A stretch of 64,000 bases of DNA from an uncultured Vicinamibacteraceae bacterium. GTDB taxonomy: Bacteria > Acidobacteriota > Vicinamibacteria > Vicinamibacterales > UBA8438. Positions 1 through 64,000 of this stretch are shown in pieces. The number at the start of each line of letters is the position of its first letter. Position 1 is the first letter of the stretch. The position numbers and the translations under genes were made by a program. The notes under the pieces are model-generated. The model did not search any database. It was not told the origin of the DNA and worked only from the letters and a program-made list of their open reading frames with translations. The stretch covers positions 20,220 to 84,219 of the forward strand of contig CAZJYU010000003.1 of assembly GCA_964550305.1 (NCBI GenBank), written 5' to 3'.

Positions 1-149
1 ACGGACGCGACCCGGATGACACGAACATCCGGATCGCGCCCACCTACCCGTCGCTGGATCAACTCGATCGCGCGATGCCGGTCTTCGTCACCGCGGTCGC
101 GCTCGCCGCCGCCCGCCAGCAGCTTCGGTCGGGCGTGGCCCGTACCTGA
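1..149 (+). CDS. PLP-dependent aminotransferase, C-terminal fragment (5' end outside window)
   Basis: Frame 3 reads [48 protein letters not shown] with TGA at 147-149. The NIRIAPT.P.L..L..AM pattern matches the C-terminus I remember for AspT-type class I/II aminotransferases. It is absent from the ORF track because there is no start codon in the window. Confidence 0.5.
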
Positions 150-195
150 CCCGCCGGCGGCCGCGTCGTCGCTACGCGCATGGGCGCCACGCGCG

Positions 196-939
196 TCAGC
201 GGTAGAGCGGATTCGGGTGGTCGAAACGGCAGCCGGCGTCCCAGGCCGAGCGCTGATTGCCGTGCGCCGGAATCCCTCCCGCGTCCTTGATCATTCGCGC
301 CATGTGCAGCAGGTTCCAGGTCATGAACGTCGTGTTGCGGTTCGTGAAGTCGTTCTCCGGGCCGCCCGAGCCCTCGTCGAGGTAGGACGGACCGGGGCCC
401 GCCTCGCCCAGCCATCCGGCGTCCGCCTGCGGCGGGATGACGTAGCCCAGGTGCTGTAACGAATAGAGCAGGTTCATCGCACAGTGCTTGGCGCCATCCT
501 CGTTGCCCGTAATGAGGCAGCCGCCGACACGGCCATAGTAGGCGTACTGCCCCTGATCGTTCAGATTCCCTGACGCCGCATACAGCCGCTCCACCACCCG
601 CGTGGCGACCGAGGTCTTCTCGCCGAGCCAGATGCTCGTGCCAATCACCAGGATGTCGGCGGCCATGACCTTCTCGAGCAGCATGGGCCAGTCGTCCTGT
701 GACGCGCCGTGCTCGCGCATGTCGGGATACACGCCGGGCGCCATGCTGTAGTCGACCGGCCGGATCAGCTCGGTCGCCACCCCGTTCTTCTCCATGACGG
801 CGCGCGACATGCGAATCAGCCCTTCCGTGTGCGAGAGTTCCGGGCTTGGCTTCAGCGTGCAGTTGAGAAAGATGGCTTGCAGGTCCGAGAAATCCCACCG
901 GCTCTCGGAGCACAGTTGTTCCTGACGCGCATCCAGCAT
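196..939 (-). CDS. NAD(P)H-dependent FMN reductase / flavodoxin-like fold protein
   Basis: Translation MLDARQEQLCSESRWDFSDLQAIFLNCTLKPSP...ADILVIGTSIWLGEKTSV...GNEDGAKH has the layout of the flavodoxin-like FMN reductase family. Start moved to ATG 937-939 (AAGGA shortly upstream) because the 37-aa track extension is Ser/Thr/Pro low complexity. Confidence 0.7.
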   Translation of the reverse strand: MLDARQEQLCSESRWDFSDLQAIFLNCTLKPSPELSHTEGLIRMSRAVMEKNGVATELIRPVDYSMAPGVYPDMREHGASQDDWPMLLEKVMAADILVIGTSIWLGEKTSVATRVVERLYAASGNLNDQGQYAYYGRVGGCLITGNEDGAKHCAMNLLYSLQHLGYVIPPQADAGWLGEAGPGPSYLDEGSGGPENDFTNRNTTFMTWNLLHMARMIKDAGGIPAHGNQRSAWDAGCRFDHPNPLYR

Positions 940-961
940 CGACGTTCCTTTCGGCGGGCTG

Positions 962-1450
962 CTAGGGGCGGTGCTCGAACACGTGCTCGACTTCCACGGC
1001 CCGAATGCCCGCCCGCTCCGTGACGTTGTCGCCCGCAAGCCGCTCGCCAAACTCGCCGTACCGCGCCACCACTTCCTGTGACTGCGGCGGCAGCGGAAAC
1101 TGCACGACGACCTGCACCTCGCCGCGCGGCCAGCGGAACGTGTTGATCCGGGTCCAGAACGTACTGTCCTGCACCGCAGCGCGGCCGGATTCCATCAGAT
1201 TGTCCGCCGGCCACTCTTCCATCGGCAACGTCCGGCTCGCCTCGTGCGTCACGCGATAGTTCACGTACGCGCCGTCCGGAAGGTCGGTTGCCCCCTCGAT
1301 CCAGAGCTGCCGCCATTCCGAGCGGTGAGTTACGTCGAGCTGCACCGTTCCCGCACCGACCCCGTCGCCACCGTTCCCACCCGCCGGACCGCACCCAGCG
1401 GCCATCAGCAACAGAAATGCCGGCGCGAGACGCCAGATTCTTGTCAACAT
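962..1450 (-). CDS. hypothetical lipoprotein
   Basis: Internal start gives MLTRIWRLAPAFLLLMAAG-C, a signal peptide plus lipobox. High GC3 coding signal. No family recognised. Confidence 0.6.
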   Translation of the reverse strand: MLTRIWRLAPAFLLLMAAGCGPAGGNGGDGVGAGTVQLDVTHRSEWRQLWIEGATDLPDGAYVNYRVTHEASRTLPMEEWPADNLMESGRAAVQDSTFWTRINTFRWPRGEVQVVVQFPLPPQSQEVVARYGEFGERLAGDNVTERAGIRAVEVEHVFEHRP

Positions 1451-1515
1451 CCTCCGGATTATAGGGAGCAGTGAGTAGAATGCGGCGAAGTGACCAACAG
1501 CGAGGTGCTTGTTCC

Positions 1516-2283
1516 ATGAACGACACAACAACCGGCCAGACAACGGATACGGCGCGCGCCTGGTTTCCCGTCGTCACCTGGAGCGCGATCGCAGTGCTCG
1601 TCGGCGCCGCCCTCGGCGTAATTGCCGCCCTGGGCTATCGCACCGGCGCCCTGCAACTGCTCGACTCCTTCGCAGTGCTGCGCTGGAGCGCCCGGATCTC
1701 CGCCGCCGCGGCGGCTCTTGCCCTGATCGGCGCCCTCTGGGCGGCGTACCGGCGCCTCCATTGGCGTAACGTCCTGGCCGGCGTGCTCGCGGCCGCGCTC
1801 GGCTTTGTCTGCTACAACATCCCGGCGCAGCAGCAGGCGATCGCCCGATCCGTGCCGCCGATCCACGACATCACCACCGACACCGACGACCCACCCCAGT
1901 TCGTCGCCATCCTTCCGCTTCGGGCCGACGCGCCGAATCCGCCCGAGTACAACCCGGAGGTGGCCGCGCAGCAGCTTGAGGGGTATCCCGATCTCGGAAG
2001 CATCACACTCGACGCGCCACCCTACGCGGCGTTCGAGCACGCGCTTGCCGCGGCCGAGAACATGGGCTGGGAAATGGTCGCCGACGACGCCATCAACGGC
2101 CGCATCGAAGCCACCGACACCACGTTCTGGTACGGCTTCAAGGATGACGTGGTAATCCGGATCCGTCCCGACGGCGCCGGCAGCCGCATCGATGTTCGGT
2201 CAAAGTCGCGCGTCGGGGGGAGCGACGTGGGAGCCAACGCCCGCCGTATCCGCGAGTACACCGCGCGCCTCCTGGGCAACTGA
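1516..2283 (+). CDS. DUF1499-like membrane-anchored protein (paralogue A)
   Basis: Two N-terminal hydrophobic helices, then a soluble domain ending ...FWYGFKDDVVIRIRPDGAGSRIDVRSKSRVGGSDVGANARRIREY, which I recognise as DUF1499-like. About 83% identical to the 5744-6499 product over the C-terminal ~150 aa. Start at ATG 1516 is preferred over the track start at 1471. Confidence 0.7.
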   Translation: MNDTTTGQTTDTARAWFPVVTWSAIAVLVGAALGVIAALGYRTGALQLLDSFAVLRWSARISAAAAALALIGALWAAYRRLHWRNVLAGVLAAALGFVCYNIPAQQQAIARSVPPIHDITTDTDDPPQFVAILPLRADAPNPPEYNPEVAAQQLEGYPDLGSITLDAPPYAAFEHALAAAENMGWEMVADDAINGRIEATDTTFWYGFKDDVVIRIRPDGAGSRIDVRSKSRVGGSDVGANARRIREYTARLLGN

Positions 2284-2309
2284 GGCGTGTGGTACGCTTG
2301 ATCGACTGA

Positions 2310-2386
2310 CGGGGCGTGGCGCAGCCTGGCAGCGCGCCTGCTTTGGGAGCAGGAGGTCCCGAGTTCGAACCTCGGCGCCCCGACCA
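2310..2386 (+). tRNA. tRNA-Pro (anticodon TGG)
   Basis: A 77-nt cloverleaf folded by hand: acceptor CGGGGCG/CGCCCCG, D stem GCGC/GCGC, anticodon stem CCTGC/GCAGG with loop TTTGGGA (anticodon TGG), T arm CCGAG-TTCGAAC-CTCGG, encoded 3' CCA. Confidence 0.95.
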
Positions 2387-2418
2387 GAATTCCCTCCAGC
2401 CCGGACGACGGCCGCCCT

Positions 2419-3735
2419 GTGTTGCCCGCGTTGACACCCCGGATCGCGCGCCGCGCGGCGGGGTGGTCGATCGCCGGCATGCTGGTGCTGACGATCGCCG
2501 GCGCCGCGTGGCCGGCGGTGCCGGGGCTGGCAGCGCCGGTACTCGCCTGGATCGCGCTGGCGCTGCTGTGGCCGGGGATCGACCGGCGGCAGCAACTGCA
2601 AGCGTTGTTGTTTGTCGCCGCGGGTGTCGCCGCTCTGGCCTGGGGCGTGAGTCGCGGAGCGCCACTCCGGCTCGACAGCCTTCTGGGCCAGAACCAGCCG
2701 ATCCTGTCGATGCTCGCCTCCGTCACCCTGCTGCGCCTCCTGAACCGTCCACCGCGAGAGGACGAACCGGAACTGCCACGTGGCCTGGGCGCCTACCTCC
2801 AAAGCGTGGCGGGGGTGCACGCAGTCGGCTCGATCATCAATATTTCCGCCGTCATCATCATGGCCGACCGGCTGGCGCGGGCGCAGCCGCTGGGCTACGG
2901 GCAGGCGCAGCTCCTCAGCCGGGCATTCAGCGCCGTCGCCTTCTACTCGCCGTTCATCGGCGGCGTTGCTCTGGCGCTCTCCTATACGCCCGGGTCAAGC
3001 CCCCTCGTGATGATGCTGTTCGGGATACCGCTCGCCGCCGCCGCTTTCCTGCTGCTGTACTGGTTCGCAGGCAGAGGCTGGGCCGGCAGAGTCGAGAGCT
3101 TCCGCGGGTACCCGCTGCATATGCGGGACCTTAAGGTGCCGCTGGCGCTGGCCGCCGCAGTGCTCCTGGCCGCCGTGGCAGCGCCCCGTCTGTCGGTGCT
3201 TGCCCTCATCACGATAGTCACGCCAGTGGTGGTCCTGCCTGTCCTGCTCCGGCGGAGCGGGGTACCGGGTCTCCGTCCCGCCCTGACGGAATACGTGCGG
3301 GAACGCGCCCCGCAGATGGGCGGTGAACTGGCGTTGTTCCTCGGCGCCGGGACGCTGGCGGCGGGCATGGTGGCGGCCACCGCGGGCTCCGGCGACTGGC
3401 TGTTGCTGCCGCGGCTGGATGCTCTCCACGCGAGCCTGCTCGTGCTGATCTTCATCGCGACGTCCCTGGTCTGCATCCACCCTGCGGTGCTGGTGGGCAT
3501 CACGGTGGCGCTGGCGGAAACGACGGTCGCCGACCCAACACTGCTCGCGACGACGTTCGCGATGGGGTGGGGCCTCGGCTGCGCGGTCAATCCGTTGTCC
3601 GGCGTGAACGTGGTGCTCGCCACCCGTTACGGCGCCGACAACTGGCGCATCGCGCGGAGCAATATCGGATTCAGCGCCGCGCTGTACCCGGTGGCGGCCG
3701 GACTGCTCTATCTGTACGAGTTCTTCCGCCTGTAG
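2419..3735 (+). CDS. polytopic integral membrane protein, possible ion-transporter-superfamily permease
   Basis: 438-aa ORF with 10 or more hydrophobic segments and Gly-rich re-entrant-like motifs (GAGTLAAG, NPLSGVN). GTG start 33 nt after tRNA-Pro. No specific family recognised. Confidence 0.65.
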   Translation: MLPALTPRIARRAAGWSIAGMLVLTIAGAAWPAVPGLAAPVLAWIALALLWPGIDRRQQLQALLFVAAGVAALAWGVSRGAPLRLDSLLGQNQPILSMLASVTLLRLLNRPPREDEPELPRGLGAYLQSVAGVHAVGSIINISAVIIMADRLARAQPLGYGQAQLLSRAFSAVAFYSPFIGGVALALSYTPGSSPLVMMLFGIPLAAAAFLLLYWFAGRGWAGRVESFRGYPLHMRDLKVPLALAAAVLLAAVAAPRLSVLALITIVTPVVVLPVLLRRSGVPGLRPALTEYVRERAPQMGGELALFLGAGTLAAGMVAATAGSGDWLLLPRLDALHASLLVLIFIATSLVCIHPAVLVGITVALAETTVADPTLLATTFAMGWGLGCAVNPLSGVNVVLATRYGADNWRIARSNIGFSAALYPVAAGLLYLYEFFRL

Positions 3736-3764
3736 CGCGCCTCGACGCGAAAGGAAGCGTGCGA

Positions 3765-4256
3765 CTAGAAGAAGGCCCGCGCGTGCCACGAGTCGGACGC
3801 CGGCACTTCCCAACGCCCAGCGCGGACCTCCCCGAGACTCGTCAGCGTGTTGTTGAAAACGGTCGTATCGGGGCCGACCGCGCCAGCCTCGGCAAGCCGC
3901 GCAAACGCATCGCGCGGCACCCGGGCAATGGCCTCGCCCTGCCGGAACAGCACCGGCGCGTGATTGACCAGCTCCACGCCGAGTTCCCGCTGGAGTTCCT
4001 GCATCCGCCGCACGAGTGCGTCAATGGAACAACCGGACGGACCCGCGGCCCGCTGATCCACCGCGATGAAGAGGAACTGGTCGTAAACGAGATTGCGACC
4101 GGCGACCAGGGGCACCGCGTGGGCTCCCCATTGGTCGATGAAGGCATCGACCTCGGCCAGCAGGCGTGTCTGTTCCGGCTCGGTCAGCTTCCGCGCGGCC
4201 GAGAAAATCCAGACACGGGCATCACCAGGCAGTTCAGCAAACGCGACGCGCGGCAT
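3765..4256 (-). CDS. conserved hypothetical protein
   Basis: 163-aa ORF (MPRVAFAELPGDARVWIFSAARKL...AGPSGCSIDALV...) with good GC3 bias. It resembles a small conserved family I have seen with the VWI...W..H...SGCSID pattern. Function unknown. Confidence 0.6.
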   Translation of the reverse strand: MPRVAFAELPGDARVWIFSAARKLTEPEQTRLLAEVDAFIDQWGAHAVPLVAGRNLVYDQFLFIAVDQRAAGPSGCSIDALVRRMQELQRELGVELVNHAPVLFRQGEAIARVPRDAFARLAEAGAVGPDTTVFNNTLTSLGEVRAGRWEVPASDSWHARAFF

Positions 4257-4299
4257 CCACTCCTCCTCTACTGATCACTCGTCAATAGAATACAGCCCC

Positions 4300-4989
4300 G
4301 TGGATACGCGCTTGCCTGACGGTGCGTCGCCGGTCGCCGCCACCCTCCACACGATTGCCGCGGAGACGCATGGCCGGTACCTGGTGGCGCCCGCCAACCG
4401 TCCGGGTCCGGCCCCGATGCTCATCGGATTCCACGGGTACGGCGAGCACGCCGAACGCCATCTCGCGGAACTCGACCGCATCCCGGGCAGCGAGGGGTGG
4501 ATCCGGGTTGCCGTACAGGCTCTCCACCGGTACTACAGCGAGAGCCGCCGGCACGTCGTGGGAAGCTGGATGACTCGCCAGGACCGGGCACTCGCCATCG
4601 CCGACAACATTGGCTACGTCCGCGACGTCGCGCACGCCGTCCACGGCGAATACGAGACGACCGGCACGCTGGTCTGCTGCGGCTTCTCGCAGGGAGTCGC
4701 CATGGCCTTCCGCGCGGCGCTACGGGCCGGGCAGCCGTGCCGCGGCGTAATTGCCCTGGCCGGGGACGTGCCGCCTGAACTGCAGACCCAGCCGGGCCTG
4801 GATTGGCCGCCCGTCCTGATCGGCCGCGGGCGGGAAGACACGTGGTACACGCGGGACAGGATGGACGCCGACATCGCGTTCCTGCAGCGCATCCGCGTTC
4901 CCGTCACTTCCGTCGTCTTCGAAGGCGGGCACGAATGGACCGACGACTTTCGCGCAGCGGCCGGACGCTTTCTGACGGAGCTCCTGTGA
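4300..4989 (+). CDS. phospholipase/carboxylesterase-type alpha/beta hydrolase
   Basis: LIGFHGYGE oxyanion region, GFSQG nucleophile elbow, and a C-terminal His region (GGHEW). The track ORF (from 4093) overlaps the divergent gene, so I place the start at in-frame GTG 4300. The start is uncertain. Confidence 0.65.
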   Translation: MDTRLPDGASPVAATLHTIAAETHGRYLVAPANRPGPAPMLIGFHGYGEHAERHLAELDRIPGSEGWIRVAVQALHRYYSESRRHVVGSWMTRQDRALAIADNIGYVRDVAHAVHGEYETTGTLVCCGFSQGVAMAFRAALRAGQPCRGVIALAGDVPPELQTQPGLDWPPVLIGRGREDTWYTRDRMDADIAFLQRIRVPVTSVVFEGGHEWTDDFRAAAGRFLTELL

Positions 4990-5684
4990 TGACAACATCC
5001 TTCAGTGTTCCCCTCGACGGGCCCGACCCTGTCAGCGCGCTCGACTATCCCGCCGCGACCGCGGCTTCCGCTACTCTGAGCATCACACTCATTCTCGCGC
5101 ACGGGGCCGGCGCACCTCAGACGCACCCGTTCATGACCGCGTTCGCTCGGGGTTTGTCGAACCGCGGGCTTCACGTCGTGACCTTCAACTTCCCCTACAT
5201 GGAACGAGGGCGCCGCGTTCCGGATCCCGGCGCCCGCCTTGAAGCGTGCTACCGCGACGTGATCGCGGCGGTCCGGGCACGGCGGCCGGACACGGGCCAC
5301 CGCCTCTTCGTCGGTGGCAAGTCGATGGGCGGGCGCATCGCGTCGCAGGTCGTCGCCCGCGACACCGCGGGCGGAGCATCCCTCGGCGTCGACGGCCTGA
5401 TCCTGCTGGGCTATCCCTTGCATCCTCCTGGCCGCCCGGACAAGCTCCGCGACGCGCACCTGCCGTCGATTGCCGTGCCGATGCTGTTCGTGCAGGGCAG
5501 CCGCGACGCGTTCGGCACACCGGACGAGCTCCGCCCCGTGCTCGCCGAATGCGCCGCAGCCGAGCTGGTTGTCGTCGACGGCGGGGATCACTCCTTCAGG
5601 GTGCGCAGGAAGCACGTCCCGGCCGAGGCCGAGATCCATGCGACGGTTCAGGACACGATCGTTGCGTGGTGCGGGCGGCGCTAA
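4989..5684 (+). CDS. alpha/beta hydrolase (KANL3/Tex30-like, dienelactone-hydrolase-like)
   Basis: [11 protein letters not shown]...[16 protein letters not shown]...[11 protein letters not shown] (G-x-S-x-G)...[10 protein letters not shown]...GGDHSF. The ATG overlaps the upstream stop (TGATG at 4987-4991). The track ORF begins much earlier, in Arg-rich junk. Confidence 0.7.
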
Positions 5685-5743
5685 CGCCGGTCAGGCCAGG
5701 CGCTGGCCCAGCCGTCCGATGGCCTCACCCTTCACCGGCGAGA

Positions 5744-6499
5744 TCAGTCGCCCGCGAGACGGGCACTGTACTCGCGGATGCGCTCCGCATTGGCGCCGAC
5801 ATCGCTCCGGCCCACTCTCGACTTGGAGCGGACATCAATGCGGCTGCCGGGGCCATCCGGGCGGACGCGGATGACGACGTCGTCCTTGAAGCCGTACCAG
5901 AAGGTCGTGTCGGTCGCTTCTATCCGCCCCGCCGCGGCATCGTCCGCCACCAGCTCCCACCCCATTGCCTCGGCTGCGGCCAGCGCCTGCGAGAACGCTT
6001 CGGCGGGCGGTGCGTCCAGCATCACCGAACGGAGATCCGGATATCCCTCGCGCTGCTGTTCGGCAACTGCGGGGTCGTACTCCGGAGGGTTCGGGGCGTC
6101 GGCCCGGAGGGGAAGAATGGCGACGAAGGACGGCGGATCGTCGGTGTCGGTCGTGATGTCATGGATCGGCGGGACCGATTGGGCAATCGCCTGCTGCTCT
6201 GCCGGGACCATGTAGCAAACCGCTCCCAACGCGGCGGCGACCAGGCCGGCCACGACGTTCTGCCAGTGCAGCCGCCGGAACGCGACCCAGATCGCCGCGA
6301 TCAACGCGATGCCCGCCGCGCCCGCCGAGATGAGAGCGCCCCAGCGGAGAAGGGTGAAGGACATCCCGAGTCCGAGCAGGCCCGTGCGGTAGCCCAGGGC
6401 GGCGGCGAGCACGAGCAGAGCGCCGACGGCGACGGCGCCGGTGCCGGCGCAGACAACGGGCGACCAGGTGCGGGGCGTGGTTCCGGGCGTGCTGGCCAT
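5744..6499 (-). CDS. DUF1499-like membrane-anchored protein (paralogue B)
   Basis: Same architecture and near-identical C-terminal domain as 1516-2283 (...FWYGFKDDVVIRVRPDGPGSRIDVRSKSRVGRSDVGANAERIREY). GGAGCC lies upstream of the ATG. The gene starts 40 nt downstream of the ilvC stop on the same strand. Confidence 0.7.
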   Translation of the reverse strand: MASTPGTTPRTWSPVVCAGTGAVAVGALLVLAAALGYRTGLLGLGMSFTLLRWGALISAGAAGIALIAAIWVAFRRLHWQNVVAGLVAAALGAVCYMVPAEQQAIAQSVPPIHDITTDTDDPPSFVAILPLRADAPNPPEYDPAVAEQQREGYPDLRSVMLDAPPAEAFSQALAAAEAMGWELVADDAAAGRIEATDTTFWYGFKDDVVIRVRPDGPGSRIDVRSKSRVGRSDVGANAERIREYSARLAGD

Positions 6500-6539
6500 T
6501 CTGGCTCCTTCCCCAGAGATCGTGATGAACCTGGCGATT

Positions 6540-7553
6540 CTATACGTCTTCCTTGAGCGTCACCGCGTCCAGGAACGGCATCATCGCGCGGAGCTCGGCG
6601 CCCACCTCTTCGATCTGGTGCGCCTGCTCCTGCCTGCGCTGCGCCATGAACCAGGGGCGGCCCGCCTTGTCCTCGGCGATCCACTTGCTGGCGTACGTGC
6701 CCTCCTGAATGTCCTTCAGGATCTGCTGCATCGCCTGTCGGGTCTCGTCCGTCACGACGCGCGGGCCACCGGTGTAGTCGCCGTGCTCGGCCGTGTCGCT
6801 CACCGAGTAGCGCATGTAGTTGAGGCCGCCCCGGTAGAAGAGGTCCACGATCAACTTCAGCTCGTGCATGCACTCGAAGTACGCCACTTCGGGCTGGTAA
6901 CCGGCTTTGACCAGAGTCTCGAAACCCGCCTTCACGAGCGCGCTGACGCCACCGCACAGCACCGCCTGCTCACCGAACAGATCCGTCTCGGTTTCCTCCG
7001 CGAACGTGGTCTCGATAACGCCCGCGCGCGTCAGGCCGAGCGCCTTGGCGTACGACAGCGCAAGCGCCTTGGCGCTGCCGGTCGCGTCCTGCTCCACCGC
7101 GATCAGGGCCGGCGTGCCGCCCCCCTCGAGAAATACCTCGCGCACCCGGTGACCGGGCGCCTTGGGGGCGATCAGGGTGACGTCCACGTCGGGGGGTGGC
7201 TGAATCGTCTTGAAGCGGATGTTGAAACCGTGCGCGAACATCAGCATCTTGCCCGCGTCGAGATGCGGCGCCACCTGCTCCGCGTAGATGCCCGCCTGCG
7301 TCGTGTCCGGCGTCAGCAGCATGATGACGTCGGCCCATGCCGCCGCCTCGGCGCCTGACACGACCGTCAAGCCTTCTGCCTCCGCCCTGGCCGTCGACCG
7401 GCTCCCCTCGTGCAGCGCCACGCGCACCGCGACGCCACTCTCCCTGAGATTCAACGCATGCGCGTGTCCCTGCGAGCCGTAGCCGAAAACCGCCACCCTC
7501 CGCCCCTGGATCAGCCCGAGGTCGGCGGAGTCGTCGTAGTAGATCGTCGCCAT
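6540..7553 (-). CDS. ilvC: ketol-acid reductoisomerase
   Basis: [40 protein letters not shown]...[10 protein letters not shown]... is unmistakably class I KARI. It is the last gene of the ilv cluster. Confidence 0.95.
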
Positions 7554-7622
7554 CGTGTCGCTGCCCTCTCGCTGTCGATGTGATGGTTACAGGGCCAGGA
7601 ACGGGCCCGCGAAACGGACAGT

Positions 7623-8219
7623 TTACACCGAGTACGAAACGTCGGGGTCGTCGTCGGTTCCGCCCGACGCCGCCCCGGACGGGCGGTTCGCCGGCCGGAC
7701 CGGGAGGTCGGCCGGATCGATCATCACGCTGTGCGCGCCCCGCACCATGGCTACCCGGCCGGTCCGCACGATCTCGAGGATGCCGTAGGGCCGGAGCACC
7801 TCCAGCAGACCGTCAATCTTCTCCTCCGTGCCGATGGTCTCGATCACCATCGCGTCGGGCCCGACATCCACCACACGCGCCCGGAACGCGTCGGCAAGCT
7901 GCATGACGTGGGTCCGCGTCTCCGCCGTCGCCCCCACCTTGACCATCGCCAGCTCCCGGAACATCACGGCGGCGTCGGTTACATCATGCACGCGCAGGAC
8001 GTTCACCAGCTTGTAGAGATTCGCCTCGAGACGACGTCCGCCGATCGGGTCCGTGCGCACGACGATCGTCATCCGTGACACGCCGGGCGCTTCGGCATGG
8101 CCGACCGTAAGCGACTCGATGTTGAACGCGCGCCGCCGGAAGAGCGAGGCGACCCGGTTCAGCACGCCCGGCTTGTCCTCGACCCAGACGACGAACGTGC
8201 GGCGTGGCTGTGCGGCCAT
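7623..8219 (-). CDS. ilvN: acetolactate synthase small (regulatory) subunit
   Basis: Track ORF 7623..9686 is a fusion artefact. The real gene starts at ATG 8217-8219: MAAQPRRTFVVWVEDKPGVLNRVASLFRRRAFNIESLTVG... (ACT domain). 198 aa. Confidence 0.9.
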   Translation of the reverse strand: MAAQPRRTFVVWVEDKPGVLNRVASLFRRRAFNIESLTVGHAEAPGVSRMTIVVRTDPIGGRRLEANLYKLVNVLRVHDVTDAAVMFRELAMVKVGATAETRTHVMQLADAFRARVVDVGPDAMVIETIGTEEKIDGLLEVLRPYGILEIVRTGRVAMVRGAHSVMIDPADLPVRPANRPSGAASGGTDDDPDVSYSV

Positions 8220-8254
8220 GGTGTGTCTCGCGCCTCCAGCTACTTCGTCTCTCG

Positions 8255-9976
8255 CTACTCGTCGTCCGCCGTCTCGACAATCGGCGCCGGGCTGGGCCGG
8301 CGAATCATATGGTGCAGGTCGGCGCCGGCCGGCACCATCGGGTAGACCGTGTCTTCCTGCTCGACCTGGAAGTCGATCACCACCGTACGGTCGTCGTCGC
8401 GGGCTCGCTGCACCGTCGGTTCCACCTCGCCGCGGGTCTTGACCGTGGCGCCACCCAAGCCAAAACACTGAGCCAGCCTGGCGAAGTCCGGGCTCAGCAG
8501 CGGCGTAGCGGCGTAACGGCGCTCGTAGAAAAACTCCTGCCACTGCCGCACCATGCCGAGATAGCCGTTGTTGATGATCGCCACGTTGATCTTGATCCGC
8601 TCCTGCGCGATCGTGGCGAGCTCCGCCATCGTCATCTGAAAGCCACCGTCGCCCGCCACCACCCACACTTCGGCATCCGGCCTCGCCAGCTTTGCGCCGA
8701 CCGCGGCCGGCAACGCGAAGCCCATCGTCCCGAGGCCGCCCGAAGTAATCAGCGTGCGCGGGTCGTTGTGGTGGTAGTACTGCGCCTCCCACATCTGGTG
8801 CTGGCCAACATCGGTCACGACGATTGCCTTTCCGTCGGTCATCCGCCAGATGTCGTTGATGACGTGCGCAGCGTAGAGGTGCCCACTGTCGGGAAGGTTC
8901 TGGATGTCGCGGACGGCGACGTCCCCTTTCATTTCGCGGATCGTCTCGAGCCACGCCTCGTGACGGTTCTCCTCGACCAGTGGCGCCAAGTCTTCCAGCA
9001 CCGCGGACAGGTCGCCGGCCAGGGCGACATCCACCCGGACGTTCTTGTGGAACTCCGCCGGATCGATGTCCACATGCACCTTGCGCGCATTCGGCGCGTA
9101 GGTCTTCACGTTGCCGGTGACCCGGTCGTCGAAGCGCATGCCGAGCGCCAGCAGGAGATCCGCCTCCTGAATGGCGGCATTGACCCACGACTCGCCATGC
9201 ATCCCCATCATTCCCATGTTGAGCGGATGCTGGGCCGGAACGCCGCCGATGCCAAGCAGCGTCATCGCGATCGGGATGTGCGCCCGCTCGGCCAGCTCCC
9301 GCACCTGTCCCATGGCGCCCGACAGGAGCACGCCGTGACCGGCCAGGATCACCGGCCGCTTGGCCCGGTTCACGAGGTCGGCCGCCCTCCGGTACTCGTC
9401 GTCGGACGCGCGCAGATGCGGCCGGTAGCCCGGCAGCTTCACGTCGTCCGGCCCGAACTGCAACTCGGTCGACGCCTGCTGCGCGTCCTTCGTGATGTCC
9501 ACAAGCACGGGGCCGGGGCGGCCGGATCGCGCGACGTACATCGCCTCGCGAATCACCGGCGCGATCTCTTCGACGTGCGACACCAGATAGTTGTGCTTGG
9601 TAATCGGCAGCGTGACACCGGTGACATCCGTCTCCTGGAACGCGTCCGACCCGATCAGCCGGCTCCCCACCTGACCGGTGATGCACAGAATGGGCGAAGA
9701 GTCGAGCATTGCCGTCGCGATGCCGGTCACCATGTTGGTGGCGCCCGGACCGGAGGTGGCCACCGCCACGCCCACCTGGCCGCTCGCGCGGGCGTAGCCA
9801 TCCGCCATGTGGGTCGCCCCCTGTTCGTGGCGAACCAGAACGTGGCGAATCGGGTACTCCAGCAGCGCGTCGTAAGCAGGCAGGATTGCCCCGCCGGGAT
9901 AGCCGAAGACGGTGCCGACACCCTCCCGCACCAGCGCTTCCCAGATGATCTGCGCGCCCGTTCTCATCGAAGCCAT
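8255..9976 (-). CDS. ilvB: acetolactate synthase large (catalytic) subunit
   Basis: MASMRTGAQIIWEALVREGVGTVFGYPGGAILPAYDAL...GPGATNMVTG...GLGTMGFALPAAVGAK...GDGGFQM are ThDP/FAD AHAS motifs. Confidence 0.95.
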   Translation of the reverse strand: MASMRTGAQIIWEALVREGVGTVFGYPGGAILPAYDALLEYPIRHVLVRHEQGATHMADGYARASGQVGVAVATSGPGATNMVTGIATAMLDSSPILCITGQVGSRLIGSDAFQETDVTGVTLPITKHNYLVSHVEEIAPVIREAMYVARSGRPGPVLVDITKDAQQASTELQFGPDDVKLPGYRPHLRASDDEYRRAADLVNRAKRPVILAGHGVLLSGAMGQVRELAERAHIPIAMTLLGIGGVPAQHPLNMGMMGMHGESWVNAAIQEADLLLALGMRFDDRVTGNVKTYAPNARKVHVDIDPAEFHKNVRVDVALAGDLSAVLEDLAPLVEENRHEAWLETIREMKGDVAVRDIQNLPDSGHLYAAHVINDIWRMTDGKAIVVTDVGQHQMWEAQYYHHNDPRTLITSGGLGTMGFALPAAVGAKLARPDAEVWVVAGDGGFQMTMAELATIAQERIKINVAIINNGYLGMVRQWQEFFYERRYAATPLLSPDFARLAQCFGLGGATVKTRGEVEPTVQRARDDDRTVVIDFQVEQEDTVYPMVPAGADLHHMIRRPSPAPIVETADDE

Positions 9977-10016
9977 GTCGTTGCCTCTTGCCTGATTGTG
10001 CCCGTGCCCCGGCTCG

Positions 10017-11684
10017 TCAGTTCGTTACCGCCCCACCCGCCGCCGACGAGACGAGCCGCGCGTACTTCGCCATCACTCCGCTCCGGAACCGCGGCTCCGG
10101 CGGCTGCCACGCCGCGAGGCGCGACGTGATCTCCGCCGCGTCCACTTCGAGCTCCAGCCTGCGGTTCCGTTCGTCGAACAGGATCGGATCGCCGTCCCGC
10201 ACCACCGCGATGGGACCGCCCGACGCCGCCTCCGGCGCCACATGGCCTGCCATCATGCCGCGCGTCGCGCCGGAGAAGCGGCCGTCGGTCAGGAGCGCTA
10301 CCGACTCGCCCAGACCGGCGCCGACAATGGCCGCGGTCACGGCCAGCATCTCACGCATCCCCGGCCCTCCCTTGGGACCCTCGTACCGGATCACCACCAC
10401 GTCGCCCGGCCGAACCCGTCCTGCCCCGACCGCTCCGAACGCCGCTTCCTCGCTGTCGAACACGCGCGCCGGACCCCGGTGCGTCGACGGCTCGTGGCCC
10501 GCCACCTTCACCACGCATCCTTCGGGGGCCAGATTCCCCTTCAGGATCACCAGCCCCCCCGTGGGAGTTATCGGGTCGGTGACCGAACGGACCACCTCCT
10601 GCCCCTCGGTCTCCACGGTCGCGCGCGCCACCTCGCCGATGGTCTGGCCCGTCACGGTCAGGGCGTCCTCCCGCAACAGGCCCGCCTCCTGCAGCCGCTT
10701 GGCCACCAGACCGATGCCGCCGGCACGATACATGTCGGTGGCCACGAAGCGGCCGCCGGGCTTGAGGTCCGCCAGCAGCGGGGTCCGCTCACTTACCCGG
10801 TCGAAGTCGTCGATTGCGAGATCGACTCCGGCCTCGTGCGCTATCGCCAACAGATGCAGCACGGCGTTCGTCGAACCGCCGGTCGCGGCGACGGCCGCGA
10901 TGGCGTTGTCGATCGCGGCGCGGGTCACGATCCGGCGGGGGCGGAGATCCTGAGAGACGAGATCCATCACCAGCTCGCCCGCCCGACGCGCGGCATCCGG
11001 CTTCTCGTCGGACATGGCCGGCACGCCGTTCGCACTCATCGGCGATACGCCGAGCAACTCGCAAACCGTCGACATCGTGTTTGCCGTGAACTGCCCGCCG
11101 CACGCACCCGGCCCGGGACACGCGACATCCTCCAGGGCGCAGAGTTGCGCGTCGGTCATCCGCCCCGCCGCATGCGCGCCGACCGCCTCGAAAACATCCT
11201 GGATCGTGACGTCGCGTCCTTCGTACCGGCCCGGCTCGATCGAGCCGCCATAGAGCACGAGTCCGGGGATGTCGAGGCGCACCAGCGCCATCACGCCTCC
11301 GGGGATCGTCTTGTCGCACCCCACGAGGATGACGATGCCGTCGAAGAGGTTGCCGCGCGCCACCAGTTCAATGGAATCGGCCACCACCTCGCGGCTGACG
11401 AGCGAGGCTTTCATTCCCTCGCTACCCATCGTGATGCCATCGGAGATGGAGACCGTGTTGAACTCCATCGGCGTGCCGCCGGCGGCGCGGATCCCGGCCT
11501 TCACCTGAGCGGCGAGGTCGCGCAGGTGATAGTTGCAGGGACCGATCTCGATCCAGGTGTTCGCGATACCGATGATGGGCCGTGCGAGATCGGCATCGCT
11601 GAAGCCGACCGCCTTCAGCATCGCGCGAGCCGGCGCGCGGCTCGGTCCGTCGGTGATCGCCGCGCTGCGTCGTTCGGGAGCCAT
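10017..11684 (-). CDS. ilvD: dihydroxy-acid dehydratase
   Basis: [54 protein letters not shown]...CDKTIPG...ATDGRFSG is the IlvD/Edd family. Start placed at ATG 11684. The track start at 11747 would lie inside the terminator hairpin of the leader. Confidence 0.9.
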
Positions 11685-11705
11685 TCTGTCTGTCACCAGC
11701 CTCAT

Positions 11706-11740
11706 AAAGAAAAAGCCATCATCCGCTGTCGGATGATGGC
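11706..11740 (-). terminator. intrinsic terminator of the ilv attenuator
   Basis: The minus strand reads GCCATCATCCG-ACAG-CGGATGATGGC followed by TTTTTCTTT: an 11-bp perfect stem, a 4-nt loop and a U-run, ending about 20 nt before the ilvD ATG. Confidence 0.75.
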
Positions 11741-11773
11741 CCTTCAAGGTCGCCGTGGGTGCGGATCAGGACA

Positions 11774-11851
11774 TCATCCGGTTGCGGCCGGCGTAATGGC
11801 GCCGGCCACGCGAACGATGACGACGATGAAACGCTCCCACAGAGCCGCCAT
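11774..11851 (-). CDS. ilv operon leader peptide (25 aa, Ile/Val-rich)
   Basis: Minus-strand ATG at 11851 gives MAALWERFIVVIVRVAGAITPAATG* with five consecutive Ile/Val codons (11813-11827). Its stop codon is embedded in CGGAUGAUG, which duplicates the 3' arm of the downstream terminator. Confidence 0.7.
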   Translation of the reverse strand: MAALWERFIVVIVRVAGAITPAATG

Positions 11852-11887
11852 CTGCTTCCGGGCAAGGCCCGTGCCGCTGTTCAGGCC

Positions 11888-11918
11888 ATTCTACTCCTCC
11901 GCGGCGCTGGCGCGTCAA
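11888..11918 (-). promoter_or_regulatory. candidate sigma70-type promoter for the ilv leader
   Basis: Minus strand has TTGACG (11918-11913), a 19-nt spacer, then TAGAAT (11893-11888), about 37 nt upstream of the leader ATG. The spacer is longer than optimal. Confidence 0.3.
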
Positions 11919-11931
11919 GTGGCGGGCGCGC

Positions 11932-12138
11932 GTGGTGTATGATCCCGCGGCGATGTTCAGGCTGGTGACGACCGTCCGGGGCGGCGCGGTGAATCTCCCC
12001 GCCGCGTATGCGAAGTACGCGTCCGTCGACGAAGCCCGAAACGCGGCCAAGGCGCTCATGCACGAGCATCAGCGGGTGGTCCGCGTCATGATCGTCGAGG
12101 AGCCTGACCGTTTCGTGGAGTGGCTCGACCGCTCCTGA
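11932..12138 (+). CDS. small hypothetical protein (68 aa)
   Basis: Divergent from the ilv leader. Strong GC3 bias across the ORF (MVYDPAAMFRLVTTVRGGAVNLPAAYAKYASVDEARNAAKALMHEHQRVVRVMIVEEPDRFVEWLDRS). GTG start, or ATG at codon 8. Confidence 0.5.
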   Translation: MVYDPAAMFRLVTTVRGGAVNLPAAYAKYASVDEARNAAKALMHEHQRVVRVMIVEEPDRFVEWLDRS

Positions 12139-12171
12139 TCGACCTCGGTCAGCCTCCTCCGACGCGGGTCG

Positions 12172-12660
12172 CTACCCGGGCCGGATCGTGACCCCAACCC
12201 CGATCCAGAGCAGCGGTACGCCTGCGTCTCGCGCCTGACCTCCCCTGAACTCGGTGAAGAAACCGTTCTCGTGGCCAAACCCAAACACGTAGTTCCAGCC
12301 CCCGCTGACATGGGTGCCGTCGACATCCATGAACCGCGCGATGTTCACACCTGGCCCGAGACCCTGATGGATGCGCCATCCCGTCCCGCCCAGCGTGACC
12401 CGGTAGATGAACTCGCCGCCAATGGCCGCGATTCGCCAGCCGGCGCCGAAGGCGCCGTTAATGCCCGGTCGAAGGACGAGCTGATCGGAGACGAGCGGGA
12501 ATTCGATGTGCGAGCCGACGTAGATCTGCTCCGGATCGAACGCCGCTCCCGCCTGGAAGCCAACGCCTTGCGCGGCTGCCGCGAGCGGCAGGAACCATGC
12601 CGCGGCAGCACAGGCGACGAGGAGGCGGCGCCCATGCGCCACCTTAGTCGATCGCTTCAA
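12172..12660 (-). CDS. small outer-membrane beta-barrel-like protein
   Basis: Signal peptide (...LLVACAAAAWFLPLAAAAQG), then alternating Gly/aromatic beta-strand pattern. 162 aa. Confidence 0.55.
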   Translation of the reverse strand: MKRSTKVAHGRRLLVACAAAAWFLPLAAAAQGVGFQAGAAFDPEQIYVGSHIEFPLVSDQLVLRPGINGAFGAGWRIAAIGGEFIYRVTLGGTGWRIHQGLGPGVNIARFMDVDGTHVSGGWNYVFGFGHENGFFTEFRGGQARDAGVPLLWIGVGVTIRPG

Positions 12661-13789
12661 TCAGCTCGTAGGACAGGCCATTCGGATCCTCGACCACGAC
12701 TGCGCGCGTCTCGCCAAACTCGTAGGGCCCTTCCAGCGGCACCCCCCTTGCCTCGAGATGGGCAATCACGGCGTCGAGGTCCGGATAGGCGAGTCCGATG
12801 CGATCGACCACTTGCCCGCGCGAACGTGCGAGCGGTTGATCGTTGCCGGGGCCGCAGCGACCGTCACGACACTGGCGCGGGTACCACAGCCAACTGGCAT
12901 TCGCGACCCGCGCGTTCCCGGCCGGAATGCGGAGCTGTCCCACTTCCATGTACGTGGGATAGGTCACTTCGCCGGTCGGTACTTCGCACGGATCCCACCC
13001 GTTTCCGTCGAAGTTGAATTCGGAACTGAAGTTGTTCTGATTCTCGGGGAACTGCGCGCCAAGATGCTCCACATGCCAGTTCGCCGAACACAGCGGATCC
13101 TCTCCCCAGAAGTGCATGTGGCTCCGGAAGCTGTGGTTCTGACCCGCCGTGAATTCGATGAGCATGCCGTCGGGATCGACCAGGTACCCGAAGTCCAGGC
13201 CCGTGGTGGCGAGCGCAGGCGGGTTGTCCGCAGCCTCCGCCAGCCGCTCATCAATCTCACTCACCCGCAGCAGTGACTCTCCGAGGGGGAGGGCCAACGA
13301 ATGCAGCGCGGTGAGTCCACCACCGGGCCCGCCATACAACGTGACGAGTTCGAACTCATCGGAATCGAGGGCGGCGATGCGCTCGCGGAACTCGTTGGTA
13401 TTCGGCCCGGCAAACGTCGACCCGAAGGTCCAGAACCCACTCTGGGGATCGGACCGCTGCAGCTCACGGTTGAAGCCGCCGGGCGCCTGCTCGTCGACTT
13501 GCGTATACAACAGGTAGATTTCGTCGTAGAAGGCGGGGAATCCGGCGTAGGTGGTCTGCGTGCCCTCCGGCCAGTAGTTGCTGTACCAGTCGAGCGAGCG
13601 CTGGGGATCCACCGAGTTGATGTGGATGTGATTGAACGTTGGCTGGGGCAACCCCATGTCGACTGCCTCTGCATCCGCCGCGGGCTCCGGGCTCTCGGGC
13701 TCTGCGGGGGCACAGGCCATGGCCAGGAGGACGAGTCCCGCCGCGCCGGCAGCGAAGCCGAGTGATGTCCTGTTCATGCGAGTCTGCAT
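12644..13789 (-). CDS. exported VOC (glyoxalase/dioxygenase-like) family lipoprotein
   Basis: Start moved to ATG 13789 (GGAGA 6 nt upstream): MQTRMNRTSLGFAAGAAGLVLLAMA-C lipobox. VOC-like modules are present (TFNHIHINSVDP..., ...VDRIGLAYPDLDAVIAHLEARGVPLEGPYEFGETRAVVVEDPNGLSYELIE). Confidence 0.65.
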   Translation of the reverse strand: MQTRMNRTSLGFAAGAAGLVLLAMACAPAEPESPEPAADAEAVDMGLPQPTFNHIHINSVDPQRSLDWYSNYWPEGTQTTYAGFPAFYDEIYLLYTQVDEQAPGGFNRELQRSDPQSGFWTFGSTFAGPNTNEFRERIAALDSDEFELVTLYGGPGGGLTALHSLALPLGESLLRVSEIDERLAEAADNPPALATTGLDFGYLVDPDGMLIEFTAGQNHSFRSHMHFWGEDPLCSANWHVEHLGAQFPENQNNFSSEFNFDGNGWDPCEVPTGEVTYPTYMEVGQLRIPAGNARVANASWLWYPRQCRDGRCGPGNDQPLARSRGQVVDRIGLAYPDLDAVIAHLEARGVPLEGPYEFGETRAVVVEDPNGLSYELIEAID

Positions 13790-13968
13790 CGTGGATCTCC
13801 TTTTCCCGTCCTCTCGGCGCGTCACCGCGTCACGGCTGCGCCCCACCCCATGCCGGGGCCGAAGAGTGGCCTCATTCTCGACTATTCCGGTACGCATTGT
13901 CCAATCGTGCCCGTCGTCCCAATGCGAGAGCCGCTCGAAGGACAGATGCCCGAAAGGCCCGGTTCGGT

Positions 13969-14994
13969 CTATCGCTGCGACGTATCCGCCCCAGCCCTCT
14001 GCTCCTCCATCCGCGCGCCGGCGAGGATGCCTTCGAGGGAGTAGTTGCCCTCGTGACAGGCGTACTCGAAGACCGGCTGCTCCGACCGCAACAGACGCAC
14101 CATGGCGGTCCATGGCCGGGTCCAGGTCGTTTCATCCTCGACCGTGATCTCATACTCGATCTCGTCCGGACCCACCCGGGTATAGCGCTCGGTAAGGTGG
14201 AGGTTCTCGGCGGAACCCCGGTAGTTGCTCTCAGGCGAGAAGTTCCTCGTCTCGACCACCAGCGTGTCCCCCACCCAGCGGCCGCGCGAGTCCCCGTGGA
14301 GTTGTCGAATTCCCTCGTCCACGTGCGGCCGGCCATCCAGGGGAATGACCCGGACATCGTGAATCATCTCGGAGTAGATGGCGACGTGATCCGGTGTCTG
14401 CGCGATCTGGTAGTAGCTGTTGTATCCCGCTCCGAGCCCTCCGACCCTGGGCACGCCATACGAGATGCACCGGATTTGCGCCAACGTGTCCTCCGGCCCC
14501 TCGGGGGATCGGCCCCTCCCCGCGAACGCCGCCCGCTGCCGTTCCTGCGCCTCGGGCGTCATCGGCGGCAAACGACCATCCGGCGGATCGGTGATCAGCG
14601 AAGTTCGATTGTCGAAGTCGCGCTCCACCATCCATGCCGTACTGTAGTTGCCCGTGCCGCCGTCAAATGACTGGATCTCGTCGACGTTGGCCAGGGCCGC
14701 CTGGAACACCCCGTCGCCAAACGCCGCATCCCCCCCGGACTCGTGCTGCCGGCTCGCCGCCTCGCGCAGGGCGGCCACCTCCTCGTCCGAGAATTCGGCC
14801 TTTTCAGCGAGCGCTTCAGGCCGCTCCAGGGGAGTGGCGCTGTTGTTCGCCCATACGCCCTGCAGATCCGGATGTCCGTGGGGAGTGCGCGGCGCCTCCC
14901 ACCCGTCGGGGACGGTTTGCGCGCCAAGTGGCATCGGTGCAAACGACAGAACGGCGAGTACCGTGAGCGTAGCCGTGACGAAACGAGCATGCAT
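13969..14994 (-). CDS. secreted conserved hypothetical protein
   Basis: 341 aa with signal peptide MHARFVTATLTVLAVLSFAPMPLGAQ. Good coding bias. No family name recalled. Confidence 0.65.
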   Translation of the reverse strand: MHARFVTATLTVLAVLSFAPMPLGAQTVPDGWEAPRTPHGHPDLQGVWANNSATPLERPEALAEKAEFSDEEVAALREAASRQHESGGDAAFGDGVFQAALANVDEIQSFDGGTGNYSTAWMVERDFDNRTSLITDPPDGRLPPMTPEAQERQRAAFAGRGRSPEGPEDTLAQIRCISYGVPRVGGLGAGYNSYYQIAQTPDHVAIYSEMIHDVRVIPLDGRPHVDEGIRQLHGDSRGRWVGDTLVVETRNFSPESNYRGSAENLHLTERYTRVGPDEIEYEITVEDETTWTRPWTAMVRLLRSEQPVFEYACHEGNYSLEGILAGARMEEQRAGADTSQR

Positions 14995-15113
14995 CAGATG
15001 AGCCTCCCTAACATGATCGGCCGGCGAGAGTTCTTGCGGCCTCGCTCGCGTCGTTGCGGATGCCGAACCCCATGAGTGTAACGCGGCTCCGTTCGATTCG
15101 TGCGCGAACCGTG

Positions 15114-15190
15114 TGGCGCGCCCGGCAGGACTCGAACCTGCGACCCTCGGTTTAGAAGACCGATGCTCTATCCAGCTGAGCTACGGGCGC
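15114..15190 (-). tRNA. tRNA-Arg (anticodon TCT)
   Basis: Reverse complement GCGCCCG-TA-GCTC-AGCTGGATA-GAGC-A-TCGGT-CTTCTAA-ACCGA-GGGTC-GCAGG-TTCGAGT-CCTGC-CGGGCGC-G-CCA. 77 nt, anticodon TCT, encoded CCA. Confidence 0.95.
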
Positions 15191-15221
15191 CTGACGTTCA
15201 GACTACACCGACTCGGCCGCG

Positions 15222-16328
15222 CTACCGCCAGATCTCGGTCCCCGCCGTCCCCAACACCAGATTCACCACCAGGCCGTAACTCGCCGCGCCCGCATCCACG
15301 CGGTTGGCGCGCAGGAATCGGTCGTACACGACGCTCGTGCTGCGCTGCACGACCGGTGTCGTGTCGCGCCTGAACCGCGCGGCAATGGCGCGAAGATGCT
15401 CGCGCGGCACATCCTCGAGGACGGCCCACACCTGAGCCTGAAGATCCTGCGAGAGATACTGCACGAGACGGGGCGTCAGATACAACCAGGCACTGTAGCG
15501 GCTCCGCGCGTCGCCCGCCAGACACACGAGCAAACCGACGAAACTCGCCTCCGACTCGTCCGCGTAGCCCGCGAGGTGCGACCACTCGTGTGCCACAAGA
15601 AACGGCCGCTCGTAAGGCAGCACCGCCTCGTTCACCAGTACCTCGAGCGCCCACGGGTTCACCATGGCGTCGACGCCGGCGCTTCGGAAGTACGGCGCGA
15701 AGAGCGTTCTCTTGGGCAATGCCGGCACCGCGGGGCGCGATACGCCCAACTGGCGCTGCGCCGCGTCGAACGCCGGCCCCAGCACCACGGGCAGCTCGTC
15801 GAAGGTGGGCCACTGCCCTTCCGCGGCGGCCTGCCCATGAAGCTGATTGAGCCGTGCGACCGCCTCGTTCGAAAGCGTGAAAAGCGCCTCCTGGGTGATG
15901 CGCGTCTGTTGGTAGTCGAGCTTCTCGGTAAGTGGTTCCCGCCGGTAATTGAGACCCCACATCAGGAGAAACACCAGGTAGATCGCCGCGGCAAGTCCCA
16001 GTGTCAGGAATCCCGTGCGCAGTGCGGCCCTGGCAGAGGCGCGCCAGCCGGGTCGCACCCCCGCGACCGACCGCCACCACCCGACGCCGAGCAAAACCAC
16101 CAGGCTGACGATTAGAAGGTCGAGCAGCGCGAAGCGAACCAGGCTCGAGAGGCGTGTGACCAGCGGCTGCCCCACCAGATAGGCGCCGGTCGAGTAAAAG
16201 CGCTCCACCCAGTCGGCGGGCGTGGGAGCGAGCGCGGCAGCGGCAGCGGCGGCAATCAGCCCCGCCGCCACCCGCGGCGCGGTGACGGTGCGCCGTATCC
16301 ACCCGTCCGAGCAACCCGCCGCGGCCAC
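15222..16328 (-). CDS. DUF3810-like membrane metalloprotease-fold protein
   Basis: N-terminal TM helices and an HEWSH (HExxH) motif in ...RPFLVAHEWSHLAGYADESEASF..., the pattern I associate with DUF3810. Confidence 0.65.
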   Translation of the reverse strand: MAAAGCSDGWIRRTVTAPRVAAGLIAAAAAAALAPTPADWVERFYSTGAYLVGQPLVTRLSSLVRFALLDLLIVSLVVLLGVGWWRSVAGVRPGWRASARAALRTGFLTLGLAAAIYLVFLLMWGLNYRREPLTEKLDYQQTRITQEALFTLSNEAVARLNQLHGQAAAEGQWPTFDELPVVLGPAFDAAQRQLGVSRPAVPALPKRTLFAPYFRSAGVDAMVNPWALEVLVNEAVLPYERPFLVAHEWSHLAGYADESEASFVGLLVCLAGDARSRYSAWLYLTPRLVQYLSQDLQAQVWAVLEDVPREHLRAIAARFRRDTTPVVQRSTSVVYDRFLRANRVDAGAASYGLVVNLVLGTAGTEIWR

Positions 16329-16364
16329 GGTCGTCGCTACCTCCCGGCTGCTCCCGGTCCCGCG

Positions 16365-17474
16365 CTACCTCCTGCGAAGCAACACCTGATCCAGGCGAAC
16401 GCCCCGATCGCTGAAGACGATGTAGTGGTCTGGACGAATTCGCACGACGGCCGGGGCGCCAGGCGTCCAGGCTTCAGTTCGTCCGCGCTCCGCCTCTGCC
16501 GGGACCAGCGCGCGCACCATAACGCCTTCGACCTTGACTTCCACCAACGTCGCACCGGCCTCCCCGTCCTCGCCGTCGCCGGCGGGGGCGACCGAGACCA
16601 CCCGTCCCCTCAATCCGCCGCCCTCGCGGCGAAGCTGCACATGTTGCGGCCGAATGCCGGCCGTCACGTCGCGGCAGTACGTCTCGGCAATCTGGCCGGC
16701 GAGCGGGACCGTCTGATTGCCGATCAGCAGCGCCTGACCGTCCTTCTCCAGAATGGCGGGCACAAGGTTGATCCCTGGCCGCCCGAAGCACTGCGCCACG
16801 AACTCCGTCGCTGGCTTCTCGTAAAGCTCGGCCGGCGTGCCGAACTGCACCAGTCGGCCGTGCTGCAACAGGGCAATGCGGTCGGCGACCGCGAGTGCCT
16901 CGTCGGTATCACGTGTCGCATAGAACATCGTGCGGCGCTCCGGCGCCGGGTGCAGGGACCGCAGGCCACGGAGGAATGTGCGACGCGCATCGGCGTCGAG
17001 AAACGCCGGATGACCCGTGAGGTCGTCGATCAGCAACAGATCGGGCAGCGAGGAATACTGCGACGCCGGCGTCTCCCTCCCCTCTGCGGCGTCGGTGCTG
17101 CCGGGTCCGCGGCCGGTTCCGTCGAGCGTCGCATCGGGACACGCATAGCGTCGGAACGTGACGCCGCGCCATGTTTCGGCGCACCACCGCGGAGGGATGC
17201 GGTCGCACGGATTGCCGCCGCGCCACACGCGCGCCGCGCCCGACCCGTTGCCCGTCGTGTCGCCGCCAGCGCCCTCCGAGCCGTCCGATCCAATCACGAC
17301 GCCGTCCTGGCTGTCTCGGCTGGCGATGAAGGCAAACAGGCCGGAAGCGACGCTGGTCGGCTGCGCCACGACGGCGATCAGTTCTCCCGAGCGAGCAAAA
17401 AAAGAAACGCTATCGAGGACCGGCCGGTCCGATCCCCCATCCCGGTAGGTCACCTGATCGAGGAAGAGATACAT
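16365..17474 (-). CDS. MalK/CysA-like ABC ATPase homologue with degenerate catalytic motifs
   Basis: Start at ATG 17474 (MYLFLDQVTYRDGG...). The C-terminal half aligns by eye to MalK (TMFYATRDTDEALAVADRIALLQHGRLVQFGTPAELYEKPATEFVAQCFG plus a TOBE-like tail). However, Walker A is AQPTSVAS, the Q-loop has R, Walker B is LLLIDD and the H-loop is YATRD. Confidence 0.6.
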   Translation of the reverse strand: MYLFLDQVTYRDGGSDRPVLDSVSFFARSGELIAVVAQPTSVASGLFAFIASRDSQDGVVIGSDGSEGAGGDTTGNGSGAARVWRGGNPCDRIPPRWCAETWRGVTFRRYACPDATLDGTGRGPGSTDAAEGRETPASQYSSLPDLLLIDDLTGHPAFLDADARRTFLRGLRSLHPAPERRTMFYATRDTDEALAVADRIALLQHGRLVQFGTPAELYEKPATEFVAQCFGRPGINLVPAILEKDGQALLIGNQTVPLAGQIAETYCRDVTAGIRPQHVQLRREGGGLRGRVVSVAPAGDGEDGEAGATLVEVKVEGVMVRALVPAEAERGRTEAWTPGAPAVVRIRPDHYIVFSDRGVRLDQVLLRRR

Positions 17475-17532
17475 TGGCGCGGCGCACGGCGGCCATCCTG
17501 GCCCCCGCCGACCTCCATGGTACACTCTCGCG

Positions 17533-19635
17533 ATGCCGGCCGAGCCGCCGCTCGCGTGGGGCCGATCGACCGTCGAAACCGCCTGCCCACTCGACTGCCC
17601 CGACACCTGCAGCCTGGCGGTATCGGTGGAGCGCGGCCGCGTCACGAAGATCGATCACTCCACCCGTCACGACGCCACTGCGGGGTACATCTGCCGCAAA
17701 GTGCGCGAATTCCAGGGGCGGGTTTACGGCCCGGATCGGCTGCATCATCCTGGTCGGCGGCGCGGCCAGCGGGGCGACGCGGACTTCGAGCGGATCGGCT
17801 GGGACCAGGCGCTCGACGAGATTGCCGGCCGGATGCGGGCAATCCGGGACGAATCCGGCGCTCAGGCAATCCTCCCTATCTCGTATGGCGGATCGAACGG
17901 CCTGCTCTCCCAGGACACCGTGGACGCCCGGTTGTTTCGCGCGTTCGGCACGTCGCGCCTCGCGCGCAACGTCTGCTCCGCGCCCACCACGACGGCGTCG
18001 GCAACCCTGTACGGCCGGATGCCGGGCGTGGCGTACGAGGACTACCGGCACGCCCGACTGATCGTGATCTGGGGCGCGAACCCGTCGACGTCCGGGTTTC
18101 ATCTGGTCCCGCATGTGCGCGCCGCCATGCGCGAGGGCGCGGCGCTGGTGGTGATCGATCCACGGCGCACGCCGCTCGCGCGGCAAGCCGACATTCACCT
18201 CGCCGTCCGACCCGGCACGGACGTGGTGGTAGCCCTCGCGATCCACCGGTTCCTGTTCGAACACGGCCACGCCGACACGGCGTTTCTCGACGCGCACGCG
18301 CATCATGCCGATGAACTGCGCCGCCGGGCCGGGGAGTGGACGTTCGACCGGGCCGCCGCGGTTGCCGACGTCGACCCCGGCCTGCTCGAACGGGTGGCTG
18401 CGCTGTACGCCAGGACGTCTCCCGCCGTGATCCGATGCGGCTGGGGGCTCGAGCGAAACCGGAACGGCGGCAACGCCGCCATGGCCGTATTGTCGCTGCC
18501 GGCGGTGGGCGGCAAGTTCGGGGTCCGGGGCGGCGGTTTCTCCATGAGCAGCTCGCGCGCGATCCCGCTTTCCGAAGAAGACTGGATCGGCATGCGGGAA
18601 CCGGCGACGCGTATCGTCAACATGAACCACCTGGGTCGCGCGCTGACGGACTACGACGACCCGCCGGTCAAGATGCTCTTCGTCTACAACTGCAACCCGC
18701 TGGTGACCATGCCAGATCAGAATCGGGTGCTGGCGGGCCTCTCGCGTGAGGACCTGTACACCGTGGTCTTCGATCAGGTGATGACCGACACGGCGCGATG
18801 GGCTGACATCGTGCTGCCGGCGACGACATTCCTCGAACACTACGATCTGGCGCTCAGCTACGGCCATGGCAACGTGCAGATCGTGCAGCCGGCGATTGAA
18901 CCGATGGAGGAGGCCCGACCGAACGTCGACGTCTTCGGCGAACTGGGGGTGCGACTCGGCCTCGACCTGCCGGAGCGCACCCCGGCCGACACGGCCGAGC
19001 TGCTGCACGTTGCCGGTGCGCTGAAGGACAACGCGGGCCAAGCCTTGCTTGCATCGGGCATCACCCGTGGTGCGGCGCATCGCGCCCCGGTGCAGTTCGT
19101 CGATGTCTTGCCTCGGACTCCGGACGCGAAGATCGATCTTGTGCCCGACGACCTCGACCGCCAGGCGCCGCTCGGACTCTACCGCTACCGACCGGCGCCG
19201 GAAGATGACGGCGCCAGCGAGTTTCCCCTCGCGCTGGTTTCGCCCGCCAGCGCCAGGACGGTCAACTCCACGCTGGGCGAACTGGACACCCGCACGGCGC
19301 GCCTTCGGATCCACCCACGGGACGCGGCGCGCCGCGACGTGTCGACGGACGATGTGATCCGCGTCTTCAACGGCCGGGGCGAAGTGCATTGCCTGGCGCT
19401 CGTTGACGCCGACATGAGGCCGGGCGTGGTCTGCCTGCCGAAAGGGCTCTGGCGGCGCAGCACGCTGAACGGCTCGACGGCCAACGCACTCGCGCCGGAC
19501 GATCTCACGGACCTCGGGGACGGCGCCTGTTTCAACGACGCGCGGGTTGAGGTGACGCGCATCGTCACCGCGCGGTTCGGCGGCGAGAGTGTCGCGCTCT
19601 GGACCGACACGTCGGCGGCGAAGGGGCTAAACTAG
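17533..19635 (+). CDS. molybdopterin-dependent oxidoreductase (DMSO reductase superfamily), cytoplasmic
   Basis: N-terminal 4Fe-4S motif C-PLD-C-PDT-C...YIC, then MopB-type regions (ISYGGSNG, VIWGANPS, VVIDPRRT) and a C-terminal molybdopterin dinucleotide-binding beta-barrel (IHPRDAARRDVSTDDVIRVFNGRGEV). No Tat signal. Confidence 0.85.
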   Translation: MPAEPPLAWGRSTVETACPLDCPDTCSLAVSVERGRVTKIDHSTRHDATAGYICRKVREFQGRVYGPDRLHHPGRRRGQRGDADFERIGWDQALDEIAGRMRAIRDESGAQAILPISYGGSNGLLSQDTVDARLFRAFGTSRLARNVCSAPTTTASATLYGRMPGVAYEDYRHARLIVIWGANPSTSGFHLVPHVRAAMREGAALVVIDPRRTPLARQADIHLAVRPGTDVVVALAIHRFLFEHGHADTAFLDAHAHHADELRRRAGEWTFDRAAAVADVDPGLLERVAALYARTSPAVIRCGWGLERNRNGGNAAMAVLSLPAVGGKFGVRGGGFSMSSSRAIPLSEEDWIGMREPATRIVNMNHLGRALTDYDDPPVKMLFVYNCNPLVTMPDQNRVLAGLSREDLYTVVFDQVMTDTARWADIVLPATTFLEHYDLALSYGHGNVQIVQPAIEPMEEARPNVDVFGELGVRLGLDLPERTPADTAELLHVAGALKDNAGQALLASGITRGAAHRAPVQFVDVLPRTPDAKIDLVPDDLDRQAPLGLYRYRPAPEDDGASEFPLALVSPASARTVNSTLGELDTRTARLRIHPRDAARRDVSTDDVIRVFNGRGEVHCLALVDADMRPGVVCLPKGLWRRSTLNGSTANALAPDDLTDLGDGACFNDARVEVTRIVTARFGGESVALWTDTSAAKGLN

Positions 19636-19678
19636 CGGTACCGTAACCCGCCGCTCCGCTAACCGGGGAGTACCATCA

Positions 19679-19960
19679 ATGGCCGACCGCACCGTGATGT
19701 GCGTGAAATTCGGGAAGACGCTTCCGGGACTGCACGAGCCGCCGTGGCCCGGCGAGCTCGGCCAGCGCATCTACGAGAACGTGTCCGAAGAGGCGTGGAA
19801 GCTCTGGGAAGAGCGCATGAAGATGATCCTGAACGAGTACCGCCTGATGCCTTGGCAGAAGGAAGCCCAGAAGCTGGTCGCCCAGCAGATGGAGGACTTC
19901 TTCTTCGGCGAAGGATCCGCCCTTCCGCCTGACTACGTCCCGCCGCAGGCCAAACAGTAG
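19679..19960 (+). CDS. yggX: Fe(2+)-trafficking / oxidative-damage protection protein YggX
   Basis: MADRTVMCVKFGKTLPGLHEPPWPGELGQRIYENVSEEAWKLWEERMKMILNEYRL... aligns well with E. coli YggX as I remember it (C-x...PGELG.RIY...S.EAW..W). Confidence 0.85.
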   Translation: MADRTVMCVKFGKTLPGLHEPPWPGELGQRIYENVSEEAWKLWEERMKMILNEYRLMPWQKEAQKLVAQQMEDFFFGEGSALPPDYVPPQAKQ

Positions 19961-19962
19961 GA

Positions 19963-21267
19963 CTATCCCGCCGGACGGACGGCCAGCTCCGGCGCAATGT
20001 CGAACCTGAGGCGCGCGTGCGCCGCGCGCGCCGCTTCCACAACGTCGTTCCGATCGCGGCCACGGGCGAAGATGAAGCCGGGGTAGCTCGCGCCCTCCGG
20101 CCACGGGATGAGACGCTCACCCGGCTTGGCGGTAACGATCACCTCTTCGATCCCCGGCACCGCGCGCGCCGCGTCCACGCCCGTGACCTCCCGGCAGATG
20201 CCGGCGCCAGGCACCGGGATCATCATCACCGCCGATGCCTCGTCCGACACGCGCCAGCCATCGACTGCATCTCCGAGCGCGTGGCGGAGCAGCACCTCCT
20301 CGAGGGTCGCTACTGCCGCGCCATCCCGGCCCGCGCCGGCATGCGCCGGCGGAACGAACCGCAACACCCTCGCGCAGCGCCCGCCGATGGGCCGGGGCGC
20401 CACTTCCAGGACCACCACCGTCTCGCCGTCGATGCGCGCTTCGGCGTGGATCGGGCCGTCGGTGAGTCCAAGAGCGCCAACCGCCCGGGCCACCTGCACG
20501 ATTACGGACTTGCGCAGTTCAGGCGGCAGCGTGTCGGGCCTCGCGTAGATCGTTTCCTCGAAGAAGGGGCCGTCCAGCGGATCCGGCTTGTCGAAGATCG
20601 CGAAGACCTCGAGCGCACCGCCGGTCACCACCCCTTCGACCGCTACCTCCCGGCCGGGCACGAACGCTTCGATCAGCATCGTGTCGTTCGCCGGATCGCG
20701 CTGCGCCCGCACTTCCGGCATCCCGAGGAGACGGCGCAGGCGAGCCGCCGCGGCAAGCAGCTCCTCCGCCGTGTCGGCGCGGATGACGCCGCGGCTCGCC
20801 GACAGCGCCATCGGCTTGACAACGCAGGGAAACACCGCGCCGTCGAGCAGAGCCGCCTTGTCCGCCCCCACCGGCACGGCGCGGAATGCCGGCCCTGGGA
20901 GGCCGGCCGCGCGCAGTCGCTCGCGGGTGCGCTGCTTGTGCGCGGCGGCGCGCGCCGCCTCCGGCGGGTGGCCACGCAGCCCAAGCGCGCGCGCGGCGCC
21001 CGCGGCCACGATAGCGGGGCGGTCGCCCACCGCCACAATGCCATGAATGGGCGGCCGGGCCGCCACAATTGTGTCAACCGCCGCGGACTCGTCGTGGAAC
21101 GGGATCGGCAGAGCCCCGTCCCGCCAGGGATCGTCGAGTTGATGGCACCGGTCGGTCGCAAAGGCAAGGCGCAAGCCGAGACGTTCGGCCGCGCTACCGA
21201 ACGACCGGAGCTGGTACCCGGTGGTGGCGGCCACCACCAGGACGCGCCGGGGATCGGAGCGGTTCAC
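19963..21267 (-). CDS. ATP-grasp domain protein (carboxylate-amine ligase-like)
   Basis: 434 aa with a pre-ATP-grasp Rossmann-like N-terminus and ATP-grasp core motifs (...KQRTRERLRAAGLPGPAF...FPCVVKPMALSASRGVIRA...IEAFVPGREVAVEG...LEVAPRPIGG). GTG start 7 nt after the extended radical SAM stop. Confidence 0.8.
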   Translation of the reverse strand: MNRSDPRRVLVVAATTGYQLRSFGSAAERLGLRLAFATDRCHQLDDPWRDGALPIPFHDESAAVDTIVAARPPIHGIVAVGDRPAIVAAGAARALGLRGHPPEAARAAAHKQRTRERLRAAGLPGPAFRAVPVGADKAALLDGAVFPCVVKPMALSASRGVIRADTAEELLAAAARLRRLLGMPEVRAQRDPANDTMLIEAFVPGREVAVEGVVTGGALEVFAIFDKPDPLDGPFFEETIYARPDTLPPELRKSVIVQVARAVGALGLTDGPIHAEARIDGETVVVLEVAPRPIGGRCARVLRFVPPAHAGAGRDGAAVATLEEVLLRHALGDAVDGWRVSDEASAVMMIPVPGAGICREVTGVDAARAVPGIEEVIVTAKPGERLIPWPEGASYPGFIFARGRDRNDVVEAARAAHARLRFDIAPELAVRPAG

Positions 21268-21274
21268 GGCACGG

Positions 21275-22666
21275 TCAGACCAGAGCCACCTGCTCCGGAC
21301 TTGGCTCGGCTCAGCAGTACCACGGCTCGTTCAGGTACGGCATCTCGGTTCGCTGCCGAATCGGAGCCGTTCTGGACGGCGGTGGCGAGGCGTTGGCGTG
21401 GGCAAGAGCCCGGATCTCGTCGAACACCGCGCGGCGGTCGGCCGACAGGCGACGGCCGGCTATCGCCATGACCCCTTCCGCCAGGCGGTCGATTGCGGGA
21501 TCGGCGTGCCGCCACGGATAAACGAGCCGCTGTTCGTCGAACGGCCCGAGCTGCGTCCGAAGGTCGTCCAGATCGAGCAGATGGGAGCCCGACGTCACCA
21601 GCAGCCGCAGGGCCAACTGGATTGGCGCGACCTGTTCGACGAGATCGAGACGGTCGATCTCCGCCAGCAAATCGCGGTAGCCGGCTCCGGTCGTCCAGGG
21701 CGTGAAGGGCACGAACGTCGGCGCCAGCGCCAGGCCGGCATCACGGCAGAGCCCGACGGCACGCTCGACGTCCCGCCGAGTATGGCCCTTCCGCAGACGC
21801 GCGAGGACAGCGTCGTCGAACGACTCGACCGCCGTGGTCACGAAGATGCAGCCGGTTTCCCGGAGGCGCGGCAGCCGATCCGCATGGACGATCAGATGCT
21901 CCACCTTGATCGTGGCGTCGTAGGTGACTCCAGGCCACCGCTCTGCAAGCGCCTCGACGATGCGCATCGCGTGGCCCGGTCCATTGAAGAAATCCGGATC
22001 GCCGAACGTGATGTGCCGCGCTCCCAGCTCGACCTGAGCCGCGATGTCCGCCGCTATCACATCGGGGGGGACAATACGGAAGCGGCCGCCGTAGACCGGA
22101 ACGACCGGGCAGTGCCGGCAGAGATGCCGGCACCCGCGGCTCGCCTCCGTGTAGCCGGCGACGCGCCGCGACGTGCCGTGCTGCAACGTCGCGTAGCGGT
22201 CGAGCGGCGGAAGGCCGCGGCGCCATGGCGCGATCAGGCGCAGGCGCGGCAGGTCCGGCTGGGCGGCGTCGTTCGTGTGCTTCCCAGGCGCCGTCACATC
22301 CACCGCCTCGCCGGAGGCGACGCGGACCAGGTCCGCCTCGAACTCGCCACCCAGGATGTGACCGACGCCCAGCGACCGCAGATAGGAAGCGTTCAGCGGC
22401 GCGTACAGACCGTAGGCGCAGATCTCTGCGGCCGGGTTGATCCGCTGTGCGCGGCGAATCACCGGTGTCGCGAGACGCGTCGCGGTATGCATCGGCAGGT
22501 GAAACGCGACCAGGTGGGCGCTGGCCACCGCGCCGGTATCCAACGACTGCCGCGACAGGTCGAAGCAGGTGACCGTATGCCCCGCGCGCCGGAGCCACGC
22601 GGCCGGCGACGCCAGACCGAACGGCTGGCGCCCCAGCTCGTACGTCGCGATCAGCGTGACGTTCAT
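21275..22666 (-). CDS. B12-binding-domain radical SAM protein, probable selenoprotein with C-U-A-E-P tail (TGA 21311-21313 read as Sec)
   Basis: ATG at 22666 overlaps the stop of the upstream SSS gene (ATGA). N-terminal Rossmann-like B12-type domain and a CRHLCRHC (CxxxCxxC) radical SAM cluster. The track ORF ends ...NEPWYC at TGA, but the same frame continues AEPSPEQVALV to TGA 21275-21277, with a hairpin right after the first TGA. Confidence 0.7.
21279..21310 (-). promoter_or_regulatory. candidate bacterial SECIS hairpin
   Basis: RNA downstream of UGA: GAGCCA pairs with UGGCUC (6 bp), AGU bulge, CC/GG, apical loop GGAGCA about 18-23 nt after the U of UGA. Possible lower extension C5-G34, C6-G33. 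Confidence 0.45.
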
Positions 22667-24105
22667 GCCGCTGCCGAGGTGGCGCGCAGTTCCACTTCCG
22701 CCTCCGACGGCGGCGGGGTGAGCAGACTCACCACCAACAGGGTCAGAATCGATAGCAGGAGCGCCGGATAGGCGGTCTGCCACCCGAACAGATAGACCGG
22801 ATTGCCGTCGACCGCGCGGGCGAGTCCGATGATCTCCCAGACGAGCGTCGTCACCATGCCTACGGCAATCGACGCCACGCCGCCCGCGCGCGTCGCCCGC
22901 TTCCATACGAGCGCGCCGAGCAGGGCCGGGGTGATCCCGGCGCCGTACATCGTGTACGCCCACAGCGCCATCGCCAGGATCGTGGGGAAGAAAGTCCCGG
23001 CAACGTAGCCGAGCGCACCGACCGCGACAACGATCAGCCGCGTATACATCACGACCTGCCGGTCGCTGACCTCCGGATTGATGAAACGCTGGTAGACATC
23101 CCGGATCAGGTTGGTTGAAGGCGTCAGGAGGAAGCTGTTCGCCGTCGACACGACGATCGCCGCCGCGCCGCAAACCAGGAGCACGCCGAGACCGGCCGGC
23201 AGCACGTCGGTCGCCACGCGGATGACGATCGCTTCCGACTGCGCGGCATCCAGGCCGCCAATCCGCAGCGACCCGAGAATGCCGGTCGAATCAATCAACG
23301 TCTCGACCACGATCGTGCCGACGATCCACCCGAGCACGGCCAGGCGGGCCGCCCGCTCGTCGCGCGCCGAGAAGAACTTCTGGTACATGTTCGCTTCGCC
23401 GAGGAGCAGGAACATGGTGGGGAGAAACAGCGCGAATGCGGCCTGCGGACCGATGTCACCGAACAGCGACACCTGGTGAGGCTGGAGCTGTCCGATCGAC
23501 GCGCCGAGCCCGCCCGCGTCGCCGACCAGGTAGGCCACGCCCAGGGCGACCGCGATCGTCATGATCAAACCGTTACCGACGTCGATATAGGCGATCGACA
23601 ACATGCCGGCGAGCGCCGTGAAGAGGATGCAGAAGATCGCCGTCACGAGCGCTCCGGTCCCCGGATCGATGCCAGCCACAAGCTCCAGCACGCGCCCGCC
23701 GCCCCGGAACTGGTAGGCGGCGATCGTGCCGTAGGCCAGCACCGTGGTGATCGTGCCGAGGATGCGCGCGGCGGGGCCGTAGCGCAGCTCCAGGATGTCG
23801 GGGACGGTGTACTGCGCTATGCGGCGGACGCGCGGCGCAAGAAAGTAGACCAGCGCGATGCCGACCCAGGCGCCCGCCGATTGCCACAGCACCGCAAAGC
23901 CCGTACGGTAACCGAGGCCGGCGCCGCCGAACAGGCTGCCCGATCCAATCCAGGTCGCGAGGAGCGTGAACACCAGGACGTGCGCCGGCAGGCGGCGCCC
24001 CGCCACGAGGAAGTCGTCACCGGTCCGGACGCGGCGACTGCGCCACACGCCGATCAACACCAGAAGCGACAAGTAGAGGACGACTGCGGTCAGCACGCCC
24101 ATCAT
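22663..24105 (-). CDS. sodium:solute symporter (SSS/SSF) family transporter
   Basis: 480 aa, about 13 TM segments. N-terminus ...GVWRSRRVRTGDDFLVAGRRLPAHVLVFTLLATWIGSGSLFGGAGLGY is typical of the SSF family. Confidence 0.85.
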   Translation of the reverse strand: MMGVLTAVVLYLSLLVLIGVWRSRRVRTGDDFLVAGRRLPAHVLVFTLLATWIGSGSLFGGAGLGYRTGFAVLWQSAGAWVGIALVYFLAPRVRRIAQYTVPDILELRYGPAARILGTITTVLAYGTIAAYQFRGGGRVLELVAGIDPGTGALVTAIFCILFTALAGMLSIAYIDVGNGLIMTIAVALGVAYLVGDAGGLGASIGQLQPHQVSLFGDIGPQAAFALFLPTMFLLLGEANMYQKFFSARDERAARLAVLGWIVGTIVVETLIDSTGILGSLRIGGLDAAQSEAIVIRVATDVLPAGLGVLLVCGAAAIVVSTANSFLLTPSTNLIRDVYQRFINPEVSDRQVVMYTRLIVVAVGALGYVAGTFFPTILAMALWAYTMYGAGITPALLGALVWKRATRAGGVASIAVGMVTTLVWEIIGLARAVDGNPVYLFGWQTAYPALLLSILTLLVVSLLTPPPSEAEVELRATSAAA

Positions 24106-24129
24106 TCTGGATCATCTGCCGCATAATGA

Positions 24130-24975
24130 TTGCCTGGCCCCGCCCGCCCGCCGATGCCGACGAAGAAATCCACGACGAAGCAGACGCTCGGGCCGGCGTT
24201 GATGCGCACTCTCCGGCCGCAGCGATCCAGGCCGGCGCCGGCGGAACGGCCGCTCGACGAGTACCGGCAGAAACGCGACTTCGAGAGAACGCCGGAACCC
24301 GATGGCCGCGCACGGCCGAGGGCCGGGCGGACGCGCCCGCGCCGGGCGCCCGAACGGTTCTTCTGCGTCCAGAAGCACCTGGCGAGCCACCTCCACTACG
24401 ACCTCCGTCTCGAGCACCGAGGCGTCCTGCTGTCGTGGGCGGTGCCCAAGGGCCCGTCGCTGCGGCCTTCGGACAAGCGGATGGCGGTTCAGACTGAGGA
24501 TCATCCGTACGATTACGGCACTTTCGAAGGCGTCATTCCCGAGGGCTACGGCGCCGGCATCGTGATGTTGTGGGACCGCGGCGGTTGGACCCCCGAGGTG
24601 GACGATGTCGACGCGGCGCTGGCGCGGGGCGACCTGAAGTTCTCGCTCGACGGCTTCAAGCTGAAGGGATCGTGGGCACTGGTCCGGCTGCGCGACCGCC
24701 CCGACACGCCACCGAAGCAGCGCGGGCGCAACTGGCTGCTGATCAAGCACGCCGACTTCTGGTCGGGCGATGTCGACATTGCGGCGTTTGCCCCGCTGAG
24801 CGTCAAGAGCGAAGGGGATTTCGACGACATCCTGGCCGACGAGATGCCGGCGCAGTGGATCACGGGGCGGCCGGCGACTGCCGCGGGCCGGGGACGCGCC
24901 GCGGCGATGACACGAGCGGTGATCGAGCGGGCAGCAAAGAAGATTCTCGAGCGGCAGCGCCGGCGTCAGGACTGA
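24130..24975 (+). CDS. stand-alone LigD-type 3'-phosphoesterase (PE) domain protein
   Basis: LDEYRQKRDFERTPEP...FCVQKHLASHLHYDLRLE..GVLLSWAVPKGPS...EDHPYDYGTFEGVIPEGYGAGIVMLWDRG matches the LigD PE domain. Basic Pro/Arg-rich N-terminal tail, so the start is uncertain (24130, 24154 or later). Confidence 0.8.
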   Translation: MPGPARPPMPTKKSTTKQTLGPALMRTLRPQRSRPAPAERPLDEYRQKRDFERTPEPDGRARPRAGRTRPRRAPERFFCVQKHLASHLHYDLRLEHRGVLLSWAVPKGPSLRPSDKRMAVQTEDHPYDYGTFEGVIPEGYGAGIVMLWDRGGWTPEVDDVDAALARGDLKFSLDGFKLKGSWALVRLRDRPDTPPKQRGRNWLLIKHADFWSGDVDIAAFAPLSVKSEGDFDDILADEMPAQWITGRPATAAGRGRAAAMTRAVIERAAKKILERQRRRQD

Positions 24976-24984
24976 CAGGCCGGC

Positions 24985-25950
24985 CTATTGAAGGAGGCGA
25001 CGGGCCAGGACGCTCCAGACCGCGTAGGCGAGGCGACGGCGAGAATGGCGCGCAATGTCCCCCTGTGAGAACTGCCCCGTGACGAGCTCGCACCCGCCGG
25101 GGATGGCGCCGATTGGGAGCAGGTCCTTGTGCTCCTTTGCGTAGCGCGCCATCACGTCCGGTTTGGGTCTGGCGGTATTGGCAATGGCAACATCGACCTG
25201 CCGGCCGATCGCATCGCCTACCCGGCGCACCGCCTCTCCCACCGAGAAGCCATGCATCCCGCGTCCCTCGGTCACGATGTTCGTCACCAGGATGATGGGT
25301 CCGTGGGTCGCGGAGACTGCCTCTGCGACGCCGCGGACCAGCAGTATCGGCATCAGGCTGGTATAGAAACTGCCCGGGCCGATCACGATCGCATCGAATC
25401 CGCGGATCGCCTCGGTGACCGCGGAGTGAACTGACGGAACCGGATCGAGCCAGATCCGGCGAATCCGGCTGCCGTTGGTCTGCGCTCGATCGACCCCCAC
25501 CTCGCTCTCGGCGCGGGTCCCGTCCTCGTACTCCGCGTAGAGCGTTGACTGCTCGATGCTGACCGGAAGCACGCGGCCATGGCAGTCGAGCAGGCTCCGG
25601 AGGCCATCGACCGCGGCGAGGAAGTCGCCGCTGTACTGCTCCATCATCGACAGCAGCAGGTTGCCGCCGGTATGCCCCCCGAGACGGCCGTTCTCGAACG
25701 ACGGCAGGCGCGTCAACAGCAGGCGGCGCGCCTCCTGTTCATTGCGCGCCAGCGCAAGGGCGCACTTCAGCACGTCACCCGGCGGCAGCACGCCGAGTTC
25801 GTCCCGCAACTGCCCGGAGCTGCCGCCGCTGTCGAACATCGTGACGACGGCATGGACCTGTACCCACGGGTTCTGCTTGAGCCCCCCGAGCAGGCTGGGG
25901 AGGCCGGTGCCACCGCCCAGACAGCCCACGTTCAGACTGCGCAACTCCAC
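24985..25950 (-). CDS. YvcK/CofD-family protein (gluconeogenesis factor-like, UPF0052)
   Basis: GCLGGGTGLPSLLGGLK...TMFDSGGSSGQLRDELGVLPPGD...GHTGGNLLL...IVIGPGSFYTSLMP are hallmark YvcK/CofD motifs. GTG start. Confidence 0.85.
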   Translation of the reverse strand: MELRSLNVGCLGGGTGLPSLLGGLKQNPWVQVHAVVTMFDSGGSSGQLRDELGVLPPGDVLKCALALARNEQEARRLLLTRLPSFENGRLGGHTGGNLLLSMMEQYSGDFLAAVDGLRSLLDCHGRVLPVSIEQSTLYAEYEDGTRAESEVGVDRAQTNGSRIRRIWLDPVPSVHSAVTEAIRGFDAIVIGPGSFYTSLMPILLVRGVAEAVSATHGPIILVTNIVTEGRGMHGFSVGEAVRRVGDAIGRQVDVAIANTARPKPDVMARYAKEHKDLLPIGAIPGGCELVTGQFSQGDIARHSRRRLAYAVWSVLARRLLQ

Positions 25951-26029
25951 GGTGAGGCATTATTGCACAGTGACCTGCACCGCCTGGGAGGGCTACATTC
26001 CGGCTCCCGGCCTCGACGGGGGCCACCGA

Positions 26030-26968
26030 ATGACGCTCTACACCTGGGGAAAACCGCGCCACTTTCCCCATCTCCCGCCGCCGACGCCCCGGTGGTTCGA
26101 CGTCGCCCCGGATGCGCGGGTCCTGGCGCATTGCCACTGGCAGGCGTCACGTGGATCCCATCCCACGCTGCTGGCGCTCCATGGACTCGAAGGATCCAGC
26201 GACGCGCACTATATGCGCGGGCTTGCGGACAAGGCCTTCGCCGCCGGCATGAACGTGGTTCGTCTCAATCAGCGGAACTGCGGCGGTACGGAGCATCTCT
26301 CGGCCGGCCTCTACCATTCCGGGCTCTCCGCTGATCCGGCCAGGGTGATCCGAGAGTTGGTGGACGTTGACCGCCTGAATGCCATTGCCGTTGTCGGCTA
26401 TTCGCTTGGCGGCAACGTCGCCCTGCGTCTTGCGGGCAGCGGCGACGGCGCGCTGCCGTCGCTCAGGGTAGTGATCACGGTCTCGCCCACAATGGACCTT
26501 GCGCGCTGCGTTGATGCCCTCGAGCGGCAGCAGAACGTCTTGTACGAATGGAACTTCGTCCGCAATCTCAAGCGACGGATGCGGCGAAAAGCGCGGCGGC
26601 TGCCGGAACGATTCGATCTCGCGCCGCTTCGGGCCGTCCGGACCGTACGGCAATTCGATGAAGCGTACACCGCACCGCACCATGGGTTCCTGGACGCCGC
26701 CGACTACTACTACCGGGCGAGCAGCCTGCGCGTGATCGACCGGATCGCTATCCCGACGCTCATCATCAGCGCGGCGGACGATCCGTTCGTGCCGGAGAAG
26801 CAGTTCAGCGATCCAGCGGTGGCCGGGAATCCGCACATCACGACCGTAATCCCCCGATACGGGGGACACTGCGGCTTCTTTGCGGAACCGCGACCCGGGT
26901 TCGACGGGTACTGGGCGGAGCGAGCTGCAGTCGCGTTCGCGAGGCGGCACCTGGCGACGGCACCCTAG
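26030..26968 (+). CDS. alpha/beta hydrolase (YheT-like)
   Basis: Start at ATG 26030 (MTLYTWGKPRHFPHLP...). HGLEGSSDAHYM, nucleophile elbow GYSLGGN, ...AADDPFVP...GGHCGF. The track ORF start at 25556 is antisense to the YvcK gene. Confidence 0.8.
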   Translation: MTLYTWGKPRHFPHLPPPTPRWFDVAPDARVLAHCHWQASRGSHPTLLALHGLEGSSDAHYMRGLADKAFAAGMNVVRLNQRNCGGTEHLSAGLYHSGLSADPARVIRELVDVDRLNAIAVVGYSLGGNVALRLAGSGDGALPSLRVVITVSPTMDLARCVDALERQQNVLYEWNFVRNLKRRMRRKARRLPERFDLAPLRAVRTVRQFDEAYTAPHHGFLDAADYYYRASSLRVIDRIAIPTLIISAADDPFVPEKQFSDPAVAGNPHITTVIPRYGGHCGFFAEPRPGFDGYWAERAAVAFARRHLATAP

Positions 26969-27029
26969 CGGGCGCCGCGGTTCTGCGGCGTGCGGTTGCC
27001 CGCCGCCGGCCGTCGGCGAAGGCGCCGCG

Positions 27030-27737
27030 TCAGTCGCAGAGGCGTTCGAGGAGGCGGGCCGCGAAGGCGGGGCCGGTACCCTTGGCCTCGTGCTTGAAGT
27101 AAATGTACACGTCTTCGCAGGCGGCGGTCCGTTCGCGGATCGTATCCGCCCAGCGGGCGAGGTCATCCTCGGTATAGCCCTGATCACGCAAACGGAAGTA
27201 GGCGTAGGGGGCAGTCACCTCAACCGGTGTCCGCAGCTTCTCGCTGTCGGCAACGCAGAGCGCCGCGCCGCGCGACGCCAGGCACGCGACGACTTCCGGC
27301 GCATGCCACGACGCGTGCCGGAACTCGAACGCGGGACGAGCGCCGTCCGGCAACACGTCCAGGAACGACTCGAGCCGATCGAGCGACTTCCGGAAGAAGG
27401 GCGGCAACTGAAATAGCAGCGTCCCCAGCTTCCCCTCCAGGGTGGCGGCGGTGTCACAGAAAGCCCGCGCTATCTCCGCGCAGTCGGCGAGCCGCGCTTC
27501 GTGAGTGATCCGGCGCGGCGCCTTCAGCGTGAAGCGGAAGTGATCCGGCGTCGTGTCGGACCAGCCGGCGAGGATTCGGGAGGTCGGCATCCGGTAGAAG
27601 GTGTAGTTGATCTCTACCGTGTCGAGCCGTGCTGCGTAGTACTCGAGCATCCGCTTCTGCGGATGCCGGTCCGGGTAGAACGAACCGCGCCACTCAGGGT
27701 AGTTGTAGCCGGAGGTGCCGACCCAGTACCGAGACAT
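27030..27737 (-). CDS. DUF72 (YecE-like, UPF0759) protein
   Basis: MSRYWVGTSGYNYPEWRGSFYP...LDTVEINYTFYRMP...LFQLPPFF...FEFRHASW is the classic DUF72 signature. Confidence 0.85.
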   Translation of the reverse strand: MSRYWVGTSGYNYPEWRGSFYPDRHPQKRMLEYYAARLDTVEINYTFYRMPTSRILAGWSDTTPDHFRFTLKAPRRITHEARLADCAEIARAFCDTAATLEGKLGTLLFQLPPFFRKSLDRLESFLDVLPDGARPAFEFRHASWHAPEVVACLASRGAALCVADSEKLRTPVEVTAPYAYFRLRDQGYTEDDLARWADTIRERTAACEDVYIYFKHEAKGTGPAFAARLLERLCD

Positions 27738-27747
27738 CCGCCGCGGG

Positions 27748-28050
27748 TCAGTCGAGATCGAAGTCGCGCGCAGGACGCGTCACGGGCTCGGTGTTCGCCT
27801 GCCTGAAGGCTTCCTCGAACCGCTTCGAGAGCGCCTCGCTGCGGCCCTGTTCGTCTGCTACCGACCGCTGGAAGGCCGCTTCACGCTTCGCCCGGGCCGC
27901 CGCCAGAATGCCGTCCGCGTCCGCGAGATCGGGCCTATCGGCGGAGGGAGGAGCTACGTGGGAGACGACGCGGCCCAGATTGCGGTCGTAGACTATCGTG
28001 GCGCCACAGCAGGGACAGTCGATCTCGATCTCGGAGGCAAGCCGGGACAA
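27748..28050 (-). CDS. small hypothetical protein (100 aa) with CPCC motif
   Basis: TTG start at 28050 preceded by GGGGAGGAGGG (strong SD), 4 nt after the upstream gene's TAG. Product LSRLASEIEIDCPCCGATIVYDRNLGRVVSHV... followed by a helical, charged C-terminus. The track ORF's 72-aa N-terminal extension overlaps the upstream gene. Confidence 0.5.
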   Translation of the reverse strand: MSRLASEIEIDCPCCGATIVYDRNLGRVVSHVAPPSADRPDLADADGILAAARAKREAAFQRSVADEQGRSEALSKRFEEAFRQANTEPVTRPARDFDLD

Positions 28051-28054
28051 GGGC

Positions 28055-28282
28055 CTAGCCCTCCTCCCCGTAGTCGCTCTCGGCGTAGGGAACAAGCCGG
28101 TTCGGCGGCCGCAACGCCTCGCGGTGGTCGTAGACGGCCAGGCCGCCGACATGGCCCGCCAGAGTGCAGTTCGAGCCCTTCTGATCGATGACCACGGTGA
28201 CCGGACTCCCCTCGACGCCGTCGCGGAACCGGACGCGACACCCGCACCCCAAACGGGCGTGCGCAAATCCCTTGCTCATCAC
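28055..28282 (-). CDS. small hypothetical protein (75 aa)
   Basis: MMSKGFAHARLGCGCRVRFRDGVEGSPVTVVIDQKGSNCTLAGHVGGLAVYDHREALRPPNRLVPYAESDYGEEG. Strong GC3 bias, and it sits between the TlpA-like gene and the next small gene. Confidence 0.5.
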   Translation of the reverse strand: MMSKGFAHARLGCGCRVRFRDGVEGSPVTVVIDQKGSNCTLAGHVGGLAVYDHREALRPPNRLVPYAESDYGEEG

Positions 28283-28314
28283 CTCATGATACTACGGTCC
28301 CGCGGTGGACCCGT

Positions 28315-28872
28315 TCAGAGCAGGTCCGCGATATCCTTCTCGAACGCCTCGCGCGTGGCGATCCCCATGTGGGTCCGGCAGAGTGTCCCTTCGCGATCGA
28401 TGAAGAAGGTGACCGGCAATCCCCAGATGGGGCCGTACGCCTCTTGAACATCTTCCCGGCCGAGGCCGACCAGCATCGGGTAGTTCACCTGGAACTCCGC
28501 TGCGAACGGCCGGATTTGCTCCGGCGTGTCGTCTACCGAGAGCCCCAGGACGACGAGCCCGTCGTCCTGGTACTCACGCTGGAACTCCACGAACCAGGGG
28601 ATCTCGATCTTGCATGGCCCGCACCAAGTGGCCCAGAAGTTGAGAAGAACCACGCTTCCCTTCAACTCGGCCAGGTTCACCTGGTTGCCGTCGATGTCCC
28701 GTAGCGTGAAGTCCATCGGGGCGGGCCGGGCATCCTCGTCGCAGGTCGCCGCGCTGGCGCTGCTTCCGCTAGCCGCGAACGGCCCCACTCCGAGGCTGCG
28801 AACCGCGGGCAGCGTTAGCAACCCGAGGGCCAGGGCGGCCCCGACCGCGAGAATCCACCGTCTTGTCGTCAT
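28315..28872 (-). CDS. TlpA-family periplasmic thiol:disulfide oxidoreductase
   Basis: Signal/anchor MTTRRWILAVGAALALGLLTLPA, then a thioredoxin fold with the WCGPC active site (LLNFWATWCGPCKIEIP). Confidence 0.85.
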   Translation of the reverse strand: MTTRRWILAVGAALALGLLTLPAVRSLGVGPFAASGSSASAATCDEDARPAPMDFTLRDIDGNQVNLAELKGSVVLLNFWATWCGPCKIEIPWFVEFQREYQDDGLVVLGLSVDDTPEQIRPFAAEFQVNYPMLVGLGREDVQEAYGPIWGLPVTFFIDREGTLCRTHMGIATREAFEKDIADLL

Positions 28873-28955
28873 GAAAGCTCCTGAGGGTAACCGCTCAGTC
28901 TCCAGAATATCGCGGGCCGCAGTTCGATCTCAAGAGAGGGGGAGCAGTCGCGCAG

Positions 28956-29624
28956 TTGACCCGGCGCGCAGGCTCGCATGACACTACCTCCCCCGTGCCT
29001 GCCGACCCGACGCCCGCGGCGTCCGAGACGATTGAACCACTGATCGATTCCTGCCTCCGCGGCGATCAGCGCGCATGGGACGCCATCGTGCGGCTCTATC
29101 GCCGGAGAGTGTTCAACGTCGCGTATACGTTCGTGGGCCGGCACGAGGAAGCGGAGGACCTGACGCAGGAGATCTTCCTGCGAGTCTTCCGGGCGCTCCA
29201 TACGTTCGATCGGCGCGCCAACTTCACAACCTGGATCATCAGCGTCAGCCGGAACCTCTGTATCGACCACTTCCGCCGAGTGCGGCGGGAACGCGAGACG
29301 ATAGATCGGCGCATGGACGCCAGCGAGTTGTCGCCGATGGCCCCCGGGGGCGACCCGCTCTCCCGGCTGGAACGTTTCGATCGGCGGGAACTGCTGCGCG
29401 ATGCGCTCAACGCGCTGCCGGAAACGCTTCGGACCGCAGTGATGCTACGCGACCTGCAGGAGTTGTCGTACCAGGAGATTGCCACGCGGCTCGGCGTGCC
29501 GGACGGCACGGTGAAATCACGGATCAACCGGGGGCGCCGCGAACTGGCGCGGCAGGTAGTCCGGCTTGAGCGCGAACGAGGCGACGCAGTCGCCACGTCT
29601 GCGGCTGGGGGAGTACGCCCATGA
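28956..29624 (+). CDS. ECF-type RNA polymerase sigma-70 family factor
   Basis: Sigma-2 region (...VFNVAYTFVGRHEEAEDLTQEIFLRVFRALHTFD...FTTWIISVSRNLCIDHFRR) and sigma-4 HTH (LSYQEIATRLGVPDGTVKSRINRGRRELA). TTG track start, so the exact start is uncertain. Confidence 0.85.
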   Translation: MTRRAGSHDTTSPVPADPTPAASETIEPLIDSCLRGDQRAWDAIVRLYRRRVFNVAYTFVGRHEEAEDLTQEIFLRVFRALHTFDRRANFTTWIISVSRNLCIDHFRRVRRERETIDRRMDASELSPMAPGGDPLSRLERFDRRELLRDALNALPETLRTAVMLRDLQELSYQEIATRLGVPDGTVKSRINRGRRELARQVVRLERERGDAVATSAAGGVRP

Positions 29625-29962
29625 ACCTCACTACGGATCAAGACGGCGGCGCGGTCATCATCCGGGTCGGTGACTCGAAGATGACCTATCAGGCGCTGCC
29701 CGATTTTGCCGACGCGGTGACCGCCCGCATCAACGGCGGCGACCTGCGCGTGGTAGTGGACCTGTCGCAGGTGGTCTACATCGATAGCGCGACCATTGGC
29801 TGCCTGATGGACCTGTACCGGCAGGCGGACAAGGCGGGCGGAGCACTCAAGTTGGCCGGCGTTCAGCCGCGCGTCGAAACGATGCTCACCATGACCGGCG
29901 CCAACCGGTTCATTGAACTCCATCCGGACGCACTGAGCGCCGTCCGCAGCTTCGGGGAATGA
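29621..29962 (+). CDS. STAS-domain protein (anti-sigma-factor antagonist-like)
   Basis: 113 aa. ...LRVVVDLSQVVYIDSATIGCLMDLYRQADKAGGALKLAGVQPRVETMLTMTGANRFIELH is the SpoIIAA/RsbV fold with the conserved Ser (IDSAT). ATGA overlap with the sigma factor stop. Confidence 0.8.
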   Translation: MNLTTDQDGGAVIIRVGDSKMTYQALPDFADAVTARINGGDLRVVVDLSQVVYIDSATIGCLMDLYRQADKAGGALKLAGVQPRVETMLTMTGANRFIELHPDALSAVRSFGE

Positions 29963-30240
29963 CCATGGGGACCATCACGACCAGTTCCGGCACCGCGATC
30001 ACGCTCGACGGCGACCTGCTGGCGGTGATCGAGGCGCTCTACCACGAGTTGCACGCCCGCCACGGCCTCGATTACCGCTACGAGGACGTGCTGGGTGAGA
30101 TTCGGCACCTGATCGGACAGATGAATGACGTCGAGCGACGCACCTACCTGATCGAGAGCCTGTTCCTGAACTCGGTGACGTACGAGAACGAGAAGCTGGG
30201 CGCCTACCTGCGCAAGCTGCCGGCGGAACCAGCCGAGTAG
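29959..30240 (+). CDS. small hypothetical protein (93 aa), third gene of the sigma/STAS operon
   Basis: ATGA overlap with the STAS stop. Soluble, predicted helical (…LLAVIEALYHELHARHGLDYRYEDVLGEIRHLIGQMNDVERRTYLIESLF…). No family recognised. Confidence 0.55.
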   Translation: MTMGTITTSSGTAITLDGDLLAVIEALYHELHARHGLDYRYEDVLGEIRHLIGQMNDVERRTYLIESLFLNSVTYENEKLGAYLRKLPAEPAE

Positions 30241-30292
30241 CCAGAGCGGACGACGGAAGGGGGCGGACCCGGGACGTGGCCGCGCGGGCGGA

Positions 30293-31210
30293 TCAGCCTT
30301 TTGCCGGCTCGCGGGTCGTCACGGGTTCGGCGACGGGATCCTCAGCCGTCGCCGGTGCAAGCGGCCCATCAACCAGCCGCCAGGCATCGGTTTCCTCGAG
30401 CAGCTTGTGGGCGAAGCCGGCGTGCAGCGCATGACCGGCGCGGTGAGCTACAACATGACCGATGATCGGGTGGCCCACAAGCGCCAGATCACCGATCACG
30501 TCGAGGATCTTGTGCCGGACGAACTCGTCCTCGAAGCGGAGCGTGTTGTTGAGGACGCCGGTCTCACCCAGCACGATGGCGTTGTCGAGCGACCCGCCCA
30601 GGGCGAGACCCTTCTGGCGCAATTGCTCCACTTCCTTCAGGAACCCGAACGTGCGGGCCGGTGCTATCTCCTCGGCAAACGACTCCTCGGTGATCTCCTG
30701 CGTCCTGGACTGGTGCCGCAGCAGCGGATGGTCGAAGCTGATGCTATAGGTCACCTTGAAGTGGTCGGACGGATAGACGGCGATCCGTTTGTCGCCCTTC
30801 GAGAGTGCGACCGGCCGAATCACCTTCAGGAACCGGCGTTCCGCCTTGAGCGTCCTGGTCCCCGCCTCGTGCACGAGGTAGACGAACGACGCCGCGCTGC
30901 CGTCCATGATCGGCACCTCGGCGGCATTCAACTCGACCATCGCATTGTCGATTCCGAGACCGACGAAGGCGGCGAGCAGGTGCTCTACCGTACCGACCGA
31001 CGCGGCGTCCTGGGCAAGACCGGTGGCGTAGGAGAGTCCGGCGATCCGATCCGCCTCGGCAGGGACTTCGAGGCCGTTGAGATCGAGCCGCCTGAAGCGA
31101 ATACCGTGATCCGCGGGAGCCGGCTTGACTCGGAGCGTCACCTTTCGCCCCGAGTGCAACCCGATGCCGGAACACGAAACCGACCGACTAAGCGTTCGTT
31201 GGGGCGTCAT
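30293..31210 (-). CDS. lpxC: UDP-3-O-acyl-N-acetylglucosamine deacetylase
   Basis: Start at ATG 31210: MTPQRTLSRSVSCSGIGLHSGRKVTLRVKPAPADHGIRFRR...TVEHLLAAF.GLGIDN...PIMDGSA..F...HKILDVIGDL.L.G. Track extension to 31393 rejected. Confidence 0.9.
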   Translation of the reverse strand: MTPQRTLSRSVSCSGIGLHSGRKVTLRVKPAPADHGIRFRRLDLNGLEVPAEADRIAGLSYATGLAQDAASVGTVEHLLAAFVGLGIDNAMVELNAAEVPIMDGSAASFVYLVHEAGTRTLKAERRFLKVIRPVALSKGDKRIAVYPSDHFKVTYSISFDHPLLRHQSRTQEITEESFAEEIAPARTFGFLKEVEQLRQKGLALGGSLDNAIVLGETGVLNNTLRFEDEFVRHKILDVIGDLALVGHPIIGHVVAHRAGHALHAGFAHKLLEETDAWRLVDGPLAPATAEDPVAEPVTTREPAKG

Positions 31211-31331
31211 TCGTGCCGGCCGTTTTTCGCCGCGCGCCCGTACACTCTGGCAAGCGCTACTGCTCCTCGTAAGCTGACCCAACTGAGGCGTGGCTACGTT
31301 ACCACTGCCGTGCCTCCCCAACCGCCACGCA

Positions 31332-31358
31332 CTTATACCATATTTCGCGTCATTGCAA
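31332..31358 (-). promoter_or_regulatory. candidate extended -10 promoter for lpxC
   Basis: Minus strand has TTGCAA, a 15-nt spacer, then TGgTATAAG (TGn extended -10) in the locally AT-richer uvrA-lpxC spacer, about 115 nt upstream of the lpxC ATG. Confidence 0.35.
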
Positions 31359-31437
31359 CCACCGTTCGGGCCTGTTTGCTCGGGTCTTGCCATGATCTTT
31401 CACCCCATCCGGCCTCTGGATCCGCCAGGTCGGTACT

Positions 31438-34314
31438 TCAGTGCTGCAGTGCCGGACGCAGGCAGGCGCCCGTAAGCGAGCCCGTCTGCGCCGCCACCTC
31501 CTCCGGCGTTCCTTCGGCCACTACCGCCCCACCCTCGGCGCCGCCACCCGGGCCGAGATCGACGATGTGGTCCGCCGCCTTGATGACGTCCAGGTGGTGT
31601 TCGATCACCACCACCGTGTTGCCCTGATCCACGAGCAGGTTGAGCACATCGAGCAGACGCTTCGTATCCTCGAGGTGCAACCCCGTCGTCGGCTCGTCCA
31701 GAATATAGAGCGTCCGCCCGGTGCTCCGACGTGATAGTTCCTTCGCAAGCTTGACTCGTTGCGCCTCGCCTCCGCTCAACGTCGTAGCGGACTGCCCCAG
31801 CGTCAGGTAGCCCAACCCGACATCCTGCAGCGTGCGCAGCTTCGCCGAGACCGAGGGCACGTTCTCGAGCAGGGGCGTCGCCTGATCGACCGTCATCGCC
31901 AACATATCGGCGATTGACGCGCCGCGGTAGGTGACCTCGAGCGTCTCCCGGTTATAGCGGCGCCCGCGACACTGCCCGCAGGTGACATAGACATCAGGCA
32001 GGAAGTGCATCTCGATGGCAATGACGCCATCGCCCTGACAGGCCTCGCACCGCCCGCCCTTCACGTTGAACGAAAAGCGGCCCGGCCGGTAGCCGCGTGC
32101 GCGGGCTTCGGGCAGCATCGCATAGATCTCTCGGATGAACGTGAACAATCCTGTATACGTGGCCGGATTTGAACGGGGGGTTCGTCCGATTGGCGACTGA
32201 TCGATCTGAATCACCTTGTCGATCTGCTCGATTCCCTCGATGGCGCCGTGCGGCCCCGGATCGGCCGCCGCCCGGTAGAGGACGCGCGCGAGGGCGCGGT
32301 AGAGGATGTCGTTCACCAGGGTCGACTTGCCCGAGCCGCTTACGCCGGTCACCGCCGTCAGCAGCCCGATCGGCAGCGCGACATCGATTTCCTTCAGGTT
32401 GTTGGCCCGGGCCCCCCGGATCGTGATCGCGCCATCCTGCGGGCGCCGGCGCGCGCTGGGTACTGCGATGGTGCGGGCGCCCCGCAGGTACATCCCGGTG
32501 AGCGACTCGCTGCCGTCCGCCTGCAGGGCCTCCGGGGAGCCCTGAAAGATCACGTGGCCGCCATGCTCGCCGGCGCCAACGCCCAGGTCGACGATGTAGT
32601 CGGCGGCGCGGATCGTCTCCTCGTCGTGTTCCACCACTACGACCGTGTTGCCCAGATCGCACAGGCGCCGGAGCGTCGAGAGCAGAAGCTGGTTGTCATG
32701 CTGATGCAATCCGATCGATGGCTCGTCGAGGACGTAGAGGACGCCGGTAAGGCTGGCGCCGATCTGGGTCGCCAGCCGAATCCGCTGGGCCTCACCTCCC
32801 GAGAGGGTCGCCGCGCCCCTGGCCAGCGTCAGATAGCCGACGCCGACATCGCAGAGGAACCGCATGCGGTCACGGATCTCACGGAGCACGCGGTCGGCGA
32901 CCTGTGCTTCCCGCGCAGTCAACTCGAGTGCGTCGAACGCGGCGAGCGCGTCGGCTATCGAGCGCGACACGTAATCCCACAACGTCCGCCCCTTCACCCG
33001 TACCGCGCGGCTTTCCGGCCGTAGGCGCTCGCCGCCGCAGTCCCCGCACCGCCGGCGCGCCCGGTACGCCTGCAGCGCTTCCTGCTGGGCCCAGGTTGCC
33101 GCCACGTAACGCCGCCGGAGGTTCGGAATAATCCCCTCGAAGTCGCGGCCGAAGGGATCCGGAGGGGATGTGCGGCGGCGGCGGCCGCCGCGAGCGGGGC
33201 CGTCGGCGCCGCCCGCGTTGCCAGCGCCGTCAGGCTGGCCGTAGAGCAGGAGGTCGCGCTGCCGGCGCGGCAGCTTGCCGAACGGACGGTCAAGATCGAT
33301 GCCGTAGTACTCCGAGAGACGCGCGAGCGCTCCCCCGACCAGTTCCCGGTCGCCAGCGGCCCAGGGTCGAATGGCTCCGTCGGCAAGCGACGCCGAGGGT
33401 TCCGGCACAATCCGTTCCGGTTCGAAATCCTCGATCACGCCCAGTCCCTGGCACTCCCGGCAAGCACCGTGCGGCGAATTGAACGAGAAGGCGCGCGGCG
33501 TCAGTTCCGGCATGTTGATGCCGCAGTCGGGACACGCCAGACGTCGGGAGAAGAGCCGGTCGCCACCTCCCAGGGTGTTGATGATGACGACGTCATCCGC
33601 CAGCGTGAGCGCCAATTCGATGGCTTCGGTGAGCCGCCGTTCCGCCCCGGCACGCGCCACCAGGCGGTCGACAACCACTTCGATCGAATGGTTCCGCCGC
33701 CGGTCGAGCGAGAACTCCTCCTCCAGCGAGCGAACCGTTCCATCCACCCGTACCCGCGTCAGCCCCCGCGCCCGGAGATCCTCCAGCTCCTTGCGGAATG
33801 CCCCCTTTCGGCCGCGGACGATCGGTGCAAGCACGTTCACCCGCTCCGCCGGGGGATGGGCCAGGATCGTCTCGACCATCCGCTCGACCGACTGGGACGT
33901 AATCGCCAGCCCGCACGATGGGCAATGCGGCACGCCGATATTGGCGAACAGCAGCCTGAGGAAGTCGTATATCTCGGTTACGGTGCCGACCGTCGACCGT
34001 GGATTGGACCCGGTGGTCCGCTGTTCGATGGAGATGGCAGGCGAAAGACCGTCGATCTGATCGACATCCGGTTTCTCCACCTGCTCGAGGAACTGGCGTG
34101 CGTAGGCGGACAGCGATTCGACGTAGCGCCGCTGCCCCTCGGCGTATACGGTGTCGAAGGCCAGCGACGACTTTCCGGATCCCGACAGCCCGGTGACGAC
34201 GACCAGTTGGTTCCGCGGGATTCGGACGTCGATGTCCTTCAGGTTGTGCACGCGAGCCCCGCGCACTTCAATCCAGTCGTGCGGGTCGCGCGGTGCGGCT
34301 AGGTCAGCCCCCAT
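31438..34314 (-). CDS. uvrA: excinuclease ABC subunit A
   Basis: 958 aa with two ABC cassettes ([18 protein letters not shown]), LSGGE signatures and CxxC zinc modules. [29 protein letters not shown] is a canonical UvrA N-terminus. Confidence 0.95.
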
Positions 34315-34338
34315 CGGCGAGTTCCCAAACGGACCATG

Positions 34339-35331
34339 CTACCACGCATATGCCGTGTCCCCGGTTGCCGCCACCAGGCCGCCGGCGCGATCGAACGCCA
34401 CACCCACCAGATTTGGCGCCGCCAGCACCAGCGTGCGAGTGCCGTTGCCGGCAAGCCGATAGAGGCCGCTGGCGCCGGCGAGCGCCTCGACCACGTGCAG
34501 GGTCCCGTCAGGGGCGAAGGCAAGTCCCTGGGGCCGTCCGAAACCGGACGCCACCTGATCGAGGGCGCCGGTGCGATCGATCCGGTAGACGCCGTCGCAT
34601 GTCGCGAGCGTCGGAGCCGTGACGTACAACCCGTCGTCCGGCCCCCAGGCGAGGTGGAACGCGGCGACGCTGGCCGGCAGCGTGGCGAATGGCGTCGCGC
34701 GACCCGAGGAGGTGACGCGAAAGACGGTTCCGGATCGGTCGCCCACGTACAACGTGCCGTCCGGGCTGAACGCGAGGCCGCAGGCAACGCCCAGCTCGTT
34801 CGCCACCACGTCATACGATCCGTCGTCCGCCACGCGGTAGACGGCGCCATCGAAGCGGCTCGAGACGTGCAGGCGGCCGTCTGGAGCCAGCGCGAGCGAG
34901 GTCGCGTTCGTGATGCCGGTGACAAAGGGTTCACGGTAGCCATCGGACCGGATCCGAAAAACAGAGACCGGCGAGCGTTCCCCGCGGGCGCCGCTGTAGG
35001 TGACGAACAGTGTGCCGTCCGGCGCGATCACCGGGCTGTCCACCTGATGGAGTCCCGTCGCCGCCGCGCGGCCGATCTCAACGAACGCTGCACCCTCCGG
35101 ATCGCCGTGCCCTACGCGGACCGGCGTCCGCCCGCCCTCCAGCCCGGACGGGACGAGCACGGTAAGCGACTGGCGCGACAGGTGGACGGCGCGCGCCGGC
35201 TGATCGCCGAATCGGACCTCGGGAGGCGTCCCTTCCAGTCCGTCCGGGAGCAGGGAATCTCCCTCGATCGCCACCCGCCCCCCGGCAACCGCGCGTGACG
35301 GCCGGAGGGCGTCAATATGTGGCTCGGGCAT
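34339..35331 (-). CDS. IPT/TIG domain + NHL/SMP-30-like beta-propeller protein
   Basis: N-terminal approx 85 aa are Ig-like ([18 protein letters not shown]...[23 protein letters not shown]). These are followed by repeated ...PDG.LYV... blades ([46 protein letters not shown]). No signal peptide seen. Confidence 0.65.
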
Positions 35332-35343
35332 GCGTCGCCGCCG

Positions 35344-36798
35344 CTACGGCACCAGTCGGCGGATGACGCCGTCGTGCTTGTTCAGCAGGAAGATCTGCCC
35401 GTTGGGTCCAGTATCGATGCGCACGTCGGCCCGCGTGGCCGCCGTCCGGCCCTGGTTGACGTTCTCCTCCTGAACCAACTGCAGCAGCGTCCTGGTGCTG
35501 GCCCCGTCCCGGAACAGGACACGGCGCATCGCCTGTCCTCCTTCCGGCAGATCGTCAGCCGGGAAGTAAAAGACCTCGCCGCTGGGACCATCTCCGAAGA
35601 GTACGAGGTTCGCGAGCTGCGGCACGGTGTCGTCCCGGTAGACGATGAGGCCGGTGGCCATGGACCGGCGTTGAAGAAGCGGATCGGGATGGCCGTACTC
35701 TACGACCGGGTACGACAGGCCGGCCTCGCCGCGCGGATCGACGAGGCTGACCGCCTCCCGGCTGATGAACCGGAAGCTCCCTTCCCAGTCGTTCCAGCCG
35801 AGATTCCCGCCCCGCGGGACGAGGCTGATCTCCTCGACGATGCTCTGGCCGATGTCGGACATGAACAGATTGCCGTTCCGCTCGTCCCAGGCGAAACGCT
35901 GCGGATTGCGCATGCCGTAGGCATAGATCTCGCCGAGGGTGGCGGGGTCGCCGTCGTTCGCGAACGGATTGTCGTCCGGTATGCCGTACTGGCCGTTCGC
36001 GCTGTTCGTTCCCAACGGGTCGATGCGCAGGATCTTGCCCAGGATGGACCCCAGGTTCTGCGCGAGGTCGAGCGGGTCGCCGCCGCTCCCGCCGTCCGCC
36101 GATCCGATGTAGAGGAGTCCGTAGTCGGGTCCGCCGGGTTCAGCGAGCGGATTGAAGCCGAGCTGTCCGCCGTTGTGGTTGCGAAACGGCTGCTCCATGC
36201 GCAGCAGCTCGCGGGGTGGGCCGCCGTCGTAGACCGCGGCGGAGGGATCCGCGGCCGTCCACTCCAGCAGGATGGTGTCCTGGGCGTCAGAGCCGCCACT
36301 CGGCACGAAGTCCGCCGGCGGCGCCGTGTTGCTCGTGTCGGTGTAGGCGTAGATCTTGCCGTAGCCCGGTGTACCGGGCACTCCGAACTGCGGGTGCAGC
36401 GCGAAGCTCTGGAAGCCCCGCTCCCGGCGGGACGCCTCGATGTCGAGGCCCCAGCGGGCGTCGGTCAGATCGAGATACTCGGTCACCGTCCCGCCGTCGT
36501 AACTGACGGTGTAGACGAGGCCGCGCATGTCGTTCACGAAAAGCCGCCCCGTGCCCGGCTCGTCCACCAGTCGCATCATCCGCGGCGCCTCGCCATCGAC
36601 GAATGGCAGGGAGGCAAACGCGGCGACGCCGACCGTGATGACGCCCTCGTCCGCAGGAATCGGATCCGGAAACGGATCGTTGGTGGTCTGGGCGTCGGCC
36701 CCCCCGGCAGCCAGCAACGCCAGGGCCGCCACGCCGAAACGCACACTCACGTCCAGGGCCGTTCGCAGGCGTACGGCGCTGCCGTTCGAGTGGCCCAC
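35344..36798 (-). CDS. PQQ-dependent sugar dehydrogenase (soluble glucose/sorbosone dehydrogenase family)
   Basis: Signal peptide, then ...FRNHNGGQLGFNP...LLYIGSADGG...GKILRIDP...NPFA...EIYAYGMRNPQRFAWD...DIGQSIVEEI...GGNLGWN..EG are GSDH propeller motifs. Confidence 0.8.
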   Translation of the reverse strand: MGHSNGSAVRLRTALDVSVRFGVAALALLAAGGADAQTTNDPFPDPIPADEGVITVGVAAFASLPFVDGEAPRMMRLVDEPGTGRLFVNDMRGLVYTVSYDGGTVTEYLDLTDARWGLDIEASRRERGFQSFALHPQFGVPGTPGYGKIYAYTDTSNTAPPADFVPSGGSDAQDTILLEWTAADPSAAVYDGGPPRELLRMEQPFRNHNGGQLGFNPLAEPGGPDYGLLYIGSADGGSGGDPLDLAQNLGSILGKILRIDPLGTNSANGQYGIPDDNPFANDGDPATLGEIYAYGMRNPQRFAWDERNGNLFMSDIGQSIVEEISLVPRGGNLGWNDWEGSFRFISREAVSLVDPRGEAGLSYPVVEYGHPDPLLQRRSMATGLIVYRDDTVPQLANLVLFGDGPSGEVFYFPADDLPEGGQAMRRVLFRDGASTRTLLQLVQEENVNQGRTAATRADVRIDTGPNGQIFLLNKHDGVIRRLVP

Positions 36799-36831
36799 GG
36801 CGACACTATACCGAATGCCGGGCGTCCGCCG

Positions 36832-37365
36832 TCAGGTCTCGTCGAGCGCGACGTTCCAGTAAAGGTAGTCGCGCCAACTCTCGGGCGCGTCGCGCAGGCC
36901 GAACGTCAGCCGCACACTGGGCGATCGGGTCGGGCGCTTCGGCGCCCGGATGACGCGCATTCCGGCCTGGGCGGGCGTCCGTCCGCCCTTCCTCCGGTTG
37001 CATCGGATGCAGGACGTAACGATGTTCTCCCAACTCTTGCGGCCTCCCTGGGAGACCGGCACGACATGATCGAACGTCAGATCACCCACCGGGAACTCCC
37101 GGCCGCAGTACTGGCAGGAATGGTCGTCCCTCGCATATATGTTCGCGCGCGAGAACGGCACCTCATCCATCCGGCGTTTGGTCGTGATGTAGCACAGGAG
37201 GCGGATGACGGACGGCAGCCTGAACGTGACCGAGACGGATCGGATCTCCCGGTCGTACTCGGAGACCACCTCCACCTTGCCCTGGCAAAGCATGGTTATG
37301 GCCTTCCGCCAGTCGACAACCTTCAGCGGTTCGTAAGTCGCGTTCAACAACAGCGTCTGTTCCAC
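36832..37365 (-). CDS. HNH endonuclease family protein
   Basis: ...DDHSCQYCGREFPVGDLTFDHVVPVSQGGRKSWENIVTSCIRCNRRKGGR: an HNH motif with CxxC...CxxC zinc ligands. 177 aa. Confidence 0.8.
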   Translation of the reverse strand: MEQTLLLNATYEPLKVVDWRKAITMLCQGKVEVVSEYDREIRSVSVTFRLPSVIRLLCYITTKRRMDEVPFSRANIYARDDHSCQYCGREFPVGDLTFDHVVPVSQGGRKSWENIVTSCIRCNRRKGGRTPAQAGMRVIRAPKRPTRSPSVRLTFGLRDAPESWRDYLYWNVALDET

Positions 37366-37560
37366 TGTCGGCCTCGTTCGTCGCTCCGCCTCGCCCGATG
37401 GTCAACTGCAGCTTTGGACGGGAAGGCAGGTATTTAACCGTCGATTCTGAACGACCTGGCGACGCGGTGTCAACCGCCCCGCCGTGTAACACGTTGTACA
37501 CACACAAGTTAGCAAACGGCTAAGGTCCCCGCCTGTAGGCCGGCGCCGATCCGTCCGATA

Positions 37561-38073
37561 GTGCTGGCGATGCGGAGACACCACCGCGCGGGGGCGATCT
37601 GTCTATTGCTGTTGCTGGGGGCAGCCGGGTGCTCCACGCGCGGCGGGCCGGTCCCCTCTCCCTTTCCGCGGCCTGGCGTCGCCCCCGATCCTGCACCCTC
37701 CATTCCGTCCGCCAGGCTCATCGACACCGCGCTCGCGCTCCAGGGCGCGCCGTACGTCTGGGGTGGCGTTACGCCCAGCGGCTTCGACTGCAGCGGCTTC
37801 ACGCGATACGTCTTCGCGCAGCATGGTGTCCGGCTGCCGCGTACCGCCGCCGAGCAGTACCGCGCGGGGCGTCGGATCGGCCCGGATGATCTCCGGCCGG
37901 GCGACCTGGTCTTCTTCACGACGATCGCGCCGGGTCCGTCGCACGTCGGCCTGGCACTCGGCGATGGGCGCTTCGTCCACGCGCCGAACGAGCAGAGTGC
38001 CGTCCGGATCGACGAACTCGACGCGCGCTACTGGCGGCGCCGCTTCCTCGGCGCCCGGCGGATCGTGAGCTAG
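37561..38073 (+). CDS. NlpC/P60 (C40) family peptidoglycan peptidase lipoprotein
   Basis: Lipobox LLLLLGAAG-C. Catalytic region GAPYVWGGVTPSGFDCSGFTRYVF...GDLVFF...SHVGLALGDGRFVHAP. Start is either 37561 (GTG) or ATG 37570. Confidence 0.85.
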   Translation: MLAMRRHHRAGAICLLLLLGAAGCSTRGGPVPSPFPRPGVAPDPAPSIPSARLIDTALALQGAPYVWGGVTPSGFDCSGFTRYVFAQHGVRLPRTAAEQYRAGRRIGPDDLRPGDLVFFTTIAPGPSHVGLALGDGRFVHAPNEQSAVRIDELDARYWRRRFLGARRIVS

Positions 38074-39557
38074 CCCGGCAGGACCACCTTTACCAGGTCA
38101 CCCGGCAGCGGCTGCTCGTTCGCCGCGTAGCCATTCATGATGGCCAGCGTCCGGGCGGTCACGATCTCCTCGCCCACCCGTTGCGCTATCCCCTGCCACG
38201 TCTCCCCCTCGCGCACCGTGTGGAGCGCGATGCGGTTCGGGCGGATCGCGTCCGCCTCGGCCACCGTCAGCTCCCGAAAGGACCGGAGGCTGCCGTGGAT
38301 CGTCCGTTCCAGCAAGTCGAAGTCGTCCAGGGGCACGAACGCGCCGAACAGGTAGAGCAATCCGCCTGACCGGATCCAGGCTACGCGGGCAAGTGTCGGA
38401 CCGATCCCGCGCACGTTCTGCGTCCAGCTCCCGAGGTACCCCTCGAGGCCGTTGATCTCGGTCATGCCGCCCTGCAATTGCCGGAACCCGGTGCCGGCCA
38501 TCTCGGCGTCGGCGATTTCCGCCAGGTCGCCGCCGGCATCGTCGGCCAACTGCAGCAGCATGTAGCGATCGCGTCCCGGCTCGCGCGCCACCACCGCGTC
38601 GGCGCTGTTCTGCACCTCCCAGCCCGGAGGAAACGTCAGGGCGAAGCGCATCTCGGGATGGAGGAAATCACCGCCGCGAACGATCCCCTGCTCCGGGTTG
38701 TCTCCATAGACCATCCCGTCGACGCGCCGGAGGTAGTCTTCGCGCGCCACCCGCAATGCGGCCGGGTCAGGAGTCTCGGCCAACAGGCGGTCGACCGTGC
38801 TTGCCATTGCCCCGACCCGATCCTGCGGTTCCGGGTGGGTGGCGAGCCAGTTTGGAGTGCCGCTGCGGTCCGTCGTATCGGCGATCCGCGCGAGCGTCGT
38901 GAGCATGCCGCCCACGCCATGAGGATCCCAGCCGGATGCCGCGGCGTACTCGGCGCCAAGGCGATCCGCCTGCAGCTCATCCTCCCGGCCGAACTTCAGG
39001 AACAGCAGGCCCAGACCCTGCGAGGCCGCGTCGGCCACGTTCGGCTGGCCATAGCGGGGCTGCATCCCCGGGACGAAGACCTGCCCCAGAATCAGGCCAA
39101 TCTGGGCGCCTGCGGCCCGGCTGTAGGCCTGCACGGCGTGGCGCGCGGTCACATGGCCGATCTCATGGCCCAACACACCCGCCAGCTCCGCTTCGTCGTT
39201 CAGGTAAGCCATCAGTCCGCGCGTCAGGTAGACATAGCCACCGGGGAGGGCAAACGCGTTCACTACCGGCGAGTCGACGACCGTGAACGTCCAGGGCAGC
39301 TCCGGCCGGTGGGAAACGGCGGCGATTGCATGCGCCACCTCCTCGACGTACGCCTGCAGCGCCGCGTTGTCGTACACCCCCATCTGCGCTCGGATCGTCG
39401 CGTCGGACTGCCTGCCGAGGTCAATTTCCTGCCGCTCGCTCATGAAGACCATCTCGCGGCTGCCGGTGACCGGATTCCTCGCGCAGGCCGACAGGGTCGC
39501 AACGGCGAGCAGTAGCAGCCCAGCATGGCGACCGAGAATCCGTGATCGCAGGGGCAT
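38070..39557 (-). CDS. M48-family zinc metalloprotease lipoprotein with C-terminal LysM domain
   Basis: Lipobox LAVATLSA-C, HEIGH zinc motif (AGVLGHEIGHVTARH), and a C-terminal LysM-like segment (HTVREGETWQGIAQRVGEEIVTARTLAIMNGY...PGDLVKVV). Confidence 0.8.
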   Translation of the reverse strand: MPLRSRILGRHAGLLLLAVATLSACARNPVTGSREMVFMSERQEIDLGRQSDATIRAQMGVYDNAALQAYVEEVAHAIAAVSHRPELPWTFTVVDSPVVNAFALPGGYVYLTRGLMAYLNDEAELAGVLGHEIGHVTARHAVQAYSRAAGAQIGLILGQVFVPGMQPRYGQPNVADAASQGLGLLFLKFGREDELQADRLGAEYAAASGWDPHGVGGMLTTLARIADTTDRSGTPNWLATHPEPQDRVGAMASTVDRLLAETPDPAALRVAREDYLRRVDGMVYGDNPEQGIVRGGDFLHPEMRFALTFPPGWEVQNSADAVVAREPGRDRYMLLQLADDAGGDLAEIADAEMAGTGFRQLQGGMTEINGLEGYLGSWTQNVRGIGPTLARVAWIRSGGLLYLFGAFVPLDDFDLLERTIHGSLRSFRELTVAEADAIRPNRIALHTVREGETWQGIAQRVGEEIVTARTLAIMNGYAANEQPLPGDLVKVVLPG

Positions 39558-39620
39558 GGGGTTCTCCGCCAGCGTAGCACACCCCCCGCAGCCCGCCGCC
39601 GTGGGGATCCTGGACGCCGT

Positions 39621-40508
39621 CTAGGCGGGCATCCGCACCGTCTCGAGCGCCGCGCGGATCTCCGCCACCGCGCCGGGGCCGGCCGGACGGAGCGGCGGGC
39701 GGGGGTCACCCACCCGGAAGCCGAGCAGCGCAACGGCCGCCTTGAGCCCCGGCACGCCGTGTTTCGACGTGACCAGGCGGGCAATCGGTGTCAGCCGCCG
39801 CTGCAATGCGCGCGCGTCGTCCAGCCGGCCGGCGCGGACGGCCTCGTAGACGTCGGTGCAGAGGTCGGGAACCACCGACGCCGCCGCCAGCACGCCGCCG
39901 GCCGCTCCCATCAGGAGCGCGGGGCAGAACACCGGCGCCGATCCCGCCAGGAGCGCGAAGTCACCCGGTGTCGAGTCGATCAGCGCGGAGACGTAGGTCA
40001 GATCGCTCCCCGATTCCTTCATGCCGATGATGTTCGAATGTTCCGCCAGGCCCGCGACGACGTCGACGGCGAGGGTGACCCCCGTCAGGGCCGTGAAGTT
40101 GTAGAGCACGACGGGTACCGGTGACGCGTCCGCCACCGCCGTGTAGTGCGCAACGAATGCATCCGGCGTCAGCAGGGGCTTGAAGTACGACGGTGTCCGG
40201 ACCAGTACGGCGTCGGCTCCCAGCTCCGCCGCCCGCCGTGCCGCAGAGATGGTCGCCAGGGTGGACTCGCGGCCGACGCCGGCAATGCACAGCCGATCGG
40301 ACGGCACCCGCTCGCGCGCCGCGGCAACCGCCGCGTCCGACTCCGATTCGTCGAGGAGCGGCGCTTCGCCGTTCGAACCGAGCACGACGACCCCGCGGAT
40401 GCGCGTCGCCATCCAGCGCGACACGTTCGACGCCATCGCGGCCGGATCGACGCGACCGTCCGCATCGAACGGGGTCGGAACCGGCGGGAGCACACCGTCG
40501 AGGCGCAT
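39621..40508 (-). CDS. dihydrodipicolinate synthase/N-acetylneuraminate lyase family aldolase
   Basis: ...VVVLGSNGEAPLL...GVGRESTLATISAARRAAELGADAVLV.TPSYF...YNFTALTG...IIGMKESG (Schiff-base Lys). Specific substrate not assignable. Confidence 0.8.
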   Translation of the reverse strand: MRLDGVLPPVPTPFDADGRVDPAAMASNVSRWMATRIRGVVVLGSNGEAPLLDESESDAAVAAARERVPSDRLCIAGVGRESTLATISAARRAAELGADAVLVRTPSYFKPLLTPDAFVAHYTAVADASPVPVVLYNFTALTGVTLAVDVVAGLAEHSNIIGMKESGSDLTYVSALIDSTPGDFALLAGSAPVFCPALLMGAAGGVLAAASVVPDLCTDVYEAVRAGRLDDARALQRRLTPIARLVTSKHGVPGLKAAVALLGFRVGDPRPPLRPAGPGAVAEIRAALETVRMPA

Positions 40509-40514
40509 TCGCGG

Positions 40515-42899
40515 TCAGCGCAGCACGTTGAACAGGTGGCTGTACTTGATCGTCAGGGTGCGGCCGGTGCTTTGCAGCGCCTGATCGTAGCGGTCCCTGT
40601 AGAGCATGCTGCCCAGGTAGTTGATGTCGTTGTAGACGATGAAGAGCCCGCTGTTCGCGTCCCGGAGCAGGCCGAAGCGGAGGTTGGACGACCAGATATC
40701 CACGCTGTCGTTGTACTGCACGAGCGTCTGCAGGAACATCCGGGTGGTGAACGAGTACGAAACCCGCAGCCGCGCGAGGTTGGTCGTGAAGTGTCCGCCC
40801 GGCAGCCGCAGGTCGTTGTAGCTCCACTCCAACATCGCGTTGAACGTCTCACCGGCGCGCGCCGTGACGGACGGCGTTACCGTAATCCGGCTCCCGCCGA
40901 ACAGGCCGCCGATGATGCTGTTGACGTTCAGGCTGACCGGCGCGCCCAGGTTCGTGTTGCCGGCGAGCTGCGCCTCGGCATGGTCGTACTTCCCCGGCAG
41001 CACCCAGACCGGGTTGTCCGGGCTGTCGTGGATCAGGAACGGCTGGAAAACCCCCTCCCGCGTGATGTTCATGCCGGTGTTCACCTGGTAGCCGTTGCGC
41101 CATTCGAGGTGCTGGTCGATGTGCGTGAACTGGGACTCGTGCCGGCCCGTATGGAAGTCGAACACCGTGAAGTGATTGACGTGGGGACGCCACTCGTGGA
41201 GCCCCATCAGGTTCTCGGGGCGCAACGTCATGAAGACGCTGCCGTTCATCCGGCGATAGCTCCGGCGCGCCAGGAATCCCACTTCCGGATTGAAGTTCGG
41301 CGCGACTTCCGTGTAACCGAGGCTGAGACGGGCCACTTCCGACTGGTGCTGCGCGCTCAACGCGTAGGCGTGGGTGTTGTCCGTCGGGATGCCGGTGTCG
41401 ATCGGCGAATACGTCTGGGCGAAGAACCCGGTGATGGTGCCGCCCTCGCCGATGCCCCAGCGCCCGTCGAATGCCGCCGTACGGTTGTAGTCCTGCCCCC
41501 TTGCGAACCTTCCGCGCGCCTGGCGGTTGACGAACATCACCCCGACGTTCGAGCGGTTCGCCAGATCCTGCCGGACGCGGGCGACGGTGAAGTTCTGGCT
41601 CGGCGTGCCGATGGTGTCGTCGTCCGGGCTGGCAACCTGGGCGGTTTGCATGTTGAGGAAGCCGACGTTGGTATTGTTCCCCACCTTGCCGGAAAGACGC
41701 CCGCCACCGATGATCGGAATCTGTGCGCGGTCCCGGCCAATGCCGATGCGCCGGCTGAAGAAGACATCGACCGCGCCCGACTGTCCCACCGAGAACAGAC
41801 CCGCGTTCTCCAGGAAGAAGGGACGCTTTTCCGGAAAGAACAGCGTGAACCGGTCGAGGTTGATCTGCTCGTCGTCCACCTCGACCTGCGCGAAGTCGGT
41901 GTTGTACGTCGCGTCGAGTGTCAGGCTCGGAGTGATGCTGTACTTCAGGTCGGCGCCGAAGTCGCCGTTGCGCGAATCGTCACCGCTTGCCGCGCGCTGC
42001 ATGTCGCCGAGGAAGTACGGCACGAGCTGCAGGTTGCGCTGCGCCGGGACGCTGAGCCCCTCCAGCTCGCCGGCGAGCGAGAGGCGGTTCAGGTTGTACT
42101 GGCGCGGCAGCGGCGACCAATAGACCTGCTCGTTCCGGCTGCGGATGTTGCGCTGGAAGTTCATCCCCCAGGTCTGGACTTCTCCCGGCGGATAGCGCAG
42201 CGTCCGGAACGGGATCGCGATCTCCGCGCTCCAGCCGACATCGGTCACGCGGGTCGCGACCTGCCAGACGCCATCCCAGTTCAGGTTGAAGCCACCCCCG
42301 GATCCGCGCTGCTGCCGGCTGTTGCTCGGACGTCCGGAACCGCCGCCGCCGAATCGGCCGCTCCCCTGGCCCTCGTTCGTCACCTGGCCGTCGTACTCGA
42401 CCCCGGCCGCATTGGTCCCGAAGATAAAGCCGTTCAGGCCGTCGTGATAGGTGTCGAGAATGACCTGGAAGCTGTCGGTATCGCGCAGGTCCGAGTCGCG
42501 CCGGCTGTCGGCGGTAATGATGTCGGACGGATCCTCCATGTAGCAGACGACGCCGAAATAGAGCGTGTCGGCCGTGTAGACGATGCGCACCTCCGTCCGT
42601 TCGGAGGCGGGCTGCCCCTCGAAGGGCCGGCTCTGCACAAAGCCGGTCGCGATCCGCGCATCGTCGTAGGCCGGATCGCCCAGAACGTCGCCGTCGACCT
42701 CCGGCCCCGCCTCGGTACGGAACGCCCGCGCGATAGGCATACCCGCCACGGTCGTCTCGCGCGTCTCGATCGCTCCGGACCCGCCGCCGTTCTCGCTCGC
42801 CTGCTGCGCGATCACGGGCGATGGCAGCGGAAGTCCCGACAGCACGATAGCCGCCGCCGCCGCACGCCACCCGCGACCCGCGCACATGATTACGCGCAT
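40515..42899 (-). CDS. CBM9-like domain + DUF5916 outer-membrane beta-barrel protein
   Basis: Start at ATG 42899 (MRVIMCAGRGWRAAAAAIVLSGLPLPSPVIAQ signal). The N-terminal domain ...VRIVYTADTLYFGVVCYMEDP...DSFQVILDTYHDGLNGFIFGTNAAGVEYD, then a long beta-rich region ending ...KYSHLFNVLR, matches what I remember of this family. Only 6 nt from the downstream aldolase gene. Confidence 0.65.
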   Translation of the reverse strand: MRVIMCAGRGWRAAAAAIVLSGLPLPSPVIAQQASENGGGSGAIETRETTVAGMPIARAFRTEAGPEVDGDVLGDPAYDDARIATGFVQSRPFEGQPASERTEVRIVYTADTLYFGVVCYMEDPSDIITADSRRDSDLRDTDSFQVILDTYHDGLNGFIFGTNAAGVEYDGQVTNEGQGSGRFGGGGSGRPSNSRQQRGSGGGFNLNWDGVWQVATRVTDVGWSAEIAIPFRTLRYPPGEVQTWGMNFQRNIRSRNEQVYWSPLPRQYNLNRLSLAGELEGLSVPAQRNLQLVPYFLGDMQRAASGDDSRNGDFGADLKYSITPSLTLDATYNTDFAQVEVDDEQINLDRFTLFFPEKRPFFLENAGLFSVGQSGAVDVFFSRRIGIGRDRAQIPIIGGGRLSGKVGNNTNVGFLNMQTAQVASPDDDTIGTPSQNFTVARVRQDLANRSNVGVMFVNRQARGRFARGQDYNRTAAFDGRWGIGEGGTITGFFAQTYSPIDTGIPTDNTHAYALSAQHQSEVARLSLGYTEVAPNFNPEVGFLARRSYRRMNGSVFMTLRPENLMGLHEWRPHVNHFTVFDFHTGRHESQFTHIDQHLEWRNGYQVNTGMNITREGVFQPFLIHDSPDNPVWVLPGKYDHAEAQLAGNTNLGAPVSLNVNSIIGGLFGGSRITVTPSVTARAGETFNAMLEWSYNDLRLPGGHFTTNLARLRVSYSFTTRMFLQTLVQYNDSVDIWSSNLRFGLLRDANSGLFIVYNDINYLGSMLYRDRYDQALQSTGRTLTIKYSHLFNVLR

Positions 42900-43084
42900 G
42901 ACCCCCCCGAGTTCCAGATCCGCTAATTCTACAGCCAACGCTGCACGGTCGCCCCGCGTTTACTCCAGGCATCGGGCCGTCCCGCGAACCCTTGGTTGCC
43001 GCCGTGAATGCAGGCGCGGACACGAACCGTGAGCCGCTGGCGGCGCGCGTGCCGGCGCTCGAGCGGGCAGAGTAGGATCTCCGC

Positions 43085-44620
43085 GTGGCGCGCGGCCGGT
43101 TCGGCTTTTTCAACAACTGGACGTCGGTCTTTCTCACCGCGGTGGAGCGCGGCGGAAATGCCCTGCCGCATCCGGCGACGCTCTTTGCGATTCTGGCCGG
43201 GGTCGTCATCCTGCTCTCCGCCGTGGCGGTCAGGACCGGTCTCGAGGCGGTCCACCCCGGGACGGGTGAGACGATTACGCCGGTCAGCCTGCTGACGGTC
43301 GCCGGACTGCACCGGATCCTGGTGGAGATGGTGACCAACTTCACCAGCTTCGCGCCGCTTGGCACGGTCCTCGTCTCGATGCTCGGCATCGGCGTCATGG
43401 AGGCGAGCGGATTGATCGCCGCGGTGCTCCGCCTGCTCGTGCTGTCCGCGCCCAAGCGGCTGCTGACATTCGTCATCGTCTTCTCCGGCGTCCTGTCGAA
43501 TACGGCGAGCGAGATCGGTTACGTCCTGCTGGTGCCGCTCGGAGGGATCATCTTCCTCGGCGCGGGACGGCATCCGATCGCCGGACTCGCCGCCGCATTC
43601 GCCGGCGTATCGGGCGGTTACAGCGCCAATCTGCTCCTCGGCACGATCGACCCCCTGCTCGCCGGGCTGTCCGAGGAGGCAGCCCAGATCGTCGAGCCCG
43701 GCTATGTCGTCAACCCCGCGGCCAACTACTTCTTCATGGTGATCTCGACGTTCGTCGTCTCCGCCGCGGGAACCTGGGTGACCGAGGCGATCGTCGTCCC
43801 GCGCCTCGGACCGTACACCGGGACCGAGCGGTCGGCGGCAATCGATCGGTTGTCGGACGACGAGAAGCGGGGCCTCCGCTACGCCGCCCTGGCGATGGCC
43901 GTGTTCGGCGCGATCCTTCTCTGGGGAACCTGGCCGGCCAACGGCTTCCTGCGGAATCCCGAAACGGGCAGCCTGCTCCGCTCGCCGTTTCTGTCAGGCA
44001 TCGTCGCGTTTATCTTTCTCGGCGGCACCTGGGTAGGGATCGCGTACGGCGTCGGCGCCCGCAAGTTCAGGAACGACACCGACGTAATGAACGGCATGGG
44101 GAAGACCATCGGCACCCTGGGCACGTACCTGGTGCTCGTCTTCTTCGCCGCGCAGTTCGTCGCCTACTTCAACTGGACGAACCTCGGGCTGATCGTGGCG
44201 GTGAAGGGAGCGGAAACGCTTCGCGCGTCCGGTCTGGGCGGTATCCCCCTGATGCTCGCCTTCGTCCTGCTGTCGTCGGGGCTCAACCTGGTCATGGGGA
44301 GCGCGTCGGCGAAGTGGGCGGTAATGGCCCCCGTCTTCGTGCCGATGTTCATGCTCCTCGGCTATTCGCCCGAGCTGACCCAGACCGCCTACCGGATCGG
44401 CGACAGCACGTCGAACGTGATCGCGCCGATGATGTCCTACTTTGCGTTGATCGTCGCCTTCTTCGAACGCTACGACAAGACGTCGGGCATTGGCACCGTC
44501 GTGGCGACAATGCTGCCCTATACCGTGGTCTTCCTCGCCTGTTGGTCGATAATGCTGGTGGTCTGGATGCTGCTGGGCCTGCCGGTGGGCCCGGGGGCGG
44601 GCTTGTATCTGCCGCAGTAG
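43085..44620 (+). CDS. AbgT family transporter (p-aminobenzoyl-glutamate/antimetabolite exporter family)
   Basis: ...[34 protein letters not shown]...[25 protein letters not shown]...[11 protein letters not shown]... is the typical AbgT signature. GTG start. Confidence 0.85.
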
Positions 44621-44664
44621 TCTGTTGGCGGCCGGCCGCGGCGGCGCCGCGGGAACCACCAGGA

Positions 44665-45507
44665 ATGAGACGACATCGAACAACCGCGGCAACCGCCGAA
44701 CGCGGCGGACCTGGCGTCCGATTCAGAACGCCGAGGCGCCGGTTCGGGAAAGGGCGGCGCGGGAACCTCCTGGGGCTAGTCCTATGGGTGGCGGCGTGCG
44801 CCGCCGTGCCCGTGACCGCAGGGGCCCAGACACCGGACGAGTCCGCCCGAATGCTCAGTCTCAATGTGGGAGTGCAACTTCTCGCGGATGCATTCACGAC
44901 CACGACCGTTTTTCAACAGCATGACGAGCGCGGTGACCTGCAGGCGCACTACAACATGACCAAGGACGCGGCCTGGTCCGCGGGGATCACGTTGCCGTTC
45001 GTGGGTCACGGGGTCGGCATCGAGGTGTCGCACCTCGCAAAGCCGACTCCCATCCGGGTGGAAGCCAGCATCCCGCATCCCCTGCTCTTCTCGTTCCCGC
45101 GCGAGTTCCAGATGACGCTCGGCGGCTTCACGCGGCGCGAGACCGCCATTCATCTGCAGGGCGAGTTCTGGCAGGGGCTCTCCGACCGGCTGCTGCTTCG
45201 CGCGTTCTTCGGCCCGACCATCTGGTTCGTCAGTCAGGAGACGCTCTCGGACATCACGACGGTGGACGCGGACCATCGACTGGACACCGTCCGTCTGGAG
45301 GACTACGAAGCGGCGACGCACGGGGGCAGCACGCTGGGCTACCACTTCGGGTTCGATCTGACCTGGTTTCTGAACCAGCGGCTCGGTCTGGCAGGGACCG
45401 TCCGCAACAGCCACGGCACCGCGACCGTCTGGCTGAATCCGGAGTCGCGGGTCACGCTCGGGCTGGGAGGCCCGCACTTCACCGCCGGCCTGCGCTACCT
45501 CTTCTGA
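44665..45507 (+). CDS. putative outer-membrane beta-barrel protein
   Basis: Start at ATG 44665. Basic N-terminus plus signal (LLGLVLWVAACAAVPVTAGAQ), beta-strand-rich body, C-terminal ...TAGLRYLF with a terminal Phe as in OMPs. Confidence 0.55.
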   Translation: MRRHRTTAATAERGGPGVRFRTPRRRFGKGRRGNLLGLVLWVAACAAVPVTAGAQTPDESARMLSLNVGVQLLADAFTTTTVFQQHDERGDLQAHYNMTKDAAWSAGITLPFVGHGVGIEVSHLAKPTPIRVEASIPHPLLFSFPREFQMTLGGFTRRETAIHLQGEFWQGLSDRLLLRAFFGPTIWFVSQETLSDITTVDADHRLDTVRLEDYEAATHGGSTLGYHFGFDLTWFLNQRLGLAGTVRNSHGTATVWLNPESRVTLGLGGPHFTAGLRYLF

Positions 45508-45538
45508 CCGGCGGCGGGCCGGCTGGCTGCGTCCGGCC

Positions 45539-46432
45539 TCAGTGCGCCATTTCGGCCGGAAAGAGCTGGAGCAACGCAACCGGATCGACGCGGGCGTTGT
45601 TCAGGCGAACCGTCCAGTGGAGGTGCGGTCCGGTGACCCGGCCGGTCGCCCCCACCTTTCCGACGGTTTCGCCCTGGTTGACGCTTTCCCCTTCCGCCAC
45701 GTCGATGGCCGAGAGATGGGCGAAGTAGGAATAGAGCCCCCAGCCGTGGTCGAGGATCACGACGTTGCCGGAGAAGTAGGTGTCGGCCGCCAGCACGACC
45801 ACGCCGTGGTTCGGCGCGAGTATCGGCGTGCCCTCCGCCGCGCGGAAGTCGGCGCCGCTATGCGGGCTGCGCGGCTGCCCGTTGAACACGCTGCGTCGCC
45901 CGAACGCGCTGGTCGCTTCGCCCGGCACGGGCCGAAGGAAACCGCCGTTCCACAGCCGCTCGGGACTCGCGACGGGAAAAATGGCGTTGAGTCGCGCCGC
46001 CTCACGCTGAATCCTGTCGATCACCTCGGCCGGCGGATTCACGAAACTCGGGTTGACGGTCAGTTCGCGCGTCGCGAACTGCTTCGGCTCGACGTCGAGC
46101 GTGTAGGTCCGTTCGTCGACCGTACCGTCCGGACCCTCGGCCCGCACGACGACGGGATGCGCGCCGGGGTCCACAGTCAGGTCGACGCCGACCAGCGTGG
46201 ACGAGACATTCGCCGGCCCGGCCGGGAAGAAACGCAGATCGCGGTCGAACGCGCGCGCCGTCAGCGATTGGGTCGGCCCGTCGATCCGTACATCAATCAC
46301 TACCACCTCGCCCGGATGCAGCGCTCGCGCCCGGTGGGTAATCGACTGAATCAGACTCCCGCCGTCGCCCGGCTGCGCCGCCGCCGGCGACGCCAGCGCT
46401 ACCGCGAGCACGATGATTGCAGCAATACGCAT
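45539..46432 (-). CDS. M23 family metallopeptidase
   Basis: Signal peptide. ...PHSGADFRAAEGTPILAPNHGVVV...GNVVILDHGWGLYSYFAHLS...VGATGRVTGPHLHWTV contains the HxxxD and HxH M23/LytM motifs. Confidence 0.85.
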   Translation of the reverse strand: MRIAAIIVLAVALASPAAAQPGDGGSLIQSITHRARALHPGEVVVIDVRIDGPTQSLTARAFDRDLRFFPAGPANVSSTLVGVDLTVDPGAHPVVVRAEGPDGTVDERTYTLDVEPKQFATRELTVNPSFVNPPAEVIDRIQREAARLNAIFPVASPERLWNGGFLRPVPGEATSAFGRRSVFNGQPRSPHSGADFRAAEGTPILAPNHGVVVLAADTYFSGNVVILDHGWGLYSYFAHLSAIDVAEGESVNQGETVGKVGATGRVTGPHLHWTVRLNNARVDPVALLQLFPAEMAH

Positions 46433-46434
46433 CG

Positions 46435-47925
46435 TTACCCCCCGAAGAGCGCCACCCCGAAAATCCGGTCCAGAATGGCAAGCGCGGTCAGACCGCTAAA
46501 CACGATCAGGCTGAACCAGGCGAGCCCGCAGACCAGCGCCGAAGGATAGAAGGCCGTGTTGTCCTTCGGAATCACCGTGACGCAGTACCAGACGTTCAGA
46601 AAGAAAATCACCGGCGCGATAAAGAACGCGAGCGCCGACGAGATCAGCACGAGGTAGACCGGACGCGGCAGCCCGGCGATGATCAGCACTGCGGCGATCA
46701 ACGAATAGAACATCGTCAGGCGGTAGATGTTGTATTCGGAGACGAGGCTCCGGCGATGATCGTCGGTGAGCTGATCGGCGGCGATGCCGCGGAGCGCGGC
46801 GGTCGGCCGGAACAGGTTGCGGCAACAGGCGGCAACCACGCGGGGCCAGCCGTCGAAGTAGTTGAACGCGGTGGAAAACGTCGCCGCGAACGCGCCCAAC
46901 AGGAAGATGAGCATCATGCCGGGGCCCATACTGTCGGTGAAGATGCGTGCGATCTCGCCGATCACCGCGTTGCCGGAGACTTCGCTCGGGTAGAGCCAGA
47001 CGGCCGCGAGCAGCAGGAAGATCACCGCGAGGACAAACGACACGATGTGGCCCAGGGTGAAGTCCCACAGCCCGATCCGGAACCAGCGCCGGCAGTATTC
47101 CTGCGCCTGTTCGGGCAGCCGCGAAACGTCGACCGCGAGGTCCTCCTTGGTCGAACCGAACGGATCGAAGCGGTGCGCCAGGCCGTTCCGCTCGAGTTGC
47201 TCGCGGATCCGCCCCATCCCGGCCCGCTTCGCCTTTCCCCACTCCGACGCCTGCAGCGACACGTCGATCCCGGTCGGCAGCAGGCCGAGGAACGCCGCAA
47301 TCAACAGCCACGATCCGGTCGGAGTTTCGACGACGAAGAAACGTCCCATCGCCGAGATCGGCGCCGGTTCGAACAGGTAGACACCGATGGTCGAGACGAA
47401 GAGCAGTCCGGCGAGCATCTTGGTCGCCAACTCCACCGCTGCATAGCGCCCGTAGAGGATGATGCCGACCGAGAGGACGCCCAGCCCAAGGCCGTAGACC
47501 CAACTGGGCAGGCCAAGCCCGAGGTACTCCGAGAACACGTAGAAGAGGACCGCGGCGGCGGCGGCAAGCCGCCCTGCCTGCCCCAGCGCGCACTGAATGA
47601 CCGTCGTGATCAGGACGTACCAGACTGGCCACTTGCCTGGCGCCGTGCTGTAGGCGTCAAGCATGCTGCGGCCGGTGGCGTTCGTGAACCGAAACGCCAT
47701 CTCGAAGCCGTAGTACTTGAAGACGTAAGCGACCGGGATGCACCAGAGCAGCGCGTACTCGAAGCGCCCGCCCGCCGCCGGTGCGGTCACCAGATGCGAG
47801 GTCCCGATGCCCGTCATCATCAGAATCAGCCCGGGGCCGAAGTGCCGCAGCAGGCCACGCGGGTTGGTGTCGGGTAGCGGGAGTCGATCGAGCGCCTCGT
47901 CCGCTGGCGGCTGCTCGACCGGCAT
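46435..47925 (-). CDS. NRAMP-family divalent metal transporter
   Basis: Start at ATG 47925 (MPVEQPP...). ...LRHFGPGLILMMTGIGTSHLVTAPAAGGRFEYALLW... and about 11 TM helices resemble the NRAMP/MntH fold. A distant member, so no gene symbol is assigned. Confidence 0.65.
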   Translation of the reverse strand: MPVEQPPADEALDRLPLPDTNPRGLLRHFGPGLILMMTGIGTSHLVTAPAAGGRFEYALLWCIPVAYVFKYYGFEMAFRFTNATGRSMLDAYSTAPGKWPVWYVLITTVIQCALGQAGRLAAAAAVLFYVFSEYLGLGLPSWVYGLGLGVLSVGIILYGRYAAVELATKMLAGLLFVSTIGVYLFEPAPISAMGRFFVVETPTGSWLLIAAFLGLLPTGIDVSLQASEWGKAKRAGMGRIREQLERNGLAHRFDPFGSTKEDLAVDVSRLPEQAQEYCRRWFRIGLWDFTLGHIVSFVLAVIFLLLAAVWLYPSEVSGNAVIGEIARIFTDSMGPGMMLIFLLGAFAATFSTAFNYFDGWPRVVAACCRNLFRPTAALRGIAADQLTDDHRRSLVSEYNIYRLTMFYSLIAAVLIIAGLPRPVYLVLISSALAFFIAPVIFFLNVWYCVTVIPKDNTAFYPSALVCGLAWFSLIVFSGLTALAILDRIFGVALFGG

Positions 47926-47938
47926 TGGCCTGATTCTA

Positions 47939-48733
47939 TCAGGCCGGCAACGGTGACTGATAAAGCGCCCGACCGACGAAGAACGGACCCATCTGCTGGA
48001 TGAACTCCGACGTCTGCCGGGTGGATCGCATGTCCTTGACGAGGCGCGAGAGCGGATAGAGTTCCGGCCCAATCAGGCCGATGACGAACTCGTTGTCGTC
48101 CCGATCCAACCCGTGGCACTCCAGGCGCACGTCGACCGCGTAGCCCGCCTCGCCATAGCGGCGGCCGAGCATCCCGTGCTCCATCAGGATCCTCCCCTGC
48201 TCGGCCCGCGGGAGCTGGTTGAACGCGCCGATGCGCCGGAGCGGGTACCAGACCGCCCACGGGTGCGCCGGATCCAACACGTTGCGCGGCACCTTGCGCA
48301 ACAGAAAGTCCTCAAGATCCGCCTCGCGACCGGACGAATAGGTACGGCCGATCATCGCCATGTCGGGACGCGGGACGAGATCGCGAAACGGCGCATCGAT
48401 CAACAGCACGCGACCCGCCTCCGCGAACCACGCGGGATCCCGGCTCATCAGCAGCACGCCGACCCCGCGGGGATCGTTCACGTCGGCGTAGACGACGGCG
48501 TCGAAGCCGCTCGCGCGGACCGCAGCAACGACCGGCGCGGTGTCGAGACAGCCGGTCAGGACCTGCAACTGCACGAACAGGCGCCGCGTCGACGTCTGGG
48601 GCGTCCCCCGGACCGGAGCCCCGTGCTCGCGCAGATCGGGCGGACCCTCGGCTGTGGGCGGCGCATGCCGTCCCGGGTCCGGCGGTCGTTCGACGGCGGC
48701 GACGGCGCCTGCATCCCCGGATTGATCGGTCAC
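47939..48733 (-). CDS. chlorite dismutase family protein (Cld/HemQ-like)
   Basis: ...FVQLQVLTGC...YADVNDPRGVGVLLMSRDP...WAVWYPLRRIGAFNQLPRAEQGRILMEHG.LGRRYG..G..VDVRLECHGLD..DNEFVIGL.GPELYPLSRLVKDMRSTRQTSEF is the ferredoxin-like Cld-family pattern. The long Pro/Ala-rich N-terminus makes the GTG start uncertain. Confidence 0.7.
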   Translation of the reverse strand: MTDQSGDAGAVAAVERPPDPGRHAPPTAEGPPDLREHGAPVRGTPQTSTRRLFVQLQVLTGCLDTAPVVAAVRASGFDAVVYADVNDPRGVGVLLMSRDPAWFAEAGRVLLIDAPFRDLVPRPDMAMIGRTYSSGREADLEDFLLRKVPRNVLDPAHPWAVWYPLRRIGAFNQLPRAEQGRILMEHGMLGRRYGEAGYAVDVRLECHGLDRDDNEFVIGLIGPELYPLSRLVKDMRSTRQTSEFIQQMGPFFVGRALYQSPLPA

Positions 48734-48757
48734 GGCGCGATCTTATACTGGCGTCCC

Positions 48758-49489
48758 GTGGTTCCGGATGGTGCACGTACGGCGTCGTCCACGTCTGCTA
48801 CGGGCCGGACCCCTCTGTCCGGACGAGCACATCCGCGTCCGCATCTCATCGTGATCGCGGGCGCGTCCGGCTCCGGCAAGACGACGCTGGCGCGGCACCT
48901 GGCGAACGCGCTCGGAAACACCCCGGACTCGGTCATCCCGATAGACGCCTACTACCGCGACCATCCCGAGTACCGCGCAGCCGGGCGCGCCGCCGCCAAC
49001 TACGACGCGCCCGACGCCATCGATATCGCACTCCTGCTCGCGCACCTGAGCGCACTGCGCGCGGGACGGACGGTGGAACGTCCCGTCTACGACTTCCGGC
49101 GCCACCGGCGCGTGATGGCGACCGCCACCCTGCACCCCGCGCCAATCCTCCTGCTCGAAGGCCTCCTCGCGCTGCATTGGCCGGAGATCCGCGGGCTGGC
49201 CGGCACGCGCGTCTTTATTCGGATCAAGGCCGCGACGGCGCTTGCGCGCCGCATTGCACGAGACCGCGCGGAGCGGGGCCGCGACGAGACGTCGGTTCGC
49301 CAGCAGTGGGCATCGACCGTCGGGCCCAGCTATGAACGCTGGGTCGCCCCGACCGCACGCTTCGCCGATGTGACGGTCGACGGCGCCCTGCCGATTGCGC
49401 GCGCAGCGACGGCGGTGCTCCATCACGTACGGTCGTCGGCGGGCGCGGCAAGCGCGCCCCGTTCACGCTCGAAGACACGCGCCAACTGA
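48758..49489 (+). CDS. udk: uridine kinase / PRK-family nucleoside kinase
   Basis: P-loop IVIAGASGSGKTTLARHL, ...IPIDAYYRD...NYDAPDAID...VYDF..H.R......P..ILLLEGLLAL. No in-frame ATG downstream of the divergent gene, so the start is placed at GTG 48758 with low certainty. The 3' end overlaps the convergent gene by 67 nt. Confidence 0.7.
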   Translation: MVPDGARTASSTSATGRTPLSGRAHPRPHLIVIAGASGSGKTTLARHLANALGNTPDSVIPIDAYYRDHPEYRAAGRAAANYDAPDAIDIALLLAHLSALRAGRTVERPVYDFRRHRRVMATATLHPAPILLLEGLLALHWPEIRGLAGTRVFIRIKAATALARRIARDRAERGRDETSVRQQWASTVGPSYERWVAPTARFADVTVDGALPIARAATAVLHHVRSSAGAASAPRSRSKTRAN

Positions 49490-50493
49490 TCTGCGGCGTC
49501 CGCGAGGAGGCGCTGGCGTTCCGCGTCGGGCGGAATCGCCGCGCGAGCAAACAACTCGACCACGGCTATCACCTGGCCGGCTGTACTGACCGGAATCGCG
49601 CAGAGCGATCGGAAGTCCTCCAGCGCCGTGCGGCGGGCATCGGACAGGCGCGGATCTATCGCGATGGCGGCCACCCAGCTCGGCTCGTTCGAGGCAACGG
49701 CGCGATGGAGCACATGGTCGTCACTGTCACCGCAACAGGCGTCGATCGCCGCACGCGCGCCGATCGCCAGGCTCCCGTCATCGGCGACATGCCAAATGCC
49801 GGTGGAAATCAACGGCTCGTCCCCCTCTGCCGCGGCAAGATAGGCAGTGGCGGCGTCCCAGCCTCCCCATGCGCAGACGTGCGGCAGCAGGTCCCGCAAC
49901 GACGCGTGGAACGAGATGCTCTCGCGGCCAAGCACGACCGCCGCCCGCAGCATCCCGAGCGCGGCTGTCGCCGCCGCCGCCCGCTCCGTCGCGCCGGGCG
50001 CCTCTGCGGCTTCGGCCGCCTCGGCTGCGGCATCGGCCGTCCGCGCCGCGGTGACGTCCGTATAGATGAGGAGCGTCTCGCCCTGAGCCGTACGGCGTGT
50101 CCGGATCTCCAGCCAGCGGCCGTCCGGCGTGCGGTGCGCTTCCGTCGTGTCGGTGCCGAGCCGGTCGAGATAGCCGGTGATCCAGGCGTCGATCTCCGAC
50201 TCCGGGATGAGTACGACGGCACGCGTCGCGGTGTAGCGGATCAGATCCTCCCACTCCAGGCCCCGCTTGAGGGCGACCCACGGGTAGAACTCGCGGAACC
50301 GTTCGTTGCAGGCGATGAGGCGCCCGTCGGTGCTCCAGACGGCAAGACCCGAGGCGTCGTGCGCCAGCACTGCCGCCATCCGATCCTGAAGCACCGCCGC
50401 CATGACGCGTGCGCCCGCCAGCCGCCAGGCGAACAACACGACGAGCCCGGCCAGCGCAATAGCCGCCGCAACGATCATGCTCACCAGGATCAC
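49423..50493 (-). CDS. membrane-anchored PAS + GAF sensor-domain protein without recognisable output domain
   Basis: N-terminal TM helix (MILVSMIVAAAIALAGLVVLFAW). PAS-like region (GLAVWSTDGRLIACNERFREFYPW...HRTPDGRWLEIRTRRTAQGETLLIYTDVT). An AAEAAEAAEA linker, then a GAF-like region (...LCAIPVSTAGQVIAVVELFAR...). Confidence 0.65.
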   Translation of the reverse strand: MILVSMIVAAAIALAGLVVLFAWRLAGARVMAAVLQDRMAAVLAHDASGLAVWSTDGRLIACNERFREFYPWVALKRGLEWEDLIRYTATRAVVLIPESEIDAWITGYLDRLGTDTTEAHRTPDGRWLEIRTRRTAQGETLLIYTDVTAARTADAAAEAAEAAEAPGATERAAAATAALGMLRAAVVLGRESISFHASLRDLLPHVCAWGGWDAATAYLAAAEGDEPLISTGIWHVADDGSLAIGARAAIDACCGDSDDHVLHRAVASNEPSWVAAIAIDPRLSDARRTALEDFRSLCAIPVSTAGQVIAVVELFARAAIPPDAERQRLLADAADQLARVFERERGALAAPADDRT

Positions 50494-50540
50494 GGCGCCA
50501 TCTTACCGGGAGTCCGCGGCCGCGCCCCGAGCGCGTCGGA

Positions 50541-50804
50541 TCAATTGGCCACCGGGGGATCCGTCGTCCAGTGGCGGAGCGGGACGGATACCAGGAGGTA
50601 CTGCTTCCGGAGGGCGACGACGTGCCGTGCGTACTCCGCCCTGGGGATCTCGCCCCGCACCTGACGATCCCGCAGGCGGCGCAGCTCGAAGCGATAGAGG
50701 TCGTTGACGAATTCGTGCACCAGCGCGGGCGTCGTCTCCGGTGTCGGCCGAACGCCATGCGCTGCGAGCGCCTCAACCACGGCCGGCCGGTAGTGGTAGG
50801 GCAT
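50541..50804 (-). CDS. small hypothetical protein (87 aa)
   Basis: ATG at 50804: MPYHYRPAVVEALAAHGVRPTPETTPALVHEFVNDLYRFELRRLRDRQVRGEIPRAEYARHVVALRKQYLLVSVPLRHWTTDPPVAN. The rest of the 193-aa track ORF is Arg/Pro junk antisense to the Slt-like gene. Confidence 0.5.
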   Translation of the reverse strand: MPYHYRPAVVEALAAHGVRPTPETTPALVHEFVNDLYRFELRRLRDRQVRGEIPRAEYARHVVALRKQYLLVSVPLRHWTTDPPVAN

Positions 50805-50845
50805 CACGGATCGATTGACTGTAGCAGGATGGCGGTGCCGCAATC

Positions 50846-53113
50846 GTGTACGCTCGCTCCGCGAACACGATGACACCGGGGGTTGGCCACCGATCCGCTG
50901 CGCGCCGGCTCGTTGCCTGCGCCTGTTTGCTCGTCGCCCCATCCGTCCTGATCCCGGTGCGCGGACAGGCGCCGGATCCGAACGACGCGATTCGCCTGCC
51001 TCCACCCGCCGTGCCGAGCGCCGTCGCGCACATGCGCGCAGGCGATCCGGCCGCGGCGCTGGCGGCCCTCGATCGCGCGCTCGGAGCGCCGGGTGACGCG
51101 GAAGCCCAGTTGGACGGGACAATTCTCCGCGCCGCGTTGCTCAGCCAGGCAGGTCGTCCGGGCGACGCGGAGGAGGCATGGCGCGAAGTGATAGATCGCG
51201 CGGTGTTCATGCGCACGTACGCCCGGCGCGCGATCGTCGAGAGTCTCACGACGCGCGGCGCGCCGGCGGAGGCCGAAACCTACCTTCAGGCACTCACGAA
51301 CACCGACGCAGTCCGTCACCGCGACCTGATGCTCCGCGTCGCCGAGGCGCATCTCGACGCCGGCGCGCCCAACCGGGCGGCGGCGCTCTACCAGCGGGTG
51401 CTGGCGTCCGGCGGGCGGAACGCCGACACCGATGCCGCGCGTCTCGGTCTTGCCACGGCGCAGGAAGCTCAGGGAGACACGGCGGCGGCGCTCGAGACGC
51501 TGCGCGCGGCACGGCTCCGCTTCCGGACAGCCGACGCGTACGAGACCGCGACCCGCGAGTCGGCCCGCCTCGCGCGCGTCCGCGGCGAGACCCTCCGCCC
51601 GCTCGCCGAGTCGGAGTACGCCTTGGTTGTCCAGCGTCTCCGCGGCGCGTCGCGCTTCGCACCCGCGCTCGCCGCGCTGGAGGCGTGGGAAACCGCCTAC
51701 CCCGGGCCGGCCACGGCGGAACGGGTGGCGGCCGAACGGATCGATACGCTCTACGCACAGCGTGACAACCAGGTGGCGGTGGACGCCTGCGTGGCATTCT
51801 ACGAACGCTTCCCGTCGAGCGCGCGCATGCCCGCCATCCGGCTGATTGATTTCCGCCTCGCCATCCGGATGGGTGATCTCGAACGCGCGCGGCGGCTCGG
51901 CCTCGACCTCTGGGAGGGACGCGTCGACGGCGCCGACCGCGAACAGCGCCGCAACGCAGCCGTTCTGCTTGCCGCAGTCCTGGCCGCGCGCGGCGACGCC
52001 GATGGCGGTCTGGCCCTGTACCCCCGACTGTTCGAGACGGCGCCGACACCGGACGACGCGCGGGCGATGCTCTGGCGCGCGGGGGTTGTGGCGATCCGGA
52101 TGGGCGAGTACGGCCGGGCCTTCACCAATCTGCAGGCGCTGATCGAGCGGGGCCCCGGGGGCGACCTCGCCCTGGCGGCACAGTACTGGCTGGGCGTCGC
52201 GCACGAGCAGAACGGTGACGCCACCGACGCGGTCCGCCGCTTCCGTCCGCTGGCGATCCGCTACCCGTACCACTATTACGGCCTCGCCGCGCGCGAACGG
52301 CTCGCCGCGCTGGGCGCGGCCCCGGCTGAAGACACCCTGGAGCGCATCGACTTCCCGGGCCTGAGGATCGACCGGGGCGCCCGGACGCGCGCGGAGTTCC
52401 GTGCCGCGATGGCGTTGGCACGGGCAGGTCTGGTAGACGACGCGGCGTGGTACCTCCGCCGCCTCCTCGGACAGCGTCGCGGTGACCGGGGGCTGGCACT
52501 GCTCGCGGCGCGCGCGTCGTCGGCCGCGGGGGACCACGCCAGCGCCGCGCGCGTGCTGTTCAGCGCATTCGGCGCGTTTTTCTCTCGGCCGGCGCGCGGC
52601 TTGCCGGACGACTTCTGGACGATGGCCTTCCCGCGCCCGTTTTGGGAGACGGTGACCGAGGCGGCCCGCCGGCACGAGGCCGACCCGGTGCTGCTGGTCT
52701 CGCTGATGCGTCGCGAGTCACGCTTCGATCCGGATGCCCGCTCACCGGTCGGGGCTGTAGGCCTGTTGCAAGTGATGCCCTATACCGCGGCCGCACTGGC
52801 GGAAAGGGCCGGCGTCGGCGAGATCGTCATGCCGGACGGCATCGATGACGCGGCAATCGCCGATCCGCCTGTCAACATAGCGATCGCGGCCCGCCTCAAC
52901 GGCGACCTGCTTGCTCAGTTCGGTGCCGAGCGCCTTCCCGTGATCGCCGCCTACAACGCCGGCGAGGACCACGCCGGCTACTGGTGGACCGCCGCGCAGG
53001 GTCTTCGCGACGACTTCTTCATCGACGGCATCCCGTATACGGAGACCCGCAACTTCGTGAAGGAAGTAGTGGCCAACTACGCCAGCTACCAGCGGATCTA
53101 CGGCGGCCAGTGA
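50846..53113 (+). CDS. soluble lytic murein transglycosylase-like protein (helical repeat N-domain + SLT catalytic domain)
   Basis: Signal-like N-terminus, a long Ala/Leu/Arg helical-repeat region, and a C-terminal SLT domain: ...LLVSLMRRESRFDPDARSPVGAVGLLQVMPYTA...AAYNAGEDH...YTETRNFVKEVVANYASY. Start is 50846 (GTG) or ATG 50870. Confidence 0.8.
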   Translation: MYARSANTMTPGVGHRSAARRLVACACLLVAPSVLIPVRGQAPDPNDAIRLPPPAVPSAVAHMRAGDPAAALAALDRALGAPGDAEAQLDGTILRAALLSQAGRPGDAEEAWREVIDRAVFMRTYARRAIVESLTTRGAPAEAETYLQALTNTDAVRHRDLMLRVAEAHLDAGAPNRAAALYQRVLASGGRNADTDAARLGLATAQEAQGDTAAALETLRAARLRFRTADAYETATRESARLARVRGETLRPLAESEYALVVQRLRGASRFAPALAALEAWETAYPGPATAERVAAERIDTLYAQRDNQVAVDACVAFYERFPSSARMPAIRLIDFRLAIRMGDLERARRLGLDLWEGRVDGADREQRRNAAVLLAAVLAARGDADGGLALYPRLFETAPTPDDARAMLWRAGVVAIRMGEYGRAFTNLQALIERGPGGDLALAAQYWLGVAHEQNGDATDAVRRFRPLAIRYPYHYYGLAARERLAALGAAPAEDTLERIDFPGLRIDRGARTRAEFRAAMALARAGLVDDAAWYLRRLLGQRRGDRGLALLAARASSAAGDHASAARVLFSAFGAFFSRPARGLPDDFWTMAFPRPFWETVTEAARRHEADPVLLVSLMRRESRFDPDARSPVGAVGLLQVMPYTAAALAERAGVGEIVMPDGIDDAAIADPPVNIAIAARLNGDLLAQFGAERLPVIAAYNAGEDHAGYWWTAAQGLRDDFFIDGIPYTETRNFVKEVVANYASYQRIYGGQ

Positions 53114-53181
53114 CGGATGGAGGCCGGCCTGGGGGCTGGCGCATCCCTCCGGCGCGCCGGGAGGGCGTACAGGGATCCCCA

Positions 53182-54864
53182 CTAGTACCCGACGGCGGCG
53201 GCATCCTCACGCCGACGGTCGGCCGCACCGAGCAGCAGTTCTGTGTCCGGGTCGAACGCAATGGCGTGCGCCGCCCCCTGCGCGCGGATCGCCTGCAGCC
53301 GATGACCACGCGCCTCGAGCAGTGCGACCGCATCCGGCGACAATCCCCGCCTCTCGTAGCGCACGACGTCGGGCAACCATTGATGATGAAAGCGCGGCGC
53401 GTCGATCGCTTCCTGAACGTTCATGCCGAAGTCGATGACGTTCAGGATGGTGTGCAGCACGGTGTTGATGATCGTGCGCCCGCCCGGGCTCCCGGTCACC
53501 AGCACCAGCCGCCCGTCGCGCGCGACGATCGTCGGCGTCATGCTCGATAGCATGCGCTTGCCGGGCGACGCCAGGTTCGGCGCCGTGCCGATCAACCCCT
53601 CCGATGTCGTGAGTCCGGGCGCCGCGTTGAAGTCGCCCATCTCGTTGTTCAGCAGGAATCCACCACCCGGCACGACGATTTTCGAGCCGTAGCTCTGTTC
53701 GAGCGTCGTCGTGAGCGACACCGCGTTCCGTTCGGCATCGACCGCCGAGATGTGGGTCGTCTCGTTGCCAGCCGGCGACCATTCGAATCGATCCGGCGCG
53801 GACGGTGACGCTCGCGCCGGATCGATCGTCGCGCGGAGCCGGTCAGCGTACGCTTTTGCGGTGAGTTCCCCTACCGGCATCGATGGGTTGAAGTCGGGAT
53901 CGCCCAGGTACCGCGCCCGATCGGCGAAGCCGCGGCGCATTGCTTCGATGACGCGGTGGGCGTTCAGCGCGGAACCGTGCCCGGCCCGAGTCAGGTCGTA
54001 CCCCTCCAGCACGTTCAGCATCTGCACCAGCGTGATGCCCCCCGAACTGGGTGGCGGCATGGAGATCACGTCATGGTCACGGTACGTCCCGCGAATGGGA
54101 TCGCGCACTCTCGGCTCGTACGCCGCCAGATCCGCCTCGGTGATCAGGCCGCCGTTGGCCGACATCTCCCGGGCGATGAGCGTAGCGGTTCGTCCCCGAT
54201 AGAAACCGTCGGGTCCGCTCCGGGCGATCCGCTCCAGGGTCGCCGCAAGGTCCGGCTGACGGAACCGCTCCCCCGCCCCGTACGGTGTCCCGTTCCTCGA
54301 GAAGGCCGCCACCGAGGCCGGATAGCGCGCCATGCGCGGCAGCACGGCCGCAAGCGACGCGGCACGCGCGAACGTCAGATCAAACCCCTCGCGCGCCAGC
54401 TCCAGCGCCGGCTCGATCAGGCGACTCCACGGCAGCCGCCCGTGATCCGACCAAGCGCGGTGCAGACCCGCCACCGTGCCCGGCACACCCACCGCGACAT
54501 GGCTGTCGTGATGTCGTGTCCGGTCGTACTCGCCATCGACGAGAAACATGTCCGGCGACGCCGCCGAGGGCGCGATTTCCCGGAAGTCGTACGCCGTGGC
54601 GTCCCCACTCGCGGAGCGGTACACGAGAAAACCGCCGCCGCCGATATTCCCGGCCGCCGGATAGGTCACCGCGAGCGCAAACGCCGTCGCCACCGCCGCA
54701 TCGACGGCGGAACCGCCATCGCGCAGCACGTCTCGCCCCGCGCTCGCCGCGATTCGGTCCGACGCTACCACCATGCCGTTCCGCGCCCGCGCGGGCACCG
54801 ACTGAGCGCCCACCGCGGTGACAGCCACCCCGACGATCGCGATGGCCGGAACGACACGGCGCAT
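53182..54864 (-). CDS. ggt: gamma-glutamyltransferase
   Basis: Start at ATG 54864 (MRRVVPAIAIVGVAVTAVGAQS signal). ...AAGNIGGGGFLVY...YDFREIAP..., autoprocessing site ...GNETTHISAVD..., ...PGGGFLLNNEMGDF...MTPTIV...GSPGG are GGT hallmarks. Confidence 0.9.
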   Translation of the reverse strand: MRRVVPAIAIVGVAVTAVGAQSVPARARNGMVVASDRIAASAGRDVLRDGGSAVDAAVATAFALAVTYPAAGNIGGGGFLVYRSASGDATAYDFREIAPSAASPDMFLVDGEYDRTRHHDSHVAVGVPGTVAGLHRAWSDHGRLPWSRLIEPALELAREGFDLTFARAASLAAVLPRMARYPASVAAFSRNGTPYGAGERFRQPDLAATLERIARSGPDGFYRGRTATLIAREMSANGGLITEADLAAYEPRVRDPIRGTYRDHDVISMPPPSSGGITLVQMLNVLEGYDLTRAGHGSALNAHRVIEAMRRGFADRARYLGDPDFNPSMPVGELTAKAYADRLRATIDPARASPSAPDRFEWSPAGNETTHISAVDAERNAVSLTTTLEQSYGSKIVVPGGGFLLNNEMGDFNAAPGLTTSEGLIGTAPNLASPGKRMLSSMTPTIVARDGRLVLVTGSPGGRTIINTVLHTILNVIDFGMNVQEAIDAPRFHHQWLPDVVRYERRGLSPDAVALLEARGHRLQAIRAQGAAHAIAFDPDTELLLGAADRRREDAAAVGY

Positions 54865-54975
54865 TCCGACCCGCGCGCAGGATCCGCGTCCAGGCATGGT
54901 TCCAGCATACCGGAGCCGCGCGTTGCGGGCGCAGGCTTCCAGGCCTGCACGCTCCGGCGGGGCGGATCGGGGATA

Positions 54976-56043
54976 ATGCGCGGGATGGCTGCACAACATC
55001 CGCAGTGGCCCGGGGGTCGCATCCGGCGGTGGCGGGGTCCGGCACCAACCCTGGCGCTGGCGGCGTTCGCGCTGTTGGCGTTGGCGCTGGTGACGGGTGC
55101 GTGTGGCGGGCCATCGGGTGGCGGTGCGGGCCTGACCGTGCGTCTCTCGATCGCGACCGGCGGGACGGGAGGCGTCTACTACCCGTACGGCGGCGGGATC
55201 GCGAGGGTCATCAGTGAGTACGTCGACGGCGTCGAGGCAACGGCCGAGGTGACGGCGGGAACGGTCGACAACCTGAAGTTCATCGCCAGCCGGTCGGCCG
55301 ACCTCGGTTTCGCGCTGGCCGACTCACTCGACGACGCCGCGAACCAGCGCGGCGTGTTCAGCGACTTCGGTGCGGTACCGCTACGGGCGATCGCCGTGTT
55401 GTACGACAACTACAACCATCTGATCTCGGTGCAGGACACCGGCATCACGACCGTCCCCGATCTGGCCGGGCACATCGTGTCAACCGGCGCTCCCGGCAGC
55501 GGCACCGAAGTAAGCGCGTTCCGCATCCTGCGGGCGTCGGACGTCGACCCGGACGCCGACATCACGAAACAGAGCCTGAGCGCAACGGCGTCGGTCGACG
55601 CAATCAAGGACGACAAGATCGATGCCTTCTTCTTCAGCGGCGGAATACCGACCGGCGCCATTCTCGACCTTGCTTCCACGCCCGGACGGACGATCACGGT
55701 GGTGCCGAACGGCGAGACCCTCGGCACGCTGCGGGAACAGTACGGATCGCTCGTCTATGACACCGCGCCGATCCCGCCGGACACCTACCCCGGCATGGAC
55801 GGGGCGGTGACTGTGGTCACGGTATCCAACGTGCTTGTCGCACACGCCGACCTGGATGTCCAGCTCGCCTACGACCTGACGCGCGTCCTGTTCGATCACC
55901 ATGACGAACTGGCCGCGGTCCACCCGATGGCGGCTATTCTGTCGCTCGATACCGCCGCCGCCGGCTCCCCCATTCCGTTCCACGACGGCGCCATCCGCTA
56001 CTATCGCGAGCAGGGCGCCTGGACGGACGGGGGATCACGCTGA
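54976..56043 (+). CDS. TAXI-family TRAP transporter solute-binding protein (lipoprotein)
   Basis: Lipobox LALVTGA-C. ...IATGGTGGVYYPYGGGIARVI...TAGTVDNLKFI..RSADLGFALADS...STGAPGSGTEV...FFFSGGIPTGAI...HDGAIRYYREQG are TAXI signature motifs. Start 54976 or 54985. Confidence 0.85.
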   Translation: MRGMAAQHPQWPGGRIRRWRGPAPTLALAAFALLALALVTGACGGPSGGGAGLTVRLSIATGGTGGVYYPYGGGIARVISEYVDGVEATAEVTAGTVDNLKFIASRSADLGFALADSLDDAANQRGVFSDFGAVPLRAIAVLYDNYNHLISVQDTGITTVPDLAGHIVSTGAPGSGTEVSAFRILRASDVDPDADITKQSLSATASVDAIKDDKIDAFFFSGGIPTGAILDLASTPGRTITVVPNGETLGTLREQYGSLVYDTAPIPPDTYPGMDGAVTVVTVSNVLVAHADLDVQLAYDLTRVLFDHHDELAAVHPMAAILSLDTAAAGSPIPFHDGAIRYYREQGAWTDGGSR

Positions 56044-57956
56044 ACACGCCGCCGCTGGACACACCGCTCCACGATACCGAACCGGACGTTCCGACCCGCA
56101 CCCTGACCGGCACGACCGGTCGGATCACGACCGCCCTCGGGGCCGGCCTTTCGCTCTACGCCCTCTACTGGGTAGTCGGCATCGTTCAGCCACAGATCTA
56201 CCGTGTCAGCTTCCTGCTCATCACACTCGTCCTGACGTTTCTCGTCTTCCCGATGCACGCCCGGTGGCGGGCCCGCGTGACAGCAATCGACTGGCTGCTC
56301 GGAGCGATGGCGGCCGTGGCGCTCGCGTGGCCGATCATCGACTTCGATCAGTTCATCTACCGCAATGCGGAGCCGTCGGCCACCGACGTAACGCTGGGAA
56401 TCGTGACCACGCTGCTGGTGCTCGAGGCGACCCGGCGCACCGTCGGGCCCATCCTGCCGGTCACCGCGGCAGCCTTCCTGCTGTACGGCTACTACGGACC
56501 GTACCTCGAACTGGTTGGCCTCGAACTGTTCGCACACCGGGGCTACGACATCTCGCGTCTTGTCGGCACCCTCTACATGACGCTCGAGGGGATCTTCGGC
56601 GTCCCGATCGGCGTCACCTCCACCTTCATCATCCTGTTCACCATCTTCGGCGCGGTCCTGGCCCACTCGGGGGCCGGGCAGTTCTTCATCCAGTGGACGA
56701 TGTCGGCGTTCGGCCGGTCGCACAGCGGCGCCGGGCCCGGCCGCACCGTGACGCTCTCCGGGTTTCTCCTCGGCACGGTCTCGGGCAGCGGCGTCGCGAC
56801 CACCGTCACGTTGGGGGCCGTCGCCTGGCCGCTCCTGCGCCGCGCCGGGTTCTCGGCCGAGACTGGCGGCGGGATCCTCTCGGCGAGCGGCATCGGCGCC
56901 ATCATGGCGCCCCCGACGATGGGCGCGGCGGCGTTCCTGATCGCCGAGTTCCTCCAGATCACATACCTGGAGGTGATCGTGATGGCGATCATCCCGGCTG
57001 TCCTCTACTACTTCTCGATCGTGTTGATGATCGAGGCGGACGCGCGCCGGCTCAACACGCGCGCGGTGGACATCGACCTTCCGCCGGTTGGCGTGCTGAC
57101 CCGCCGGTTCGGCTACCACTTCCTGCCGCTCATCACGATCGTGGCGTTGCTCGTGAGCGGCATGACACCGTTCCGTGCGGTCTTCCTCTCCACGCTCCTC
57201 GCCGTCGCCCTGAGCTTCCTGCAGCGGACGAATGCGCTGACGCCGCGCCGTCTGGTGGCGGCCCTCGAGGCAGGCGGACGCGGGGTGATTCCGGTCGCGG
57301 CGACGACGGCCACCGCCGGCATCATCGTCGGCGTGGTCACGCTGACCGGGCTGGGCCTCAAGATCTCCGGCATCATCGTCGATCTGGCGGCCGGCAACAT
57401 CTTCCTGACCGTGGTCTACGCCGCGGTCGCCGTCTGGATGCTTGGCCTTGCCGTCCCGGTCACCGCGTCGTACATCATCGCGGCGGTGATGATTGCGCCC
57501 GCGCTCACGCTGGTGGGCGTGCCGGACTTCGCTGCGCACATGTTCATCTTCTACTACGCCGTGCTCTCGGAAGTGAGTCCGCCCACGGCGCTTTCCCCCT
57601 TCGCAGCGGCGGCCATCACCGGTGGCAACCCCTTTCGGACGATGACGCTCACCTGGAAGTACACGCTGCCCGCCTTCCTCGTGCCGTTCGCCTTCACCGT
57701 CAGCCCCGAGGGCGTCGGCGTCCTGCTGCAGGCCCCTGCCGCCGACGTGGTCCGGACGGCGGGCACCGCCGCCGTCGGCGTCAGCGCGCTTGCCATGGGC
57801 CTGGGCGGCTGGCTCCGGCGCGCGGCGACCCCACCGGAACGGGGGCTCGCGGTCGCGGGCGGCCTGTTGCTCTTTTACGCAACTACGCTGACGGATATTA
57901 TGGGGCTGGTGGTATTCGGTGCAGCCGTCGTGTTGCACCTGGTCCGGACTCGGTGA
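56040..57956 (+). CDS. TRAP transporter fused permease (TAXI-type); start codon non-canonical or unresolved
   Basis: The track ORF starts at ATG 56253. The same frame is open from 55905, and from 56040 it encodes ...RTLTGTTGRITTALGAGLSLYALYWVVGIVQPQIYRVSFLLITLVLTFLVFP, the conserved N-terminal segment of these permeases. There is no ATG/GTG/TTG in that stretch. CTG 56040 overlaps the TAXI stop (CTGA) and follows GGGGGA. Confidence 0.75.
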   Translation: MNTPPLDTPLHDTEPDVPTRTLTGTTGRITTALGAGLSLYALYWVVGIVQPQIYRVSFLLITLVLTFLVFPMHARWRARVTAIDWLLGAMAAVALAWPIIDFDQFIYRNAEPSATDVTLGIVTTLLVLEATRRTVGPILPVTAAAFLLYGYYGPYLELVGLELFAHRGYDISRLVGTLYMTLEGIFGVPIGVTSTFIILFTIFGAVLAHSGAGQFFIQWTMSAFGRSHSGAGPGRTVTLSGFLLGTVSGSGVATTVTLGAVAWPLLRRAGFSAETGGGILSASGIGAIMAPPTMGAAAFLIAEFLQITYLEVIVMAIIPAVLYYFSIVLMIEADARRLNTRAVDIDLPPVGVLTRRFGYHFLPLITIVALLVSGMTPFRAVFLSTLLAVALSFLQRTNALTPRRLVAALEAGGRGVIPVAATTATAGIIVGVVTLTGLGLKISGIIVDLAAGNIFLTVVYAAVAVWMLGLAVPVTASYIIAAVMIAPALTLVGVPDFAAHMFIFYYAVLSEVSPPTALSPFAAAAITGGNPFRTMTLTWKYTLPAFLVPFAFTVSPEGVGVLLQAPAADVVRTAGTAAVGVSALAMGLGGWLRRAATPPERGLAVAGGLLLFYATTLTDIMGLVVFGAAVVLHLVRTR

Positions 57957-57982
57957 GATCCATCGAAGAGCGAGGTGAAGTC

Positions 57983-59281
57983 ATGAGATCACGCATGCAC
58001 CTGACAGCGTTCGTCGCGCTGTTCGCCCTGCTGCTCGTTCCGCAGGCACTCGTCGCCCAGGGACTTGAGCGCGCCATGCCCGAAGACGTAGGCATGTCGT
58101 CCGAGCGGCTCGGGCGCCTGACCGCGGCGCTCGAGCAGTACGTCGACGAGGGGCGTCTCGCCGGCGCGGTCGCCATCGTGGTGCGGCGCGGCAAGATCGC
58201 CTACCTCGAGGCGGTCGGGAACCGCGATGTCGAGGCGCAGGCGCCGATGCGGGACGACGATATCTTCCGGATCGCGTCGCAGACGAAGGCGCTGACGAGC
58301 GTCGGCGTGATGATGCTGCAGGAAGAAGGGAAGCTGCTGATCACCGATCCGGTCGGCAAGTATCTCCCCGCCTTCGCCAACACGACGGTGGCGCAGCCGG
58401 ACGGCCGTGGCGGCTATGACGTCGTGGCGGCGCGGCGGCCGATCACCATACGCGACCTCCTCACCCACACCGCGGGCATCAGCTACGGCATGGGCCTGAT
58501 CGGGAACCGCGGCATTGCCGCCGACACGTGGGAAGAGGCGGGCGTTACCGGCTGGTACTTCGCGCACCGCGACGAATCGGTGGGCGACACGATGGCGCGG
58601 CTCGCCGAACTGCCGTTGGATGCCCACCCCGGCGAGCGGTGGATCTATGGCTACAACACCGACATCCTGGGCGCCATGATCGAGGAGATAAGCGGCCAGA
58701 CGCTGGGAGCATTCCTGCGCGAGCGGCTGTTCGAACCGCTGGGCATGGACGACACCCACTTCTTTCTGCCGCAGGAGAAGGTGGACCGGCTGGCGACGGT
58801 CTACTCGTCCGTCGATGGCGGCAGAAGCTTCGTGCGCGCTCCGGACGAGGGCACGATGCAGAGTCAGGGACACTACGCGAAGGGTGAGGGCAAGGCCTAC
58901 TCCGGCGGGGCGGGGGGCCTGTCGACGGCGACCGATTACGCGACGTTCATGCAGATGATGCTGAACGGCGGGGCACTGAACGGCACGCGGATCCTTTCGC
59001 GGACGACGGTCGAATCGATGACGTCCGACCATCTCGGCGACATTCCGTTCCGGCCGGGCCAGGGCTTCGGTCTCGGCTTCTCCATCGTGCACGACCCGGC
59101 GACCACGGGACTGCCCGGCTCGGCTGGCGAGTTCGCGTGGGCCGGTGCCTACCACTCCGTCTACTGGGCCGACCCAGAGGAGGAGATGGTCGTGGTCTAC
59201 CTGACCCAGATCATCCCGGCCATGAATCTGGACGATCAGCAGAAGCTTCGGACGCTGATCTACCAGGCGATTGTCGACTGA
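57983..59281 (+). CDS. serine hydrolase (class C beta-lactamase / PBP-like family)
   Basis: ATG 57983 with GAGGTG SD. Signal peptide, S-x-x-K motif (FRIASQTKALTSV), a Tyr-x-Asn candidate (YGYNTD), and ...GGAGGLSTATDYATFMQMMLNGG... Confidence 0.85.
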   Translation: MRSRMHLTAFVALFALLLVPQALVAQGLERAMPEDVGMSSERLGRLTAALEQYVDEGRLAGAVAIVVRRGKIAYLEAVGNRDVEAQAPMRDDDIFRIASQTKALTSVGVMMLQEEGKLLITDPVGKYLPAFANTTVAQPDGRGGYDVVAARRPITIRDLLTHTAGISYGMGLIGNRGIAADTWEEAGVTGWYFAHRDESVGDTMARLAELPLDAHPGERWIYGYNTDILGAMIEEISGQTLGAFLRERLFEPLGMDDTHFFLPQEKVDRLATVYSSVDGGRSFVRAPDEGTMQSQGHYAKGEGKAYSGGAGGLSTATDYATFMQMMLNGGALNGTRILSRTTVESMTSDHLGDIPFRPGQGFGLGFSIVHDPATTGLPGSAGEFAWAGAYHSVYWADPEEEMVVVYLTQIIPAMNLDDQQKLRTLIYQAIVD

Positions 59282-59347
59282 TACCCAGGGCGCCGGCCCC
59301 CCGGCAACGGCCGGCGCCCGCAACGACGGCGGAGGAAGAAGCGGACT

Positions 59348-59773
59348 GTGACCAAGCACGAACTGATTGCAAAGCTGAACGAAGATCTGGCGGACGAGCT
59401 GGGCGCGATCATCCAGTACATCGTCTATGCTGCGCGTGCGACCGGCCCCTACCGCCCGCAACTGGCCCAGTTCTTCCTCACCGAAGTGGCGGACGAGCAG
59501 GCGCACGCGCAGTACCTCGCGAACAAGATCGCCGCTCTCGGCGGCACTCCCACGACAACACCCCGGCCCGTGCCGCTCCCGGACGGCGATCGAGCCATGC
59601 TGGAAGAGGTGGTCGCGGCCGAGAAACGCGCCACCGCGGCGTACGTCCAGCGCGCGAAGGACGCCGAGGCCTACGGCGACAAAGGCCTCGCCGTGCAGCT
59701 CGAGGACTTCATCCGGGCCGAGAGCAACCACGTCGAGGAGACCGAGCGGATTCTGCAGGACTGGCCGCTGTAG
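59348..59773 (+). CDS. ferritin-like domain protein
   Basis: 141 aa four-helix-bundle pattern with paired E...ExxH ligand motifs (LADELGAIIQYIVYA...VADEQAHAQYL...EKRATAAY...EDFIRAESNHVEE). GTG start. Confidence 0.75.
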   Translation: MTKHELIAKLNEDLADELGAIIQYIVYAARATGPYRPQLAQFFLTEVADEQAHAQYLANKIAALGGTPTTTPRPVPLPDGDRAMLEEVVAAEKRATAAYVQRAKDAEAYGDKGLAVQLEDFIRAESNHVEETERILQDWPL

Positions 59774-59871
59774 CCCCGCCGTCACGCCGAGTGCAGTCTG
59801 CGGCGCGAAGGGAACGCCTGTGCTGCTGCTACCGCGCGCTCCTCCGTCTGCCCGACCGTATAGGATCACTC

Positions 59872-60597
59872 ATGATGACGCCATCCGCGCGCGGCGGAGC
59901 CTCGTTGATGGGCATCGGTGTGCTGGCAACCGTGGTCGCGATGCTGTCCGGGACGTCCGGGACCGTCGAAGCCGGGCAGACGGGCGGCGCCATTGCCGGG
60001 CGGATCACGCTCGAGGGAATGGTCGACCCGCGCATGCTGGAAGTGACGACCGATCAGGCGGTCTGCGGCAACGAGGTGGAAGACCACGCCGTCGTCGTGG
60101 ACGAGTCGGGCGGCCTGGCGAACGCGGTGGTGATCGTCGCGGGCGCGCCGTGGGGCGATGCAACCCCGGTGGACCCGGAGATTAACAACTCCGGCTGCTA
60201 CTTCGTGCCGCGCGTGCAGGTGGTACCGACACGGACGGTCGTGACGGTGCGGAGCGAGGATGACACCCTGCACACAACCCACGCCTACGACGACCGGCAG
60301 CGAACGCTGTTCAACATCGCGATCCCGATTCCCGGCATGGAGGTGGAACGCCCGCTCCGGCGCCCCGGACCGGTACGCATCGAGTGCGACTCGCACGGGT
60401 GGATGCGCGGCTGGGTCTACGTCTCCGACGATCTGGGAACGGTGACCGGGCCGGACGGGCGTTACGAGCTGACCAGCGTGCCGCCCGGAGACTACACGCT
60501 CACGGTTTGGCACGAGCGCGCCGCCGGGACGACGCGCGGGATCCGGGTGACGGCGGGCGGGACGGCGGAGGCCGATTTCACGCTCGCGCTCGAATAG
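59872..60597 (+). CDS. secreted cupredoxin-like domain + CarboxypepD_reg-like domain protein
   Basis: ATG 59872. Signal peptide (…GIGVLATVVAMLSGTSGTVEA). Possible type-1 copper ligands H (DDTLHTTH) and C-x2-H-x2-M (IECDSHGWM, amicyanin-like spacing). C-terminal GRYELTSVPPGDYTLTVWHE beta-sandwich. Confidence 0.6.
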   Translation: MMTPSARGGASLMGIGVLATVVAMLSGTSGTVEAGQTGGAIAGRITLEGMVDPRMLEVTTDQAVCGNEVEDHAVVVDESGGLANAVVIVAGAPWGDATPVDPEINNSGCYFVPRVQVVPTRTVVTVRSEDDTLHTTHAYDDRQRTLFNIAIPIPGMEVERPLRRPGPVRIECDSHGWMRGWVYVSDDLGTVTGPDGRYELTSVPPGDYTLTVWHERAAGTTRGIRVTAGGTAEADFTLALE

Positions 60598-60606
60598 CAG
60601 GCCGGT

Positions 60607-62286
60607 ATGGCGCCACAGTACGTCTATACGATGAAGGGGCTCGGCAAGCGGTACCCCCCCGACCGCATCGTGCTCAAGGACATCTGGCTCTCGTTCCTGC
60701 CGGGCGCGAAGATCGGAGTCCTGGGATCCAACGGGGCCGGCAAGAGCACGCTGCTTCGGATCATGGCGGGCGAGATCACGGAGTTTGACGGCGAGGCGTT
60801 TCCCGAGACCGGGCTGTCGATCGGCTACCTGGCGCAGGAGCCGCAGCTCGATCCGTCGAAGGATGTCGCGGGCAACGTGAACGAAGGCGTGGCCGATGCG
60901 CGGGCGCTACTTCGGCGGTACGACCGGATCACCAGAGACCTGGCGATCATCGGGCCCGGCTCGCTCGAGATGGAAGAGGCGCTCGACGAACAGGGGACGC
61001 TTCAGACGAAGATCGACGCCGCGCGCGCATGGGATCTCGACTCGCGCGTGAACATGGCGATGGACGCCTTGCGGCTCCCCCCCGGCTCGGCCGACGTCAC
61101 AAGGCTCTCGGGCGGCGAGCGGCGTCGGGTGGCGCTGTGCCGGCTGCTGCTGCAATCACCCGACTTGTTGCTGCTGGACGAACCGACGAATCACCTGGAC
61201 GCCGAGTCCGTCGCCTGGCTGGAGCGGTTCCTGGCCAACTACGCCGGCACCGTGGTGGCGGTGACGCATGACCGGTACTTCCTCGACAACGTCGCGGGCT
61301 GGATCCTCGAGCTGGACCGGGGCGCGGGCATACCGTGGCAGGGCAACTACTCATCGTGGCTCGAACAGAAGCAGCAGCGGCTCGGCGTCGAGGCGAGACA
61401 CGAGGCCAGGCGGCGAAGCACGCTGGAGCGCGAGCTCGAGTGGATCAACATGTCGCCCCGCGCACGGCAGGCCAAGGGGAAGGCGCGACTGAACGCCTAC
61501 GAACGGCTGCTCTCCGAGGACGCCGCCAGGAAGATCGAGCAGGTGGAGATCTACATTCCACCCGGCCCCCGACTTGGCAATGTCGTGGTGGAAGCCGATG
61601 GTCTGATCCACGGTTACGGCGAGCAGGCGTTGATCGGGAGGCTGTCGTTCACGCTCCCGCCCGCCGGCATCGTCGGCGTGGTTGGACCGAACGGCGCCGG
61701 CAAGACTACATTGCTGCGACTGATTGCCGGCGCGGAGGAGCCGGACGCCGGCACGATCCGCCTGGGCGAAACGGCGCAGATCGGCTATGTCGATCAGAAC
61801 CGCGAACTCGATGCCGACCAGACCGTATGGGAGGCGATCTCCGACGGGCACGACGAAATCAGGTTGGCGCGACGCACCGTCGCCTCGCGCGCCTACGTCT
61901 CGTGGTTCAACTTCCGCGGCGCCGATCAGCAACGGAAGGTGGGAACGCTCTCGGGCGGCGAACGCAACCGTGTCCACCTCGCCCGCCTGCTGCGCCGCGG
62001 CGCGAACCTGCTGCTGTTGGACGAGCCGACGAACGACCTGGACGTCGACACGCTTCGCGCCCTGGAAGACGCCCTGGTGGAGTTCGCCGGATGCGCCGTC
62101 GTGGTGAGCCACGACCGGTGGTTCCTCGACCGGATCGCCACGCACATCATTGCGTTCGAGGGCAACAGCGAGGTCGTCTGGTTCGCCGGTAACTACGCCG
62201 ACTACGAAGCGGACCGGCGGCGGCGGCTCGGCCGGGAGGCGGATCAGCCGCACCGGATCCGGTTCCGCAAGCTGACCCGCGCGTGA
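60607..62286 (+). CDS. ettA: energy-dependent translational throttle protein EttA (ABC-F ATPase)
   Basis: MAPQYVYTMKGLGKRYPPDRIVLKDIWLSFLPGAKIGVLGSNGAGKSTLLRIMAG... Two cassettes (GSNGAGKST, GPNGAGKTT; LSGGERRRV, LSGGERNRV), no TM domain, about 555 aa. Confidence 0.9.
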   Translation: MAPQYVYTMKGLGKRYPPDRIVLKDIWLSFLPGAKIGVLGSNGAGKSTLLRIMAGEITEFDGEAFPETGLSIGYLAQEPQLDPSKDVAGNVNEGVADARALLRRYDRITRDLAIIGPGSLEMEEALDEQGTLQTKIDAARAWDLDSRVNMAMDALRLPPGSADVTRLSGGERRRVALCRLLLQSPDLLLLDEPTNHLDAESVAWLERFLANYAGTVVAVTHDRYFLDNVAGWILELDRGAGIPWQGNYSSWLEQKQQRLGVEARHEARRRSTLERELEWINMSPRARQAKGKARLNAYERLLSEDAARKIEQVEIYIPPGPRLGNVVVEADGLIHGYGEQALIGRLSFTLPPAGIVGVVGPNGAGKTTLLRLIAGAEEPDAGTIRLGETAQIGYVDQNRELDADQTVWEAISDGHDEIRLARRTVASRAYVSWFNFRGADQQRKVGTLSGGERNRVHLARLLRRGANLLLLDEPTNDLDVDTLRALEDALVEFAGCAVVVSHDRWFLDRIATHIIAFEGNSEVVWFAGNYADYEADRRRRLGREADQPHRIRFRKLTRA

Positions 62287-62287
62287 C

Positions 62288-62325
62288 GCCTGGCGCCGAC
62301 TCCATATCGAGAACGATATCCAGGC
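62288..62325. terminator. hairpin between convergent ettA and ABC exporter genes (possible bidirectional terminator)
   Basis: GCCTGG-cgccgactcc-ATATCG-agaa-CGATAT-CCAGGC: two stacked 6-bp stems with an asymmetric bulge. No clear U-run. Confidence 0.3.
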
Positions 62326-62327
62326 CG

Positions 62328-64000
62328 TTACCCGTGCCGGCCTGGGATCGCGACCGGCGCCAGCTCGGGCGTAAAGTCCTCGCCCGGATTGATGAAGCGG
62401 TTCCGCTCGATGCCGTACTGCCGGTCGTAGAGCTGCTTGTAGCGCCCGTCGAGGGCCATGAGCTCGTCGTGCGTGCCTCGTTCGACCACCTCTCCGGCCT
62501 CCAGCACCAGGATCTGGTCCGCGCTGCGGATCGTCGACAGCCGGTGCGCGATGACGAAGCTGGTCCGCCCCGCGCGCAGTGCGCTCAACCCGTCCTGAAT
62601 CAGCGCCTCGCTCTCGCTGTCGAGGCTCGATGTCGCCTCGTCCAGAATCAGGATGCCCGGATCGGCAAGGATGGCGCGCGCAATCGCGACGCGCTGCCGC
62701 TGGCCGCCGGAGAGCTTGACGCCCCGTTCCCCGACGATCGTGTCGTAGCCGTCGGGGAACTGGTCGATGAACTCGTCACAGTGGGCGAGGCGGCTGACCT
62801 CGCGGATCTCCGCGTCTGTCGCCCGCGGCTTCGAGAACGCGAGGTTCGCGCGAATCGTGCCGTCGAAGAGGAAGTTCTCCTGCAGGACGACGCCGAGATG
62901 GGCGCGATAGTCCTGCAGGCTGACGGTCTGGAGGTCGTGTCCGTCGATCAGGACGCGCCCGGCGGTCGGACGGTTGAATGCCATCACCAGGCTGATCAGC
63001 GTGCTCTTGCCGGACCCACTCGACCCGACGAGGGCGGTGGTTGTACCGGGGGCCGCGTCGAGTGACACGCCCTTGAGGACCGGCACGTCCGGTTCGTACT
63101 CGAACCACACGTTCTCCAGCCGGATCTCGCCGCCCAGACTGCCGAGCGACTCGCGGGCCTCGTCCTCCTGATCCTCGGTTGCCATCTCGCGGACTTCCCG
63201 AATCCGGTCGAGGCCGGCGAACGCCTCCGTGATCTGCGTGCCTATCTGCGAGATCTGAATCACCGGAGCAATGACGAGGCCAGTGAAGATGAGGTACTGC
63301 AGCAGTTCGCCGGTCGTCCACGAACCGGACATCAACGCGCTTCCGCCCAGGACGATCATCATCGCGCCGATCAGTCCCATCACGAACGTCGAGATCGAGG
63401 TGACGGCGGAGACGCCGGTCACCGTCTTCGCGACGTTCCGGAACAGGCGGTGCGCACCGCGCGCAAAGACGAGCTGCTCGCGCTTCTCGACGCCGTACGC
63501 CTTTACGATCCGGATGCCGCTGAGGGTCTCGCCGAGCCGTCCGGTGACCTCGGCGTTGATCTTTCCGCGCTCGCGGAAGACGGGCCGGATCCGCGAGAAG
63601 GCGACCGCCATCATGATGCCGAACAGCCCGAGCACGACGACCGTCAATAGCGTCAGCCGCCAGTTGAGCCAGAAGAGCCACACCAGGGCGATCGACGCGG
63701 TGAGCAGCCCGCCGGCCAGGTGGGCCAGCCCGGTACCGACAAGGTTCCGAATGCCCTCGGCGTCGGTCATGATCCGCGAGATAAGGACGCCCGTCTGCGT
63801 GGAGTCGAAGTAGCGGATGGGCAGGCGCGAGACGTGCGCCATCACCTGCTTCCGCATCTCGGTAATGGCGCGCTGGGCAGCGACGCCCAGCACCTGCGAC
63901 AGGGCGAACCCGGTTGCGGACTGCACGATCGCGGCGCCGAGGCCGATGCCTGCCAGCATGAACAGCTCGCCGGTCCGTTGCGCCGGCACCACCTCGTCGA
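62328..64000 (-). CDS. ABC transporter permease/ATP-binding protein (type I exporter, MsbA-like); N-terminus outside window
   Basis: TMD then NBD with Walker A GSSGSGKST, signature LSGGQRQRVAIAR, Walker B ILILDEATSSLD and H-loop FVIAHRL. The reading frame is still open at the window edge and the first TM helix is missing. Confidence 0.9.
   Translation of the reverse strand, partial: DEVVPAQRTGELFMLAGIGLGAAIVQSATGFALSQVLGVAAQRAITEMRKQVMAHVSRLPIRYFDSTQTGVLISRIMTDAEGIRNLVGTGLAHLAGGLLTASIALVWLFWLNWRLTLLTVVVLGLFGIMMAVAFSRIRPVFRERGKINAEVTGRLGETLSGIRIVKAYGVEKREQLVFARGAHRLFRNVAKTVTGVSAVTSISTFVMGLIGAMMIVLGGSALMSGSWTTGELLQYLIFTGLVIAPVIQISQIGTQITEAFAGLDRIREVREMATEDQEDEARESLGSLGGEIRLENVWFEYEPDVPVLKGVSLDAAPGTTTALVGSSGSGKSTLISLVMAFNRPTAGRVLIDGHDLQTVSLQDYRAHLGVVLQENFLFDGTIRANLAFSKPRATDAEIREVSRLAHCDEFIDQFPDGYDTIVGERGVKLSGGQRQRVAIARAILADPGILILDEATSSLDSESEALIQDGLSALRAGRTSFVIAHRLSTIRSADQILVLEAGEVVERGTHDELMALDGRYKQLYDRQYGIERNRFINPGEDFTPELAPVAIPGRHG

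Follow-up and report, generated by a model that had tools for sequence, protein, structure and literature searches.

A leader-peptide attenuator predicted upstream of ilvD-ilvB-ilvN-ilvC in an uncultured Vicinamibacteraceae bacterium, and its recurrence in Acidobacteriota

The ilvD locus and its leader

The stretch of DNA analysed here, 64,000 nucleotides from an uncultured Vicinamibacteraceae bacterium (the window), carries on its minus strand four consecutive genes that a sequence-only reading of the same DNA had named ilvD-ilvB-ilvN-ilvC. Strong NCBIfam matches bear out these names:

10017–11684, minus strand: ilvD (dihydroxy-acid dehydratase), the first gene predicted to be regulated (NF002068 / TIGR00110, E 4e-246)
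8255–9976, minus strand: ilvB (acetolactate synthase, large subunit; TIGR00118, E 3e-222)
7623–8219, minus strand: ilvN (acetolactate synthase, small subunit; NF008864, E 4e-55)
6540–7553, minus strand: ilvC (ketol-acid reductoisomerase; NF004017, E 3e-162)

The best matches of the IlvD protein, at 86–88% identity, are in Vicinamibacterales/Vicinamibacteraceae metagenome-assembled genomes, which points to an acidobacterium of this order as the source of the window. A DUF1499 gene begins 40 nt past ilvC. The region 5' of ilvD contains the following elements:

11913–11918, minus strand: -35-like hexamer TTGACG of a putative leader promoter (sequence reading; recurs in relatives)
11888–11893, minus strand: -10-like hexamer TAGAAT (sequence reading; recurs in relatives)
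11855–11859, minus strand: weak Shine-Dalgarno-like GGAAG, 3 nt ahead of the leader ATG (sequence reading only)
11774–11851, minus strand: leader ORF of 25 codons plus UGA, peptide MAALWERFIVVIVRVAGAITPAATG (ATG at 11851, TGA at 11776–11774; uORF homologues in relatives; frame test)
11813–11827, minus strand: putative regulatory run of five Ile/Val codons, AUC GUC GUC AUC GUU (I-V-V-I-V; sequence)
11811–11819, minus strand: segment 1, CAUCGUUCG, partner of segment 2 (minimum-energy folds)
11784–11809, minus strand: extended inner hairpin, GUGGCCGGCG / CGCCGGCCGC with loop CCAUUA, lying within the 1:2 pairing (fold; pair changes in relatives)
11807–11786, minus strand: core of the inner hairpin, GGCCGGCG/CGCCGGCC (sequence)
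11768–11780, minus strand: segment 2, CGGAUGAUG(UCCU), 5' arm of the antiterminator (sequence, folds, relatives)
11730–11743, minus strand: segment 3, (AGG)GCCAUCAUCCG, 3' arm of the antiterminator and 5' arm of the terminator (folds, alignment)
11740–11730, minus strand: the terminator 5' arm proper, GCCAUCAUCCG (sequence)
11726–11729, minus strand: terminator loop ACAG (sequence)
11715–11725, minus strand: segment 4, CGGAUGAUGGC, terminator 3' arm (sequence, fold, alignment)
11706–11714, minus strand: U-run UUUUUCUUU of the intrinsic terminator (sequence; present in all relatives)

The leader ORF, its five-codon run, the inner hairpin, the terminator and the position of the stop codon within the 9-mer CGGAUGAUG (UGA at 11776–11774, 9-mer at 11780–11772) all lie, to the base, where the earlier reading had placed them. 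The terminator consists of an 11-bp stem and the U-run (11740–11706) and stands 21 nt ahead of the ilvD ATG (11684). The two promoter-like hexamers are separated in the window by 19 nt (11918–11913 and 11893–11888), and transcription of the leader probably starts near 11881. Thirteen Vicinamibacteria-type loci among those examined, the window included, carry TTGAC(T/G) or TTGAG followed after 18–19 nt by TAGAAT, and these hexamers are located 20–44 nt 5' of the leader ATG.

The nearest same-strand ORF upstream of the leader ends at 12172, about 430 nt away. Given this distance, and given that upstream neighbours vary among relatives (the prephenate dehydratase-containing locus L023 has a different ORF of 436 aa there), we rejected the possibility that the hairpin is the terminator of an upstream gene. 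A plus-strand ORF of 68 aa (11932–12138), divergent from the leader, is probably no gene, as it has no family match and no relative in 200 loci. Near-matches to GGCCATCATCC were seen six times in the window against 2.1 expected; three of the six fall in the attenuator locus, and those at 29653, 52617 and 56984, which stand without a terminator or uORF context, look like chance occurrences and were set aside. A blastn search against plasmids gave no match.

Alternative pairings and their conservation

The 191-nt leader folds with a free energy of -95.5 kcal/mol, compared with -72.9 +/- 4.6 kcal/mol for dinucleotide shuffles (z -4.9, 0/200). Folded separately, the 1:2 structure with its inner hairpin reaches -35.4 kcal/mol (z -4.3), the inner hairpin alone -22.6 kcal/mol (z -5.1) and the terminator, including its extension, -24.3 kcal/mol (z -6.8). 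The 9-mer had been proposed to serve as an alternative antiterminator arm, and the 2:3 antiterminator formed by CGGAUGAUG(UCCU) with (AGG)GCCAUCAUCCG indeed folds at -19.9 kcal/mol (z -2.3). The arrangement of a 9-nt word, its reverse complement and the same word again occurred in 0.025% of 20,000 dinucleotide-preserving shuffles of 11706–11918. The Ile/Val run had likewise been proposed to pair with segment 2. The pairing itself holds, with 8/8 bases of segment 2 paired with the V-I-V-R codons in the minimum-energy fold, but the CGUCAUC register suggested for it is not the one of lowest energy, which is CAUCGUUCG (11819–11811), 3 nt downstream; because the sequence repeats every 3 nt, both registers are possible. 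A consensus promoter/terminator scan did not list the terminator at 11740–11706. Because the folds are unambiguous, we treat this miss as a likely artefact of the tool, in which extension of the stem through G-U and A-U pairs consumes the U-run.

The effect of a translating ribosome was modelled by blocking a 30-nt footprint around the A site and folding the nascent RNA as far as the terminator loop. Constrained in this way, the window's leader formed 9/9 antiterminator pairs with the A site on any of codons 9–15; with the footprint on the stop codon none did (0/9), an outcome that follows from the constraint imposed in this thermodynamic model. The 1:2, 2:3 and 3:4 alternatives postulated from the letters were thus reproduced by folding, as the check by constrained folding put forward with them had asked of the leader. 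In the full-length RNA the terminator (-24.3) always beats the antiterminator (-19.9) at equilibrium, even with segment 2 free, and therefore the choice made by the switch must be kinetic, as the classical co-transcriptional model assumes. In 30 of 31 relatives folded with a ribosome modelled on the run, the partner of segment 3 was a stretch that overlaps the leader stop. Strong in the window, the 1:2 pairing was predicted for no more than about half of the relatives.

The comparative analysis covered the best 80 ilvD loci from species-representative genomes. A GCCAUCAUC ... GAUGAUGGC hairpin with a U-run was found 5' of ilvD or of pheA-ilvD in 39 of these 80, all of which are labelled Vicinamibacteria, Terriglobia/Acidoferrales or unclassified Acidobacteriota, and none of the Nitrospira, Binatia, Chloroflexota and Dormibacterota loci among the 80 had the element. 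In nine of the 39 carriers it lies about 900 nt upstream of ilvD; the two of these nine loci whose ORFs were inspected have a prephenate dehydratase gene in between, which in L023 was assigned by NCBIfam. A small ORF with a Val/Ile run (for example, VIVIV, VVVVV, VILI or IVIV) stands ahead of every element, such runs are kept in 54 ilvD-type leaders, and the U-run follows the terminator hairpin in all relatives. Comparison of ilvD upstream regions, which had been named as a check on the proposal, has thus recovered the small ORF, its Ile/Val run and the alternative pairings in 39 related acidobacterial loci. The N-terminal sequence and the length of the leader drift freely; only the Ile/Val run and the helix-encoding part are conserved.

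The 1:2 stem and the terminator both appear in the RNAalifold consensus, as does the inner hairpin, in which relatives differ at both bases of four pairs. Over an alignment of 37 sequences, 82% of cells are paired for the antiterminator, compared with 16–55% once its partner is slid by 1–3 columns, and two antiterminator pairs show compensatory changes (for example, L020 and L022 have GAAUGAUG opposite CAUCAUUC). For the terminator the paired share is 93.8% of cells, with 5 of its 11 pairs constant throughout. GCCAUCAU and UGGC of the terminator arms are invariant across the 37 sequences, which represent two classes of Acidobacteriota with IlvD proteins sharing about 70% identity, and the loop between the arms measures about 3–9 nt. 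With so little variation in segments 2, 3 and 4, covariation is limited. Such near-invariance is unusual for a terminator; sequence conservation of attenuator segments that take part in several pairings has already been documented (PMC1262725), and mutual pairing among three segments can keep an RNA sequence nearly fixed across great evolutionary distances.

The reading frame was examined with the UGA of segment 2 as an anchor, which is defined by the RNA and not by the peptide. The stop is a UGA inside GGAUGAUG in 28 leaders, and in five others, in which the UGA is lost or the register shifted, a stop 3–8 nt away closes the same Ile/Val-rich frame. All gaps between the run and the stop in a 16-sequence alignment are exactly 3 nt. 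In 72 of 80 distinct leaders, the frame set by the UGA holds more Ile/Val/Leu codons than either of the others, where chance would give one third, and it is interrupted by a stop within the last 20 codons in seven leaders, against 30 and 43 in the other two frames; these counts are not independent, because the leaders are related to one another. Taken as sequence evidence, this pattern indicates that the uORF reading frame is under selection in the relatives.

The same switch before other amino-acid genes

A scan of metagenomes with the pattern GATG...GGCCATCATC...GRTGATGGC matched at least 120 contigs, and the first downstream genes were assigned by blastx against the window proteins and the prephenate dehydratase of L023. 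Among the matches listed, a U-run follows the switch in 80, and the first downstream gene is ilvD in 27, prephenate dehydratase in 11 (followed by ilvD where the sequence is long enough), ilvB in two and ilvN-like in one; it is another gene or without match in 34, and in five there is too little downstream sequence. NCBIfam identities within the 34 others listed include 2-isopropylmalate synthase, a LysR-type regulator, homoserine dehydrogenase, aspartate kinase, branched-chain aminotransferase, a type II HAD hydrolase and a CoA ligase. Examples of the leader stretches are as follows:

leuA: RLLLLALSVAIPGLVLAP
LysR regulator: LALVLGVLLLSLGLLLGS
aspartate kinase: PTITTSITTTTTT; STITTITTTSITSIT
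ilvE: LLLLSLLVIPIT

The switch sequence is constant among the scan matches by construction, because the pattern fixed it; the informative outcome is that the leader codons track the downstream pathway. In the metagenome matches listed, leaders are Leu-rich before leuA, the LysR gene and the CoA ligase, Thr/Ile-rich before aspartate kinase, Thr-containing before homoserine dehydrogenase and Leu/Ile-rich before ilvE. Leaders of the ilvD type (n=54) contain, in their best 10-codon window, means of 3.9 Val, 1.6 Ile, 0.9 Leu and 0.5 Thr. One Leu-type contig carries leuA followed by an ilvB that is 75% identical to the window's ilvB; therefore, that Leu-type leader belongs to the same lineage. In the matches listed, the genes that directly follow the element are always amino-acid biosynthesis genes of the same strand.

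Based on these comparisons, we propose that the window element is probably a member of a modular Acidobacteriota attenuator family, in which exchangeable leader peptides accompany a single, near-invariant RNA switch. This switch, as read from the sequences, would consist of GGAUGAUGG with the leader UGA stop, GGCCAUCAUCC, a loop, GGRUGAUGGCC and a U-run. The leaders would be of the Val/Ile type for ilvD or ilvB operons, Val/Thr for pheA-ilvD, Leu for leuA and the LysR regulator, Thr/Ile for aspartate kinase, Thr-containing for homoserine dehydrogenase and Leu/Ile for ilvE. Leaders matched to their pathway are predicted by a ribosome-sensed switch and are not required by an RNA-only or protein-bound switch, so that one switch with varied leader peptides amounts to a natural experiment favouring ribosome sensing. 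Complementarity of GAUGAU to AUC, AUU, GUC and GUU, which applies to many Vicinamibacteria leaders, was considered as the sole cause of motif conservation and rejected; because Leu- and Thr-type leaders keep the same motif, complementarity to Ile/Val codons is not the whole reason for it. A bolder extension, that the invariance of the motif reflects an extra trans-acting factor that binds it, seems to us unlikely.

Acidobacteriota are an abundant soil phylum, for the most part uncultured, and little is known about how they regulate their genes. In this context, the element may serve as a sequence-readable marker of acidobacterial Ile/Val sensing, and its sister leaders appear to be the equivalents for Leu and Thr. 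If the modular reading is true, a whole amino-acid regulon of a poorly studied phylum could be readable from sequence. A covariance model of the switch could annotate amino-acid regulons in thousands of acidobacterial metagenome-assembled genomes.

Ribosome sensing, rival explanations and known attenuators

All features of a classical leader-peptide attenuator that can be tested on sequence are present at the locus and conserved in relatives. On these features and on the modelled folds, we consider it highly probable that the element is a ribosome-mediated leader-peptide attenuator, in which the supply of charged Ile- and Val-tRNA sets transcriptional read-through into ilvD-ilvB-ilvN-ilvC. A ribosome would translate the 25-codon leader while RNA polymerase proceeds. 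With Ile and Val plentiful, it would reach the UGA and cover segment 2 (CGGAUGAUG), so that segment 3 (GCCAUCAUCCG) could pair with segment 4 and the terminator would release a transcript of about 170 nt. With Ile-tRNA or Val-tRNA scarce, it would stall on AUC GUC GUC AUC GUU and cover segment 1, its footprint extending over the inner hairpin's 5' arm once the A site holds the later codons of the run; segment 2 would then be free to capture segment 3 once it is made, no terminator would form and the ilv genes would be transcribed. If the leader were not translated, segments 1 and 2 would pair around the strong inner hairpin and termination would be expected. The start site, the translation of the leader, the kinetic competition of the structures and the response to amino acids are what we infer in this scheme. 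Several points speak against it: the Shine-Dalgarno-like GGAAG is weak and near to the ATG, covariation is scarce, the 1:2 pairing is not uniformly predicted among relatives, and in the similar-looking ilvB leader of Streptomyces coelicolor, a precedent for caution, mutation of the candidate regulatory codons is reported to have left regulation unaffected (PMC1262725).

The strongest rival holds that a trans-acting protein or small RNA sets the switch through the CCAUCAUCC / GGAUGAUGG motif, the ORF being incidental or secondary. The invariance of GCCAUCAU and UGGC in 37 sequences of two classes at about 70% IlvD identity would suit a binding site, as would the occurrence of the same motif before unrelated operons, and ordinary terminators do not show such sequence conservation. 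However, the codon content of the leader changes with the downstream pathway while the motif stays constant, the reading frame and the stop position are conserved, and the inter-arm loop, at anything from about 3 to 9 nt, does not resemble part of a fixed operator. In addition, attenuator segments engaged in multiple pairings are known to conserve their sequence (PMC1262725), and neither riboswitch nor T-box models matched the element. We therefore give this rival little credence.

A second rival proposes that the uORF acts mainly on ilvD translation or mRNA stability and that the hairpin is an inefficient terminator. It could draw on the distance of only 21 nt between the U-run and the ilvD ATG and on reports of Actinobacteria leader peptides without working attenuation (PMC1262725). 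Nevertheless, the hairpin has the canonical form of an intrinsic terminator, a G+C-rich stem of 11 bp that runs straight into UUUUUCUUU; the U-run is kept in every relative, and the hairpin does not overlap the ilvD start region. We consider this explanation, too, very unlikely.

More improbable again is the idea that the ORF is an independent small gene, its hydrophobic 25-aa peptide having its own function or the terminated leader RNA acting in trans as a small RNA, with no control of ilvD. The ORF is conserved, and attenuator-derived small RNAs and trans-acting leader peptides are known from Sinorhizobium (PMC6614838, PMC7298713). Conservation is nonetheless confined to the Ile/Val run and the helix-encoding part of the peptide, with N-terminus and length drifting, and the element always lies directly 5' of same-strand amino-acid biosynthesis genes; a role in trans could add to the cis switch, not replace it. 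Finally, a chance coincidence of terminator, repeat and open frame, which might be entertained since long open frames are common in G+C-rich sequence, has practically no probability left, being opposed by the shuffle statistics and refuted by conservation in dozens of genomes and metagenome contigs.

Leader-peptide attenuation is a textbook mechanism in Proteobacteria, and the leaders of E. coli ilvGMEDA (ilvL) and ilvBN (ivbL) are textbook examples. The window element resembles ilvL and ivbL in having a short uORF with branched-chain codons, mutually exclusive 1:2, 2:3 and 3:4 pairings, an intrinsic terminator 5' of the leading ilv gene and, as predicted, sensing via ribosome position. In contrast, no sequence or covariance-model similarity to ilvL/ivbL is detectable, the window's run contains Ile and Val only, with no Leu, its stop codon lies inside segment 2, and the operon order is ilvD-ilvB-ilvN-ilvC. 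Furthermore, the acidobacterial switch sequence is common to leu-, thr- and ilvE-type leaders of the same phylum, whereas enterobacterial attenuators are, to our knowledge, unrelated in sequence to one another. Attenuation is thus an already known mechanism, and the newest aspect here would appear to be the modular reuse of one switch.

The sequence-only reading had expected such leaders to be rarely annotated, and this agrees with our searches. Rfam 15, searched at the gathering score over the whole window and at E values up to 10 over 11600–12000, yielded tRNAs and chance-level matches such as Xoo2 and eeev_FSE but no leader or attenuator family; eight related loci gave no Rfam match; and ppGpp riboswitch and T-box covariance models did not match in the window. 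Full-text literature, with most subscription journals outside its coverage, yielded no description of leader-peptide ilv attenuation in Acidobacteria, and an earlier description in subscription journals may exist.

Outside the Proteobacteria, leader-peptide attenuation is documented in Actinobacteria. The Corynebacterium ilvBNC attenuator and the ilvB-II motif share with the window element a conserved branched-chain-rich uORF 5' of ilv genes, and transcription attenuation has been proposed or shown for them (PMC10272879; PMC11857589). They were found by comparative intergenic analysis (PMC10272879; PMC11857589), a route of discovery common to ilvB-II and the window element. The two differ in phylum and in first gene (ilvD in the window, ilvB in Corynebacterium), the corynebacterial model has three hairpins, and the corynebacterial element is backed by reporter and mutational evidence, whereas the window element is known from sequence and modelling alone. 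The ilvB-OMG and Leptospira ilvB RNA motifs have been re-read as uORF attenuators and are candidates without genetics (PMC10272879). They too bear uORFs, rich in branched-chain and Thr codons and placed 5' of ilvB, and they are distinct in lineage and structure; no Rfam model matched the window element at E values up to 10. A parallel for the conservation of the switch is found in actinobacterial and proteobacterial trp attenuators, in which the antiterminator and terminator segments are also conserved over large distances (PMC1262725). Their conserved triple gGCC-rGCy-GGCC (PMC1262725) corresponds to GGAUGAUGG-CCAUCAUCC-GGAUGAUGG here, and the window element is set apart from them by its amino acid, its motif and the reuse of that motif across several pathways.

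The switch before genes other than ilvD

Among the matches listed from metagenome contigs retrieved with the pattern of the switch (L081-L200), the GGAUGAUGG / GGCCAUCAUCC switch also lies upstream of amino-acid genes other than ilvD.

Genes downstream of the switch, with example contigs
leuA: e.g. L140, L190, L138
LysR gene: e.g. L122, L137, L175
aspartate kinase: e.g. L152, L103
homoserine dehydrogenase: e.g. L130, L145
ilvE: e.g. L179, L180

The leaders before these genes are Leu-rich, Thr/Ile-rich or mixed. Because the same switch is shared by several amino-acid genes whose leaders differ in this way, the sequence comparison suggests an attenuator family with a modular build. L137 carries two copies of the switch (3117-3176 and 3553-3611, spacing 436 nt), separated by a truncated LysR gene whose frame continues into the C-terminus of the second leader; this arrangement suggests that the region was duplicated or rearranged locally.

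The switch was also found upstream of type II HAD hydrolase genes in L081, L129 and L195, with L104 and L144 probably representing further loci of this kind. These leaders, of short to medium length (19-51 codons as called), contain one conserved Trp (AWL / MWL / GWV); the branched-chain codon run is absent from those of L081, L129 and L195, and probably from those of L104 and L144.

Leader variants before ilvD

In eight related genomes (L020, L022, L023, L026, L027, L034, L047 and L050), the switch is located ~850-970 nt upstream of ilvD, and five metagenome contigs (L088, L101, L117, L124 and L172) also have a distant switch, ~900 nt before the gene. In the loci inspected, a prephenate dehydratase gene lies between the leader/terminator and ilvD, as seen from the ORFs in L020 and L023 and by blastx in the five contigs. 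In this subgroup the leaders are rich in Val and Thr, and a lone Phe often stands immediately 5' of the run (for example, FTVVVTVTV). An aromatic-pathway gene behind a Val/Thr leader is a surprising pairing.

Terriglobia-type loci (L035, L036, L044, L046, L048, L049, L053, L067, L073 and L074) have longer ilvD leaders of 37-43 codons, ~110-160 nt upstream of the terminator, with the conserved N-terminus M..VAIS / AIT (GUC GCC AUC). The GUC GCC AUC stretch is able to pair with an extended segment 2, GAUGAUGGCGGCC; in these leaders, segment 2 has its partner at the ORF start and not in the Val/Ile run.

Promoter region and other features of the window

In many relatives (L001, L002, L008, L010, L013, L018, L026 and the Terriglobia loci), the leader promoter is adjoined, immediately upstream of the -35 box, by a stretch that is rich in A+T and palindromic in part (ATAATTATAA / AACTATTAAT). 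This element, which is absent beside the leader promoter of the window, could bind a regulator or serve as a UP element.

Rfam matches across the whole window were limited to two tRNA genes.

2310-2383, plus strand: tRNA gene
15117-15190, minus strand: tRNA gene

Past ilvC, a DUF1499 gene (5744-6499, minus strand, as ilvC) begins after a gap of 40 nt; it has a GGAAGGAG ribosome-binding site and may be part of the attenuated ilv operon.

The full-length fold of the window's leader RNA includes an outer helix between leader codons 2-7 and the spacer 11765-11750, which is missing from the consensus structure of the relatives. The leader start region (11844-11853, minus strand; AGAUGGCGGC) is similar to segments 2 and 4, and 6 nt surrounding the leader start codon become the partner of segment 3 in a model of the nascent RNA without a ribosome.

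What the first reader, a model, noticed from the sequence alone, without database searches (positions are those of the whole stretch)
19963..24105. Translationally coupled SSS transporter / B12-radical SAM (Sec tail) / ATP-grasp ligase operon of unknown function
Seen: three minus-strand genes are packed with an ATGA overlap (22663-22666) and a 7-nt gap once the Sec extension is included. A divergent gene lies upstream and a convergent gene (yggX, 2 nt away) lies downstream, so this is a self-contained three-gene unit. Established: B12-domain radical SAM enzymes usually catalyse chemically difficult C-methylation or rearrangement, ATP-grasp enzymes ligate carboxylates to amines, and SSS transporters import small solutes. 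Inference: the unit looks like an import, radical modification and ligation pathway for a small molecule (for example an amino-acid-like solute). I found no candidate precursor-peptide ORF next to it, which argues against a RiPP cluster. I do not recognise this trio as a described pathway.
Basis: partly seen in the sequence, partly recalled or inferred. Interest (0 to 1): 0.7.

Follow-up and report, generated by a model that had tools for sequence, protein, structure and literature searches.

The report
Selenoprotein radical SAM plus amino-acid ligase operon
A soil Acidobacteria operon pairs a selenocysteine-tailed radical SAM enzyme, whose only studied relative makes the carbon-arsenic bond of an antibiotic, with a dipeptide-forming ligase; the pair is conserved in many genomes but its product is unknown.

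Summary
Three minus-strand genes are tightly packed: a 4-nt ATGA overlap, and a 7-nt gap once the in-frame UGA is read as selenocysteine.

The radical SAM gene belongs to a named but uncharacterised NCBIfam family, NF040546, "CUAEP/CCAEP-tail radical SAM (seleno)protein" (632 bits, cutoff 500). Selenocysteine is well supported:
- 61 of 78 related loci have TGA and 17 have TGC/TGT at that codon.
- The AEP tail stays in frame after it.
- A hairpin with a stem of at least 5 bp follows the codon in 57/61 TGA loci and 0/17 Cys loci.

The only characterised relative is ArsL (33% identity, full length). ArsL cleaves SAM to methylthioadenosine plus a 3-amino-3-carboxypropyl unit and captures it on arsenic held by a C-terminal Cys tail. 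The B12 domain match is sub-threshold, so B12-type C-methylation is not the best inference.

The ATP-grasp gene is an L-amino-acid ligase; its closest solved relative is the Met-specific BL00235. It lies directly downstream of the radical SAM gene in 54/67 loci. YggX is nearby in 47/66.

The SSS transporter is present in only 13/69 loci. A peptide (POT) transporter sits there in 18/69.

The core unit is therefore radical SAM + ligase (+ YggX), and the transporter is accessory. The function is untested.

The parts
22663..24105 (-). Sodium:solute symporter (SSS) family transporter, 480 aa. It is the first gene of the unit and is a lineage-restricted accessory.
   Evidence: Pfam SSF PF00474 at 119.7 bits. 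NCBIfam sss superfamily scores 143.5 (cutoff 184), PutP 141 and PanF 115, all below cutoff, so the substrate cannot be assigned. It lies upstream on the same strand in 13/69 related loci.
21275..22666 (-). CUAEP/CCAEP-tail radical SAM selenoprotein, 463 aa including Sec. It has the CxxxCxxC motif at C179/C183/C186 and the tail ...YLNEPWYC-U-AEPSPEQVALV.
   Evidence: NF040546 at 632 bits (cutoff 500); ArsL model NF040542 at 245 bits (cutoff 450). Cys-containing homologues carry the tail CCAEPNPDQLRLV. Whole-length alignment to ArsL at 33% identity. AF2 model with mean pLDDT 86, tail disordered, best fold match AprD4.
21311..21313 (-). In-frame UGA read as selenocysteine (the Cys-Sec dipeptide of the tail).
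   Evidence: 61 of 78 distinct related loci have TGA and 17 have TGC/TGT at this codon, with the AEP... tail conserved in frame after it. 117/120 and 119/120 database homologues end at W[YF]C, meaning they are annotated as truncated at the UGA.
21280..21298 (-). SECIS-like hairpin: 7-bp stem and 5-nt loop AGGUG. It starts 13 nt after the UGA and lies inside the tail coding sequence.
   Evidence: 82% of cells paired versus 43-54% when the partners are slid; covariation score exceeded by 0/500 shuffles. An uninterrupted stem of at least 5 bp occurs in 57/61 Sec loci and 0/17 Cys loci.
19963..21267 (-). ATP-grasp L-amino-acid-ligase-like enzyme, 434 aa. It is the conserved partner of the radical SAM gene.
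   Evidence: Pfam ATP-grasp_4 at 91.5, LAL_C2 at 63 and ATPgrasp_N at 31.7 bits, all above cutoff. Best solved relative is L-amino acid ligase BL00235 (3VOT), E 1.4e-35 over residues 25-402, followed by BacD. It lies immediately downstream of the radical SAM gene in 54/67 loci.
19679..19960 (+). YggX (Fe(2+)-trafficking / oxidative-damage protection protein), 93 aa. It is convergent here and is a probable accessory of the module.
   Evidence: NF003817 at 117.5 bits (cutoff 74) and Pfam Iron_traffic. It lies within 5.5 kb downstream in 47/66 loci, always together with the ligase: 38 convergent and 9 co-directional. In L087 it overlaps the ligase gene by 14 nt on the same strand; in L088 it follows after 25 nt.

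Best explanation
The unit is one instance of a conserved Acidobacteriota module. Its core is a selenocysteine-tailed radical SAM enzyme (NF040546) followed by an L-amino-acid ligase, usually with YggX alongside. The SSS transporter is a lineage-specific add-on.

Proposed mechanism; the first and last steps below rest on sequence evidence obtained here, steps 2 to 4 are inferred:
1. Translation reads the UGA at 21313-21311 as Sec, using the hairpin at 21298-21280. This gives a flexible C-terminal tail with a vicinal Cys-Sec pair. Shown by comparative sequence evidence.
2. The enzyme, like its only characterised relative ArsL, cleaves SAM at the C-gamma-S bond. This yields methylthioadenosine and a 3-amino-3-carboxypropyl (ACP) unit on or near the [4Fe-4S] cluster. 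Inferred from homology.
3. A soft nucleophile captures the ACP unit. This nucleophile is either held by the Cys-Sec tail or is the tail itself. Candidates are a chalcogen (S or Se) or a metalloid. The product would be a gamma-heteroatom-substituted 2-aminobutyrate, i.e. a methionine/homocysteine-like amino acid. Inferred.
4. The ligase condenses that amino acid with a second amino acid to give a dipeptide. Inferred from family membership and from the Met specificity of its closest solved relative.
5. YggX supplies or protects iron of the oxygen-labile cluster. Inferred.
6. The SSS transporter here, or a POT peptide transporter in sister lineages, moves a precursor or the product. This is the weakest link.
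For: - Family membership and Sec.
- ArsL is the second-best NCBIfam model (245 bits; the next best scores 51). It aligns over the whole length at 33% identity, with its tail KRCCLKC aligned to WYC[C/U]AEP.
- ArsL chemistry (MTA + ACP, arsenite bound by the C-terminal Cys residues, Fe-C-gamma organometallic species attacked by the nucleophile).
- Haft notes that the CU motif is rare and otherwise seen in proteins of organometallic chemistry such as HgcA, MerB-like and MerT proteins.
- The ligase has all three LAL Pfam domains and full-length similarity to BL00235, which makes Met-Gly and Met-Met.
- Adjacency: 54/67 loci, with gaps often of only a few tens of nt. All 3 reverse look-ups show the pair, including a 4-nt radical SAM/ligase overlap in L088.
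- The pair keeps together although the flanks differ between classes: LigD-PE plus a transporter in Vicinamibacterales-type loci, aconitase and lgt in Acidoferrales-type loci.
- YggX: 47/66 loci, and co-transcribed in some lineages. YggX has been proposed as a ferrous iron donor for Fe-S clusters.
- Peptide (PTR2) transporters sit at the same position in 18/69 loci, which fits a peptide product.
Against: - No biochemistry exists for any NF040546 member.
- The ArsL score is well below the ArsL cutoff, and the tail has two rather than three chalcogen ligands.
- No ars genes lie within +/-8 kb in any of the 80 loci or in the 64-kb window, so arsenic is not indicated and the captured atom is unknown.
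- In the Thermomicrobiales/Chloroflexota branch the radical SAM gene stands alone, with no ligase or YggX and with variable neighbours. The ligase is therefore not obligatory for its function.
- The locus sits among housekeeping genes with unremarkable GC content, which argues against an antibiotic island.
- The 80 loci are the closest relatives of at least 598 hits, so the conservation figures are biased towards Acidobacteriota.
- Both SSS and POT transporters are typically importers. L019 has both, so the transporters may be only syntenic.
Confidence: 0.4

Rival explanations
1. Canonical radical chemistry with a redox or H-atom-donor tail. The enzyme makes the usual 5'-deoxyadenosyl radical and modifies an amino acid or the ligase's dipeptide, for example by epimerisation, C-C or C-S bond formation, or dehydration. 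The mobile Cys-Sec tail would act like the GCUG tail of thioredoxin reductase, or like the H-atom-donating Cys of radical SAM epimerases, quenching a product radical or shuttling electrons.
For: The enzyme has a standard CxxxCxxC motif and PF04055 domain. Its nearest fold, AprD4, uses 5'-dA chemistry. The tail is predicted to be disordered and mobile. Sec/Cys interchange is typical of redox-active sites, and the C-terminal Cys-Sec redox tail of TrxR is established knowledge (own knowledge).
Against: The only characterised homologue with full-length similarity is ArsL, which also has CxxxCxxC yet makes ACP and MTA. AprD4 similarity is at fold level only (19% identity; NF033070 27 bits).
Confidence: 0.2
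2. A cobalamin-dependent (class B) radical SAM methylase or rearrangement enzyme acts on a small solute imported by the SSS transporter, and the ATP-grasp enzyme then ligates the product.
For: The N-terminal Rossmann-like domain resembles B12-binding domains. OxsB, TsrM, TokK and CysS are fold hits. PF02310 is recorded for some homologues. SSS and radical SAM are translationally coupled in this window.
Against: PF02310 scores 17.1 bits against a cutoff of 32.1 for this protein and gives no hit for ArsL or the T. roseum member. The best fold hit is the radical SAM diol dehydratase AprD4. ArsL was reconstituted with SAM, dithionite and arsenite. The class-B methylase models of NCBIfam score at most 51 bits. 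SSS is present in only 13/69 loci.
Confidence: 0.08
3. Trojan-horse antimetabolite cluster, a special case of the best explanation. The radical SAM enzyme makes an arsinothricin/phosphinothricin-like glutamate or methionine analogue. The ligase masks it as a dipeptide, as in bacilysin, tabtoxin or rhizocticin, and a transporter exports it.
For: ArsL makes the arsinothricin precursor, and arsL sits next to a permease gene arsQ. Characterised LALs such as BacD and RhiM/RhiC build warhead dipeptides. Peptide and solute transporters are adjacent.
Against: The module looks vertically inherited and is embedded in conserved housekeeping synteny across at least 598 genome hits. GC content is not atypical. 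No resistance gene such as an ArsN-type acetyltransferase and no ars genes were found. SSS and POT families are usually importers (established knowledge).
Confidence: 0.12
4. Adjacency without shared function. The three genes are neighbours only through inherited synteny in Acidobacteriota and act in unrelated processes.
For: In Chloroflexota/Thermomicrobiales the radical SAM gene is solitary. The SSS gene is not conserved. LigD-PE, YvcK and a molybdopterin oxidoreductase are also syntenic in many loci without any evident functional link.
Against: Radical SAM followed by the ligase stays contiguous and co-directional, often with overlapping or near-touching ORFs, across classes whose other flanking genes differ completely. 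For the radical SAM/ligase pair this rival is unlikely. For the SSS gene it is about as likely as a functional link.
Confidence: 0.12

Closest known systems
NCBIfam NF040546, CUAEP/CCAEP-tail radical SAM (seleno)protein
   Same: The window protein scores 632 bits (cutoff 500). It has the CxxxCxxC motif, the C-U-A-E-P tail and a UGA with a SECIS-like hairpin. It is a member of this family.
   Different: Nothing distinguishes it from the family. The family itself has no assigned function and is described as 'uncharacterized' in Haft's 2022 preprint.
ArsL (NF040542, RCCLKC-tail radical SAM) of the arsQML arsinothricin cluster
   Same: It is homologous over the full length (33% identity) and is the second-best NCBIfam model. 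Both have a Cys-rich C-terminal tail with a vicinal pair aligned at the same position, and both lie next to a transporter gene.
   Different: It scores below the ArsL cutoff (245 vs 450). The tail is C-U/C-AEP with two chalcogen ligands instead of the three Cys of CCxxC, and about 45 extra residues precede it. Cys276 is conserved in this family but absent from ArsL. There are no arsM, arsQ, arsN or other ars genes nearby, and the partner is an L-amino-acid ligase rather than a methyltransferase.
L-amino acid ligases (BL00235, BacD/YwfE, RizA, RhiM/RhiC, TabS, LdmS)
   Same: It has the same three-domain ATP-grasp architecture (ATPgrasp_N, ATP-grasp_4, LAL_C2). It is similar over the full length to BL00235, E 1.4e-35.
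   Different: No NCBIfam equivalog is reached; BacD scores 36 bits against a cutoff of 850. It forms a large, unnamed, mostly Acidobacteriota clade annotated only as 'ATP-grasp domain-containing protein'. Its substrates are unknown.
C-terminal Cys-Sec redox tail of mammalian thioredoxin reductase (GCUG)
   Same: Both have a vicinal Cys-Sec pair on a flexible C-terminal extension, and Cys replaces Sec in some orthologues. The comparison with TrxR rests on my own knowledge.
   Different: The protein fold and cofactor are unrelated, and the tail is longer (C-U + 11 residues here). This is a resemblance recalled from memory, not a tested relationship.
Dph2 (diphthamide synthesis), the other ACP-radical-forming [4Fe-4S]/SAM enzyme
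   Same: It would share the chemistry (C-gamma-S cleavage of SAM) if the ArsL analogy holds.
   Different: Dph2 lacks the CxxxCxxC motif and the TIM-barrel fold of PF04055. There is no sequence relationship.

Membership tests
NF040546 CUAEP/CCAEP-tail radical SAM (seleno)protein | Whole-protein HMM score at or above the curated cutoff (500 bits) | tested here: met
   632 bits, residues 3-461 on model positions 1-467 of 468.
NF040546 CUAEP/CCAEP-tail radical SAM (seleno)protein | C-terminal C-[U/C]-A-E-P motif | tested here: met
   The tail reads ...EPWYC-TGA-AEPSPEQVALV. The same tail occurs with Cys in P0100, P0118 and L016.
NF040546 CUAEP/CCAEP-tail radical SAM (seleno)protein | Radical SAM CxxxCxxC cluster motif | tested here: met
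   C179-x3-C183-x2-C186, invariant in 240 homologues and in ArsL. PF04055 at 57.8 bits.
Bacterial selenoprotein gene | In-frame UGA aligned with Cys in homologues, with the reading frame conserved downstream | tested here: met
   61 TGA versus 17 TGC/TGT among 78 loci, with the tail conserved after the codon.
Bacterial selenoprotein gene | SECIS hairpin shortly downstream of the UGA | tested here: met
   7-bp stem with loop AGGUG at 21298-21280. Covariation supported. Present in 57/61 Sec loci and 0/17 Cys loci. No Rfam family matched.
Bacterial selenoprotein gene | Sec machinery (selA, selB, selD, tRNA-Sec) in the genome | not testable with these tools
   Only tRNA-Pro and tRNA-Arg were found in the 64-kb window. 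The rest of the genome is not available.
ArsL (NF040542), arsinothricin biosynthesis radical SAM | HMM score at or above 450 bits | tested here: not met
   245.3 bits.
ArsL (NF040542), arsinothricin biosynthesis radical SAM | C-terminal RCCLKC (CCxxC) arsenite-binding motif | tested here: not met
   The tail is WYC-U-AEP. Only the vicinal pair aligns and there is no third Cys.
ArsL (NF040542), arsinothricin biosynthesis radical SAM | Genomic context with arsM, arsQ or other ars genes | tested here: not met
   tblastn with ArsM, ArsQ, ArsN1, ArsR, ArsC, ArsH and the arsenic transporter found nothing in the 80 loci or in the window.
ArsL (NF040542), arsinothricin biosynthesis radical SAM | SAM cleaved to MTA + ACP rather than 5'-dA + Met | not testable with these tools
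   This needs an anaerobic enzyme assay.
Cobalamin-dependent (class B) radical SAM enzymes | B12-binding domain (PF02310) at the gathering threshold | tested here: not met
   17.1 bits against a cutoff of 32.1, E 0.005.
Cobalamin-dependent (class B) radical SAM enzymes | N-terminal Rossmann-like domain plus radical SAM barrel fold | tested here: inconclusive
   The fold matches OxsB, TsrM, TokK and CysS, but the best match is the radical SAM diol dehydratase AprD4. The fold alone does not show cobalamin use.
L-amino acid ligase (ATP-grasp) | ATPgrasp_N + ATP-grasp_4 + LAL_C2 domain architecture | tested here: met
   31.7, 91.5 and 63 bits, all above the Pfam cutoffs.
L-amino acid ligase (ATP-grasp) | Full-length similarity to a biochemically characterised LAL | tested here: met
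   BL00235 (3VOT), E 1.4e-35, residues 25-402 aligned to 22-393. BacD at E about 1e-7.
L-amino acid ligase (ATP-grasp) | ATP-dependent dipeptide formation from free L-amino acids | not testable with these tools
   This needs an enzyme assay.
Sodium:solute symporter family | PF00474 at the gathering threshold; assignment to a substrate-specific equivalog | tested here: inconclusive
   PF00474 scores 119.7 bits and is met. No NCBIfam cutoff is reached: sss 143.5 of 184, PutP 141 of 515, PanF 115 of 328.
RiPP biosynthetic cluster | Precursor-peptide ORF adjacent to the radical SAM or ATP-grasp maturase | tested here: not met
   There is a 4-nt overlap and a 7-nt gap inside the unit and 2 nt after it. 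No recurrent small ORF cluster appeared next to the pair in the 80 loci.
Operon (co-transcribed unit) | Same strand, overlapping or near-touching ORFs, no internal terminator; a polycistronic transcript | tested here: inconclusive
   The geometry is met and terminator-like sites are at chance level. Transcripts cannot be tested here.

The most novel reading that the evidence does not exclude
NF040546 enzymes may be a widespread class of selenoenzymes that build a carbon-heteroatom bond (C-Se, C-S or C-metalloid). They would do this by transferring the aminocarboxypropyl group of SAM onto an atom held by, or belonging to, their Cys-Sec tail. In Acidobacteriota the resulting non-proteinogenic amino acid would then be made into a dipeptide by a dedicated L-amino-acid ligase. 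This would be a new SAM-derived small molecule, such as a low-molecular-weight thiol/selenol, a metallophore or an antimetabolite, produced by some of the most abundant soil bacteria.
Probability: 0.15. Interest if true: 0.85.

Novelty: new variant of a known kind. Interest (0 to 1): 0.6.

Why it matters
ArsL is so far the only canonical-motif radical SAM enzyme shown to make an aminocarboxypropyl unit instead of the 5'-deoxyadenosyl radical. Its closest sister family is far larger: more than 8000 90%-identity clusters in each of two searches, and at least 598 hits in species-representative genomes, mainly Acidobacteriota and Chloroflexota. That sister family is almost always a selenoprotein and has no known function.

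Three results here turn an anonymous hypothetical operon into a concrete biochemical hypothesis:
- In Acidobacteriota the enzyme is locked to an L-amino-acid ligase and to YggX.
- The transporter is dispensable.
- Arsenic genes are absent.

The resulting assay is defined: measure MTA versus 5'-dA, find what the Cys-Sec tail binds, and find which amino acids the ligase joins.

The work also shows that public annotations of this family are nearly all truncated at the UGA. This hides the residue most likely to matter for catalysis.

Tried and rejected
- My own GC3-based gene caller repeatedly picked antisense shadow ORFs and merged genes in this 68% GC DNA. One 'cluster' mixed the antisense ORF of the radical SAM gene with a real POT transporter. 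I therefore based all counts on tblastn with defined queries and on precomputed gene calls.
- An exact-sequence look-up of the window's SSS protein found nothing. The look-ups for the radical SAM protein and the Mo-oxidoreductase returned only contigs of at most 4.6 kb, so no longer contig of the same organism was obtained.
- The Rfam scan of 19000-25000 gave only chance-level hits and no SECIS family.
- The promoter/terminator scan was uninformative: 0 promoter-like sites and 2 terminator-like sites against 2.3 expected.
- Literature searches for CUAEP, CCAEP and NF040546, and for selenoprotein radical SAM enzymes in Acidobacteria, found no functional study.
- An arsenic link was rejected as unsupported because no ars genes were found.
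- A recurrent partner in loci lacking the ligase was sought and not found. The neighbours there are housekeeping genes and vary: aconitase, ThrRS, Fpg, QueC/QueE, an integrase, MetE, GGT and a peptidase.
- No correlation was seen between Sec/Cys usage and presence of the ligase.
- Tail-to-cluster distances could not be measured, because the structure tool returns no coordinates and the tail is low-confidence.

Full report
**Observation.** The region holds three minus-strand ORFs:
- an SSS-family transporter (22663-24105, 480 aa);
- a radical SAM gene whose ATG (22666-22664) overlaps the transporter's TGA (22665-22663), giving the ATGA overlap;
- an ATP-grasp gene (GTG at 21267, ending at 19963).

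The radical SAM frame reaches TGA at 21313-21311 after ...YLNEPWYC. It then continues AEPSPEQVALV to a second TGA at 21277-21275, which leaves 7 nt before the ATP-grasp start. yggX (19679-19960, +) converges with 2 nt between the stop codons, and a LigD 3'-phosphoesterase-domain gene diverges from 24130. The DNA is about 68% GC throughout, and the locus is compositionally unremarkable.

**Identity of the radical SAM protein.** With U written as C, the protein scores 632 bits on NCBIfam NF040546, 'CUAEP/CCAEP-tail radical SAM (seleno)protein' (cutoff 500). The second hit is NF040542, ArsL, at 245 bits (cutoff 450). Everything else scores at most 51 bits. Haft's 2022 preprint names NF040546 as an uncharacterised CU-motif selenoprotein. 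It notes that the CU motif is otherwise seen in HgcA, MerB-like and MerT proteins. Searches for CUAEP, CCAEP, NF040546 and related terms found no functional study.

**Selenocysteine.**
- Among 78 distinct related loci, the codon after EPW[YF]C is TGA in 61 and TGC/TGT in 17. The AEP... tail is conserved in frame in all of them.
- Cys-containing homologues end ...WYCCAEPNPDQLRLV.
- A hairpin at window 21298-21280 (7 bp, loop AGGUG) starts 13 nt after the UGA. In 60 aligned Sec loci, 82% of cells pair, against 43-54% when the partners are slid. Three positions change on both sides, and 0/500 shuffles reach the covariation score.
- An uninterrupted stem of at least 5 bp is present in 57/61 Sec loci and 0/17 Cys loci. 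This is the behaviour expected of a bacterial SECIS.
- Public protein entries of the family are almost all truncated at the UGA: 117/120 Acidobacteriota-type and 119/120 Chloroflexota-type hits end in W[YF]C.

**Relation to ArsL and to B12 enzymes.** An annotated ArsL from a Pseudomonas amygdali plasmid aligns over its whole length at 33% identity. Its KRCCLKC tail aligns with WYC[C/U]AEP.

What is known about ArsL:
- It cleaves SAM to methylthioadenosine and a 3-amino-3-carboxypropyl (ACP) species.
- It needs its C-terminal Cys motif to bind arsenite.
- It was reconstituted with SAM, dithionite and arsenite.
- A 2026 preprint reports an Fe-C-gamma organometallic intermediate that the arsenic nucleophile attacks.

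The window protein's B12-binding Pfam match is sub-threshold: 17.1 bits against a cutoff of 32.1. An AlphaFold2 model of the Cys homologue P0100 has mean pLDDT 86 and a disordered tail at residues 449-466. Its best PDB match is the radical SAM diol dehydratase AprD4, followed by OxsB and TsrM. The label 'B12 radical SAM, hence C-methylation' is therefore not the best-supported reading.

Two further Cys residues, besides the cluster ligands and the tail, are conserved in both branches of the family. Cys83 is also present in ArsL; Cys276 is not. Their role is unknown.

**The ATP-grasp protein.** It has the ATPgrasp_N, ATP-grasp_4 and LAL_C2 domains, all above their cutoffs. Its best solved relative is the L-amino-acid ligase BL00235 (3VOT), E 1.4e-35 over nearly the full length, followed by BacD. 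BL00235 makes Met-Gly and Met-Met. Methionine is an ACP-S-methyl amino acid, so a Met-like product of an ArsL-type enzyme would be a natural substrate class. This is a hint, not a demonstration. The ligase clade is large and is annotated only as 'ATP-grasp domain-containing protein'.

**Gene neighbourhoods.** A scan of species-representative genomes returned at least 598 relatives. The best 80 loci are mostly Acidobacteriota (Vicinamibacterales, Bryobacteraceae, Acidoferrales/Terriglobia), with a few Chloroflexota. tblastn with the window's proteins gave the following counts:

| Neighbour of the radical SAM gene | Loci |
|---|---|
| Ligase immediately downstream, same strand | 54/67 with enough flank |
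| YggX within 5.5 kb downstream (always together with the ligase) | 47/66 (38 convergent, 9 co-directional) |
| SSS gene upstream, same strand | 13/69 |
| POT/PTR2 peptide transporter at that position | 18/69 (mostly divergent) |

- L019 has both transporters.
- Three reverse look-ups starting from ligase homologues all show PTR2, radical SAM, ligase and Iron_traffic. Radical SAM and ligase overlap by 4 nt in L088, and YggX overlaps the ligase gene by 14 nt on the same strand in L087.
- The outer flanks differ between classes: LigD-PE and YvcK in Vicinamibacterales-type loci, aconitase and lgt in Acidoferrales-type loci. The pair nevertheless stays together.
- In the Thermomicrobiales/Chloroflexota branch, including Thermomicrobium roseum DSM 5159, the radical SAM gene stands alone with variable neighbours.
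- No ars genes occur in any of the 80 loci or in the 64-kb window.

**Interpretation.** The conserved functional unit is radical SAM selenoprotein + L-amino-acid ligase, usually with YggX. The SSS gene is translationally coupled here, but it is a lineage-specific accessory or merely syntenic.

My preferred mechanism (confidence about 0.4) has four parts:
- ArsL-like cleavage of SAM to MTA plus an ACP unit.
- Capture of that unit by a soft nucleophile that is bound to, or is part of, the Cys-Sec tail.
- Release of a gamma-substituted 2-aminobutyrate, which the ligase joins to a second amino acid.
- Support of the oxygen-labile cluster by YggX, which has been proposed as a ferrous iron donor for Fe-S clusters.

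Shown here by sequence evidence: family membership, Sec decoding, ligase family and conservation of the pair. Inferred: the chemistry, the captured atom, the dipeptide product and the role of the transporters.

**Rivals.**
- Canonical 5'-dA chemistry with the Cys-Sec tail as a redox or H-atom donor (0.2).
- A Trojan-horse antimetabolite version of the main model (0.12). Housekeeping synteny and the absence of resistance genes weaken it.
- Pure synteny without shared function (0.12 for the pair, but roughly even odds for the SSS gene).

**Novelty and verdict.** The radical SAM family is already catalogued, and its selenocysteine is known to NCBI's curators. The window gene is a new member of a known, uncharacterised family. 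The searchable literature does not describe the conserved coupling to an L-amino-acid ligase and YggX, the ArsL-based mechanistic reading, or the demonstration that the transporter is dispensable. I rate this as a new variant of a known kind, with interest 0.6. It is a well-defined and widespread enzymological unknown with a clear first experiment, but nothing here shows new chemistry.

Noticed in passing
window 17533-19960 (+): yggX lies 43 nt downstream of, and on the same strand as, a 700-aa molybdopterin oxidoreductase. That oxidoreductase reaches no NCBIfam equivalog cutoff; its best matches are Fdh-alpha, DmsA and NasC-like models at 170-238 bits. In this window yggX may therefore be co-transcribed with the oxidoreductase rather than with the ligase. 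The oxidoreductase recurs near yggX in about 20 of the 80 loci.
   Followed up: partly
window 24130-24975 (+): A stand-alone LigD 3'-phosphoesterase domain protein (TIGR02777, 198 bits), with no ligase or polymerase domain, lies divergent from the SSS gene. It is syntenic in many Vicinamibacterales-type loci, next to a YvcK/CofD-like gene (24985-25950, -).
   Followed up: partly
L016 6404-7948 (-); L087 2863-4407; L088 3198-4559; L089 2948-4348: A POT/PTR2 di/tripeptide permease occupies the slot upstream of the radical SAM gene in sister lineages. It is usually divergent, is co-directional in L089/L090, and occurs together with SSS in L019.
   Followed up: partly
database homologues P0001-P0120 and P0241-P0360: Almost all public protein entries of this family stop at ...W[YF]C (117/120 and 119/120). 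They are annotated as truncated at the Sec UGA and lack the U-AEP tail.
   Followed up: yes
radical SAM protein residues C83 and C276 (P0100 numbering); window gene 21275-22666: Two Cys residues outside the cluster motif and the tail are conserved in both the Acidobacteriota and Chloroflexota branches (98-100% and 92-100%). C83 is also present in ArsL; C276 is not. They could be extra ligands for a substrate or an auxiliary site.
   Followed up: no
L085 (Thermomicrobium roseum DSM 5159 megaplasmid NC_011961.1) 7506-11852: A cultured organism carries a family member (WP_012643191, tail SWFC-U-AEPLEDPSG...). It is flanked by a divergent PLP-dependent aminotransferase and a convergent MFS transporter, with no ligase. 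This makes it a possible experimental entry point.
   Followed up: partly
window 21221-22771 (+) and many others: Long antisense 'shadow' ORFs (for example 516 aa opposite the radical SAM gene) are common in this 68% GC DNA. They misled a simple GC3-based gene caller and are not genes.
   Followed up: yes
L086 (Pseudomonas amygdali plasmid NZ_CP127046.1) 4723-9227: In the annotated arsinothricin cluster the permease gene arsQ directly precedes arsL. This parallels the transporter-then-radical-SAM order seen in the window.
   Followed up: no

Follow-up and report, generated by a model that had tools for sequence, protein, structure and literature searches.

Cysteine followed directly by selenocysteine is a rare arrangement among selenoproteins, for which binding of soft metals has been proposed; in the same study (bioRxiv 10.1101/2022.07.06.499078) the CUAEP/CCAEP-tail radical SAM family has no other description than uncharacterised. 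Our search of the literature turned up no functional study of this family, nor a SECIS model or a partner gene published for it. The family is also missing from the selenoprotein table of a 2026 selenoproteome review. The closest characterised homologue of the protein described here is ArsL, of arsinothricin biosynthesis, which has the same architecture. ArsL binds As(III) with its C-terminal CCxxC, and the SAM-derived 3-amino-3-carboxypropyl radical then alkylates this As(III) (10.1101/2024.02.01.577332; 10.64898/2026.04.29.721666). As for recoding signals, bacterial SECIS elements (bSECIS) have been delimited by a loop of 3-9 nt, a stem of 4-16 bp, a G in the first two loop positions, a spacing of 16-37 nt and an MFE <= -7.5 kcal/mol (PMC13188914).

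We find that a 64-kb stretch of acidobacterial DNA with 68% G+C, referred to here as the window, very probably encodes on its minus strand, at 21275-22666, a 463-residue member of the CUAEP/CCAEP-tail family, in which TGA 21311-21313 is read as selenocysteine by way of a small hairpin. As the preliminary description had it, and as direct reading of the letters confirms, the reading frame opens at ATG 22666, which overlaps the stop of the upstream symporter gene as ATGA, and reaches ...MPYLNEPWYC at TGA 21313-21311. The frame then goes on through A-E-P-S-P-E-Q-V-A-L-V (11 codons, 21278-21310) to a second TGA at 21277-21275, and GTG 21267, the start of the ATP-grasp reading frame, follows 7 nt past this extended stop. 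In translation the predicted full-length product ends C451-U452-A-E-P-S-P-E-Q-V-A-L-V, with TGA 21275-21277 as the true stop of the gene. The protein scores 625.7 bits (E = 4.7e-188) against NCBIfam NF040546, "CUAEP/CCAEP-tail radical SAM (seleno)protein", whose curated cut-off is 500 bits. Profile positions 1-467 of 468 align to residues 3-461, and the tail therefore belongs to the match. Pfam Radical_SAM (PF04055) is matched with 57.8 bits, the cluster motif CxxxCxxC (C179/C183/C186) is invariant, as are C273 and C307, and the C-[U/C]-A-E-P motif is present as ...EPWYC-TGA-AEP..., its variable column aligning with the CCAEP of the Cys forms. Judged by these matches, the protein is an ordinary member of a curated family, structurally no different from it, and the family is large (591 representatives at E < 1e-30). 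Of the B12 domain attributed to the family earlier, a B12-binding-like Rossmann domain is seen at the level of fold only; PF02310, recorded for some homologues, is not matched by this protein. The AF2 model (pLDDT 89) is closest in fold to AprD4, OxsB and TsrM, and for the putative N-terminal B12-binding-type domain there is a resemblance to MgmA as well.

Does the reading frame really extend beyond the first TGA? An open extension of 11 codons is by itself uninformative here, because 63 of the 79 long ORFs in the window have one. The significance of the tail comes from comparison, since the tails of the Cys forms match it and 62 of 80 related species carry a TGA followed by the conserved in-frame tail. 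Among these 80 species-level acidobacterial loci the codon in the U452 column is TGA in 62 and TGC or TGT in 18, and the alignment that had been proposed as a check, Cys (CCAEP) or TGA, returns both. AEP follows in frame after every TGA parsed, usually within 11 codons closed by a stop, and the position of this second stop is fixed in 58 loci. Entropy over the tail is 0.42, 0.39 and 1.11 bits at codon positions 1, 2 and 3, the full sets of four Ala and four Pro codons being in use at tail codons 1 and 3, and conservation is gone past the second stop (1.92 bits). Cys-form homologues end ...EPWYCCAEP[NS]PEQ[LV]xLV, a tail of the same length as the extension of our gene and nearly identical to it. 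The motif C-[U/C]-A-E-P-x-x-x-Q is kept down to about 32% identity, and TGA-AEP is still present in members that share 35-43% identity and come from AT-rich marine and other genomes. By this pattern of third-position variation over invariant first and second positions, the 33-nt extension varies like coding sequence and is conserved in relatives at the protein level. GC3 is 0.73 in the 11 tail codons and 0.84 in the whole gene, 11 codons being too few to inform. The earlier claim of a C-U-A-E-P selenoprotein of the named family is borne out by the profile match that includes the tail, by the Sec/Cys pair at the exact column and by the conserved 11-residue tail. As stated, that finding is correct and already known: it re-identifies a curated family.

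Within the tail codons lies a hairpin, CCGGAGC-AGGUG-GCUCUGG (21280-21298, minus strand), formed by the 5' arm CCGGAGC (21298-21292), the loop AGGUG (21291-21287) and the 3' arm GCUCUGG (21286-21280). It spans +16 to +34 from the U of the UGA. With a stem of 7 bp, the loop AGGUG beginning 19 nt after the UGA and an energy of -11.1 kcal/mol, it falls within the bSECIS limits given above. In the alignment 89% of its cells are paired, and both sides are changed in 35 cells where shuffles give 12.9, none of 500 shuffles reaching the observed score; slid controls collapse. The core of six pairs (columns 23-28 with 34-39) is complete in 47 of 59 Sec sequences, and most Cys sequences form 0-3 of these pairs. 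Pair 26-36 is A-U in 46 sequences, G-C in 6, G-U in 4-5 and C-G in 2; pair 23-39 is C-G in 40-41, A-U in 13 and G-C in 2. The codons within the stem bear its mark. GAA is used in 0 of 46 for the Glu codon in the stem and in 17 of 59 for the one outside (p = 2e-5), while GCU is used in 51 of 58 for the Ala codon in the stem and in 3 of 59 outside (p = 1e-21), and on this evidence codon choice in the tail is constrained by the RNA. Mean local MFE is -9.96 kcal/mol in the Sec forms and -3.71 in the Cys forms. In members 35-43% identical the hairpin is found at the same place, built from other stems (AAGAGUC/GACUUUU, GAGGGCC/GGCUCUC, GGCGGCC/GGCCGC) and with an AGUU loop. Rfam, searched over the whole window at gathering score and over 21150-21450 at an E-value threshold, returned no SECIS or other relevant family. 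Folding of 66 nt of this sequence singly was no better than shuffles (z = -0.17), and the MFE structure contained neither this hairpin nor the one discussed next. We regard the hairpin at 21280-21298 as a predicted SelB-type recoding signal. A covarying SECIS hairpin within the last 11 codons has no earlier account in the literature searched.

The preliminary description had drawn another hairpin as the SECIS, pairing GAGCCA (21307-21302) with UGGCUC (21288-21283) and CC with GG around the loop GGAGCA, 18-23 nt after the UGA (21283-21307, minus strand). It can indeed be drawn. It would form here with -11.2 kcal/mol, or -14.4 kcal/mol when extended, its loop begins with G, and in the window sequence it equals the conserved hairpin in stability. 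As a SECIS it is very unlikely. Over 58 distinct sequences 71% of its cells are paired, the same as in column shuffles, and its 6-bp stem has 0 compensatory changes. The two hairpins share their 3' arm, and in 8 sequences pair 14-36 of this one is broken while compensation keeps pair 26-36 of the other. Its upper stem of 2 bp and its loop start 14 nt after the UGA also lie outside the bSECIS limits. The apparent conservation of the pairing is explained at the protein level, because its 5' arm is the coding sequence of the invariant A-E-P. On covariation the working SECIS-like element is the hairpin at 21280-21298, not this one. Alternatively, there may be no recoding at all. Were the first TGA a genuine stop, the product would have 451 aa and the next 33 nt would stay untranslated and serve as an RNA element, whose role might be, for instance, to couple or regulate ATP-grasp translation. 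The conserved hairpin does lie 13-31 nt upstream of GTG 21267, the 451-aa ORF is accepted by gene callers, and stop-free extensions of this length are common in the window, as described above. Yet these 33 nt behave as codons: at Ala, Glu and Pro the third positions change synonymously, no Sec locus parsed has a frame break, most have the stop at the same position, and the peptide encoded by the 33 nt is the one translated by the Cys-form homologues. The persistence of the C-terminal motif to such low identity argues against a genuine stop too. In distant members, moreover, the ATP-grasp gene lies upstream or on the other strand, yet tail and hairpin are kept. We give almost no credence to termination at this codon.

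The UGA might also be read by means other than selenocysteine insertion, for instance by an acidobacterial allo-tRNA that suppresses opal codons or by a SelC-like tRNA that inserts Cys; residue 452 would then be Cys, Ser or another standard amino acid. Unusual acidobacterial allo-tRNAs have been proposed as missense or nonsense suppressors (PMC5389517), and selenocysteine machinery is not seen directly in the 64-kb window. ARAGORN finds no tRNA-Sec in the window or in 60 related loci, no SelA, SelB or SelD is found among nearly all long ORFs of the window with NCBIfam or Pfam, and the conserved neighbours in related loci are not sel genes and include instead TamA/TamB, LemA, TPM and a hydrolase. 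Against suppression stands the covarying hairpin. With its AG[G/U]U loop at 19 nt from the UGA, it bears the signature of SelB-dependent recoding and would be superfluous for a plain suppressor tRNA; most Cys forms are without it. In the UGA column the aligned residue is specifically a Cys with a second Cys next to it, as is usual where Sec and Cys replace each other. TGA is otherwise a stop within the same genes, and the family is curated by NCBI as selenoprotein. Because TGA serves as the normal stop elsewhere in the window and in relatives, there is no global reassignment of the genetic code. Reading by such tRNAs is highly improbable. In the reading that we favour, the first TGA would not act as a stop; selenocysteine would be inserted by the bacterial SelB/tRNA-Sec route with CCGGAGC-AGGUG-GCUCUGG, its AG[G/U]U loop starting 19 nt after the UGA, as the recoding signal, and translation would end at TGA 21275-21277 to give the tail ...EPWY-C-U-A-E-P-S-P-E-Q-V-A-L-V. 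Sequence comparison demonstrates family membership, the Sec/Cys column, a conservation of the tail of the kind that translation leaves and, in agreement with the bacterial SECIS model, a covarying hairpin. Acidobacteria carry selenoproteins (PMC1794560), and from the phylum and the comparative pattern we assume that the host has the machinery. No other selenoprotein gene came to light in the window: junctions of same-frame neighbouring ORFs are ordinary gene ends, and a ResA-like protein was rejected as a selenoprotein, having CGPC and not UxxC.

The preliminary description expected ordinary ORF calling to truncate the protein, and this is what has happened, the identical protein being public as a 451-aa product that ends in Cys. 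Nor is this an isolated case. Proteins end at ...W[FY]C in 96 of the 120 closest protein clusters, and 38 of 78 classifiable representatives at 50% identity are truncated there. Because public gene calls stop at this point, they routinely leave out the residue that is likeliest to be important for catalysis. The annotation should be extended to 463 codons and give residue 452 as U.

The radical SAM gene does not stand alone. The gene at 19963-21267 (minus strand) encodes an ATP-grasp enzyme of the L-amino-acid-ligase type (Pfam ATP-grasp_4, LAL_C2 and ATPgrasp_N; no NCBIfam equivalog is matched), whose closest solved relative, over nearly its full length, is the L-amino acid ligase BL00235 (3VOT, E = 1.4e-35). 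It lies directly downstream of the radical SAM gene in 64 of the 71 loci with room for it, and it is adjacent also in members 32-43% identical that have other gene orders. Judged by this conserved adjacency the ligase gene is the partner of the radical SAM gene across the family. Neither the pairing of a ligase with a radical SAM selenoprotein nor its linkage across the family is described in the literature we searched. Directly upstream, a sodium:solute symporter of the SSF family (22663-24105, minus strand; Pfam SSF, TIGR00813) is found in that place in 16 of 80 loci, its linkage being confined to the closest relatives. A gene for a YggX-type Fe(2+)-trafficking protein (19679-19960, plus strand; PF04362, 115 bits) runs convergently towards the ATP-grasp gene. 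This is a recurrent neighbour, as a homologous small ORF lies just beyond the ATP-grasp gene in 37 of 80 loci, and in one distant locus (L090) the YggX-type gene is directly upstream of the radical SAM gene. Along with the ligase, the symporter and YggX, the neighbours in the window include a LigD phosphoesterase domain, YvcK and a molybdopterin oxidoreductase; none of the neighbours of the radical SAM gene is arsM or an ars-operon gene.

A further question concerns the chemistry that takes place at the Cys-Sec pair. After NF040546 the next-best family by far is that of ArsL (NF040542), with 245.3 bits and E = 1e-72 over residues 4-395; none of the other radical SAM families exceeds 51 bits. 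The protein is not an ArsL, given that this score is below the ArsL cut-off of 450 bits, that the tail is WYCUAEP and not RCCLKC, and that arsM and an ars operon are missing from its surroundings. PDB searches by sequence or fold returned no solved ArsL structure. On the ArsL model, the vicinal Cys-Sec could be the catalytic or substrate-holding end of the enzyme, and an amino-acid-like product would pass to the L-amino-acid ligase encoded beside it, a reading by analogy that we put forward tentatively. The pair might instead be a redox-active selenenylsulfide, a 'swinging arm' that moves electrons and does not bind substrate as in ArsL. Thioredoxin reductase likewise has Cys next to Sec close to a flexible C-terminus, where the pair, in a GCUG tail, serves as a C-terminal redox centre. 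The low AF2 confidence in the tail, where pLDDT is 57 falling to 37, suggests that it may be mobile, and the neighbourhood holds no metalloid genes. Against an electron-moving arm, the closest characterised homologue holds its substrate with C-terminal cysteines, and Haft and Gwadz tied CU motifs to soft-metal chemistry; we consider such an arm doubtful. Extending the ArsL-like reading, it is conceivable, if rather improbable, that the CUAEP/CCAEP enzyme and an obligatory ligase, often with a YggX or NifU helper, form a widespread two-enzyme pathway. In such a pathway a Cys-Sec clamp would hold a soft metalloid or chalcogen that becomes joined to the 3-amino-3-carboxypropyl group of SAM, and the resulting methionine- or glutamate-like amino acid would be built into a dipeptide. 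If true, ArsL-type chemistry would have a second example here, one with selenocysteine as the substrate-holding residue. The hairpin and the ligase linkage leave the verdict on the gene as it is, a re-identified curated family; together with the relationship to ArsL they offer a concrete, testable route to function.

Set beside known systems, the conserved hairpin lies, like the bSECIS consensus and the E. coli fdhF SECIS, directly 3' of the UGA and within coding sequence. Its stem of 6-7 bp and its loop of 4-5 nt, which has G in second position followed by G or U, fall within the bSECIS limits; its AGGU resembles the fdhF loop AGGUCU. It differs from both in lying within the last 11 codons, against the stop codon, and a bulged U is not evident. 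The partner enzyme has the ATP-grasp_4 and LAL_C2 domains of the L-amino acid ligases (BL00235/3VOT, BacD). The vicinal Cys-Sec dipeptide itself is held in common with HgcA, SAO-locus proteins, MerT-family members and KCU-star, yet the folds and contexts of these, and of thioredoxin reductase, are unrelated, and the CU of our protein belongs to a radical SAM enzyme. ArsL has a cysteine-rich motif at its extreme C-terminus, where it is essential, and the Cys-Sec of our protein lies near the C-terminus; whereas RCCLKC of ArsL offers three chalcogens, C-U-A-E-P offers two, and the enzyme encoded beside it is an L-amino-acid ligase.

The radical SAM gene of the window (21275-22666, minus strand) very probably ends in a C-U-A-E-P selenoprotein tail, a reading that is supported yet already known. 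NCBI curates the family NF040546, "CUAEP/CCAEP-tail radical SAM (seleno)protein", named after exactly such a tail, and Haft and Gwadz (10.1101/2022.07.06.499078) cite it as an uncharacterised CU-motif selenoprotein. The selenoprotein table of a 2026 selenoproteome review holds no entry for the CUAEP/CCAEP family, and our literature search found no functional paper on it. A corrected SECIS hairpin and a family-wide ligase partner are modest additions to this known family. Upon direct reading, the minus-strand ORF runs ...RTEMPYLNEPWYC to a TGA at 21313-21311, and, read on in the same frame, gives A-E-P-S-P-E-Q-V-A-L-V before a second TGA (21277-21275); every coordinate of the preliminary description proved accurate. 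The ATG at 22666 shares an ATGA overlap with the stop codon of the upstream symporter, and the GTG start (21267) of the ATP-grasp ORF (19963-21267, minus strand) lies 7 nt beyond the second TGA. The extension carries no weight alone, because 63 of the 79 ORFs of at least 300 codons in this 68% G+C window are followed by a stop-free stretch of 11 codons; GC3 is 0.73 in the tail and 0.84 in the whole gene, 11 codons being too few to inform. Taken with its tail and with X for the TGA codon, the protein (463 residues) reaches 625.7 bits against NF040546 (cut-off 500 bits), bearing out the family membership proposed in the preliminary description. Positions 1-467 of the 468 in the profile align to residues 3-461, thus the tail extension belongs to the family model.

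Comparison with relatives shows that public gene calls often lose the tail. As had been predicted for ordinary ORF calling, 96 of the 120 closest protein clusters stop exactly at ...W[FY]C, whereas 23 run on as ...WYCCAEP[NS]PEQ[LV]xLV, with 11 residues past the second Cys, the length of the window extension, in near-identical sequence. A homologue scan taking one genome per species yielded 80 loci; their labels are almost all Acidobacteriota (Vicinamibacterales, Bryobacterales and others), and the top match has 77% identity. Both Sec and Cys forms occur at the aligned codon, which is TGA in 62 loci and TGC or TGT in 18. Every parsed TGA is directly followed by an in-frame AEP, and the extension is conserved in relatives; the tail comprises 11 codons and a stop in 58 loci and is longer in four. 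Per-column entropy is low at the first two codon positions of the tail (0.42 and 0.39 bits), higher at the third (1.11 bits) and 1.92 bits just past the second stop, and A-E-P is encoded with the full range of four Ala and four Pro codons; the tail is therefore selected as translated sequence. Among 59 Sec-type sequences (58 loci and the window) the second stop is TGA in 35, TAG in 18 and TAA in 6; in these genomes TGA is therefore an ordinary stop as well. Screening 1.84 billion cluster representatives gave 591 relatives at E < 1e-30. Down to about 32% identity they retain the motif P-x-[LM]-[ST]-E-x-W-[FY]-C-[U/C]-A-E-P-[TSM]-x-x-Q, and the best 150 representatives include 38 truncated calls and 40 Cys forms. 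Two contigs from metagenome bins titled Bifidobacterium breve and Bifidobacteriaceae (L028, CALQBJ020000119.1; L042, CAZUGF010000041.1) carry an acidobacterial-type gene of 58-60% identity, probably through mis-binning or mislabelling.

Which structure would direct the recoding? The preliminary description proposed pairing of GAGCCA (21307-21302) with UGGCUC (21288-21283), plus CC/GG. These segments can pair, at -11.2 kcal/mol or -14.4 when extended, a stability on par with that of the conserved hairpin in the window sequence. As a recoding signal, however, this hairpin is disfavoured: family-wide pairing is 71% against 70.6% in shuffles, its 6-bp stem lacks compensatory change, the sequences in which it breaks are those where the other hairpin shows compensation, and its 2-bp upper stem and 14-nt spacing lie outside bSECIS limits. 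Its 5' arm is the invariant A-E-P coding sequence. RNAalifold, applied to a gapless alignment of the 59 Sec-type sequences, picked a hairpin one helix further 3' (21280-21298, minus strand), with 5' arm CCGGAGC (21298-21292), loop AGGUG (21291-21287) and 3' arm GCUCUGG (21286-21280). In this hairpin 89% of cells are paired, two-sided changes occur in 35 cells versus 12.9 in column shuffles (0 of 500 equalled the observed value), and pairing collapses to 38-55% in slid controls. Pair 26-36 is A-U in 46 sequences, G-C in 6, G-U in 4-5 (two counts, one apart) and C-G in 2; pair 23-39 is C-G in 40-41, A-U in 13 and G-C in 2. In these compensations a replacement of Glu by Gly or Ala goes together with a silent change of GCU to GCC or GCG, a coupling that protein-level selection cannot explain. 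Codon choice points in the same direction: the Glu codon GAA is used in 0 of 46 cases inside the stem and 17 of 59 outside (p = 2e-5), and the Ala codon GCU in 51 of 58 inside and 3 of 59 outside (p = 1e-21). The window hairpin, with 7 bp, a 5-nt loop (G second, then G), a gap of 19 nt from UGA to loop and -11.1 kcal/mol, is within all limits that PMC13188914 gives for the bacterial SECIS model.

The six core pairs of the hairpin (columns 23-28 with 34-39) are all present in 47 of 59 Sec sequences, whereas most Cys sequences have 0-3, and the local MFE averages -9.96 kcal/mol among Sec forms and -3.71 among Cys forms. A pair of Bryobacterales Cys-form genes (WFCC-AEPTEEQ[VL]AHV; L030, 11321-11380; L062, 11333-11392) retain 5 of 6 pairs (GAGC-AGGUC-GCUC) and a third (L074, 11318-11377) retains 3; this looks like a remnant SECIS from recent Sec-to-Cys replacement, of a kind described in PMC1794560. 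In distant Sec-type members TGA-AEP persists, and a hairpin occupies the same site with other stems and an AGUU or GUU loop: AAGAGUC/GACUUUU in L086, an AT-rich marine contig (35% identity to the window protein), GAGUCA/UGACUC in L088 (39%), GAGGGCC/GGCUCUC in L090 (41%) and GGCGGCC/GGCCGC in L093 (43%). A Sec-type subgroup (L043, L076, L081 and L083; tails near 4436, 2162, 11396 and 4220) has a longer, different tail, AEPT[RG]DQL[AV]P..., and a hairpin displaced by one register whose loop is a 4-nt AGUU, e.g. GGGGACC/GGUUCCC. Opal-suppressor activity has been proposed for acidobacterial allo-tRNAs (PMC5389517), which could in principle read the UGA; the specificity of the hairpin to TGA forms disfavours this explanation. 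Acidobacteria are on record with selenoproteins (PMC1794560). In agreement with the preliminary description, no Sec-insertion genes turned up in the window: its tRNAs are tRNA-Pro (2310-2386) and tRNA-Arg(TCT) (15114-15190), and a search of nearly all its long ORFs found no SelA, SelB or SelD. No tRNA-Sec was found in the 60 related loci scanned (L006-L065). A ResA-like thioredoxin-fold protein in the window (28315-28929, minus strand) has the Cys form WATWCGPC and a weak, sub-threshold match to NF041054, the WAxxUGC selenoprotein family.

The ATP-grasp protein (domains ATP-grasp_4, LAL_C2 and ATPgrasp_N) has as its best solved relative the L-amino acid ligase BL00235 (3VOT, E = 1.4e-35). Of the 71 loci with room for it, 64 have its gene directly after the radical SAM gene (51 of 56 Sec-type, 13 of 15 Cys-type), and in members of 32-43% identity it still adjoins, upstream or on the other strand. 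The pairing, kept across other gene orders, is therefore functional and not mere inherited gene order. Measured from the ligase GTG, the hairpin lies 13-31 nt and the true stop 7 nt upstream (21267-21298, minus strand). Relative to the second stop, ending translation at the first UGA (43 nt upstream) would couple the ligase less, so that, speculatively, selenium supply might also tune ligase expression. A YggX-type Fe(2+)-trafficking gene (19679-19960, plus strand; 93 aa, PF04362, 115 bits) is convergent with the ATP-grasp gene; a homologue sits beside the module in 37 of the 80 loci and, in the distant L090, immediately precedes the radical SAM gene; in L091 and L093/L094 a NifU-domain gene is found in a comparable place. 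Such neighbours may serve the radical SAM enzyme as an iron or Fe-S helper. A molybdopterin oxidoreductase gene (17533-19635, plus strand; 700 aa, Fdh-alpha- or DMSO-reductase-like, below all equivalog cut-offs), free of in-frame TGA, recurs in 29 of 80 loci, downstream and in opposite orientation. SSF symporter linkage is limited to the 16 closest relatives, and other neighbours are housekeeping genes. The window also carries ilvC, the acetolactate synthase large subunit gene and ilvD in a row (6540-11765, minus strand), uvrA (31438-34338, minus strand) and ettA (60598-62286, plus strand). A tRNA-Arg near the module recurs in L006, L008, L010 and L011, thus synteny is conserved within Vicinamibacterales.

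What might the enzyme do? Pfam detects only the Radical_SAM core; the cluster motif is C179-x3-C183-x2-C186, and C273 and C307 are invariant too. The AlphaFold2 model (mean pLDDT 89, with a weak tail dropping from 57 to 37) lies closest to AprD4, OxsB, TsrM and MgmA, which join a Rossmann-type, B12-binding-like N-terminal domain to a radical SAM barrel. ArsL is the closest characterised family (245 bits, other radical SAM families all at most 51), yet we rejected the window protein as an ArsL: it falls under the ArsL cut-off, its tail differs and it lies outside an ars context. ArsL cleaves SAM to a 3-amino-3-carboxypropyl radical that is joined to As(III), held by a C-terminal CCxxC motif (10.1101/2024.02.01.577332; 10.64898/2026.04.29.721666). 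By analogy, we tentatively suggest that C451-U452 could be the substrate-holding or redox-active end of the enzyme and its product an amino acid used by the ligase, a reading whose main alternative is a selenenylsulfide redox arm of the thioredoxin-reductase type.
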